A DNA stretch of 61,290 nucleotides, from NCBI GenBank assembly GCA_001938485.1, contig MQRK01255000.1:1-61290 (forward strand), in the 5' to 3' direction. Of this stretch, positions 1 through 61,290 are shown one piece after another. The notes under the pieces were generated by a model that searched no databases, was not told the origin of the DNA, and saw only the letters and a program-made list of their open reading frames with translations. The translations under genes and the position numbers were made by a program. Every line of letters starts with the position of its first letter. Position 1 is the stretch's first letter. Source of the stretch: Girardia tigrina (lineage: Eukaryota).

Positions 1-141
1 TTAATTTTTAAAAATATTTAACAAGCAAATTAATATAAAAATATTTTACCCTTTAAATTAAAAAATAATAAACTATTCAGGCGAGATAAAAAATTAAAAT
101 TAACCCCTCATAAACATCAACCGAGGTTGGTTGACATTTAA

Positions 142-2230
142 CCCTTAAACGCCCACTGGGGTCTCCTAGAACCCAAAAGGTTTTAAAATATAAATAACTT
201 TAACAATTCAAATCCAATTGAATCTAAACTATGAGACATTTCTTACATAATATGGATGTAAAGTTTACCAAAAGCTGGCCAGCCTAACGTTTTTAGTTTT
301 TTTAGGAACAGGGTTTTTAAAAAATTGTCACAAATTATACCATGTGGGGTCTGTGAGACCCCAAATGAATAATTAGCAAAATGAAATATTAAAAGTATTG
401 CAATGCATTTTGATAATAATGGCAAGTAATAATAGCAAGATTCATATGTACATATGCTCATTTTATACATGAGTTACTCAATTGGTATATAAAGGCTCAT
501 AAATGCCATGCACATACTTTTAGCCAGTTATATGTGAATATATTAGGTTATATAAGCGCACACGTTTATTGTCTTGTTTGTTGGTGCATTTATATATGTC
601 TACGCACGGCCAGTCAGTTATATTCGAATTGTATGTACATCTCTACAACTGCATAAATTAGCATTTTCATTGTTTTCAAATCGTTTTATAAATTTTAAAT
701 TTTTTTGAATATGCAACGTCCAACTAGAATAGCTGCAACTGAGGCGAATAGACACATATCAATTGGTGATGATATTTTTGAAGGTTTTATTTTGAGTTAT
801 CTTTTATAACATAATTATTTTTTACTTGACCAGATGATGAGGAAAACGAAGAAGATTTTTCAGAAAATGATGAAGTTATTTCCAATCCAAGAGAGCAAGA
901 AAGTAGTGACGATGAAGTGGTAAATAATGATGAGCAAGGCGTTATGGTATCTCGAAATGACATTGAAATATGGGAACGTCGTTATATTTTTAATGCTGAA
1001 AAACAGCATAGACAACACGATATCTTACGTGATGAGGCAGGGCCCACACGACAAGCACTACAAAATGGTTGTGGTGACAGCTCATCGAGAACATTCAAAG
1101 TATTCTGTGGTTTAGATATAGTGGCCATTATCGTTCAAAACACCAACACAGAAGGCCGACTACACAACGCTAATTTGGTTTTAACAAATTCTGATGAGTT
1201 GTATCGATTTTCGGTCTCCTCCTGCTTGCCGGAGTTTATAGAGCGAAAAGCGAAGCAATCACCCAGCTTTGGAATGAACAACATGGTAGATCAATATTCA
1301 ATAAAACGATGTCCCGCAATCGTTTTTGTGAATTGAGACGGCATTTATGCTTTGATGACAGGGGCTCACGTGAAGAACGTCGACGAGATGACAAATTGGC
1401 ACCAATTCGAAATGTCATTGACATTTTTGCAACAAAGTGCCGATCAAGTTATAAGCCCGAGCAGTTGTCATAGTTGATGAGCAATTGGTGACGTTTCGTG
1501 GTCGTTGCCCACTCAAAATGTTTATTTCAAGTAAGCCGGGTAAATATGGTATGAAATTGTGGGTTGCAGCGGATGCAGGGAGTTCCTATTGTGTCAACCT
1601 TCAAGTTTACACTGGTCGACGTGGTGGTGAACGTGAGGTAGGAGTTGTACTTGAATTAACTGAGCATCTGACAAACACAGGCAGATACGTCGTTGGCGAT
1701 AACTTCTTTACAAATATTGTGCTTGTTCGCGCTCTATTGGCACGTCGCTTGACTTACATAGGGACTGTTCGTAAAAATAAAGGTAAACTGCCTATGCAAA
1801 TGTTACCCACGCGACAACGACAGGTTTTGTCAAGTACCTTTGGATTTCAACGGAACTGCACAATTGTTTCATACATACCAAAGCCAGGAAAAGCTGTAGT
1901 GTTTATGTCATAATTGTACCATGCTGACTTGTGTGAGGAAGATGTTCCGTACAAACCCCACATGATTCTGGAATACAACTCACAAAAAGGTGGGATTGAT
2001 ACTCTCGATCAAAATGTGCGGGGCTACTGATCAAAAAGAAAAACGAATAGATGGCCATTAGCATTGTTTTGTAATTTATTGGATATTGGCGCGTACAATG
2101 CTTTCGTGCTCTATACAGTAGTACATCCAAATTTCGAAAATCGGGTTAGCCATCGTCGACGCATGTTTCTATTACAACTAGCGACCGAATTGGTGAAAGT
2201 CCAACTATATACTAAACGAATACTCGGCCT
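142..2230 (+). mobile_element. piggyBac transposon, degenerate and 3'-truncated
   Basis: TTAA (138-141) followed by a CCCTT terminus; subterminal GGGGTCT..GAGACCCC motifs; DDD triad motifs VDEQLVTFRGRCP, GDNFFT, KGGIDTLDQ; several frameshifts; no right TIR seen. Confidence 0.88.
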
Positions 2231-2373
2231 TTGAAAGTATAGGAAGGCACCCACCCAATTATATAACAATACTTTTATCATAACGGTGCATAGATTGGAT
2301 GAGGTGGATATGTAGTGATATAACACATTATTAAGGTTACTAATCATGGAAAATATGCAGCCATATTAACAAT

Positions 2374-3423
2374 TGTTACGGATCTCGATTAGCTTAGGCT
2401 TAACAATTCGACTGATTTTGTAATGGTATGATAACGGTTTATTACTTAAAATGGTATTATTTTTTTATTAATTGCAAGACTTACAATTATTATAATTTTA
2501 TAAAAGGGGATGCTAGGTATAAAACACAACCCGCTGAATTACAAGTGAAGTAATTATAAATTAAAGATGAAAGAAACCGATTACGATATTAACACATATG
2601 ATTGTTACGATCGAGAGTATTACGAAAGACACCCCTCCATCCACTACACCACCTCGTGAGCACGGAATTGTTGTAAAATTTGGGAATAGTCAAACTCGAC
2701 TATTCCCGTTACGTTTAAGTGTCCTGGTCATCAACAAAGTGACGAGGTCCTGAGGGATCCATGGAGGCGTCTTGAGGGTGATCGTAGACCCCGAAGTGAC
2801 CGGAGGATGTTGTTGGGACCTCTTGGAGAACCTTTTGAAATCCTTTAAAAAAAATTTTAATTAATTAAAAACTTTGACTTATAAAATAAATTACTCGCAA
2901 TCATTTGACTCCAGTAATTACCCAGGATGTCGATTGCAAACGTTTGCAATCTTTTCCTCCCTGTTTTCCCCTCACATCCTGACCCGGAATAATTGCCGTT
3001 TGTTTCGATTGCCGGCGAGCGATAATTATCAATCCGTAATTGACCGCATCCGGTAGGGCAGCAACATCTAAAATAATAATTAATCAAAAAATTAATCTGA
3101 AACAATTAAATTACTTGCAATCAACATTGCAATGACGGAAATCGTTTTTCCCCTCATCCTGCCTTTGCAAATAACATCCTGTAGGGTATTAATCGCCGGC
3201 ACATAATTTGAAAAGCCCAGAAATTGTCACAAAATTTTTCTTTTTACCATTTGTACCAAATACGATAAGCGACATTTTACGACAACCAATATTTGACCGA
3301 TTTACTTCGCCAAATTATTTCGGTTCAACACAATTTTGAAAGCAAAACAAATTAATTTGAGCTAATACCTTCGCTATTATTTTGTGAACTCAGTTGATAT
3401 TATTATTTCAGTAACCCGAACGA
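2374..3423 (-). mobile_element. 3' end of an LTR retroelement (3' LTR 2631-2374 plus adjacent internal sequence)
   Basis: On the minus strand a polypurine tract GGATGGAGGGG (2642-2632) directly precedes TGTC...GTAACA, with AATAAA inside. No partner LTR in the window. Confidence 0.5.
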
Positions 3424-4107
3424 TGTAACACCTATCCTTTTATTATCTTTTATTTTATTTATTTATTTTATTATTATTATTAAATGTTGATTACGATCGT
3501 TTTGTTCCACGATTCGATGAATTGCAATATATATATTTAATCCCTTCTTCTTTTAATTATTATAGTAATATTTCATTATTATTATTATTGATATTTCATG
3601 TAACTATGAAGAGAGTTAAAGGGACGACCCGCCGTATTGATAGTCGTTATGAGGCGGGATTATTAGACCAGGGTCGTCTGAGTTGTTGTTGAGCTTGAAT
3701 ACAGTTTTGAGAGATTGAGAGAGAGAAAGAAAAGCATAGAAGAGAGAGAAGTGAATTGTTATTTAATGGAAGAATATTGAGAGTCAGGGTTAAGCTATCA
3801 TAGAAGCGCAGAGTTACAGTGACTGATATTGTGTTAAGTGTTGACGTGAGAGCTTGGCTTATCGTTTTATTTTCTTATCTCGATTCGTGTGAGTGAGTGA
3901 GAGACAGCGTATTCGAGCTAGTGTAATTTTGTGTACAAAAAAATTTTTTTTAGTGATCGTCATTTTTTACATATTTTGACTTTTAATCATTCAATCAATA
4001 ATTACATTTAATTAGTTTTGTCGATTAAAATTTGTGTGTTCGTTTATTTATTGAAATAAAGGTGCCAAAAAAAAGAAAAAACGAGGCTTCATATTTGGAA
4101 TAATACA
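3424..4107 (+). mobile_element. Possible LTR
   Basis: TGTAACA...AATACA termini, TATA-like run near 3528, GA-rich tract, AATAAA near 4055; no TSD or partner found. Confidence 0.35.
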
Positions 4108-4114
4108 ATGGATT

Positions 4115-5524
4115 ATGAGATCATTTACTCAAAATATAAATCAAAATACTGCTTTGAAGCCACCTTTAGAAGATAATTTCAATTATAAAACTGAAGGACA
4201 GCCATATACTAAATGTAAAATATTTAACAATTCAAAAATTGATGATTTGAAAAATGAATCTTCTAATAAATCTCTAAATGTTAATAAAAATAAAGTGATA
4301 TGTTGTAATCCTGAATCTCCTATTATGACCAATTTAACACAGAACAACATTTCAAATAATAACAATAGTAATCAACCAAGTCATTCAAAGAAAGCCAAAA
4401 TTCGTTCGAATTGTACGTCTTTTAGTAATCAGACTAAATTTGATCCAATCAAGCAACAAGAGACAACTATTGCCACATTGAATTTTGCACCTATTGACAT
4501 CGCGGCATTAGATTCTCATAAATTAAAAAATTGCATTATCAACAAGAAGCAGAAAAAAAACGTACAAGTATCGTCTGAAGATTTGAAAAACAAAAGTACT
4601 TTTCGATTAGATGACAGTTTATCAATGAGTACTTATTCGAACGCTGAGGGAAAGATTAAAGATGTTGAAGTTGATAGAAAGTCAAAGACGCATAAATCTA
4701 AACAAAACCTGCCAAAGTCTTGTAGCGTTTGGCTTCGAAATTGTAATGACTCTAACAGTAAGCAACAAATTTATATTGATTTTGATGAAGATAGCTCTAT
4801 AAAATCGAATGACAGTGGAATAGAATCATCTAAAAATAAAAATTATGTGAGACAAATTAAAAGTAATCCTGAAAATTCATTCCGAAACAATGAAAATCAG
4901 TCTATTAAAAAGTTAAATCAGAATCACACTTGTCGCAGTAGTTTTGACAGAAAAGAAAATGTGCACTCATGTATTGGGAAATGTAACGCATCGAGTGCTA
5001 ATGCAGGAGTAAATTTTTTAAATAATAAAAAATATAACTCATGTGGATTTTCTATGATTGGAGATCTCAATGCTGGAAAAGATTTTTCAATCTTGTCCGA
5101 AAGAATAAAACAATTTTCTAATTTAATTGATTTTTCGTAATAATGCGGATGATTTGTTCAATGAACCTTCAAGATAAATAGTGAACACTGGCTTTGTTCT
5201 GCATCAAATGTATCAGTGAATAATATGGAACCTATAGAAATATTTGTTGAAGAAAATCAATTGATTTCACCTAATTATATTAATAAGCATTCTGAAAATA
5301 CTGTGAATCAAATTGATTTAAATTATCAAATGTTAAATTGTGCTTCAAAGATAAATTTATGCAATCCATCTGATCAAACATTAGGAAATTACTTTAAACA
5401 ACCTTGCATTACATCGTTTAATTCACAGTATAAAGACATCGAAAATACTACTATTTATAAAAGTAAATTTAATCAATTGGATTTATTTAATAACGATATT
5501 GTACCTTTACATAATGCCAAATAA
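4115..5524 (+). pseudogene. Asn/Ser/Lys-rich low-complexity coding segment, disrupted
   Basis: 341-aa and 102-aa ORFs in the same frame, bridged by a short shifted-frame stretch; no domain recognised. Confidence 0.4.
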
Positions 5525-5933
5525 TCTTATTTCATGTCACCATATAATTTGCGTGATTTGCCTTAACCTTTTAGTTCAGACAAATAACTCGCGACCGGGG
5601 TACGATTTTGTCGAATAATTTCTAGAATTTGTAATCCACGCTTCTATTTTCTATTTGGAAACCGGTTTTCTGGAGATTAGGACATAGATATCCCTTTAGC
5701 AATTAAATATTATTTTGAATTATTTCTATTAATCAAAACACTTAATACTAAATTCATTATCCAAAGAATTGATAACTAGTTATTATTAATTATTATAGAT
5801 ATTATTATTACTAAATAGTTAGAATTTAGATAGTTTAATTATGAATTTAGAAATCCAAACAACGGGTTAAATTTTACTTTTAGGGAGTTCTTCGTATAAA
5901 TCAATTTAAAATTTTTGCTAATTCGTCAAGCTA

Positions 5934-7154
5934 TTAGGTTGTTCGATATGAAACGGGTCAAAATTAAAGTAAAATGTAAATCGATTTTTTTAAATAATAA
6001 CATTTTATTTTTAATCAAAATATCCCCCCATGTTGTCAACACACTGNNNNNNNNNNNNNNNNNNNNNNNNNNNNNNNNNNNNNNNNNNNNNNNNNNNNNN
6101 NNNNNNNNNNNNNNNNNNNNNNNNNNNNNNNNNNNNNNNNNNNNNNNNNNNNNNNNNNNNNNNNNNNNNNNNNNNNNNNNNNNNNNNNNNNNNNNNNNNN
6201 NNNNNNNNNNNNNNNNNNNNNNNNNNNNNNNNNNNNNNNNNNNNNNNNNNNNNNNNNNNNNNNNNNNNNNNNNNNNNNNNNNNNNNNNNNNNNNNNNNNN
6301 NNNNNNNNNNNNNNNNNNNNNNNNNNNNNNNNNNNNNNNNNNNNNNNNNNNNNNNNNNNNNNNNNNNNNNNNNNNNNNNNNNNNNNNNNNNNNNNNNNNN
6401 NNNNNNNNNNNNNNNNNNNNNNNNNNNNNNNNNNNNNNNNNNNNNNNNNNNNNNNNNNNNNNNNNNNNNNNNNNNNNNNNNNNNNNNNNNNNNNNNNNNN
6501 NNNNNNNNNNNNNNNNNNNNNNNNNNNNNNNNNNNNNNNNNNNNNNNNNNNNNNNNNNNNNNNNNNNNNNNNNNNNNNNNNNNNNNNNNNNNNNNNNNNN
6601 NNNNNNNNNNNNNNNNNNNNNNNNNNNNNNNNNNNNNNNNNNNNNNNNNNNNNNNNNNNNNNNNNNNNNNNNNNNNNNNNNNNNNNNNNNNNNNNNNNNN
6701 NNNNNNNNNNNNNNNNNNNNNNNNNNNNNNNNNNNNNNNNNNNNNNNNNNNNNNNNNNNNNNNNNNNNNNNNNNNNNNNNNNNNNNNNNNNNNNNNNNNN
6801 NNNNNNNNNNNNNNNNNNNNNNNNNNNNNNNNNNNNNNNNNNNNNNNNNNNNNNNNNNNNNNNNNNNNNNNNNNNNNNNNNNNNNNNNNNNNNNNNNNNN
6901 NNNNNNNNNNNNNNNNNNNNNNNNNNNNNNNNNNNNNNNNNNNNNNNNNNNNNNNNNNNNNNNNNNNNNNNNNNNNNNNNNNNNNNNNNNNNNNNNNNNN
7001 NNNNNNNNNNNNNNNNNNNNNNNNNNNNNNNNNNNNNAATAATATATCTGTCAAGAAATACCTTATTTATTTTCATACGATAGTTCAAAGTTAAGTTATA
7101 CGCCATTGAAATGTAAGGTGTGAAGTTTGACCGGTTTCATATCGAACAACCTAA
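5934..7154 (-). mobile_element. mariner transposon spanning an assembly gap
   Basis: TA-flanked TIRs TTAGGTTGTTCGATATGAAAC(G/C)GGTCAAA at both ends; mariner-like C-terminus QCVDNMGGYFD* at 6046-6011; nominal size about 1.2 kb. Confidence 0.85.
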
Positions 7155-8833
7155 TACTATTACATTGAAATAAACCTTCTAAATGAAATAAAATAAAGTA
7201 GAGTCAAAAGAGAGGGAAATAATCAGCTGTAAGTTTTCTGACATTAATAAAATAATAATTAAATGAGATAATAAAANNNNNNNNNNNNNNNNNNNNNNNN
7301 NNNNNNNNNNNNNNNNNNNNNNNNNNNNNNNNNNNNNNNNNNNNNNNNNNNNNNNNNNNNNNNNNNNNNNNNNNNNNNNNNNNNNNNNNNNNAAATGATA
7401 CATGTCGTCGAATATAAAATATCTCGTTGTAATATAATTAAATGGAAATAAGTAATAAATGTAAATTCTGAACATTAATTGAATGGTAAATGAGAAGTGA
7501 CGAGAACCCTTTGGAGATGGTGCAGGTCGGCCATAGAATGCATAGGGGCACGTGGTTCGATCGTCGCTTATTTCTTGAGGCTCTTCTTGTTCACGACTTG
7601 AAATGACAGCCCAAAGTTTAGAATAATGTTAGTAAAGGATAAAAGCATCGACCCCTCAGGGAGCTGAGACCACCGGTCAGGCAATACTCGCTACCGGTTT
7701 GAACCCGAAGGCGCTCCAATGCACACACAACTTGTTGATGTGCGCGGAAGAGACGCGTTTGTTCCCATAAGCAATATGAAGACAGAGAGCAATCACCGAG
7801 GGGAGTATGAAGAGATATAAGATAAGCGTGAGTTGCCGTTTAACTCAGGAAAGCGGATGGGGGCTCAGGGCCAACGAAGATGTCTTGAATCGGAGGGAAC
7901 ACGACATGATCAACAACGATCGTAAAATAATTATTAAATTGTTCTAAAGAAAATACTTATAAATCGAAATAGTAGATTGTAAAAATAAAGATAAGAATAA
8001 AATTAGACAAATTTCGTTAATTTATGAATAAATTAAAACAATAGAGAGTTGTGAAATAAGATACATTTAACGACTAATAACATTACAATTATTAGGCAAT
8101 GAAATAACTATATAATGAGAATAAAATAAAATGAAATGAATAAAAGCCGAAATTGCATGTCCAGTAAATGGTTCTAGGTCGATTCAACTAAGGTCATTTC
8201 CACTAATTACGATTTAAAATATTAATTAACCCGCTTCTAGTGTTAACTGTAGCAAAGTTTTTCTTTTTAATAAATGTTATTATTATAACTTTGTTTTGTT
8301 TTTGATAAATATTTTATGTTGTTGTTTTATTATTATTGAGTATTTTGTTGTAATGTAATTGTTTGTTTTTATTACATTAACACATATAGGGGACATATTG
8401 ATGCTTAGTAGAGATATATATTTAAGGTATATATTTTCGGGTGCAGATTGTTATCTCGAAGTACAGAACGCAACAATATGCCATTTCGTGATATGAATAT
8501 TTTATTATTTTTTATAGATAAAAAATAACATTTTAATGTAAATACACATAAGGTATCATCAATATGTACCAAGGCAAACAGAATATTTAATGGATATACT
8601 ATGCGTTTTCATCTTTAAAATGAGGAATGCATATTTTAAATGAGAATAACTCAATAAAAGTATAATAGTATGGAATAAAATATTGTAATATAGAAAATTT
8701 AGAACTGAAAAAAACATTGTATAATAATAAATAGGATTTAAAGAAATTATCAAAGTATTATTGGTAAAGAAAAGTTCAGAAATCGGTAAAAAAGAAAAAT
8801 GCAATTAGTAACTATTGTGAATTTAAATGGATA

Positions 8834-10443
8834 TTAGAAGGCATTTGCTCGAGAACTACAAGTTCCCATATTGACAACATATCGAAGGGGAGCAGAGGGA
8901 GACGATGTGGTCGAACGGAGAGGTCATATACTTTCGACTTACGTGTCAGAGCTTGCCATCATATTCAAACTAAGATGTTCCTTTTTGATTTCAAGGTCGA
9001 AAATTCGAAAACTTGATCCTGGTGTTTTCAGAATACGGTATGTCCTGTTAGTGACATATTCACTAAGTCACTCAATTTCACTAAACAGAAATCAAAAAGA
9101 TAGATAACGTAAGTCAGGGATTTCTGAACTTTCAACAGGAGGACAAATTGTTCATTTTAGGTGCAATAAGGTTGAGTAACATAAACAAATGTTTAAAAAT
9201 AACAGTGCTAAGGTAATCTCACAACCGGATTGAAATGATAATAAAATCATTTATATGAATAGGCGAATTATTTTTGAGATCTTTTCATCGCTTTGTCCTT
9301 CGATAACCGTAGCAAAACAAATGTAAGTATTGCGCCTGATTCAGTTTAATCATGTGTCTTATTACTGACATGGCTGCACCATCCACGATTCCTATGGCAC
9401 TAGCACACATCGATTGGTGTAGGTTGACAGTGGTGCAATAAATTAACAGCTTGTCAGAAAACAAATCGTAAAACAATGTTTGTTGAAAACTTAGAAAAGC
9501 CCACATCGACTGAATATTATCTTCGGGCACAGTTAATGCATTAGTTTCAAAATATTTGACACTGATACGCAAAATATTAAATATTTTCTAAATAAACAAA
9601 ACAGTGACAATCCTGATCGGTGAATGTAGGATCCAAAAATATTCCAAATCACAAATCAATTCTGAACTCGCAAACGATAGTCAATCTATCGAGACATCAA
9701 CACAGACTCAGTGCAGTCCAGATAGACAACAAGCCATTGTTTGAAACTAAAATGGTAATAAAATCACAAGTGTCAAAAAATTGAAATCGAAAAGAAATGT
9801 GCAAAAGACATAATTTAACTCAAATTAAAGAAAGATATTTTACAGAACAGTTATTATAGTTTGATCCAAACGTAAATCAACCAGTATAAGTAAGTATATA
9901 ACAATCACAACATTTACATCAGAAATTTCAACCAATACTTTAAAAAAATGAGCAAATATCGATGATCATCAAAGAGTGTTTCAGACAAACAGAAAAAACA
10001 GATAGACAGGCGGGAGACATCCCTGACATGTTAATGTGGGAGGTGGAGAATCAGTTACTGTTCATCAAGGAGTCTGGATTTGTTTATTAAAATCAATTGT
10101 AATTTGGCGTTTATTGTGATAAATTGTTTCAAAAGAATATCGAAAGAACTGATATTGTGAGAAAGCTGGAATGAACTGAGATTATTACTAACAAACTCGA
10201 TATATCTGAAACAAGTCAAATCACTTTTCAATCACAGAATTTTACAAAATTTTACTTTAGCACATTTGATCTGGATGTGGCTATTTGCTCGACATCGACA
10301 GAGAGATTCAACGCATTAAGATCAACAATATCAACTTCATCACTGTTCTCAAACTGAAGTCTATCTATTAATTTTCTTAATAATTGCAATCTGTTTTTTT
10401 CTAGCACAACGATTTTTCTAAGAGAAATAGGATGGTCTTCAAT
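8834..10443 (-). CDS. Unidentified multi-exon protein-coding gene (3' portion)
   Basis: Three consecutive phase-compatible open exons (10443-10256, 10205-10059, 10022-9939; 50- and 36-nt introns). Further candidates: an exon from 9587, one ending at 8943 (GTAAGT donor) and terminal 8855-8834. No recognisable domain. Confidence 0.5.
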
Positions 10444-10903
10444 CTGAATAATAAATCATTATTAATAAAGTTAGATAAGCTCAATCAAATGAATCAGTGT
10501 CCACCTTATCACATTATTATATATTAATCATCATACAAATATAAACATAAATACAGATTTGAATACCATCAACTCCTTAGATGCTCCAATTCACCTTCAT
10601 TAAAATCAACTGAATACATTTATTATCGGATGAGTGTTGTAAAAAAACTTTTACACTTCCATTTATATTTTACGAAAAAACGGTCAATTTATGGTCCATT
10701 TTAGAAATATGTAGCAAAATATAAAAAATAGATCTTAATTTAACTCAACATTTGTTAAAATACCTTCGACTAATATCTTAGAGACCTTTTATTACGTGTA
10801 CTGACACAGTTGTTCACCATTCCTAGTCTTAATTAGTTTACGTCAAAGAACAAATTTCTAAGTGTTGTATAAACATAGTTGTATAAATATAGTTAAAATA
10901 TAT

Positions 10904-13900
10904 CGTTGTGTCACATGATTAAGGACTTTTTGTTTAAATGCTTTAATAAATAATTCTATAACCTTGAACTTGATACGACATGGCGACGAGGACAAAGTAT
11001 TAAACTGCCTTTCCACTATTACAATTACGATTGTCCTATACCATTCATAATTCATGACTACAATTACAATTCCATTTTTATCTCTGGACTACAATTCTGC
11101 CACCAGTTGGAGCAGTTCAATTTCATCATGAAAATTCATTATGACAAGGCCGACCTGAAATCGGTGTTTTTGTCTTTCTGTGGCTCAGAGTGTTACAAAT
11201 TACTTTCAAGCTTAGTGTCACCGAAGAATTTACTGGATGCTTCATACACATTTTCATTTGAAGATGACAAGGATGTCAACAATCTCAGAGTTGTTTTGCT
11301 CAATCATCTACGTCCCAAAATTATTCTTCATCATGAGAAACAGAAGTTCTTCATGCTCAAGCAGAAATCTGTCTCTACTCAACAATTCGTTGCTCTCTTG
11401 CGACAATCAGCTGCATCGTGAAATTTTGGTGACCTTCTAGATTGTTTGCTTCTAATCCAGTTCATTAATGGGCTAAACGAGATTGTAAACGAGACTATTA
11501 TTGCAGGCAAACTTGACATTGGACGTTGCAGGACAGTCCTCATTGTTACATGAAGCATCTTCATCAATCCAATCATCTATTGATTTTGTTTGCAAGCTCG
11601 ACAGTCCGTGAACCTAAGGACAGCAAAAAATACAAAATCTGAGGATTACAAATGCTACTCTTGCCGCAAAACCAACCACGTACGAAAAGACTGCAAGTTT
11701 CGCAATGCGAAGTGCTCAACCTATGGGGCACATTGCCTCAGTGTGCAGAAGTAGCAAAAACAAGAAACTTGATAAGCATTTCAAAAGTACCAATTCCCTC
11801 ATGGTGATAAATGATGATGTGGTAGCAACTTGCGGCAATTCTGATCATGGGTTCAAGAAAACACTAAATGGCAATGGTGTTCCTATGACTTTTCTTTTAG
11901 AAACCGGCTCTCCAGTCACTGTTATTCCATGTCGTTTGTTGCCCATAACATCAACCCTACGACCATTTCCACGAGTACAATGTTACAATGGAAGCCCCTT
12001 AGACATTCTTGGTGTCACTGATGTCACTATATCACATGCTGATCAATCAATGGTTTTGGAAATATTATTAGTAAATGGTGATTTGATACTCCTGCTTGGT
12101 CGTAATGCTCTACTTCTCTTCAATTTTTTTTCTGTGGCACCAATCACAGAGGACAACAATCCAGGTAATGTCTGTGCTGAATTGGTTCTAAAGTCAGGTA
12201 TTGAGTACTCGAAATTTCCAATATTTAAACCTCGCTCACTTCCATTTTCTTTGCGAGAAAAAGTGAAAGAAAGCATCCAAGAACAAGTAAAATGTGGTAT
12301 TTTGGTTCCTGTCAGCAAAGCAATGATGACATGTCCGATTGTCCCCGTCCTAAAGGCTGATGGCTCAATTCGCATTTACGGAGATTATTCTCTCACAGCA
12401 AATACGTTTATAGATGCAGAACAATATCCTTTGCCAACCTTCGAGGACATCAAAACTTCAATGGCCAACTGCATCGTTTTCTCCAATTTGGATCTTAAAA
12501 GCGCTTACTTGCAGCTTCCTCTATCAGAAGCATCTCAATGTTACACCACCATTTCTACTCACATTGGTCACTTTAACTACACAAGACTGCCTTTCGGAAT
12601 TTCTTCTTCTCCTCGCATATTTCAGCAGTTTATTGATCGTCTAATTTGTTTCCCACGGGTTCGTAGCTCCCAAGATGACATTCTGATTGGTGGATTATCT
12701 CAAACTGATCATGACACTACTCTACAAATGGTCATGGATATTCTTGAGAAATACAAACACAAGTCAATAAAGAAAAATCAGAATTCAACAAGTCATCAGT
12801 TCCCTTTCTTGGTTATATACTTTCTGCTCATGGTGTATCTCCTGATCCTCATCGTTTGGCTCAAATCAACAAACTGCACTCACCAGTCAATAGATCTCAA
12901 CTAAAATCCATCATTGGTACTTTACAATTCTACTTACGTTTCACACCAGAAATGAGTCAAATGTTTTGTTTGCTAAGCACAAGAGTTCCTTTCAAGTGGA
13001 CACCAAAGGAGGAGGCCGCTCTTCGATCACTTATATCCAAAATAAACTTGACATCCAATCTGGTATTTTATGACATCAAAAACCGCTCTTTCACTCTGCT
13101 GAATCCTCATCCACGGGTTTGGAAGCTGTTCTGAGTCATGACAAAGAAAAGAAACAAATAATACATTGTTCATCATGCACTCTCTCCAGCTGAGAAAAAA
13201 TATGCTACCATAGAATGTGAAGCGCTGGTTATTATCTTTGGCATCAAAAGATTTTATCAGTATTTGGCAGGCAAACGATTCACAATTCTAACTGACCATG
13301 CTCCACTAAAATTTATATTTAACTCCAGAAACATTCAAGAGAGAATTTCAATGAGACTGCAAAGATGGTGTTTAATTTTGAAATTTTACGATTTTGACAT
13401 TTAATACATTCGTGGTGAAGTTTTCCTTCCAGATCTTCTCAGCCGTATTCCAGGTAGTAAAGACAGGGATGGAAGCAAGAAGTGGATGATATTTTGTTGC
13501 CCAACTGTCATTGCTGGACAAATTTCCTATTTTTAATGACTTGGAAGCTCAAACCAAATCATCTTTACTTAAAACGGTCATTCATTGGGTTCAACGCGGT
13601 TGGTCTCACAGAATTAAGAAGAAATTTATCCCATACTCATCAAACAAACACGAATATACTGTGGTAAAGGGTTGCCTACACCGAGGATACTTCATCCATC
13701 TTCACTTCATCAAGCTGTTCTTCGATTCTTTCATGAATTTCATCCAGGTATTATTCGCATGCGGCAACTCATGTGCCAGTTCGTTTGGTGGCCGGGAATG
13801 GATGGTGATATACAAAAAATAATCAGCCAGTGTGATCCATGTGTAAAGTCTCAACAATCGAGAGTAAATTACTACCTTTCTGCGTGGCTGGAGTCAAGCA

Positions 13901-14636
13901 AATTCTTCCAACGTTTGTTCATCGATTTATTCTTCTTTGATGACAAGAGTTTCCTTATCCTAATCGATCAGTTCTCTAACTTTGTAGACATTCATCCATT
14001 AAAGCAGTTATCTTCCAATCAAATCATCAGTGCTCTACAAAAGACATTCTGCTATTTTGGTCTTCCCGATATTAATGTGTGTGATAATGGAAAACAATTT
14101 GTCTCCAAGGAATTTAAATCTTACCTTTCAAGTTGCAATATTGAACTAATGTTAACTCCAACGTACTATTCACCAAGTAATGGAAAAGCTGAACGAGCAA
14201 TAAGGAGTACAAAACTATTCTTATCCAAGAATCTGGCTGAAATGGGTTCTGTGGAATTCTGTTTACAACAGTTTTGCATCGACAACAATTTCTTCCCTAG
14301 CTCAAACGGTACAATTCCTTCAACAGAATATTTGGAACAATCTCCTAAAGTCTTAATGAGGAAAACACTACTATCCAATAAACAGGGCATAACGGAAGTG
14401 GTTATTCCACAAACACAAATCGGAACGACCATAGTTCCAATATCAGGTGGTCGACTAGCTCACAATGGGACGTGTTCCATGATGAAGCCAGAAGTAGACG
14501 CGTTCATCAACCAAACTCTCGTTACTTCAATAAAAACTTTGTAAATTAATTGTGGGGGATGTTGTGTCACATGATCAAGGGCTGTTTGTTCGAATGCTTT
14601 ATTAAATAATTCTACAACCTTGAACTTGATACGACA
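10904..14636 (+). mobile_element. Gypsy LTR retrotransposon (Mag-like), full-length but degenerate
   Basis: 77-bp LTRs (10904-10980, 14560-14636; 8 mismatches); PBS TGGCGACGAGGA (tRNA-Ser GCU type); GGGGGA PPT; TATAT/GATAT flanks; gag CCHC knuckles, protease LETGS, RT LPFG/SQDD, RNase H, integrase HPG/WWPG/CDNG/SNGKAER. Confidence 0.93.
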
Positions 14637-17600
14637 GATATAAATGGAATAATTATTTCAAAATATTTTTATATTTAATTTTACTTGACATTTTTCTGGG
14701 AATTCTTAATCTTTTTTTATTTATACCATTTCGCCAAAGTCAATAAAAATGTTTTTGTGATAATAATGTTAAACGTAATAAAATTTTTGTGCATTAAAAA
14801 AATCTGAAATAATCAAATCAGAGTGGATGTGAAGCGCGCCTAACTCTACTAATAGCGGTGTTGGCCCACTGATGGACTAGAACCACTAAAGCACACCAGA
14901 ATATCATTCTGTGAATCAGAAAAATGATTAATATCGAAAAAAATATTACTAGTTTTAAAATATTGAAACCAAAACAGCAATAAAAAAGATATGAATGAAT
15001 TAAATAAAAATTATATTCAGACACTTGTTACTAAAGAAAACAATTTTCCACGTTTGTCAACTATAATTTCTTATACCACTGGGTCCGTAATTATTATTTC
15101 GTTTCCATAGTCCAAACAAACGATTATTAGTCATCATTAACCTTAAACAAGCCTTTACTCATCGTACAAGAGTTTCATTCTGCCTTACAAGTAGACACAG
15201 GTCAAGTTCATATACTTAAACAATTCAAAAACATTATCTTAATCACACATCGTGTCATTTAACATATTCAGTTTCAAATAAACTTCACCATAACATCTTT
15301 GTATATCTTTTGACGGTAATCGTGGTAAAGATACTTAAAACTACGAACCGTTAACATAACTGCTAAAATTAAAAAATATTACATTTTACTTACGAGGATG
15401 AGTATAGTAAATTTGATACAGATTGTTCATATTGTTCATATAATTATGTAAAACATAAAATTTAAACTTACAATTTTATAAAAAGATTATTTTTCGAGGA
15501 ACAGAAATTACTTATCACAGAATTAAACGAGTTTCATGGAACAGATTAGACCTAAAAGAAACAGATCAGTTTAATAAGAGTTGAATAATTGTGACTCGAT
15601 TCCAACGGGACCCCTCATCGATGAGTTGGTAATGATATTTCGATAATCAACCTCTTCAAATATTAAATGACGCCAATCCAAATAGTAAAATAAATAATCA
15701 AATAATCACACAGAAATGTAATTAAAAACCATTTTTATTTTTCAATTTAAATTCTATATTATGAAGATAAAGCCATGAAATAATGCCACATGAAGAAGTT
15801 CTAGTTTAGCTTTTGACAATATCTGTCTAGACGTACTATTCTTCATAAATCTAATACAAGATCATTAGTAATTGAAACAATTTCTAGAAGTTCCTACAAT
15901 TGCTTAATATTAGAAATGTGTGAATGCACATTTTTGAATAATTAGATTCAGTTTGGTGAAACTGATAGAAAGTTCAGCGATGTCAAATATTCATGAATAC
16001 TAGTTAAAAAAGTCGAAATAAATTGCAAATTTAACCACAGAATATTGAAAACCGTCTCAAATAAATCAAGCTTTATATTCCAAAACCTGGCGAAGTATTT
16101 CAAACATACCATACAAATGAAGCTTCCAGCCTGTCCAATAGATAAAGTTAGTTCGTTTTCTACAATTTGAATCTTGATAATATAACGAATCCATGTTCTA
16201 GACATTTAAGAAATAAGCGATGAAATTAAACGTGATCCAAACATTCAATTGGCGGACTGTGAGTAAACCTGATCATGAAGCAAAAAATAGAATAATTAGA
16301 CAGGTGCATCTCGATGCATGGTGTACATAAATGTTTCAAAACAGAATATCAAAGTCTAATAACTATACAAAACATTTTTAAAAGAAGATGTGCCCAAGAA
16401 GAATTTGAATAAAGTAATATTCAATTTATAACTTCAGATAAAAATAGATAAAAAACGTGAACATTAAAAATAAAAAAAACAAGTCGGAAAAGAAACTCGA
16501 TTTTAAAAATTTGGATTACTTTTTAGTTCTAATAAAATAAAATAATTATACCAAAGTTTTGTTTTTTAAACATAATATATATTACGATCTGCTGAAATAT
16601 TCTGAAGCCGATAATTTAATTAGGTTTCCGAAAGAAAATATATTTGAAATATGAAGAAGTTTAGTTGAGGTGACTCCCCGCAACTGATCTGACTGTCGAC
16701 AGAGCCGACTTGAGTCCCCCTCTGATTCACTGGGCCGTTCATCTTATACAACATTGCTTTCACACAACTCTCTTCCATACATAAAAAACGGTTTTATCAG
16801 TTAATAAAAACAAAAATAATTAAATTAAGCGTCAAAAGCAGTAACACAAATCGTTCAAAAATGAAACGTTAAGTGTCAATAATTAAAAAAATTAAAATTT
16901 ATCCAAGTATGATTTCACATAATTAATTCATGTTGATCATTATTTAATCACAGAGATAAAATGGGGTGCAAATACAACAAAAAATCAATACAAATAAAAT
17001 TATCGAAATTATTGAGCATTTGAGAGAATGATAATCAAAAGCATCCAAAGCTCCTAAAACATGCCAGTTATAATGGTGGAACGAAAACCCACAAACCGTG
17101 CACTGCTCCAAATGCAACACTCCACAATACACTTTTGTTAATTATTTTTTATTCAAATCAAAATTTATGTCTCTATAGGTATTAGGAATTATAATGCAAA
17201 TAATATAAGTAAAAGTGCTCTATATGTATATAATTACCATAACAATAAAATAATTGATATTCTAATGGAAATCTAAAATTAGATAATTATAATTTAATAA
17301 ATAATTGATAATGCCAGTAATATATTTACGCAGGTCAGACACAGGAATCAACTGGAACACTGAATCTCACTGCTTATTTTTGTAATAACATATGCTAAAG
17401 AAAAAATATATTTCAAAGCTGTAAATGAAGATATATATCAAACTAGTAAATCAAAAAATTAAAATTTTAATATCCATTCTTTATGCAGACAAAACTCTAC
17501 TTTGCCAACCAAGTTTTTCAAATTTAAAAATTTAAGATTTAAAATTTTTAAATTAAAAAACAAATTAAAAATTAATAAAAACTACCTATAATTTATAAAT

Positions 17601-17976
17601 AGATATCTTGCAGTTAATATTGTTCGGGAACTCCGAATTTTCCGTTTTTTCCCATTTTGGGATCTTAAAAAGTTTTTTTCGATCAAATTTTTACTTAATT
17701 TTTTTATTATCGAGAATGAGTAAGTGTGCGAAGTTTGAAGAAAATCGATTGAGTAGAAGGCCTTCAAAAACAGGTTTCTAAATTCCATAGATACACACAC
17801 ATATATATATATATACCTATATAGAAAGTAAGTTAATAAAAGAACTTGAATAAATATAATCAAACACATTGACATTGATGTGCAAGCATAGGTTTGCACC
17901 AGGGCACCCCATTATCAATTGATCTCCATCTTAGTAGTACCAACCCTTGAATAAAAGCTGCTCTCTTTATAAGCTA

Positions 17977-19055
17977 TCATGACCATAATGATTCCCTATT
18001 ATCTAGCTCACTTAGTGTGACTAACTGATAATGAATATGGTATTGATGAATCATTGAAATGAAGAAGTGGAGATATTTATATATTAGATATTTGTAATTT
18101 TCCTTTTTACACCAATTTTGTGGGTTATATGGACGAAATGCAGTACAATTTAGTGACCGGTTCGCAATAATATGGAGAATGTAAGAGAAATAAAATAAGT
18201 TTGACCCTTTTCCAGTTGTTTTAAAAGTAAAATACGATTTGAAAACTTCATAAAATAATATAAGTTCTTTGGTCAACCACATTAGACTATTTGACTGAAT
18301 TTTATGGACTAAAGATTTCCAAAGAGACATTACCACTTTCAGATATATAAATGTTAAACATAAGAAATCATTATAATGTTGCGTTTATCAAAACAAATTG
18401 CAAACTCTACTATACTACACAGAAATTATAGCATAGTAAATATATGATATGATAGGTGAATCATAAGATTAACCTGAAAGATTTTTTATCGGAGATAAAT
18501 TATTTGATGTGATCTCAGTTCCACCGCTCCACCGTTGAAGTACACTAAACAATGATGGCAGCAAGTACTGGATGACGCGAATACGCAATGTACATCCAAC
18601 GAAAAGTAATTGATTGAAATACTATGACTGTATTACACTACTACAATAATCTTTGTTGCTACTGTAACAAAACAATTGTTTCTGTGCAGAAACAGCAAGA
18701 ATAAATCACTGCTGAATATTATTCGCATTCTCGTATGGAAAGAAATGATTCCTCAAATAAATAAATAATTCTCGTAACTTTATGAAAGTACCAAAACTTA
18801 ATTTTAACATTTATACAAATGACGAAAGACCAGATAAGTTATGTTAAAACCATTTGGCAGTAAATAATAAATCAACGTTTAATAAAATCCATTTCAGTCG
18901 TGGAAAGTGGATATCCTTTGACACAACATTCTGGTTTTTAATGTACTTCCACAGTTTCAAAGATTGGAAAAATATCTTCTTCGTCTTCTCTTTCAATAAT
19001 ATTCCGATATAAACGCGACCAAGGATACAAATGATTTGAGAAGCAAGTATATTTG
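17977..19055 (-). CDS. Candidate exons of an unidentified gene (possibly the 5' part of the 8.8-10.4 kb gene)
   Basis: Open exon 18621-18474 splices in phase to 18335 (VVMSLWKSLV...). Another open exon starts at 19055 after a 42-nt intron. Not fully assembled. Confidence 0.3.
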
Positions 19056-19647
19056 CTTGAAAAGAATTTTATGAAGTGTGAAAATAGCAGAGATTACCTA
19101 GAATATATCTAACAAGTCATAGCTGAAAAAAGCCTGAAGAAAATCAAACTAATGTTGATAAAGCAGCAGTTACATGCCTGGAAGAATACATAAAATATTT
19201 TAATAACACTCCCCATTATCAGAATAATTGTATTCCAGGGCACAAACAAAGATTTATTTCATCTAAATAAACCATATATGTTACAAGTGAAATCGGACAA
19301 AAGCACATTAAGAGAACTTCTGCTGTGCTTCATAGTAAATGGAATTTCCATTGTTGCTCACACTGTAGCAGCAACTATTACTCGATATTTGTTTCTCCTA
19401 CCAGAAACAAGACGCATTGAATTTACATAATCTTAAGGTATTCTAGTCACATATCAAGATTAAATGGGATCAAGATCATGGTCACCTGTATCACAGATGG
19501 ATTAAATGTCTAATTTACCATAACAACCGATTCTTAATACAGCAAGGTTCATCCCATCTATGATATGATATGAATTTATTATAATTGATAAAATTTTTAC
19601 AAAACTGCGAATAAAGTAAATATGATTTATTTTATTAAAAAAATAAT

Positions 19648-20059
19648 TTATTTTATTAAGGCGCTAACACTGTTTGGAAAATTGCAATTTGTATCTGATA
19701 CAGCTGGACAGGATATTGGGGGCACGTTCTGGGATCTGCCAATAAACTGGGCCGCCGAATACTTTAGATTGTTTATGGCGGACACCGACGACGAGGGGGA
19801 GTGGTTGAGATTGGAATTGACACTTCCTCTGTACGGATCACTTGTAGAAAAGTAGCCCGACGATTCGATTGTGCTAACTATCGTTTTTCCTATTTCAACG
19901 AATTCATAATTCCGTTTTTCCTAATGTAATATAAATTATTAATTCAAGCACAATTCAAATTACTTTTTGAATCGTATCATTTTCTTCCGAAATGTTTATT
20001 TCCATTTCTTTGATTCGATTTATAATTTCCTTCGCGTTTTCTTGAAGACTGCTTAACTT
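19648..20059 (-). CDS. RasGAP terminal exons (coiled coil plus tail)
   Basis: Exon 20059-19964 (KLSSLQENAKEIINRIKEMEINI), 43-nt intron, exon 19920-19648 (EKRN...SALIK*). Resembles the family coiled coil (IISRLMSVEEEL...EKRI). Confidence 0.75.
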
Positions 20060-23000
20060 CTAAAATAGACACAACAATATAAAATATATTTTAGATGTTT
20101 TGAAAAATATTTTTCAAATTAGAAATGTACTCCCCCTATTTCGAAATAATGTTTAAATATTACCATGGCTTTTTGTTCAAAAATAATATTTACGTTTCTA
20201 ATTAAGATGAATGTTCTTGATGTCTTTGAATTTATCATCATAGTTTTATTTTCTCTTTGATGATGACTCGACAACAATTTCACCTACTCAAAGTTTATCA
20301 GAAGAGTTTCCCTACAGTTTCTAAATCAAAACTCTTGACATAATTGTACTCATCTGAAAATTCATTTATGGTTCCATGCTTCAGTTTGATGATTTCTGCT
20401 GGATGTATTAATTAAGAAATCTTGAAAAAATCGCACTTTTTTCTTTATTAGACAATCGATAAGTTGGACATGGCCTCCCATCTCTTTCAATGATATTGAG
20501 CTAAGGCTCTTCAGAAAGTCCACCATAACTAAAGGTACTTGCAGTCCCTGATAGGCATCTTACGGGGTCGTCAGCTTTCCACTTACGAACTCTCTTCAGC
20601 CCTTCTGTGAAAAACAATCAATCATGTTTAAATGTTCCATGATTCTGCATTCCTCTTGTTGATCTAGTAGACTTAAAGCAGCCGGCAAAAGGATTTTGAA
20701 GTTTCGTTTTTCTGAAAGGTCAGTCAATTGCAAACTTGCAACTTCTAAGTAGATCATCTCAGAAGTATTCGTTAAGTAGTTCGCACCTACGATCGGTACC
20801 TAAATATTGCTGGTAATTTTTGGCTTGTTTTCCTTCGTAGTTTCTTTGCTTCTTTCTGATTTATGTCGCTTCTGAGGTATTGATGTTACTTTAGTTGTTT
20901 TTTTGGTTGTTTCGATAGCATTAAAGTTAAACGTAATTATTTTGTAACTATTTTCGATTTTTAATTTAAAATCAACTGATTTTAAACTAATTTAACACTT
21001 ACAAGAAAAAAACCGACCTGTAATGATGGAAATTTTAGATGGTCCAGACTTACAAAAATCAATATAACTTAATGTTCATCTTTCTCCCACCCAGATGGAA
21101 GATTGATACTTTAAATATTTTAAAACGTCGGGTTATTTATTCAATTTAAAATTTAAATAAGTAAATTTAAAATTAAATTAATATATCATAAATAATATAA
21201 CTAAAATATTTTTTTAAATAATTAAAATTATTTTGTAATTTAAATTTATTTGAATAATAAGACGTTTAGAAATAGAATTAATTTTATCAATTAAGAACGA
21301 TGACTAGCTATGAAAGTTTTATGGAGCATTGTCCTAGTGACAATTCAAATTGTATTATCAACAAATGTTTTGAAAATCCAATTAGTGTTCTTAATAACTT
21401 AAATGATTCTAAATAGGCTACAATAATGTTTTATTAAATAAACAAAAATATTAAAAGGAAAAAGCGAGTCTTTCATATAACCTAATTAATTATTAAAATT
21501 GCTGACCATAAAAATCTGTTCTTTTCGTTTAATGTTTTGTACGATATATGATCTGTTAATTAGACAGTCAATATTTGTTAGCTTATTAATGCTTAACCAA
21601 CTGAATAGCTTCAAAGTGTAAAAATTTAACAAACAAAATGGTTATTTACAATTCTTATAAGTAGATATTTCACTTTTGTTTGATATTTCTTCATGTTAAT
21701 GACCTTTTTTCAATATTTAAAGTACCGTATTTATCGGACTATAAACTGCGGCTTATATGAAAAAAAAGTATGAAAATTAAAATAAAATTGGTTAGACTTA
21801 TACGCGTGCGCTACTTATATAAAAATAAAAACATCAATATATAAAAACAAAACCAATAATTTTATTTTAAGATTATTCGATTTCCTCGAATCCATCAAAA
21901 TCTTCATCACCTATTATTTCAAATGTTTCGAAAATGTTCAAAAATTCCGTTTGGATTTCTTGTAAATCTTTATCCTCACTTCCAGTTTCAATTTCTGAAT
22001 CATCATCACCTTCGATATTTTCATCATAAGTTTGAATCCCTGCTTTCTTAAATCCATTTTTAATACACTTTGGTGTAACTTCTTCCCAGCATTTAACAAT
22101 CCAATCGCATATTTCTGAATATGTCACTCTTTTGATTTTCCCCGTTTTGTTGTAAATGTGACAACCATTGATAATCTAATTTTCCCAATGTATCTTTAGC
22201 TTAGATTTGAACGATTTGTATGCGACTTATAGGCTTGTGCGATTTAAACGCTGTTGAATTTAATTTTCAAAATTTAAAAAAAATGGGATTCGACTTATTT
22301 GCGAGTGCGACTTATAGTCCGATAAATACGGTAAATAAAATCGGCTTTCAGACACGTTGAATGTTGGGCCTATTGTGGATCAACCGATGATAGATGAGAT
22401 TATAGAAGTAGCACGTTCTCCACCCTGTTAAAATCGACAGATATAACTCAAATTATCGTAAATATTACAACAACTTGTAATACTATCATTCCTAGGAAAG
22501 ACTAATGTTACTCTTTCCACTTCGTATGTTGCTCTTTCAGTAGATCATAGGGAGCATTACATTGTGATAATTCAAGTAAGCACCAGCATAATTTTACAAA
22601 AGAACTAAGCAATCTTACACGAACTAAACAATCTATAACTATGGTCTGAATAATGGTTCTCATATTTAATTGGAAACATTGTCATAGATATCATCTTACA
22701 AGTATTACCGCATCTTGAATATTATGTTTGTGGATGAATATTTCGTGTTTAGTGTTTGAAAATTTCGGACCAAGACGAAAGTTGTGGAGGAGTTCAAGCT
22801 TCACAAATTTCAACTAATTATATTGCAATCATAATTTTTGTACTTAAAGTTACAAGATTTTGAATCCAGACGAATTCCTAAATAGGAGTTCACTCATAGT
22901 GAAGCTTATCTCTAAAAAATGCATAAAAGATTTTAAAAAGTCTCGTAGTTACGACATATAATTGCGCAAGTCTTCCTATGGATCCATCCAAGAAAAGTAT

Positions 23001-26000
23001 TATCAATATTTTCAATCAATATTCATGGAATCAGAATATCATTAATCTACGAATAGAATTTATACTGATTCCAATGAACAGTGATATCCATTAATAAATG
23101 TTTGAACATCGGTAATTATCTCAAATACTGTCTCAAATTCACTAGATTCATTAATAAATATCGAATTAAGTGTAAAAATAACTGTACATGAGTTGATAAT
23201 TCGCTCAGATAGTAATCTATGTAATAGCACAATCTGGCGGGGGCAATTGCGAATCTTTGTCCCGAAACAGGATTGGAGGCATTATTGGAATATTCATACT
23301 CGTTTATCATAGAAATTGAGTCTATGAAGTCAGACATTTGGCCATAGTATTCTCTACAATGGAGCGCCATCGATTGCATATAAGTTTCTTTGGTATCATC
23401 AATACTGGCAAAATTGGCAATATTTTGAACACATTTTGCCACCTACAAAGAAGCGGATCAATATAAATAATAAAAAATTTATCTATAATAAAATTAACAC
23501 TAATTATATTCTATATGTAAAATATTATAATAAGGTTTATCATAACAAACCCAAGTAATCTTATTAATGTATTTTTTGTTAGAAAATAAAAATTATAACA
23601 ACATACAGAAAACCAAAGGATTTTATGCAATCAAAGTGTATTTGTTTAGATATGTAATAAAGGCAAACAAATTTATATTTAAATAAATAAAACCAAAGGA
23701 TTTTATTTATTTAATTAAATACGCGATAAAGGCGTGATTGACTGCCTCTGGTTGGTTGATATTTCTGTCCTATTATTATATAGCACATGACATATTTCAT
23801 TATTTATTTCTACAATTGACTGATTTTCAACGCAGGGTTATTTCTTTCTTTAAGAAGTAACACCCTACTTGGGACTTACAAAAGTGCACCGAAGTTCTTC
23901 CCAAGTTTTTCGCTGATATTACTGAAAAGCAGTTTTATGCTGAGTGTAATAAACTGAGGAATATTGGTGTGGCCACTGCCCAAATGCATAAGAAAGGAAC
24001 ATGTAGAAAACGAAAACTTTATTCTTCAGTTCAAAAGCCGTGCTCAGAATGGTAGTTACTTCAGAGAACAGTCCTCGTCGTCAGCACAGCAATCAACGAC
24101 AAATCACATCTGCATTGCATATTCCATATGGATCAATGTTCAATATTTTAAAGGAAAGTCGCTTGAAATGTTATCACAAAATCAAATATCATAAACAAAA
24201 CCGGGTTTCCAAATCAACAGAACTTATCAATCGATATGGAGTTGAAGGAAGGTGGAAAATTGCCTGGTTCTAAGATTAGACTATCTTCAACATAACGACT
24301 TCTTTAAACAGATAGAATGAACGCCTCTATCAAGCAGTCGAATTGAAAACTGAGATACCTGAACATGAGCTTGAGGTGGAAGTTGATAAACAACAACCCT
24401 CAAAAATGGCCTATGCCAGTGTATCTTGACATGGAAAAACAGAGTTACGTTTCCTCGAGGGATTCGCTGAAGGTCAATATAATGTGGTTTCTTTAAAACG
24501 AAAGAAGAAAACCATCAACCAAACTGTATATCGCGATGAGATGTGTCCATTGATGTTTAGGTATTTCAGTGATGTAATGAGCGCTGAAGAATGGATTTGG
24601 CAATAAGACGGGGCAAAACAACATACGACTACGGCTACAGTTAACTGGTTAGAGAAGAACAAACCTTAGTTCATCAGGCCTTCTGAGTGACCATCGAATA
24701 GTCCCAACCTGAATGTTATGTATTATAGCATCTGGGGAATTTTCCTTCAACACTTGCAAGCAATATGCAGCGATATAACCACGGTTGATGAACTTAAAAG
24801 TGCTTTACTACTCACATGGCAGAAAATCGAAATAGAAGTAATTCTCAAGTCCCCAGCTTCCTCGAGTTCACGTCTTCGAAAGAGTTACAACAATGACGCA
24901 GGATATTTTGAACACCTCTGAACAGCAAGCGCATTTATGTAAATATATATTTGTTTGACTTTATAATGTCTTTAATTAAATATACTTTGGTTTCATAAAA
25001 TCCTTTGGTTTTCTACTGGGTACCCTGTAGTACAATATAAAAATAATTCAGCACGGTTTTAATGTCTCAAAATCATTGGCGCAAATCACTTCAGTGGTCA
25101 AACATTTCAATCGTACTTTATTTTACAAATATTTAAGTAATTATTCACATAATTTTCTATTTTAATATCACTTTAATTGACTTTCTTCATCTTTAAAAAC
25201 AACCAAAAGTCATATGTCTCTGTGTTTCTAAATGGTTTTTAAATGATTGAGTTTTTTTTAATATTATTTCTTTCCATTTCTTAGCCAAGAGCAACCAATT
25301 AAAATACTGGTTTTTGATCACGAATCTTACGTTTTATATACTATATGAAACCAATATCAGAGGTTACTTATAAAACAGTAACCTCGACATTCTGTTGTCA
25401 GTTTGTTACTTCCTGACATGGTTTGTTAAAAATTCTGTGATCTTTAATGATAAATTTAAAAAACTGGAAAATTTGAGATTAACTATTAATTAAGCATTTG
25501 CGTATATATATATACGCCTTGTTTCGTCTTGTTTACCAACCGCTGTTAATGAAATATATCTACTGAATTGATCGATGATTGCGACAATGTAATTTTTCTT
25601 TCTCCATGTCTCTTTTAGTGGTCCACAAATATCGATANNNNNNNNNNNNNNNNNNNNNNNNNNNNNNNNNNNNNNNNNNNNNNNNNNNNNNNNNNNNNNN
25701 NNNNNNNNNNNNNNNNNNNNNNNNNNNNNNNNNNNNNNNNNNNNNNNNNNNNNNNNNNNNNNNNNNNNNNNNNNNNNNNNNNNNNNNNNNNNNNNNNNNN
25801 NNNNNNNNNNNNNNNNNNNNNNNNNNNNNNNNNNNNNNNNNNNNNNNNNNNNNNNNNNNNNNNNNNNNNNNNNNNNNNNNNNNNNNNNNNNNNNNNNNNN
25901 NNNNNNNNNNNNNNNNNNNNNNNNNNNNNNNNNNNNNNNNNNNNNNNNNNNNNNNNNNNNNNNNNNNNNNNNNNNNNNNNNNNNNNNNNNNNNNNNNNNN

Positions 26001-26561
26001 NNNNNNNNNNNNNNNNNNNNNNNNNNNNNNNNNNNNNNNNNNNNNNNNNNNNNNNNNNNNNNNNNNNNNNNNNNNNNNNNNNNNNNNNNNNNNNNNNNNN
26101 NNNNNNNNNNNNNNNNNNNNNNNNNNNNNNNNNNNNNNNNNNNNNNNNNNNNNNNNNNNNNNNNNNNNNNNNNNNNNNNNNNNNNNNNNNNNNNNNNNNN
26201 NNNNNNNNNNNNNNNNNNNNNNNNNNNNNNNNNNNNNNNNNNNNNNNNNNNNNNNNNNNNNNNNNNNNNNNNNNNNNNNNNNNNNNNNNNNNNNNNNNNN
26301 NNNNNNNNNNNNNNNNNNNNNNNNNNNNNNNNNNNNNNNNNNNNNNNNNNNNNNNNNNNNNNNNNNNNNNNNNNNNNNNNNNNNNNNNNNNNNNNNNNNN
26401 NNNNNNNNNNNNNNNNNNNNNNNNNNNNNNNNNNNNNNNNNNNNNNNNNNNNNNNNNNNNNNNNNNNNNNNNNNNNNNNNNNNNNNNNNNNNNNNNNNNN
26501 NNNNNNNNNNNNNNNNNNNNNNNNNNNNNNNNNNNNNNNNNNNNNNNNNNNNNNNNNNNNN

Positions 26562-26596
<35 letters not shown>

Positions 26597-29500
26597 TTTA
26601 ATTAACAGTTATAAATAAATTTAAACATTGCTTATTTTTAGATAATAAGAATTCAAATATTAATCATCCTTCTGGGTAGGAGAGACACAATCCCAAATCA
26701 ACATACAACATTCAAACACAAAACATTCCTCTCAATAATCAAATGTGTTTATTATCAAGTAGCAACGAATAATTAATTAATATTTGTTATTTTCATTTTA
26801 AAGGTTTTATTCTTTTTTGAGTTCATATGCATGCGATGTTCCTAATTTTATTTTAATTATAAATTAAGACATGTATGAATTTGATTTTAATTAACAATAT
26901 ATAATTGTATCTTATGAATATACACATATCTAACAACTAATACAATTAAGTTTTCATTTTTATATGGTTTTTCAGAACTAAGTAAAGTGTTTTATTTCAT
27001 CTTATATAGATTTCGACTAGTATGGACTCAGCACTCCTTCTATATAGATCGTATCTTTTTTGGAGTTTTTAACTATCCTTTAAGAAAGGAGTTGAATATA
27101 TTTACAACAATTGAACATCAAATTCGACGAAGTTTAGTATTGTCAGTATAAATAGGATTATGGTCAAAGTATATGATCAGGACCAAAGGAAACAGGAATA
27201 ATTATGAAATTGTTTAGGGACCCATCAAAAACTAAAAACGGAATTATTTTTGCATTATGAAAAGAACATGGTTATGAAGAAATCTAACAAAATAAACGCT
27301 TAAAATATTTTAACACAAAGGTTAAGGTCATTAAAAATTAAATACTCTAATTTGTGATTTTACAAAGTACTTCAATATCACTGAGCTAAAAAATGAATTC
27401 TTTATTCTGATCTAGCTACAAAATATTTATTTTGTATAGATAATTGATCTTTCGCAACCAAAATAGAAACATGAACAAGACAATATGATAGAAACAATAA
27501 TACAATTCCAAGATCTTTTTTAAAAAATGATTTAAAGACATTTTATGAAAATAGTACTTAATGATAAAATTGAATTTTCGCCAAATGCTATTTGTACAAG
27601 ATTAACCAACTCCTAACTTCCGAAGGTAAAAATATCAAAAGAATATTGTCTATTATATCAAAAAGTACAACTCTAAAGTGAGAAGAGAAAACCTTATAAC
27701 ATAGCCTCAATGTAGAAAAATGATGTTACAGTTATTCAAAAATAGCATATTAATTTAGTGAAAGTTAATTAATGGTTAAATTGATTTTTATGTTCACATG
27801 GAATGATGAATAAATTGATTGAAGGTTCTGATCTTGACTGATCTGACACTTGATCAATTAACATTATCAATAAGATTAATTTGTGGTATCACATAATTTT
27901 TGAATAATTCAATGAGATTCAATAAACAAACCGTACGAGAGTGAAGGATCGGTTGATGTTTAGATTGTCGGAATATTCGGGCAATAGTTGGAACAAGTAA
28001 GGCGTCATTATGGCCGGACAAACCAACCTTAGAAAGAAGCACGCTGACACAACCTTCTGTGTGAATTCAAAACTAAGATTCTCATATTTTTTTAATTTGC
28101 ACCGAATTTTACTAAAGACCGCTCGAACACGTCTGAAAAGAATTAATGTTAAATATATTTGAAATAATAATAGTGATGAGTAATAAAGATAATAATGGTA
28201 AATGAGATCATGGTACATAAATAAACTGATTAATATCATCAAGTCATTACATAAAGTGTAACAAATTGATCCAAATATCAGAGTAAATACATTAGGTTCA
28301 ATTATTAAACAGAGTTATGTTGCAATAACTGATCGACTGACACACAATCTTAATAATAATAATAATAATTGTGGTAATAAGCCTGCGTCCAGATGTGTAG
28401 AAACGTCACTGTGTCGTTGATGTCTAGCATTGTTTCATGGACTGAACATTATCAGATTGTATGGCTTCTACAGCTGAATTCGCCCCAGCAAGCGACCAAC
28501 AAAGAGGCAATAAGTACATTGGTGGCGCTAGTAACAATCGAGCAAAGTATGCATTTAGTTTCTCAAACGACCTAAATTCCGATTTTCAAGGTTTTTGTAC
28601 TGAAAATTAATTTGGCTTTAAAATAGACATTTATATTTTCTTCGTTTCCAGTTTTTTTTACTTGCTCGTTTGCATAATCTCGAGTCCTTCTATTTTCCCG
28701 TCAATTCTTTTTTACTTATAAATTTTATATTCTTATTACTTGAGCGGATATCAAATGAGAAATAAATAATTGTGAATTGTATTTTCAAAGATAGTATTGA
28801 TTCATTTTAAGAAATATTTAAAAAATTAAGAATTTCACAAACGTTATTTTGCCAATATATAATCTTACGACCGAAACATTATAAAATACTGCTACAATGA
28901 ATGTTTTGACACCAATAGCCATAGAAGCAATGATGACTTTATAATTGCTGGTTGTCGTCTAGAAGCCTAGACCTGCAAACAATCCAGTCACAGAGGAAGA
29001 TGATTAAGCTCAATAAATATATTATGGTATCAGAATGAACTCTTAAAAATTCTGAGAACAGAAATAGATTAAAATATAATGCTGGTAAAACTATCAATTT
29101 TTTGGCATTTTGCAAAACCTATTATTTTAATATAATTGTATTTTGATAAATACTGAGTTCCAAATAACTTACTTTGGAATTATTTCCAGACTGCCAAATA
29201 TTTGACTCAAAACTTTATCAACAACACTTTCAAGTTTCTGATTGCGCTTTTTGATAGCTGAAATAGAAATAGGTTCGTTTCGCTTGGCTAACTGTGACTG
29301 ATCGATCTCCAAATCTTTTGACGTGTGCATAATTTCTTTGATTGTACTCAGAAGAATTTTTTTTAAATACTAAACAAAATGTAACTGTGCTTATTGCAAT
29401 ATATGAATTACCCCGTGGCATTCCAGTTTCAGGAAACACTCGATTGACTTTGATGCCATACTGTTTCCCCGCAAAATGAGATTTATATCTATTATTAACA

Positions 29501-32500
29501 TTGTTAGTATTATTAATTTTATAATGGTAATTCGTTGTCAAATGACAGAATGAAACATATGTACTCAATCTTTGTTCTATAGAAAAGTTATTTCTTCGAT
29601 AAGTTTATCAGCAATTGAGAGTGACTCTCTAAGCGGATTACGAGACACGGTGAGATAATTTATGACTATATATATTGAACTTTGATAGAGATTTTATGTT
29701 TTTAATTTTCTGTATGATCATTGTTATTAAGAGGCTTTATTTGACTTATTTTATAAGTTTTCCATTTCTTCAAATATTTGATCCTTATCCGAGAAGTAAT
29801 ATATTGAAATATTTGTACTAACAATTTTATCTTTGAGGAAAAGTTTAACGACAAAGCATATAAATGATAATACATGTTGGCGACGAATTGGAATTCTGTT
29901 TTTTAAAGAAAATAAACAGGAGAGGCAAATGAAATTGGTCTTCAGGATTATATGAACGAACAATGTAGATGAATTTGGTTTTTCGTAAAGTTCATATTAG
30001 AAATAACCTGAGTGAGTTCATCAAATCCATGAGAAATCTTTGCTCTTTAAAACAACACATTAAGACGATGGATGATGTTTCTTGTAAAGTTTATATATAT
30101 AATTGAAAAATAATTATGTCGGAACATTCGGGCAATAGTTACAACAAGTAAGGCATCATTATGGCCGGGCAAACCAACCTTAGAAAGAAGCACGCCGATA
30201 CTATGCTGGCCATTTACCGCGACAGAGATTGTTAGGGACATAGTAATCATAGTAATACATTAACTTTGAAGACTTAACATTTTCAAGCTAGGGGGATATT
30301 TTCATACCAAATGATTCTTACTACTAAATAAAATATTTTATTTAAGTCAAAATTTTATGCGTAAAACAAAAGTAAAACATTTTTATTGATTATGGTTTTA
30401 CCATAGGCCATTTATTAATCAAATCAACGATTTGAATTAATTTTTAAAAAAATAGAAAAAAAAATTTGTTTTTTATATATGTAGTACTTAATTTTGCGAA
30501 CGACATATAATTCATATTTTCAGATTTTATACTTAAATAAGGTATCGACAATACCCCCGTAATACAGCCATGGTTAGTGATTAATAAAGCGTTAATAAAG
30601 ATAAGTTGAGTATTAATAGATGGTTTTTTAAAGCAATCGCAAAGTCACAAACACTAAATAGCAAAATGTACAATGCTACACTTGTTACCATCAGAAGCGC
30701 ACTTGCGCAGAAGCAATCATCACCGACCAGCTACAGAAGTCATATTTCTATGAATGGCACTAAGGTTATTAAGAGTAGATTTATTATTCATAAATAATTT
30801 AATTGATTATGTGAAATTATTGTATTAATTATAAATGATTACACAAAATTGTTTCGTGATTTATATGCTGAACAAAGATTAAGCAGAAAAAAATATTCAA
30901 GTTTAAGTACTTAATTTATTTTAAAATAATGACTTATTAAAAAAAATAAAATAAAATCTGTCAAAGATCGTAATACCCACCGCATGATTGTGATTCCCTT
31001 ACAATTAAATCTGAAAGAAATTCCTCAACCCAGTTCTCTGAAATTGCCAGCTGAATCATCGGCAGTACAATATCTTCCCTGTGTTTTGCCTTGATTTCTA
31101 CTTCCATTTCCCGAAATACTTCTACACCATGCCTCTTCACAAAATCAACAAATTCTGTGTAATAAGTAGCATCCAAAACTTTCAATGGAAAATATCTTGA
31201 TTTTGCTCTCAAGAGCGGAGCTGAATCAGTAATCTGATTCCTAACCCTTGAATTACTGGATGGAAGATCATTAATATCACAAGCTGCAGAAAAAGTTAAA
31301 TTGTGAGCAAGTTTTGGAACCATAGTAGGTAAGCACACTGGAGAAGGAGAATACCACTTTTCAGTGATACAGTGACGATTAATGCTTTCAATTGGTATAT
31401 TCACGTGCGCTGCAAATATGTTTACAACATAAATTCAAAATATATTTCGAGAATGACTTACAAACAATTTGAGGTTCTTTGTGTCTTTCTTTTGGTCGAG
31501 GTAATCTCCAAAGAGAAATAGAAACCATTTGTATAGATGGAAGACTCCTAATTCAATTGTAATTTTACAAACTAAATAATAAAAATACGTCAAATCGAAT
31601 TCTTCTCCCCAGAATAACATCTCCTTCATCTCTTTCACTGATGTTCTCGCATAAATCAGGCTGTCAAGCTGGATTTCACAATAATATCTTGAGATTAATT
31701 ATTAGTTTTATTAACAATTTTATAAAACAAACTTATTCTTATATGTCAAGTTTCTGGCCTCTTGGATCCCAATACTCAGCATGTTTTCTTCAAAAACAAT
31801 TGAGCTCAATTGATCTGATATACAACACCTGATTCTTAACAAAATTATTTCATTAAAAATATTCTTTTCAAAATTATTATTAAAAATTTAAAAGAAATAT
31901 TTATAATGTTGTTATTATGAGAAGTTAGTTAAACTTCAGTTCGCTTTCGCTTCAGTTCAATTTTAAAAAAAATTATTTGGAATTGAAATCAAATTCAAAA
32001 TTTAATACTTAGAATGATACTTAAATATTTTAAATTTCAAAATATTCTTTATAAATTAATTTGAATTAAAATATTATTTTAGTAGAAATATGAGTTGATC
32101 AAAATAGATCTGATTAAGTAGTTTTTAAATTAATAATTTTAGTCAAAATTTGAATTCTATTAAAAAATTTACTTTTCAAATTTTAAATTGAATTAAGTAT
32201 ATGATTAAAAAATTAAATTTTTAAAATATAAAAATTAAATATTAAATAAGATATTTTCAAAAATTTCAATAAAATAGTAAAAATATTATAAAATGTTTAA
32301 AACACAAAAACAGAATAAAATGTTTCATTTGAAAAACAAAATTATAAAAAAACAGTATAAAAGAATTAAAATAAGCAACAAATTTAAAAAATAAATAATA
32401 GTAAAATTTAAAAAAAATTATAAATGGCTGAAAAAATAAAAATTAAATATACGTTAAAATAATAATTGTCATAAATATTTTCATTAAAACTTTAAAATTA

Positions 32501-35500
32501 AATATTATTTTGATTTGATTGAAATTTTAAATAAATGAAAAATTATTTGAAAATAGAGATCGACGAATTCATTATAAAATTAAGAAAATAGTTGAAATTT
32601 TTGCTTGGAAATTGTTTATAATAAATGTATAAATTGAGTAAAAATGATTTCTGAAATTGATGTCACAAATACAACTAACAGTTATTATGTATCATTGCAT
32701 GATGAAAGAAGATAAAAATAACAAGTAAAGAACAAATCTTAATTTTTATAAATACTAATAGTATTAGGTGTTTTCCATTATATTGAATAATAAGTCCTAT
32801 TCAGGGGCCTAATTTTACAATGAATTGAATGATTGCATCCTCTAAGAGAACTGTTTTGGTAAGACTACCGACTGTAATAATGTGGCTATGTGTTTCGCAA
32901 TTATATTCAAGTTAAAGTAAAGAAAATTCTTAGATTAATCCAATAAAATTAAAATCACTCAAAGAATTCTCTTAAGATCAACATAAGATCAACAAGAATG
33001 AATATCAATGATAATAACTAATTATATTTTAAACTTAACACAAATGATTAAAGATAGTATCTGAATCACACTTAAATTAGTAAACTTTTAAAATCGAACA
33101 ATAAAAAAAATACTTAATCGGATCTTCCTATTCACAAACATCTAAAGTTGACACCAGAAAAATTATTATCAGTAAAATGTACGTATAGTCTTTGTACGCA
33201 AGGAAACTGTAATCAAAAGTCAAATGAGTAATGTAATTTTAAATGAGTCTTCGTTCAATTAATATAGTAATTAAAGGTTTCTCTTTATTTTCAGATTTAC
33301 AAAATCAATTTGACCAGCAGGACAACTGTTGTAAATGAGTCAAAAAATACAAATGCATAAAGGTAAGTAGTTAACCGCGATATAATTTGTAATTCAATCT
33401 CTAATTCTGAATATCCTATAGGGATATAAATTAGATGATTGATTTATTTTTTAAATTTTAAATTTTGATAATTAATTTTCTTTTAACTTCTTTATAAATC
33501 TTTCTGTATCTTTCTTTCTTTCGACTTTCTTCAGCTTTTGACTTAAACTGATTTTCTTTGTACCACACAAAAATATAAAATAATATATATATATATATAT
33601 ATATATAACATTAGTGTGAATGAATAAATAAATCACATCGTCATTCTTGCAATAAATAAAATTGTACGACAAAAAAAATATTCCAACAAAACGAGATCAT
33701 TAACCACCAAAAAAATATCATGCTCTAAAATCACATACTCTCTCAAATTAATAAAAATAAATTAAATATTCAATCTTGTTCCTCTTAAACAAAAATAATT
33801 TTTTATTTTTTTTAATCTATGTCCATTACAAAAACATTTTATAGTAAATCATTTATACTGATGATAAATTGAGTAACGTTATCTTTGTCCACCTATTAAA
33901 GATCACTTTATGCCCTAAATATTTGACATTTTTTATAGTTTATGGATTCATCGTCAATTATTCTTTTTGAAGATCAATTTTTTAAACTACCAAAAGTTTT
34001 ATCGGGTCTGTTACATAATTTATTAAAATTAGAGTAATACTTCAAATTTATTAGATATTTTATTGAACTTTAAATTTTTGTGTTATATGGGCAATTAATA
34101 TTTTGAAAACCCAGAATTTGGAAATTTTACTTCAGTTTATTTGTACTAAGATAATTTTTACCACCTTAAATATTTACCTATTTCGGACAAATTACTCACT
34201 ATGGTTTGAAAAAAAATTTTAATTTTGATTTTAGATATAAAAATTTAGAAGAATTTAATGGTAAACATTCATTTAACTTTTATCCCCTAAACTTTTGAAC
34301 CCTTGTATAAACGCGGGTAACCATAGTATATAAATTATGTCTATGAACAATGCATCGTAATTTGATTTTTGTTGTTTAATTTCACACAAATAGTGGGAAA
34401 ATTATATTAGTTTTTTCTAAACAAAGAAATATTTATATCCACCAAAACATTAACAGGATTTTGATCTATTCATGTGATAAAGATAGTCTGTAAGAGTTAA
34501 TAATCCTATAATAAATTCAAAGGAATTAAAACACCTGATCATAGGAACTGTGTCTGAAAAACTGACAGAAGTGATTGAACAGAGAAAAGAGTATCCGAAA
34601 ATATTCATTATACAAAATGTGTTTACATAGTACGAGGAATCATGATTTAATAATTTAATAATTTAAAATGGCATTATTCTCTTTTACAAATAGTATTATG
34701 AATATAATGTAATCTACCTTAACTAAAAGCCGTTTATCTCTATGAACGAAAAGCAAAAAAAACAAACAGTAAATAACTAGATGCCTACAAAATTTTGAGA
34801 AGAATATGAAAGTTTTATTTCATGTTAAAATTTATTATAATAAGCCACTCCCGACTGGACGGATAACTGAGTATCGTAGAGACTGCAGTACCAGCATTGA
34901 CGTACAGGGTAGTGAGCCATAGATTCTGCATCGGGTAGAAACAATAAATAGACAATACAGAGCCTACTGACTTTCTCGCACGGCTTTAAATGCTAGTACT
35001 GCAGTCTCTACGATACTCAGTTATCCGTCCAGTCGGGAGTGGCTTATTATAATAAATTTTAACATGAAATAAAACTTTCATGTTCTACTCAAAATTTTGT
35101 AGGCATCTAGTTATTTACTGTTTGTTTTTTTGCTTTTCGTTCATAGAGATAAACGGCTTTTAGTTAAGGTAGATTACATTATATTCATAATACTATTTGT
35201 AAAAGAGAATAATGCCATTTTAAATTATTATTTATTGAAAAAAATGTTTCTCCATTATGGCATCATCAGTTACAAATTCTAATTAACTGCTATTAATTAT
35301 ATAGTTAGAAGATCGAACCAACGGATACTGGTTCATGTTGTTATAATCATCATTTCAGTTACATTTCACCTAGCGCCCATCTCCTATCATATGTAGTCAA
35401 GATTTTCAATTCATACGGCTCCGCATCTCTATGACATGTCGCGTACAGTTAAACCAAAATACGCATTCATTAATCATTCTTTTTGATCTTGCTGTTATTG

Positions 35501-38500
35501 TCTTTATGGTTCTATGGCTTCTCTGCAAAATCCAGTTTCCTTGATTTCGATAGGCTGATGTAAAACCTTCTTTAGTTTTAAGTCTACAAGTATGAAAATG
35601 GTAGAAGTAAAGTCAAAGGTTATTGATAAGTTACCAACAAAATAATTATATCATTCATCAAAGTATGTACCGATATTATCGATATACTTGTCATTAAAAT
35701 AAAATTTGGTGGGCGAAAACGGATCTCGTTAATCAATATAAATAAATTCCTGGAAGGCGATTTTTACGGTATCTTCGGAATTGGATTTTTTCCTATCAAA
35801 AAGCTGTGATCGATGAACCAGGTTTCATGAAGTCATAATGGATTACACCTGCGGTAGACCAACAAACACTCACCATCAGCTTCTTTTGGTGAATGTTGAG
35901 CTTCGAACTATGTTTTGGTGCTTTATTCGTGTCCACCCAGCTTGCTGAACGTTTGCGATTATCATATTGGATCCAATTTTCATCTCAAGTAATGCTTCGA
36001 TTAAAACAGTTATCACATTTATAACGAGAAAGCATCACCAAACAAAAACCCAAACGTTTTTGTTTCTGCTTTTCATTCAACTCATGTGGAATCCACTTAT
36101 TCGTCCTTTTCACTTTACCAATTTGAGCCAAATGATTCAATATTGTTTGCTTTGTAACAGAAAACGTAAGCGACAAATCATGAAACCTTTTTAATGGATC
36201 CGACTCCACAGTTACCTTCAGCTCGTCATTGACTATCTGCGTTCCTGGGCCACCCTGAGACTCATTATTGAAGTTAAAATTATCTATCAAGAATTTTCTG
36301 AACCACCTTGAGACTGTCTGCAGCGTAGTATAATTGTATCCAAATACAATATTGATATTATGCATGGTTTCTGGAAATGGTGCATTCAAATCTATGATCA
36401 TTTCAACAACACATGTGGAACTTTTGGCAGCCTTGCTCTCTAATGCAGTTTGCCTCGATCCCAAATGTTGAAATTAAATTGATCACCCCTTTCTCTGGAC
36501 ACAGAGTCACCATCTGAGGCGCAGCGACGCGATTGCGCTCACTCTGCATCAGAAACCAATTATGAATTAAACAAAAGTGTCGGGCAACTAATATTTATTG
36601 TATAAATTAACTGACTGATAAATTATTTTCTTAGATTTTTAAGATTAAAATGGTAACAATTAATAAACTATTTTAGTTTAAATATAAGTTAAGATATAGT
36701 AGATGATATGTTCACTAAACGAAGATGTAAATAATCTAGAATGGATAATTAAACATTTTTGATAGATCAAATCGAGAGATAAGAGCCCTGTAGCAGTTGA
36801 TGGGACTAGCTAGCGACTGGAGTATTCACGGAGCGCCGGACAGCATTTCTGTGCACATGTCACCATTTATAATTTGTGTCATAGACCTATTGATTGTCAA
36901 TTAATTGAACAGAAACAATATTGAAGCACAACTGAACTTGATCATTCAATTGTTTATACATTATAGATTGTTGACAAATTAAGTAGCCTTCCTAATTTTA
37001 GCTAGATTTCAGAAATTCTATGTTTATTTATGAAGATTTTAAAAAGTTCATACAACTAATTCGATAATAATAATAATAATAATAACCAACTCCTTGATGC
37101 AATAATCTCGTTCAGCCTGACTGGTGCAGTTGAATACGTATGACTTGGCCTCCCGCGGGGAACCGATTGTGATAATCTAAAAATGTCAGACCGATTAAAT
37201 TTTTGAGGTTATGGAATAACGATTTACATAGTAAACAAAGTTAAGATACAATAATATGAATAAATAAATGAATAAAATCCTCACAAATCTGTAAAGTGAT
37301 TAAACAAAGGAAAAGATTTTTTAGTAGCATTCCCAGGTTAATTTGTCATTATTGTTATATTCTATAAGTCAGCAATGCTTTTTTTACAAAGGGGTAAGTC
37401 TAAAACAAAATTATAATAGTTCTTTATAGAATATTTCCTTAATTTACAGTAATGAATTTACGCGAATAACATCAATCCACCGAGCTTGATTTTGCATAAT
37501 AAATGAAAAGATATAAACAAATCGTGAAAACAAACAAATACTTTTGTAATAATAATCTTTTAAAATATTTTTTTTATTTTGCAACAACAAAATTGTGTAT
37601 ACAACTCGGTATTGGATATTATTTACATATTTTATAATCAGAGATGAAATGTTGGAATCTGATGATTGAATAAATTTATAAATATTTTCACTGGAGAAAT
37701 AAGAATGATTTTAATTTATTAGATCCTACAAGTGACACAAGTGATGATGAAATAGTTGTGGTTTAACGATGTTAATAATGAAGATCAATCTAGTAGTGGG
37801 AAAACGATGTGATATTACAGAAATGAATCGATAGGATCAATTTTTGTCACATTGTCATAGGGGAGCAAAACAGATCAGTGTACGATACCTCTTTGATCCG
37901 ACACAGGATTAATTGTGTAGAACAAGTCTGTCAATGAATAGGCAAATTAGAATGACAGCTGTTGGGATGGCTGGCACAGACCGCAGGAAAGAAAGCATTC
38001 AAAAAATTAACTATACCTCTATATACACCCATGCTCTCACCAATATTAAATACATCTGAATTACAACTTTTACAGAAGTGATAAAGTTTTTGTTAAAATA
38101 AAAGGAAATTAAGGAAATAAATATTTGTGAGAAAATAATTGCTGTAAATTATGTCAAATTAAGATGAATACATCTCAGAAACTTTTTCAAATGGATTTTT
38201 TTATAAATAATATTTGGAAAACAAACAAAAAATACTTTTGTAATAATAATCTTTTAAAATATTTTTTTATTTTGCAACAACAAAATTGTGTATACAACTC
38301 GGTATTGAATATTATTTACAAAATTATTTTGTAGTTAATAACAAATTACTGCTGGAGAAGTAAAATAACCACTGTCTTTAAAGTTCGCGTTCGCTATCAA
38401 CTCAATGTAACACGATAAAACAACAGTTCATAATTCCAGTTTACTCATCGTCATCACACGCCCCAGTGATCTCATTATCAAGCATTTCGTAATCACTGAA

Positions 38501-41500
38501 CCATCTGGGCGGACGTCGAGCCCTCAGCGGTCGGGCTGGTGAATGAATGATCTGCACCAGTGGGATCATATCCTCATCTGCTTGTTCTCCGGTCGCGGCC
38601 TCCTCTTCGTCCTCACTTCTCGAAGTCGCTTCAACAGTCTAATGTGCCGACATTGGTCGCACATGTCTCACATCAGCTACGTGTCTTGGGACTCCATCCA
38701 CTTCAACTGATGTTGCAGAGTTTACTTGCGAAACGACCCCTCGGCGCCAACGAATGGTGCATCGCGCTCCACCCGGCTTTACGTAGATTTGATCACCAGG
38801 CGCAAAATCCTTTCCGTCATGCCATCTTGCACTCGATTTCGCCAACGGTAAGCACAATTCGTACATATAAATCCTGTTACTAGGAACTGATTCGTCGCTC
38901 GTCCCGTGTTTAGGTGTTACATTGTAGTAAAACACCATATCCATCACATCACCACCGGATCTCGCCGCCATTCGCTTTATCGTGTGGTGATTCCGCTCAA
39001 CAATGCAATTTCCAGACGGTCTGTACGCGCAGCGATAAATGATGGATACGTTACACGATTTGCACAGACTTCGCAATTTATCTGCTCTGAAACACTTCCC
39101 ATTATCACACAGTAATTCGCTGGGCGGTCCCCTTTCTCTGAATAACTCCAATAATTTTACCGCCACAGATTCAGCACTCTCGTCCATCAGTCGCTTCCAA
39201 ATCACAAAGCGGCTTGGTCCGCAATCAACGCATGTGAAATTAGTCTCCCCTCCATAATGTGTTATGTCGCAACTAAGACGATGCCAATTTGTCGCTACCT
39301 CTAACTCGCCTTTTGTCCACCGCACTGCTGTCGGATCAATCGACCGACAACAGTCGCATTCGGACACGACTCTGGCTACCTCGTCTTCGTTCACTGCTCC
39401 CTACACCTTCTTAACCGCAAATACTGTCCTGTCTACTCCGAAATGGTGTAGCGAGTGGATTTCTTTAATGTCTTCGACTGATTTCGCAACGCCAGACACA
39501 GCCGTTAGTAGACATTTTTACGAGTGCTTCCACCAGTGTGCAGGAACTCTAGTCAACTCATCGTCTTTATTCTCGGTTGATGTCACTAACGATATTTTCA
39601 ACTTGACTTCACATTCTTGTATTAATTGCTCCAATAAAAACAAACGTCTTTTTACCAATGATTCGGAAAGTCTGTGCACGTGTACCCGTTTATCACCCGT
39701 GACAACAGATTTCACCCACGAACATACTGTAGCCGAATCACACAATATCTCAATTTCCTTCACATCCCATGCTAATGCCACGTTCACCCATTTCAACACT
39801 GCCTCTAATTCCGCTAAATTTATATGGTAGATATCGTCTTTTTTCTCAACCAACAATTATCCTCCACGATTGAGTGGTTTAGCTCCAAACATACCCCAAT
39901 AGCCAAACTGCTGGCGTGTTACAACACACACGACCTTTCTTTGTCTTTGGGATGTCCCACACTCCACCCACCGGGTCATGAGCGTCCAGCCACTTCGTGA
40001 TTTCATTTAAAATATTCATACTTGTCTTATCTATTTTCTCGTCCCACTTCCTCTCACTCACCATACGTTTCAAAAAACTACAGGCTGGTCTTAACCAACC
40101 TGCAATCGGGAAATGCCCGGTCACTTGCCCGCACCATGAAAAAATCTCCCTTTTCGTCGACTGCACTAACTTCTTGTCAACTCAATGTGACACGATAAAA
40201 CAACAGTTCATAATTCATATATCAAATTCATATATTATCAAAAGAGTATCAAAAAGGTTCAAAAATTGTTGGGATCTTTAAACAGATCAAAATGCATGAA
40301 TTTGTTGACTGTTGTCATATAAAAGTATACGCCTCTGTTCCGAGGAAGTGAGAATTGTTACAGTAACCGTTGAAATAGATTGGATCGAGTTATCCATTCA
40401 TTCAAAACAATATTTATTCTAAGATCAAATTTATTTAATTGGGAAAAGAAATTTTAATTATTAATTATAGAAATTAGTATTCTATAATCTGTTCAATTGC
40501 TTGTCATTTTTTAACAAAAATATTTCATTCATTTTAATTAACCTTTGTAAAAAATTGATTTGATAAAACATTATTGAATGTTTAGAAAAAAATTTAAACT
40601 AAGAGAATGTCATTTTGGTTAAAATATATGTTAATCATAGTTATAATAAATCAAGGTTCAACACTTAAATATCCCAGATTCGTAGCATCAAGACCAGTGC
40701 CGTGTCAAGTTGATAGTGTAGTCTAGCGTTCCTCAGGAGATTTTGAAATGTTTAAAAAGATAATAAACAAAATCATCGAATGGTTTATATTATTAATGAA
40801 GAATTAGATTTATCATTCAAGCAGTCAAGATCATTTCAGGTAATAGTTAAAAATTACGGATAACCATTGGTGGAAAATATCAGTTCAGGAGGATGATTCA
40901 GAACCACGAATAATCAAGATAAAATGTTCCTTGATCCAGGGTCATGTTTACAGAACGGAACCAAATCACAAATGACAAATAAAGCATACTGAAATATTTA
41001 TTCTAAACTAAGCTTAATATTTTTTTTAATATATCACAATTTTATAATAAGAAAATTTATATAACTTATAAAATAATTCGGAAAATGATAAGAATAACAT
41101 TTTGCTTCATGAAAAAATCATCAGACAAGTTATTTAAAATCATAATTAGTGGAAATTCCCCGAAGATAATCTCAAAAATGCTCATTGCCAAAATCTCGGA
41201 TTATCAAATTTTATCAGAATTAAAAACCAATAAAATCTTTTCTTGTGATACAATATTCGTTCAACAAATTATCCCATGAGACCACATGAGTTTTGGTTTA
41301 GAGATATATTTTAATCGGGGAGCTAATTTATTAAATACCGTATATACTCGCGTATTATGCAAGTTGGGTTTTTACATCCCAAAAACATGATTTTATCATT
41401 AACCCGTGTATCATGCGAGTTGGAGTTTTCGGGTGCTAAGATTGATTGACACTTAAACTTTTTAACCATTTTTAATTTTAAAAAGTTTAAAAATAAAAAG

Positions 41501-44500
41501 ATACTCTATGAATATATTTCAACTTATTTAACGGTGTTTAAATGCATTAAATTTCTTTTTTAAAGAATTTTTTATTTAAAATCAATAAAATGACGCATAT
41601 CCTTTAATTTATAACTTTATTTGAACTTTATTTTATTTTTATAATTTATATATTTTAGTTACCTTATCACAATGGTAAGAAAGTTATCCGAAAGTATTGT
41701 GCAAAATTTCAATTACAAGTTGTGACTTTTGCTGAAGAAACAAGTAATTTGCAAGCCGGAAAACATTTTGGTATTGATGAGAGCAATGTTCCCGCTAAGC
41801 TGCGCGCGTGCGTGCGCGCACCTTGTAGACTAAGAGCGCGCAGTTGTAAGATTTTTGCGCGCAGCAATAAAATACTTAGTAATTGTTAAAATTCTTTTTG
41901 AACAGTAATTAAAAAATTTTGAATTTTAATTTAATTGGATTATTTGAATAAATTTATTAGCAAATTAGACCAGTTAATTTTGTTAAATTGATATATTGAT
42001 AATTTATTCAATTTTAAATCAAAATCATTTAAATAAACAGACCATCATGTCCAACACAAAATTTGAATCGATTAGCAATGGGTCAAGGAACCGTGTATCT
42101 TTAAAATTTAAAGTTGAATGGCTTGAGGTGATCGTGATGACTCCAATCCCAACCTTTCGTGATATAAAACCAGTGAAACTCAACGAAATTTTTGACTATA
42201 TTGAAGAACAGGATGCTGTAAAATGTAAAATGTGTGCAGAAATAAAAGCGACCGGGGAATTCTCTTCTGGAAAACAATGGAGTGAGTGGAAACTGGATTA
42301 TCTCAAGTGGCATTTGATACAAAAAAAATCACCTAGAAGCTGTAGAAACAATTCGTAATCAACAAAATGGTGGAATATTTCGATTGATGCAAGAAACAGA
42401 GGAAGATCGAGAATCACGGCAAGAAACTTTCAAACGCAACCAAGCTTCAAAAGAAAAAATAAAGGTATTAATTGACAACGTTATTTTAGCCATAAAAATT
42501 AATACATCCATTAATGCCGTTCAAGGCATTAATGAACATATGTCAAAATATATTTCTTCATTACCAGAAAACTGAAAAGGAAAAAATTATGCTTTCGAAT
42601 TTATTGAATGTATTATTAATGTTCTTCAAAATCAGCAAATGAGAGAACTAAGGGCAGCAAATTATCATTGTTTTATAATAGATGAAAGCATGGACATAAC
42701 AGTTCATAAAATGTTAGTTATGTATATCAAGTATCGATTTGAGAATAAATACAAAACTATTTTTGCTGGAATTCAGGAGCTTACAACATGTGATGCTGAT
42801 TCTATTGTGGCGACAATAAAAAACTTTTTCCAAGTATATAATTTAGACCTGAATAAAATGGTAATGTAACGCCTGACGGAGCAGTGTAATGCTAGGAGTG
42901 CACCATAGCGTAGCTGCGATTTTACTCCGAAAAATAAAACACTTAGTAGTTCAACATTGTGTAGCTCATCGAAAAGATTTAGGAATAGATGACGCATGGA
43001 AAAATAACATTCAGATGAAAGAGATAAATACGTTACTGAAAACTGTTTGTACTATTTTTCATCGTTCGTCTCTAAAAAAGCAACAAATTTCAAGAATTGA
43101 CATCTGTTTTAAATTGTGATGTTTTTTCGTTCAGACCACTCAATGAAGTACGATGGCTTTCTCGTCAATTTGCAATAGCTCCTATCGTTAGAAACTATGA
43201 TGTGCTTATCCAATATTTTGAGAAATATGTAGATAAAAATAATGATCCAATCTCAAAATACTGTTTACGTGCCCTAAAAAGTGATACTAACCATTTCACC
43301 ATATTGATTTTAAACGATATTTTGAACGAACTCGGGAAACTTTGTAAGTTTCTACAAAAAGGCAAATTGTCACCAATGGAAGCCAATGAATACGTAAAGA
43401 CGGTAATTAGCAGAATGAAGATTCAATACCTTTGGGATAAAGCCTTCTGTAGCCGAGAAGCGGAAATTATTTTATCCAAACCATAAGATGAAAAAAAAAC
43501 TAGATTGTTCACACATTATTAAATTTATTAGTGATTTATGTAATCATCTGGCAAGGTGCTTTCCATCGGAAGAGATGAGAAAATGGTCTGCTTTTGATTA
43601 CAATGCGATCGCAACCAACGTAACAGATTTTACTTTTGGGCGAGCAAACGTACAAGCTCTCATTAGTAAGTATTCTGAAATTCATTATGTGAGCAACGAT
43701 GAACGAGAGGATATATTGGAAGAATACTCATCATTTAAGTTTTTAGTTGCCGAGAAACTAAAAGAAAAAAACAGCCAAAGATTTTAATAGCATGTTATCG
43801 ATCGGCTCCAGCAATGACGAGTTTACTAAAATGGCGTATGTAGTCGAAATATGCGGGACATTTCAAGCCAACAGTGCGGATTGTGAAAGAGGGTTTAGTA
43901 TTATGAATACGATTAAGTCGAAGATAAGAAACCGTCTCGAAATGTCACATCTCGACTGTTTAATGAGAATTAAATTGCAACTAAATGCTGGTATAGAAAT
44001 TGATTTAGATGCGGTTTATAACTTTTGAAGTAAGAATAAATGTCAGCATGAAGAAAATTAAATTTCAAATATTTAAAATGAAAATTTTCTGTCTTTTATA
44101 TTTAAAATAAATTAAATTTTTATATAATTATGAACTATGCGCTCAGTTTTTTTTATCTACAAAAAGCATTGCGCACAAGTTTTTTTGAGCGCAGCTGAAA
44201 AAAAAATTAGAGGGTGAGAGTAATATCCGAAATTGGTGAAAGCAAAAAGAAAAATTAGAGAAGATGCCTTCATACAAATGTGCTAATAGAGGTTCAAATT
44301 GTACGTGGTCACATATAGAAAATAAAGTGGCTATATCATAACAAGAAATGCAATAAGACTTTTTGCCATTAAGTTAGCTCGCAGTGAAGGAATTTCAGAA
44401 TTCATCGCTTCGCCAGGTTGGTGTACACGTTTTATGAATAGGTGCAACTTAGTCCTTAGACGAAAAACAAAGATAGCACAAAAATTGCCCAAAGACTTAA

Positions 44501-47500
44501 ATGAGAAAGTGTTTGCATTTCATAAGTACGTAATTAATTGCTTGAAAGAAAATATGTATGATTAAGCAAACATCGGCAACATGGATGAGACTCCAGTTTG
44601 GTTCGATATGCCTTCCAATTTTACTGTCAACAAATGTGGTGAGAAGACAGTATTTGTTAGGATAACAGGGCATGAAAAGACACACTTTACAGTGGTTTTA
44701 AGTTGCTTAGCAAATGGTAAAAAATTAAATCCAATAGTGATTTTCAAGCGAAAGTTAATGTCAAAGGAAGACTTTCCTAAAGGAATTATTGTTCATGTGA
44801 ATCCAAAGGGATGGATGGACGAAGAAGGGTGCAAGATTTGGCTTCACAAAGTTTGGCAGCAAAGACTGGAAGGTTTACAAAATACGAAGAGCTTGTTAGT
44901 TTGGGATATGTTCCGTTCCCATCAAGTAAAAGGTGTTAAAAAATGCGTGCACGAGTCCAACACAGATCTAGTAGTTATTCCAGGTGGCCTAACGAGTATT
45001 CTACAACTTCTTGATGTGTCATTAAATAGGTCATTCAAAGACAAAATGCGTGATAAATGGAGCACATGGATGCTAGACGGTGAAAAAACGTTTACTAAAG
45101 GAGGGATCAACTGTGCGGCCAGTGGGCATACTTCTACGTAGTATCCCTGAGTAACTAGAGATCTCGGTCTCTAGGCTAAAGTGTCCAAGTGCTAGCCTTT
45201 CATTGCGGAACAGCCGGCAATAGATCGTATTCAGGAATGGGCCAGCAATCCATTCACTAGGCTACGCTTTACAATTTGGGTGTGAAGGCTGTGGGGAGTA
45301 GTGACCCCGCTGTCGATGGTTGGATTGCATCTTAATGATCTTGGATGAATCAATCCCGGTGAAGGGTGTCGTAATGACGTCTTTGCATCTGCGGACAGGC
45401 GGAACAAAGGCATGGATCCCAACATTGGGGGAGTGCCCGTTGAGAACCATCAGCGTCCCAGACCTCCTATAAAGCCTCAGGCTTAATACCGGAAAGGAGT
45501 AGAGGTGCACTAAAGGAGGACTTATGAAAGCTCCAACACTATCAAAACTTTGTACGTGGGTGAAAGAATCTTGGGATGCGATTGATGAAAAACGTGTAAT
45601 TAAAGCATTCAAGAAATGTGGAATTTCTAATTCTCTAGATGGTACATAAGATGATCTTTTATATCAGAGTTCCGAGAGTTCCGAGAGTGATAGAAGCAGA
45701 GTAGAAGATAATGTTTATGATGACGTAATTAATTCTGAAGAATTCAGGGACTTATTTTCAAGTTTAGGAATTGATACTGAAGATTGTGTTGATTAGATTT
45801 TCAATTTAATAAATGGTTTTACAACAATGAAGTTTATTTGATGAACTTTTCACAAAAAAATTTTTCTGTATCTCGTGTATAATGCGACCGCAAATTTTTG
45901 ATGTAAAAAATGAAGAAAAATTGTCGCACGATACGCGAGTATATACTATAAGTATATATATTATTATTTTTTTCTCAATAACTTTGGCTCGATAATAAAA
46001 AATTGAATTAATATTCATTATAATAAAATCGATAGTTAAAATAAGTACAGAAAATAATTTATGAAAGTACTATTTGTGATTTTATTTACTGATTTACCTT
46101 AGTCTTATCAAAATAATTTAAAAACTTTGGATAAAAAAATCAAACCAAACATGACCCGTTTTAAGAATATTAATACTCTCCAAATATATTAATTTATTTG
46201 TAACATTTTATTTATACATCGGACATTTTCATTATAAAATGCCGTATTTCAACAAAATAGACGATTATATAGAAATATAAATTTAATTTTAAGAGAAAAT
46301 CGATTTTCGTTTTTTTTGACAAAAGATATAATTAAAATGATCAAATATTAACGGAAAATTAAAAAATAAACAAATTTTAACATTGAAAACAGAATCAATA
46401 ATTTTAACATTAAATTTTCAGTTATAATTTCTTGAAGTATTTGAAAATTGTCAAATATTAATACTGAAGTAAATATTATTTTTAAGAATTAAATCTAAAT
46501 AATTTATTAAATATTGAAAAAAATAGAAAGTTTTTTTTAATAAAATCAAAACAATAGACACCAAATCAATTTATATGAAGATAATCTACACAAACGAGTG
46601 TCCAACACACGGCTAAAGTCTAATTGTTTCTATTGATTAATACTATCAAACCATTGGGTATCCATAACCAAATTTACCCAAATTTTTTTTCTGCTATTTT
46701 TTAACAATATTTTTTAAATATTTAATAAATTGAAAATTTAAATATTTCAGTTGAAATTTTAATGATAAAAAATTAATTCTGTTAAATTAAGAGTTATTTT
46801 TAATTATTTTCCGTTAATATTTGATAATTTTAATTATATTTTTTTCAAAAAAAAGAAAACGAAAATCAATTTACTCTTCTTAAAATTAAATTAATATATT
46901 TTGAAAATAAAGAAGAATGTTTTTAGAAAAATATGTATCGTAATAATTTAATAAATCTTTTAAAAATTATAAAAAAAATATTAGAAATAAATTTCTAATA
47001 AATCCCAGATCATAAAGACATTTTAACAACTTAAATGAAGATAATGTACAAAAGCGAATATCCAACAGTTTCCATTGATTTAAACTTTTGGGGACTCAAC
47101 AAAATATCCTAAATTAATTTTAAGAAAGGAAAATTGATTTTCATTTATTTTTGACAAAAAAATATACCCTAATTTCTTGTGTATAACCCGCGGGTTATAC
47201 GAGAAAAAAAGTAAGTTTTCCCGAAAATTCGAGGATGTGGGTTATACTTTTCATATAAATTTTTGATATTTTTATTGTGCGGGTTATACATTGGTGCGGG
47301 TTATATGCAAGAAATTAGGGTAATTAAAATAATCAAATATTAACGAAAAATTAAAAAAATTTTTTCAAAATTAAATCTAAATAATTTAATGAATACTTCA
47401 AAAAATCATTAAAAAATTTTTTTAATAAAGCCGAAACCAAAAAACAACAAAACCCCAGTCAAATTGTATCCATTGACAGACACTCTCAAGCCTATGGGAA

Positions 47501-48011
47501 CCCACAACCAAATAAACCCCAGTTAATTTTAATTGTAAAAATAATTTTAAAAAACCAAAATTTCTTTTTTTTAAATTTCCAAATTCAAATTTTAAATTCA
47601 AATTTGAATTGAAATGATAAAGTGAACAATTAAAGAAGATATAGTCGAACCCGATAACAGAACCGTTTGCCGTAGCACAGCGAGTGGTGGATCGGGATCA
47701 CCTTCGACACCGAATCGAATCCGATCGACTCGCGAGTCTTGCCCAAGACATGGACGAACGAGATGGTGCGGTCCTCGCGATTGATGTGCTGATTGGCGGC
47801 GTATACGATCCGATAGTTCTCGTTGATCAGTCTCGTTGTCTTCGTGGACACCTCGAGCAGTTCGTCTGTCGAGTTCGAGAAACTCCTGAGAGAAATTATC
47901 GAATGGTTTTTGTGTTCATAATTAATAATAATAATAATCAGTATTCAATCGCGATCTCACTTACGGATTGAGGGAAATATTCCTGTTGACTTGAACACAA
48001 CACAAGCTCAT
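19648..48011 (-). CDS. Multi-exon Ras GTPase-activating protein, SynGAP/DAB2IP/RASAL2 family (PH-C2-RasGAP-coiled coil)
   Basis: Hand-spliced exons, all GT-AG and phase-compatible: 48011-47965, 47885-47651, 37176-37091, 31834-31733, 31687-31589, 31547-31462, 31409-30981, 29488-29412, 29369-29173, 28132-27937, 23442-23183, 23141-23066, 20059-19964, 19920-19648. Total 2259 nt, 752 aa. Motifs: PIHHSL..FCYR, CTSQAERD (PH); YCEIQLDSLIYART, FWGEEF, EKWY (C2); LILRGNS (Arg finger), FFLRLVCPAIMTP, AKCVQNIANF (GAP). Junctions between 23183 and 20059 are less certain. Confidence 0.9.
21725..22331 (-). mobile_element. pogo/Tigger-family deletion derivative
   Basis: TA-flanked TIRs CCGTATTTATCGGACTATAA; only the transposase C-terminus remains (ICDWIVKCWEEV..CIKNGFKKAGI plus acidic tail). 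Confidence 0.9.
23066..23442 (-). CDS. RasGAP exon(s), end of GAP domain
   Basis: tttgtag acceptor; VAKCVQNIANFASIDDTKETYM...YIDYYLSELS. Homology continues (FETVFEIITDVQT) only after a frame change, explained by a 41-nt intron (23142-23182) or an indel. Confidence 0.8.
23606..25027 (+). mobile_element. Tc1/mariner DD37D (maT-type) transposon, degenerate
   Basis: TA-flanked TIRs (right CAGGGTACCCAGTAGAAAACCAAAGGATTTTATG; left lacks 12 nt); DGAKQH...PSNSPNLNVMYYSIWG with 37 residues between the second D and the mutated third D position. Confidence 0.85.
26562..26593. repeat. (TA)n microsatellite at gap edge
   Basis: Directly visible. Confidence 0.9.
27937..28132 (-). CDS. RasGAP exon with FLR motif
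   Basis: RVRAVFSKIR...VVSACFFLRLVCPAIMTPYLFQLLPEY...RSFTL; phases match both neighbours. Confidence 0.92.
29173..29488 (-). CDS. RasGAP catalytic-domain exons including the arginine finger
   Basis: LILRGNSMASKSIECFLKL, then a 42-nt intron (29370-29411), then YLKKILLSTIKEIMHTSKDLEIDQ...IFGSLEIIPK; GTAAGT donor. Confidence 0.9.
30117..30198 (-). repeat. 82-bp intronic duplicate of RasGAP FLR-exon segment 27966-28047
   Basis: Ungapped alignment with 6 mismatches; CAA>TAA stop in the copy. Confidence 0.9.
30981..31834 (-). CDS. RasGAP C2-domain exon cluster and start of GAP domain (4 exons)
   Basis: Exons 31834-31733, 31687-31589, 31547-31462 and 31409-30981, separated by 45-, 41- and 52-nt GT-AG introns; IQEARNL, YYCEIQLD, FWGEEFD, TEKWY, EFLSDLIVRE. 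Confidence 0.9.
34656..35230. repeat. Long inverted repeat / foldback (about 243-bp arms, 90-bp spacer)
   Basis: 34656-34898 is the reverse complement of 34989-35230 with only about 4 differences. Confidence 0.93.
35715..36390 (-). mobile_element. mariner transposase remnant
   Basis: TVSRWFRKF, KWIPHEL, IT*DENWI.YDN, KKLMVSVCWS motifs; internal deletion; no TIRs found. Confidence 0.85.
37091..37176 (-). CDS. RasGAP exon, PH-domain C-terminal strand/helix
   Basis: tttttag acceptor; IITIGSPREAKSYVFNCTSQAERDYCIKE resembles CFSCRSAAERDKW; not in the ORF track. Confidence 0.85.
37527..38320 (+). repeat. ~100-bp direct repeat pair (about 37527-37627 and 38218-38320)
   Basis: Near-identical AATACTTTTGTAATAATAATC...GTGTATACAACTCGGTATTG segments. 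Confidence 0.75.
38350..40217 (-). mobile_element. LTR retrotransposon fragment (RT tail, RNase H, integrase, 3' LTR)
   Basis: HINLAELEAVLK, CDSATV, LSCDITH, LLCDNG, YRPSGNCIVERNH; 3' LTR 38458-38350 (TG...CA); a ~40-bp piece of the same LTR at 40177-40217. Confidence 0.88.
41784..44214 (+). mobile_element. hAT transposon (ZNF862-like transposase), degenerate, nested in pogo
   Basis: Left TIR CAATGTTCCCGCTAA; truncated right TIR TTAGAGGG; TSD remnant TGAGAG (41778-41783, 44215-44220); IIDESMD, HCVAHR, EVRWLSR, SADCERGFS..KSKIRNRL motifs in fragmented ORFs. Confidence 0.92.
45101..45187 (+). ncRNA. HDV-like self-cleaving ribozyme (predicted)
   Basis: P1 GAGGGAU/AUCCCUG, P2 UGGGCAU/GUGUCCA, P3 ACU/AGU, L3 UCUACGU, P1.1 CU/AG, UAA junction, P4 CUAGAGAU-CUCG-GUCUCUAG, J4/2 GCUAAA with catalytic C45176. 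Deviations: G1 opposite G, and one extra A in J4/2. Confidence 0.8.
45105..45508 (+). mobile_element. 404-bp non-autonomous retroposon (SINE-like, probably RTE-related)
   Basis: Interrupts the pogo ORF at TKGG|LMKAP; flanked by the 11-bp direct repeat ACTAAAGGAGG (45094-45104, 45509-45519); no TIR or LTR; GC-rich relative to the host. Confidence 0.85.
46280..47530. repeat. AT-rich composite repeat (two direct copies and one inverted copy)
   Basis: The AAT.GATTTTC..TTTTTGACAAAA..TATAATTAAAAT.ATCAAATATTAACG.AAAATTAAAA unit occurs near 46290 and 47120 (direct) and 46800-46890 (inverted). Confidence 0.7.
47167..47320. mobile_element. pogo/Tigger-type MITE (154 bp)
   Basis: TA TSD; TIR CCCTAATTTCTTG.(G/A)TATAACCCGC; four G(C/T)GGGTTATA motifs. 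Confidence 0.88.
47651..47885 (-). CDS. RasGAP exon 2 (N-terminal part of PH domain)
   Basis: tttctctcag acceptor; KVIPIHHSLCYGKRFCYR resembles family motif KPVHSSILGQDYCFE; phase-0 donor joins 37176. Confidence 0.85.
47965..48011 (-). CDS. RasGAP putative first coding exon (MSLCCVQVNRNISLNP)
   Basis: ATG at 48011, strong GTAAGT donor, and a 79-nt intron in phase with the next exon. Confidence 0.7.
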
Positions 48012-49514
48012 TTTGTCATTTTTATTTCGATTTTATTTCAAAATCACAAAAAAATACAAATCAATGTTAAAATTCCTTCATTGCATAAATTATCAAAACA
48101 ACCGTTTCTGATTGTTATTACTCATTAATTACGTCACTGATCAATAGATAGCTGTACCTAGTGTGTGTCTATCGTGGTGTGTCCTTATTGTGCGTGTGTT
48201 TGTCTGGTTTGTGTGCATTAGTATGTGTTTCATGTGTTTGTGTGTTCTGACTGAAATAGTACTTATAACTGTCGATTCTTTGTGTGTAAGAATGACTTTT
48301 TTCATTATTTTTATGTATACATATACTTATATTTATTTATTTTTATCTAGGCTTGAAAAAAACTATTAAGTTAATTTTTCCTTTTTCATTAATAATTTTC
48401 TCATTATTATATTTTAATTAAATTTGAATTATCGAATATTTTTATTAAAAAAATTTAAAATTGGTTTAGTTATTTTCAAATTTGAATATTTAAAAATAAA
48501 AATTCACCGTAAAAGATTTCCATGTCGAAAATGAGGAATATGTGTGTATGACGTTCGAGAAGTTTTCTGAATTTTCAAATTTCAAATCAAAATAATTTTT
48601 GAATTTGAGTTTTACTCGATGTGGACTGTCGGGTTCGTTAATGGAATTCGAGGATGGGAATCCGATTTGTGGGTGTCTGCTGTATTTCAGGAAGTCTTTG
48701 GCATTCTTTTTCATTCTACAATGCGAAAGGTCTTTTAAAAATCATTGGATAATTAAATATGAATTTTCCTTTGGTTGTTTATCTCCCTGTAATTAAAATC
48801 TTATCTAATCTTTTCAAGTCTGGTTTTAATTTAATGTCATTTTCAATATTTACTTGAAATTATGATTTTGATGAGCTAAAAAATTCAAATTTTATGTTAA
48901 AACTTGAACATTTTTGTTTTTAAAAAATTTATGCGACAAATATTTATATTGCATATAATTTTTTAATATTTACTCTCTTTCGTGCACGATAATGATACAC
49001 AGAATGCCAGATATTTGTTAATGATTGAGATCTAATTTGTAACTGTAAAAATCTCTGACTTTAATAAAAGCATTTTCATCTCAATTCATTTCCTAATGTT
49101 ACTTATGGATTAACACTTTCGGGCGCTAAAAACCGCATTATACTTGCGCTACAGGCCAGTGATCTTTACAAAAATAGAGCAGTTTTTTAATTTTTCAAAA
49201 TCGTATAAAATAGCATGAAGAGTGGTGAAAACCAATAATTTTCTGATTCTTTTACTTATGGCAATGATCGTTTATGAACAGTCAAAGAATTATTTATACG
49301 TTGAAACATGAGTAAAGAGTTTCACTACGAAGTATAAATGCCAATAGTAAATGTTGAAACAATCACATGCAAGCAAAGGTATTTTAAATGATTTGCATAT
49401 AAAAGCATGTATTAAAGCTTTTAAAATTTATTTATGAAACGAAATATACTAGAACATGTATAAAACATATGAAACAAACTAAAACACAAATAAAAATTGA
49501 AGATATACACTCGT

Positions 49515-50567
49515 GTCTTGCGGTTCATTCCTGTTTTTTGGTGGCAACTTCTCTGTTCAGATTGATTAATTGCTCTCTATAATGAACCGCCGTAACAGTT
49601 TCGTCAGGTTTCAGAAGTTCATAATACAAAATACCCTTCTATCCCACCATATGCAGAGGAGCACATTTTTTCCATGATGTTATGCTTGGCACCTTTCATG
49701 GGTCTGTAGATAATCTCTTTCGTTTTGGATTATCGAAATAAATGTACTTTTCATCACCAGTGATAATTCGATGCATGAATGACTTGCGTTGCTGCCGATC
49801 AAGTAAAAGTTCGCTCGTTGTTCTTCAATTTTCTTGCTGGCGTTCAGTCAATTCATGCGGCAACCATCGTCCTTCTTTCTGAATCTTGCCATGTCATGCA
49901 AGCGATTTGAAATTGTTTTCTGAGTCACACCTAACGCGATAGCTAATTTTTTGTACGTTTGGGCATCATCTTCATCAAGTAAGGCTTGCAGTTCATTGTC
50001 TTCAAACTGCTTTGTTGATCTATCGCGGTCTTTGTTGCTCAGATCACAATCACCTTCTCTGAACCACTTAAACCATTTCTGACAGGCTCTGACAGTGATT
50101 GTATCTTCACCATATACTTCAGCAATCATTTTTTGAGAATCGATGGAACTTTTCCTCGAGTTAAACATGAATAAAAGAACTTCCTGTAATTTCTCTTTTG
50201 TTGGAGCTTGGGTGGTCATATATAAAATTACAATAAAATTTTATATGCTAATTTTTTTTTAAAAATTCAAAAAGTATTAGATAGCGATTAACCCATTAAT
50301 GTCGAGAATTATGTAATATGAATTTTTCATAATTTTCCATAATTTTCATAACTTTTCATAATGTGTTCCGTATGTGTTCTGAACCTTCAGAGTACACACC
50401 TTATCAACGAAACATAGCTAAATGCAATGTCTTTACTTTTACAGCCATTTTTATTAGCTGGGCACGAATGTTCCCGTTCGGTGTTAATGGGTTAAAACAC
50501 TCTACATAATAGATACAAACAAAAATTTCAGACAAAATGAAACGAACTTTCATACTTGTACACCTAA
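49515..50567 (-). mobile_element. mariner (Mos1-like) transposon, 3'-truncated
   Basis: TA plus TTAGGTGTACAAGTATGAAA TIR at 50567; ORF 50219-49848 (EVYGE, CQKWFKWFREGD, ELQALLDEDDAQT), WLPHEL, HRIITGDEK, LCIWWD. Confidence 0.88.
50292..50491. mobile_element. TTAA-specific (piggyBac-like) MITE nested in the mariner 5' UTR
   Basis: TTAA on both sides; CCCATTAA termini. Confidence 0.78.
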
Positions 50568-51003
50568 TATATGTGATGAAGCATTTTCATCTCTAATAAT
50601 ATTGCGGTATTAATAACGTTTCTTCCCTTTATTTCTCAAGAGAAAACTTTTTTCAACAAAATTCATATAATAGAGTAATAAAATTTTAGGATAACTAATA
50701 AATGTTGGAAAGTTTTTATCAATCCAAAGGCTAAAGTATTTCTTCACCACAAATGATTCAGAAAGTTGCTCAAAAAACAAGAATCGAACTGTGTGTATTG
50801 ATTTTAATATATATTATTTCGTATCAAGGACTTTTTAACACCAATCACCGAATTTGGATTTAATAAAATAAACTAAAATATGAATTTGGAGAAGACCATA
50901 CGTCATCTATTGATTTAAATTTTCTGAAACGTTTATAACACTGGTTTTCCAACTTTCTTTTCAGAGAAACAATTTTTCAGCATAATCATACAATCATAAT
51001 ATG

Positions 51004-51441
51004 CAGGTCCGTAGCTAACCAGGGGTTAGAAGGGGCATGGCCCCCTCAAAAAAGTTTTTAAAAAAGTTTTAATGGACCGGTTTAAGGAAAATGTATATAT
51101 CCTCATGTACATTGATTAATAAAGTTTTTCTCATTTTTATGAACAACACCCAGTTATTCCATATAAATACAATAACTTTTGATTTCCAAGCCGGAGAAAT
51201 TTTCAAAAACACACAGGAAAACAATATATAGTAAGCAAATTTTACAAATTACAGACTTTATTTAAAATGTGTGTTTGACATAAAAATTAAACATGACATT
51301 GACATAAGTGATTAGAATTACAACAATTGATTATGTAATACAAAAAGAAAGTCTGATATATACCATAGATATAAAGTTCATTCGTGCCTCCTCTGAATTT
51401 CAGGTGGCCCTTTCATGAAACTGAGGTTAGCTACGGGTCTG
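51004..51441. mobile_element. hAT-type MITE
   Basis: TIRs CAGGTCCGTAGCTAACC / GGTTAGCTACGGGTCTG; 8-bp flanks ATAATATG/ATAATTTG. Confidence 0.82.
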
Positions 51442-52875
51442 ATAATTTGTTCTATTCTTTTTAAAGCTCAATACAACCTCCATTTGTTAAGAAAAAAATT
51501 CTTTTTTGTTTTTGATGGAAACTCCTAAAAAGTTCTTTAACAAATTAAAATATGCAATGTAATCAAACAATGTAATCAGTAAATTTTGTCTTGGAATATT
51601 GACTGAACTGTACTCTTTTTAGTATCCACGGAAAAGTTAATACATTTGTGAAGGCCAATGAAAACTGTTCCATTTAATCGAGAAATTCTTATTTTGGGTT
51701 TTCTATCTATGAGGAACTTTTAGCTATTATGTATTCAGACAAATTTAGAACATCAGCATCAAAAGAATTAACGACTTGAAATATTTATGGATTTGAAGAG
51801 AATGCTTAACAATTGAGAATTTTGAAGGTGGACAAAAAGTTTTCTTTAAATTCTAATAGTCTGATATAAGGTAATTTATTATTTGGGGATAAAGGTCTCT
51901 GAAGCCTGTAACATATATAATTTTTGGAAAAATTTTCTATTAAAAATGATACATTTAGTTTGTTTGAAAAGGTTGTACAAAGATCCAACCGATTTGAGAT
52001 ATTTTGAATGAATCTTATGGTCCGAATAGCCAACCAAGACTTGTACCTCCTTGTGATGCACGGGGTACGTTATGTCTTAACAAAAAGAAGACTATCTATA
52101 TTTAAATTAAATATCAATTTTTATACTTGTGTGTTCTTTCTTATTTAATTATTTATTATTTGATTTCGGCAACAGTTTGGTAAGGAATTATTTTATTTTT
52201 AATTTTTAGATTAGACCTTCGAAGTCAGACTTCAGTTCATTAATCTACTAAATCAAAGTATTTTCAGTTCAATGAGTAATTAGAAGAAATATTCAAATCT
52301 ACTGAAGATGTTTTAGACACATCAAATTACGAAATTTTAAGACGGAAGTTACCATAACATTGTTTTTGATGTCGCTAGCCATTCTGGTAAGGTTACATGG
52401 CCTTTGTGTGAGCTAGAATGTTTTAAAATTTTAATACCAATTATTTAATTCATCGAATATTATGATATAACCATCTGTTAAAATTCTATTACAATTCGGC
52501 AAATGTGATTTCTATCTTTTGATAAGACGCAGATGCTTCTATTATTTCTCGGTTTCCACCTATATATTTCTAAAGTCGTCGTCACTTTCATTTTGGTTAC
52601 CTAAAAAGTCTGAACTAAAATGCACTGCATCTTTTCATGTATCTTGTCTTTCCACCACAAATATTTACAGAATATATTAATATCATTCGTTTCATCATGT
52701 TAGATTTTTAAATAATTGTGATCTTTATTTCTTCTATATGGGATTTACTAATGATAAATTGAGTAATTTTTAATCAGTTGCTTTAGATCTGCGAATCTCA
52801 ACTTTATTTCTTTGTAATCTACAATGAAGTTTAGGTAAATTAGTAACAAAATTTGATCAGGTAATATTTGATATA

Positions 52876-53170
52876 CAGGGTGATCATAAAGTAACTAGCG
52901 GGTTTTAAACTGCAATAACTTTTTTTGGCAAAACATTTTGAAAAAATGGTTTTAAATAACAAAAAAACATTTTTTAAAATTTAATGATATTCAACAGAAT
53001 AACCATCGACATCAATACAATGTTTAAGACTTAATGGCATTTTGGCACATTTCACCATCTATTTTTGCCACTTCTTGACAAATAAAATCTTTAAGTTGCT
53101 GAATTGTTTCTGGTTTTCTCTTATACACTTCATTTTTCAAATACTCCCACACAAAAAATATTTGTCAAGT
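52876..53170 (-). mobile_element. Tc1/mariner (rosa/DD41D-like) 3' end fragment
   Basis: TA plus CAGGGTG terminus; YFLWEYLKNEVYKRKPETIQQLK on the minus strand. Confidence 0.7.
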
Positions 53171-53398
53171 CTTTAGTTGTTATTTAATATATTATTGTTG
53201 GTTATTTTTCTTTTTATAAATTAATAGATAAAAGCTCAAATTTTATTTTTAATGTTTATTTTTAAATGTTAATAGTAGAACATGAAATGGTTTCGGAAAT
53301 TTTATTTAAGAATAATATGAGTAATTTTAGTATTTTTGATATTTTTCTACGAGAATAAATGCTTTGGAATTAATTTGGTATAATTTTCTCGGTTTAAC

Positions 53399-53558
53399 AG
53401 GGATTAACTGTCGCGGTATTAGGAGTCTCGATATTAAGTATCTCAGGGATTAACTGTCGTTGGGATTAACTATCGTGGTATTAAATGTCGCGGTATTAAC
53501 TGTCGTAGGTATTAAGTGTCGGTGATTAACTGTCGCAGAATTAAGTGTCCGTACACCG
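53399..53558. repeat. Tandem array of ~16-bp GGTATTAACTGTCG-like units (probable Mutator/foldback subterminal repeat)
   Basis: About 10 degenerate adjacent units ending in TGTCCGTACACCG. Confidence 0.75.
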
Positions 53559-54954
53559 TATCGATGAAAACGTAACAACATTCAAACGGTGAACAAAGGC
53601 CGTCGCAATAATTTTATTTCAAAAAAAGTGTACATTTATATTATTAAAACTATTGTTAATTAATTTTCTCGATTGTTTGACCGGAGCACCACAATTATGT
53701 TCAGTAATTAAATGATACATGTATTGCGTTTTTATGTAATTTAATTTTGTATTATATATATTTTTTAATACGTTTATATTAGGGTTTCTCATTTCCCAGC
53801 AAATTGTGTTTCCCGGAAACGAGAATATTTTGAAGATATTTCCGGGATTCCCGAATACCGTGATTTTGATATTTTTATGAATAAAAATATAGTAGGAAGC
53901 TGTCTACATAAAAAAAAATATTTTTTTATTATTCAAAATTCATTTATTTATCAATTTAAACTAGTTTAATTATTAAATAAAAAAACAATGAATTACGTAT
54001 CAGTATTTTTAATTTAATTAATTTGCACCATGTTCTTACGACATACCTTCAAATGTTGCATTTTCGTTTTTTTAAAAAAATATTTTTTTCATTTTAGATA
54101 TTTTAAAATATATTATTATATTGTTATTTTTCATTTATGTTATACTTTATTCTTTTATAAATTTATATCTCCTTTAAGATCTTATTATAATTTTTTTTAA
54201 TTTTGTGAAATCTATTTAACATATATTTGACATCTGTGTACACACCTGCATAAATAGAAAACATGAATTTCGCTGGTTATTTTATTTTTAAATGTTATTG
54301 TAATGACCTCAAAAAGACTTGAAAGATCGTGGAAGCAACAATTACAAAAATTCGTCCCCATTATTATGATTTATCTAATTATTTAATTATGTAATTTCCA
54401 AAATAACAAAAATTATCGTTTATATTGTATTTTGTGGCAAACTTTCCTGTTTCGTCACTAGAATCTCAAGTGATACAATTAATCTTCTATTTTTCTATCT
54501 CACTTCTGACACCTTTTTGTTGTAATACGCATATTTTTAAAAAAAAGTATGAGAAAGCGATCTCTATTTGACTAAATTGTTCTTGAATGTACTTCCTGAT
54601 TATTTATTTGATATAAAAATTATAAACATAAAATAAGAATATAATAATATCAACAAATTTAAATATAATGAGTGTTTGAATGGATCACAGAAATAATGGA
54701 AAGAGACAAAGATGAGATGGAATTATACAGAATAATAATTTCTTACGTTTGGTTTTTAAATGAGAATGGTAGCCAGTAAGGATGGTCGAGTTAATTGTGA
54801 GGCTGAGGATATTATAATCGTATTAGAAGTGGAATTCGCATCCTGAGTAATGCGATTGTAAGAAAAATTCTGAATGTTGTAAGTTTGATGTTTGTATGCT
54901 GTTTTGATTGGTGACTCTTAGATGGGATTGATATGTTATTGATTAATTATTTAA

Positions 54955-55182
54955 CCCTTTCCAGCCCAAATTATTATTTTTGAATAAAAATTATTTTTTA
55001 TTGTTGTTTTGTTTCTAGAAACAAGCGAGAATCGCGCTTTTTTACATTCTAATATATGTAGTGTCATCTATTAGATTTCTTAGAAACTATTACTATGTGT
55101 AAAATTTAAATTGGATAAAAGAGATAACTATAATTTAATTTTTCAAATATATTGCCAAATGGCAACAATGGGCTGGAAAGGG
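54955..55182. mobile_element. piggyBac-like MITE (228 bp)
   Basis: TTAA TSD on both sides; perfect TIR CCCTTTCCAGCCCA. Confidence 0.9.
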
Positions 55183-55459
55183 TTAAATCTAATAAGATTA
55201 ATGTTTAAATATTAATTAATTCAAAATTTTTATAATTATAAGTTTTAATAATATTTTTTAGTAAAACGATTTTAACTTATTGAATTTAATATAATTTAAA
55301 AACTAATGTTTATTTTAAAATTTACTTATTGTATTTTTATCCAATAAAATTTTGAAAAATTAAAAATAATATTATTTTTATCTCATTAATTAATTAAGGA
55401 TTTAAATATNNNNNNNNNNNNNNNNNNNNNNNNNNNNNNNNNNNNNNNNNNNNNNNNNN

Positions 55460-55490
<31 letters not shown>
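55460..55490. repeat. (TA)n microsatellite at gap edge
   Basis: Directly visible. Confidence 0.9.
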
Positions 55491-55495
<5 letters not shown>

Positions 55496-55789
55496 AAAAT
55501 ATATTAATCAAGAACGATGTTTTTCACTGATTGTGCTACTGAAAATGAGTGTTTGTGTTGTTAATTAATGTTTTCACGCAAATTGTGATGTTACTAATAA
55601 ACATAATAGCAATAAATATATAAGAATTATAAAAATAAAATAAATAAAAACACACAAAGTATAAAATTGAACAAAAAAATAGTTTAAAATAGTTACCTGA
55701 ATATTTAATTTTAATGAATATTTAACTCGACCAAAACCTACGAATACAACCCTTCCAGTCAATCCCTAACGCAACACACCTAGGTTCAA

Positions 55790-56000
55790 AGGCCACCTAC
55801 CAGCTGATGCGGATCAAAGTCATCTAGCCTCTTATATGCAAGGACATCACGCTGTGGTGTCGCACCTGCTTCTTATGCCAAAAAACAAGGTTACAAGACA
55901 TACAAAACCGCTCTCTTTGACCTATCCCACTGGTACTACGTTTGACAAGGTGCACATGGACATCGGTGGGCCACTACCTGTGTCACAGGTAGAAATTTAC
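55790..56000 (+). mobile_element. Gypsy integrase fragment
   Basis: WCRTC..CQK (shifted frame), KVTRHTK, FDKVHMDIGGPLPVSQ. Confidence 0.7.
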
Positions 56001-57200
56001 GTCAGTGTGCTCATCTTTTTTTCGCATTACTATTAATACTAGATGCGTTTATCTGTTGAAGCAACGATTAATGTATATAATGTACGAGAACTTGAAGAAA
56101 ACTTATGAGAAGTTGCAAACAGACGGCTCGAACCGTTGATACCGTAACGAATCAAAAGGGGATTCTCGTGTTTTCCTCAAAATCAATGCGATTCCGGACC
56201 GATCTTTGTCGGTTTAATTTGCTGGCCTGGTTGAAGCAGTCTCCAACAAACTGAGGACTTCGACTGCTGCCGATCCGGCCGTCTTCTGTGACATTGTCGG
56301 ACACGAAGATATGATGACTTATGCAACAGTCGGCACGAGCTCTTCGACTGTCTGGAGACGACGAGGCTTCATGCAATCGAGTGGTTCGACAAACAGCTAA
56401 TGGGAGCAGTGGGCTGGAGCATATAGGGAAATATGAAAAAATAATCAAATGCATAAGTTATAAATCCAAAATATTTATTATTTCGTTTGAAATAAGGGAA
56501 ATTTATGGAAACTTAATAATTAAACCAACTAGTTTTTATATAAATAAAATATATAATTAAGTTATGATAAATAGGAATAATATATGTGAAGATAATTAGA
56601 TGTATATAAGTATTTATAATAACATATTTCTATTTATAATTATAATATATTAATGGATCACAAGTATTCTTAATAAAAATCTCCTGTGTTTTAATATTCA
56701 GAAAATTTGTAATAGATTCAAATTATTGTCTAATTTGTTATTAAAAATAAATGTTGGAAAATTCTTATAATACATAATATTTAATACTTATTTCTTTATT
56801 TCTATTTTTCCCTTCTTTTTCTATATCTATATTATGCCTTACTTTCGTATCATTTTTTTCACGTGTCCAACCACATTTTGCAATTTTAACTCACTTCCAT
56901 TGATTCTATCGAGCTGAAATTTTCAGGGTAGTTGTTTTTTTACTATACGTATCGATAGAACTATCTTTCCAAATCATCTGTAACTACTCGATCAAACAAA
57001 AATTAACAAAACAAATTATATCACAATTTTTGTCTCACCAATCGATAAAAATCGACAAGTAAAAAATCGTTTAATTAAATGAATTAGTCATTATATTTAG
57101 TGCTCTCAATAGAAAGAAGGGTTTTTTTAATTTTTTGAAAGTGTTATATTTTTTTTCTACGTGTTACTTTTGCTAAATAATAAAATTTAAAAGTGCTAAT

Positions 57201-58131
57201 TGTAATTTAATGGATGAATTCTAATTTGTTTGAATAATATGGTTTTTGTACATCGAAAAAATCATCTTATTTTACAAGCTATCGCGGTTATAAAAGATAT
57301 CAGTAATTTGAAGAAATTGGATGGTGGGGAGGACGTCGAACGTTGGATCGACAGATTCGAGTTTACCATCGAGGTAGACGGGCTAATGGAAAAAGAAATC
57401 TCATGCTTGGTCATGCTGTTGGACAGGCCGCCATACGACACGTGGAAGGGTTTATCGCTGGATCAACAGAGAAATGCCAAGGAAATCAAAAGTGAGTTTG
57501 CGCCGAGTGTTTGGTCTGGGTAGATTTGACACATGGCTGTTGCTTGATCAAAAGAAGATTCTCCCGGCTGTCTACCGGGAGAGTCTACGGTTTTTAAATA
57601 AATGGAGAGTCAAGCAAAGGTGCACCGCAGCCTATCGGCATCAATGGAATGGGATGTGCGAGAGAAATCACCGCACCATTAAGAAAATGGCGGTGAGATC
57701 TGCAAAGTCGATCAGCGAATGTGTGTTTTGGTACAACAGTATGACGGGTCACCGGGATACCGGAATACTTATGAATTGATATTCCATGCCAAGTCTCGAC
57801 TGCCAATGATTCGAGATGAGCGTCAGGTTGAATGCAAATTCATCTCGGAGTGCATCTCGAATGATGAGTGTGACGCTACAGAGAAAAATCCGTTCAGCAT
57901 GTTTCCGCTCATAGAATAGATATTTCTTTCATATTTCCTTTAATATTTCCGTTCATAGAAAATCCGTTCAGAGAATGTTTATTTGAGAGTCGGCGGGAAA
58001 TGCAATGAACCATGGACGGGACCGCATGCAATTACATTGTTGAAGTCTGCAGTAGTGTAATTTAATGGATGAATTCTAATTTGTTTGAATAATATAGTTT
58101 TTGTAAATCGAAAACATCATCTTATTTTACA
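57201..58131 (+). mobile_element. Miniature LTR element (931 bp; gag fragment fused to integrase fragment)
   Basis: 76-bp TG...CA LTRs (57201-57276, 58056-58131; 3 mismatches); perfect CTAAT TSD; EDVERWIDRFE (gag), AYRHQWNGMCERNHRTIKKMA (integrase). Confidence 0.92.
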
Positions 58132-59136
58132 CTAATAAAATTGAACCTTCCAAAGAACTTTCCATCCTAAGAAGTTATTTTAGTGTATGAATTGTAGCTT
58201 TTAAAATTACATTATTATTGTACATTTTACGTCGGATTAACAAATGGAATTCACGATTTTATGTTAAAGTAAGTGTTCTAGTCTCAGATATTTTAAACCA
58301 CAAGAAGAGTTTGTTAACAATTACGACAGGAAGTGTTCATAATAAATTAATAAAAATAGATATGTCGTTTTAAATTTTAGACAATTTTCGTAAACAATTT
58401 TAATAAATTAATTAATGAAATATACCGTAAAAAATTTATAGTTATACATTTATTTTCAATTATTATTTATATTATAAAAATATAGCATAAACCTTGAGAG
58501 TACTGAGTGGGAGGTTTTGATTTTAAAATTTGTTTATAGAATTTATTCTTAATTTTTTTATATCTTTATTTGAATTATACTGATGTTAATAAACTCGCAA
58601 ATGTTTAATCTACATTAATGGAAGTTCTTCGTTTTAAATTTTAAGAATATCTAGTTTTACAAAGATGAACTTTCTCATTAGGGTCACCAAAGACATCCTT
58701 CATTGTAAGGATAATTATTATTATGAGGATTTAGTTAAAAATTCATCTCGCCGTAAGATTTATTTAGAAAATTCAAATTTAATATTATAATTTAAAAAAT
58801 TAAAAAAACAAACTAAATTCAATAATCCCAAAACCATGTATAAAATTTATATGAAAAAGGGCAATTTAAAATCACAAAATACTATCGTATAATCCATCAA
58901 AACATTGGCATAGAAATATAAAAATTAAAAAAGATATTTAAAAAATTCTAAAAATGAATAAATCAAAAATTCAAAATGTTAAATAACTGTTTAATTAAAT
59001 ACAACAAAATAAATATAAAAAAAATTTGAAAATATTATTTAAAATAATTAAAAGTATTAACAACATCAAAAATAAATGCGCGAAAATTATTTGCGCCGAA
59101 ATCGCTAGAATTCAAAAATAAAATCTTATTTTTCTA

Positions 59137-59962
59137 TTGGGTTGAGGAATAATTCGTGAGCGTTTTTTCAAGTTAAAAAAATATATTCATAAATGAAACG
59201 CTTTTCCAAAATATTTTGTGTCATTTGGTCATCATTTTGGTCATTTTTTGCTCTAATAGATGGTGTGCTTGATTTTCATATTTCTTTAATTTTGCTTTCA
59301 TTTTCAGCTCATTAAATGGAATGTCAAGTGGACAAAATCGAGCATTTTCGACACAATCTGCTTTTCGCATTTAATCGAGGTGTTAACGCCGCCAAAGCTG
59401 CTTGTGAGATCTGTTCTGTGTATGTCAATGGAGCAATACCTGAAAGTACCACCCGCCGTTGGTTTTCGCGTTTAAAAATGGGAATTTTGATCTGAAGGAC
59501 GGACGACACACTGGTCGACCAACTGTGTTTAATGAAGAGCAATTGAATCAGCTTCTTCACGAAAATCCACGTCAAACGATTAGAGAATTAGTGGAGCAGA
59601 TGGATTGTGATCAAAAAGCTGTGGTGAACCACCTTCATTCAATGGGCAAGGTTCAGAAACTCGGCGCTTGGGTGCCACACTTTTTGTGCGAAAAGAATAG
59701 AAATCAGTGCATCACAATTGCCGCCAGTTTGCTTGCTCGACATCGCTCAACACATGGTCACAAGGAGCGCTTTCTTAACCGCATCGTCACTGGCGATGAA
59801 AAATGGTGCCTGCACATTTAATATGAAGCAGCGTAAAGAATGGCTCAGCCCCGACAAAAAAGCGACTCCTCGAGCAAAACAAAACCTCCATTCTCGAAAG
59901 ACTATGTTGTGTGTATGGTGGGACTCGGAAGGGATGGAGGTTTTGTTTATTCCTCAACCCAA
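59137..59962 (+). mobile_element. mariner deletion derivative
   Basis: TA-flanked TIRs TTGGGTTGAGGAATAA; WVPHFL, RIVTGDEKWC, MLCVWWD; 3' half deleted. Confidence 0.9.
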
Positions 59963-60039
59963 TAGATGAATCCTAGTTTAATCAACATACGGCAAATCTT
60001 AGGATCGCCCCGGGCGCCAATAACAGTTGCTAATCAAAT

Positions 60040-60243
60040 GCTTACAGCCCAGAACTAAATCCGATAGAAGATTTTTTTCTATGATAAAATTCCGGTATCA
60101 TGCTATTAGATTAAGTCAGCCCGAGAATAATATCGTAGATGCAATCGACCAAGTTTTAATGTCGAGGATTTTTCTACTGAATGTGCTGGTTTCTATCGTA
60201 ACATGAGACGTTGGGTTGAGTTAGCACGCCAAAAACAACAATT
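60040..60243 (+). mobile_element. IS630/Tc1-like DDE transposase C-terminal fragment
   Basis: YSPELNPIEDFFSMIK translated from about 60042. Confidence 0.65.
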
Positions 60244-60245
60244 TA

Positions 60246-61175
60246 CTTAGGCTGTCTAATAAGTTTCCGGAATATGTCATGCACACACACATGCATACAT
60301 GTACACACGTAAATATTGTATTAGAATGAAGCCACCAATCAGCTGCTTTGGCCAATCATAGAGTCACATACTTATCTGCTCTCTTCTCATTGTGACAGGT
60401 GCACCGTTGACACGTTATGGATTTACAGAAAGAACATTTTCGTGCATACATCTACTTAGAAATGCTACGGGGACGTAAACCATGTGAAATATATAAGCAG
60501 CTGCAAGATACTAATCTGAATGTTCCTTCACAGACAACTGTATTCGAGTGGTACAAACAATTTAAAGAGGGAAGACAATCCCTTGTTGATTATCCAAGAT
60601 GCGGCCGCCCAACCAAATCTTCAACCGCTGAAAATGTGCAGATTATCAAAGCGATTGTGGATGAAGAACCAAGGACATCTCTTAGAGCAGTGAGTGAATC
60701 GATTGGCCTGTCTAAAGATACTGTTAGACAGATTTTCACAAATCAGCTTGAATTGCGAAAGATTTGTTCGACATGGATTCCACATCACCTCTCCGAAGCA
60801 AACAAACGGGACAGGATTTTGTGTGCACAAAGTATCATCGCCTTATTTGAAAACCATTCCATCGATTATCTGTTACACCATTGGACGACAGAGGATGAGA
60901 GTTGGTTTCTGTATGAAACAGCAGAATCAGGTATGGCGTCATCGAGGACAACCAAAACTCACTGTTGTCTGCCCGAAGCTTACAAACAAGAAAACTCTTC
61001 TCTTGCTGGCATTCACTGGTGACCAAAAGATAAGTACTAACATTTGACATTACTGGAGAGACTGTGAACTCAGAGCGTTATATGGAATTTGTTCGTTCAA
61101 CTGGGGAAAAATGGCGACATGTTCGCAGATATCCCAAAAAGCTCACGGAATTGTTGTGGCAACACGATAACGCAT
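60246..61175 (+). mobile_element. mariner transposon, 3'-truncated
   Basis: ORF 60417-61022 (TVFEWYKQFKEGR, PRCGRP, TWIPHHL, TEDESWF), then WQHDNA near 61160 and an abrupt end. Confidence 0.85.
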
Positions 61176-61290
61176 GTAAAGTAACTACTTTACTTTCCCG
61201 ATTGTGCAACAGTTGGTTGATGATATCACATCAACCCGAACTATATTGCACAAAAGAAGGTCAAATTGCGCAAATGCAATTCGATGACGC

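Follow-up and report, generated by a model that had tools for sequence, protein, structure and literature searches.

In the genome of Girardia tigrina, a non-coding element of 408 bp, present in hundreds of copies, begins with an HDV-like ribozyme fold. Here, we describe this element starting from one copy on contig MQRK01255000.1, of which a stretch of 61,290 nt (the window) was analysed. The sequences suggest that the element is likely the non-autonomous partner of an RTE-type LINE family, and the commonest insertion site lies in the endonuclease gene of a Penelope-like element. Ribozyme-headed non-autonomous elements are a known kind; the Penelope targeting is the new part, within the literature searched. 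That search returned no report of an RTE element or satellite that targets Penelope; subscription journals, Repbase and Dfam lie outside it, and Repbase entries may already describe the families. The original prediction for this DNA concerned the ribozyme fold and had no mention of the target motif or the Penelope hot spot, which were found here.

The element and its ribozyme fold

The window copy occupies 45101..45508 on the plus strand. Its boundaries are defined by genome copies and by an 11-bp target site duplication (TSD), present at 45094..45104 and repeated at 45509..45519; the 5' TSD is also seen in empty sites. The last three bases of the 5' TSD form a microhomology with the element's 5' end, and this AGG puts the 5' junction of the window copy at 45102-45105. 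The element is GC-rich and splits a pogo-type DDE transposase remnant on the same strand (44326..45650; Pfam DDE_1 match at 44566-45102, E 6e-25). Six of nine other pogo loci fetched have the empty site, the remaining three being unmatched by the anchor, and in the natural empty copies the pogo frame reads through the insertion junction. The empty joint 45093-45509, with 11 shared letters, is also present in one contig of the public run X7. All 17 public runs consist of contigs. In those of run X2, the depth is 3058-12680 over the element against about 30-290 over the pogo flanks; that the run is RNA is a guess, and neither expression level nor transcript ends can be read from contigs.

Genome-wide, exact patterns counted 269 ribozyme cores and 184 element 3' ends, with no hit for the reversed controls, and a genome search gave at least 43 element matches (40 scored of 2273 candidates). 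The copies are about 408-424 bp long, non-coding and without poly-A. Automatic assignment gave a TSD of 11 bp in 25 of 52 cases and of 12-13 bp in 17 of 52. The fold does form the 5' terminus of a small mobile element that is non-coding, as had been proposed. The 3' terminal segment (45471..45508, plus strand) is built from a hairpin, an AATAC linker and a second hairpin; it resembles the LINE 3' end and is likely the recognition signal for the reverse transcriptase (RT). A further hairpin with a GCYAGCAA loop (45235..45255, plus strand) is common to the LINE 5' UTRs, with stems that differ while their pairing is kept.

The HDV-like fold spans 45101..45187 on the plus strand and is supported by descriptor, covariation and family alignment. 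The nested double pseudoknot is complete and in order, with every helix that the original prediction had listed in its stated place. Its parts are P1 (45101-07/45143-49), J1/2 with a 3-bp hairpin (45111-13/45120-22), P2 (45123-29/4518x-87), P3 (45130-32/45140-42) with the L3 sequence UCUACGU, P1.1 (C45134-G45151 and U45135-A45150) and P4 (45155-62/45167-74), followed by G45175-C45176-UAA. The cytosine at 45176 holds the catalytic position, equivalent to C75, and is kept in related copies. A strict descriptor matched once on the plus strand of the window and not on its minus strand, nor in any of 3000 dinucleotide shuffles of the element; a looser one added a single AT-rich match on the minus strand. 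Rfam, including the HDV-clan models at gathering score, had no match on the element, and the window region gave one unrelated chance match; the proposed likeness to the drz-Agam type found no support there. The minimum free energy of the whole element has a z-score of -0.74, which is uninformative because the fold is a pseudoknot.

The family begins with C at 28 of the 30 places sampled by contig order, and this C1 pairs with the base equal to G45149 (G37). The two G starts are microhomologies with the target duplication, as in the window copy. Since G45101 lies inside the TSD and the family begins with C1, the window copy has lost its first base. Hence the +1 pair, which is C1-G37 in the family and G1-U in the LINEs, reads G-G in the window copy as a result of the loss of C1 at the 5' junction. 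The original prediction had let the cut 5' of G45101 coincide with the insertion boundary. This stands in so far as the predicted cut is the 5' boundary of the family, while the +1 base is C and G45101 is target DNA. The suspicion that the G-G mismatch impairs this copy fared similarly: the ribozyme of the window copy is probably weak or dead, impaired at pair 1, with a mismatch that reflects the lost C1 and a G supplied by the target. This reading follows the trypanosome ribozymes, in which C at +1 is active (L1Tc/NARTc, in the excerpt of PMC3185411) and a C1-A39 mismatch at pair 1 went with very low activity (in the excerpt of PMC4035085). From the family sequence we predict that the element RNA self-cleaves 5' of C1. 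The base equal to G45181 is a gap in 5 of 31 aligned rows and A in one, and the adjoining U-A pair equal to U45129-A45180 is present in 31 of 31. Because the base is absent from some related copies while this pair is invariant, G45181 is more likely a bulge, with C-UAA as J4/2.

The window holds further remains of transposons (11618-14544 +, 38642-40181 -, 35799-36473 -, 49851-50240 -, 59628-61019 + and 1455-1910 +), which comprise RT and integrase pieces, integrase/RNase H/DUF7047, and mariner-type and piggyBac-type transposases. Broken ORF pieces at 41987-44028 on the plus strand have no Pfam match and carry what we take to be motifs of hAT transposases. The fold had been described as antisense to a RasGAP pre-mRNA. 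RasGAP exons, whose closest solved structure is SynGAP, were found only at 27922-28314 and 29172-29369 on the minus strand; none lies beyond the element in the 44+97 frames scanned, and a homolog search found nothing further, with no exon past 29.4 kb.

Pairing across related families

Two further short families were located adjoining element copies, and covariation was analysed in 31 natural copies from three related short families. In this set, 98.3% of the cells that should pair do so, compared with 94.8 +/- 0.3% in shuffles. Cells changed on both sides number 41 against 14.2 in shuffles, a value that 0 of 500 shuffles reach, although relatedness inflates such cell counts. Counted by pairs, six show change on both sides against 4.5 in shuffles (62/500), which is not significant, and few lineages stand behind the counts. 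In the young family of the element alone, 98% of the cells pair and covariation is not above shuffles (one pair double-changed, 220/500). As judged from these alignments, compensatory change keeps the pairing across subfamilies and is undetectable inside the young family alone. The covariation that the original prediction had named as a check is therefore seen across three families, at the level of cells, and not within the young one.

The second P1.1 pair of the usual CC/GG type had been read as replaced by a compensatory variant in the window copy, and this is borne out by other loci. In a search pattern that left position 3 of L3 free (C/T) and did not include the base after P1, all 12 loci with U at this position have A after P1 and all 13 with C have G, so that all 25 co-vary; the set contains a few duplicates, and the two states are lineages. 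This co-change fixes P1 at 7 bp with C1-G37. In 5 of 31 rows the remaining P1.1 pair does not form. The pairing of P1 to P4, also named as a check, is kept in the other copies, and the cytosine at the catalytic position is present in 122 of 129 distinct copies from the element and LINE families, retrieved with anchors that exclude that base. P4 varies in length with a constant base. Of the 80 ribozyme sites one has a shared variant, compared with 31 of the 321 sites elsewhere (Fisher p 0.01; 28 copies after two near-duplicates were dropped).

Several side lineages were seen. A second short family (L205-L229 in our numbering of loci, e.g. L208:1500-1810 +) is about 300 bp long, starts with G and has an apparently 6-bp P1 (G1-U) and a CC/GG P1.1; its 3' end is another one, its target motif is the same, and at least 40 matches were found (40 scored of 1109 candidates). 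Sister subfamilies that are older than the element (L230-L254) gave 218 exact pattern matches and show a mosaic-like mix of ribozyme, P4 and body modules. In copies of subfamily B (e.g. L163:1121-1214) the P4 loop reads as a perfect tRNA B-box-like GGTTCGATTCC, which is lacking in 80 of 97 parsed copies.

The partner LINE

The suggested link to RTE elements is supported by LINEs that adjoin several element copies and carry homologous ribozymes. They encode one ORF with an N-terminal apurinic endonuclease (APE) domain, an RT and C2H2 fingers, and the two whole proteins have 1145 and 1169 aa. Homologs elsewhere are mostly APE+RT proteins of 900-1250 aa with 32-41% identity. RNase H had no match in the LINE ORF, an ORF1 is absent and the 5' UTR is short. 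The single ORF with N-terminal APE and RT is an RTE-type layout. We take the layout together with the RT motifs to fit the RTE clade, and PF20049, present on some of the homologs, is presumably linked to RTE. By domain layout and RT motifs, the partner is likely an RTE-like LINE.

Two LINE subfamilies open with an HDV-like fold, with the G1-U pair exactly at the LINE boundary and a CC/GG P1.1. Rfam HDV matches at the LINE 5' ends are weak (32.8 and 28 bits, below the gathering cut-offs of 50 and 44). The ribozymes of element and LINE have the L3/P3 core and the base of P4 in common, and one LINE subfamily has a P4 close to that of element subfamily B. The GCYAGCAA-loop hairpin, seen at L002, L076, L080, L095, L240 and L242, occurs in the element and in LINE 5' UTRs, and the last 40 bases are similar between element and LINE, both of which are tail-less; exact matches to the LINE 3' end number 961 genome-wide. 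The element thus has the make-up of a bipartite element, with ends homologous to the LINE 5' and 3' ends, no ORF and TSDs. Among 20 RT loci, 30 APE loci and 30 5'-UTR loci there was no LINE with a C1-type ribozyme or with the middle part of the element, and blastn of the element matched no LINE UTR. The lack of a C1-type LINE in these loci points to a long-separated satellite lineage rather than a fresh internal deletion.

Some LINE ends have unusual neighbours. Upstream of the APE match, one LINE 5' end (L077) is joined to what we take to be 28S rRNA from the R2 site region, and another (L072) follows a presumably tRNA-like fragment; these joints are possible template jumps. The same non-Penelope sequence lies 3' of several LINE ends (L259, L261, L278, L106), possibly as a second repeated target or because the loci are duplicated.

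Ribozyme-headed bipartite non-autonomous RTE elements have been described before, according to passages in PMC5786205 and PMC6765202. Like RTESINE1/2, WALLSI3 and MAR4_MD in the excerpt of Kojima 2018 (PMC5786205), the element is non-coding, has LINE 5' and 3' ends, would depend on an RTE-type LINE and has the 5' ribozyme expected there. Unlike the RTESINE1/2 type, its ribozyme has C1-G and CU/AG where its LINEs have G1-U and CC/GG, its middle part is without a LINE match and it has no tail. It also has a strong site preference, whereas the excerpt of PMC5786205 reports none for RTE. There are parallels to L1Tc/NARTc and ingi/RIME as well: in the excerpts of PMC3185411, PMC4035085 and PMC5814959 these pair an APE LINE with a short partner and have an HDV-like ribozyme whose cut lies at +1, where the base is C, and a P1.1 of 1-2 bp; in our case the cut is predicted. 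Also shared are an upstream target motif with relative site specificity and tandem arrays, described for L1Tc/NARTc in the excerpt of PMC5814959, and C-terminal C2H2 fingers. However, our system has no RNase H match and no poly-A, resides in an animal genome and favours the endonuclease gene of another retrotransposon.

Target motif, Penelope hot spot and proposed cycle

Element and LINEs share the target GTG-N10-T|AC and a duplication of 11-13 bp. The three short families provide 33 sites that are neither in Penelope nor in tandem, and 19 of them have GTG at -14..-12, against a background of 1.0%; T|A is found at the nick in 29 and A at +1 in all 33. At the window insertion the motif covers 45079..45095 on the plus strand, where GGTG occupies -15..-12 and the nick falls in T|AC; by its sequence context, the window copy has landed off target, in a motif-bearing pogo transposase.

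Insertions are most frequent at one codon of a GIY-YIG domain, that for Tyr in the YIG motif, and the GTG of the target overlaps the codon for the second cysteine of the CxxC in the same endonuclease. The host of this site has an RT followed by a C-terminal GIY-YIG domain, as Penelope-like elements do. This one site of a multicopy sequence holds 17 of the 30 element copies sampled and 10 of the 30 LINE 3' ends (by a pattern that required AC at the junction), alongside many off-target copies; both samples consist of the 30 loci that come first in contig numbering, which favours small contigs and includes duplicates. The Penelope inserts are all in sense orientation. An exact 23-mer of the site occurs 1495 times, 683 of these continuing as exact empty sites. 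Among the first 30 sites, 14 are empty, six carry the element, six a 5'-truncated LINE and three some other sequence, with one uninformative. Element or LINE thus occupies 12 of 30, often in tandem, in either order and with the duplication between them.

Whether this accumulation amounts to targeting can be doubted. Insert-bearing Penelope copies might have been amplified with the insert as a hitchhiker, or the site might simply suit a nuclease of loose preference well and be abundant. We consider this rather unlikely. The Penelope site does score 14.5 bits on a matrix built from 30 off-target sites (four doubtful assignments dropped, one added) and has at least 1495 exact copies. A matrix from so few sites can also understate specificity, and T is preferred at -2 of the off-target sites, a position at which the main Penelope family carries G. 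Yet for 1495-6000 sites this matrix predicts a Penelope share of 1-5%, against 33-57% observed. Distances of element and flank correlate among 11 copies, as hitchhiking would have it (Mantel rho 0.53, p 0.03), but with one outlier left out the correlation is 0.23 (p 0.19), and after correction for the divergence of each copy it is about zero, at the low power of n=11. Two observations speak further against this reading. The six LINE inserts in the 30-site sample have six different 5' truncation points, as judged by eye, and several subfamilies and two LINE lineages have entered the same codon in diverged Penelope families.

Taken together, we regard it as quite probable that this ribozyme-headed element is non-autonomous and has an RTE-type LINE as its partner; by prediction, its RNA cuts itself 5' of C1 and is thereby freed from read-through transcripts. 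Read-through RNA, often driven by Penelope, would be cut by the ribozyme 5' of C1; Penelope is suggested as a frequent source of transcripts because all inserts there are in sense. The LINE protein would bind the common 3' hairpins, nick the bottom strand at T|AC and prime reverse transcription, which would run off the ribozyme-made 5' end. The 5' junctions show an extra T, microhomology or short repeats, and these features fit such a run-off; the same pattern is described for self-cut R2 in the excerpt of PMC3774820. The R2 SIDEs treated there are likewise ribozyme-trimmed non-autonomous elements from a co-transcript, as predicted here, with variable 5' junctions, microhomology and non-templated bases. 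In contrast, R2 uses a restriction-like nuclease and the 28S rDNA, while we find an APE, 11-bp duplications and many off-target sites.

The 5' end might instead be set by an internal promoter, Pr77-like or for Pol III, with the fold kept for RNA stability or protein binding. The first 77 nt of L1Tc are promoter and ribozyme at once in the excerpt of PMC3185411, and one P4 variant has the perfect B-box-like GTTCGANNC in 17 of 97 parsed copies. The B box is missing from the other 80, the subfamily of the window copy included, and a T4+ run in P4 of three copies would stop Pol III. A tRNA, 5S or 7SL head with A and B boxes, as in Pol III SINEs, was not found on the element. The catalytic-position cytosine and P1.1 are kept or compensated, and the boundary of every family coincides with its predicted cut. 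We therefore hold the promoter reading to be improbable. That the element is a Penelope satellite, moved by the RT and GIY-YIG nuclease of Penelope, is very improbable despite its close physical link to Penelope copies, given that it agrees with the APE LINEs in its ends, ribozyme, duplication length and target motif, that it is without the hammerhead-bearing Penelope terminal repeat, and that 13 of 30 copies are inserted elsewhere than in Penelope, between clean duplications.

Within the preferred reading of a self-cleaving LINE partner, the Penelope-resident copies would be transcribed from the Penelope promoter. In 10 of 22 loci, the Penelope target site has a minimal hammerhead core some 400 bp downstream of it; the core was seen at L021, L024, L095, L104, L107, L153, L245, L277 and L279. 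The RNA could therefore end there with Penelope sequence available for pairing: its 3' end would lie at the Penelope hammerhead, and the leftover Penelope sequence could pair with another Penelope site once this is nicked. Off-target sites have no likeness to the Penelope duplication beyond +1 and +2, so that this annealing step finds no support in them. Tentatively, and at somewhat less than an even chance, we propose that the RTE-type LINE and its ribozyme-capped satellites are homing parasites of Penelope. Their nuclease would read the codons for the conserved Cys (CxxC) and Tyr (YIG), insertion would disable the endonuclease, Penelope transcription would be borrowed, the HDV-like ribozyme would trim the 5' end and the hammerhead the 3' end, and leftover Penelope RNA would reinforce the targeting.

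Concentration of an APE element at one site of a multicopy sequence, with tandem stacking, is also found in R1 and Tx1. Tx1 targets a DNA transposon. Our LINE differs from both in its single-ORF RTE-like layout, its partial specificity (33-57%) and its target, a Penelope coding motif. R1 and Tx1 are the only target-specific APE clades named in the introduction of PMC4640811, and RTE-like elements are absent from those named there. The P1.1 swap, C1-G versus G1-U and the variable P4 form a natural series with unusually clean covariation, suited to finding out which +1 pairs permit cutting. What is unexpected is the target: about 40% of the sampled copies of one Penelope site are filled, with the endonuclease motif broken. 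If the homing proposal is true, a third APE lineage would have target specificity, and a three-level chain of parasites would use two classes of ribozymes. If real, this would also be a compact APE retrotransposon with a defined spaced motif, which bears on the evolution of site specificity and on tools for RNA-templated insertion, and in Girardia tigrina it would mean that one transposon family suppresses another.
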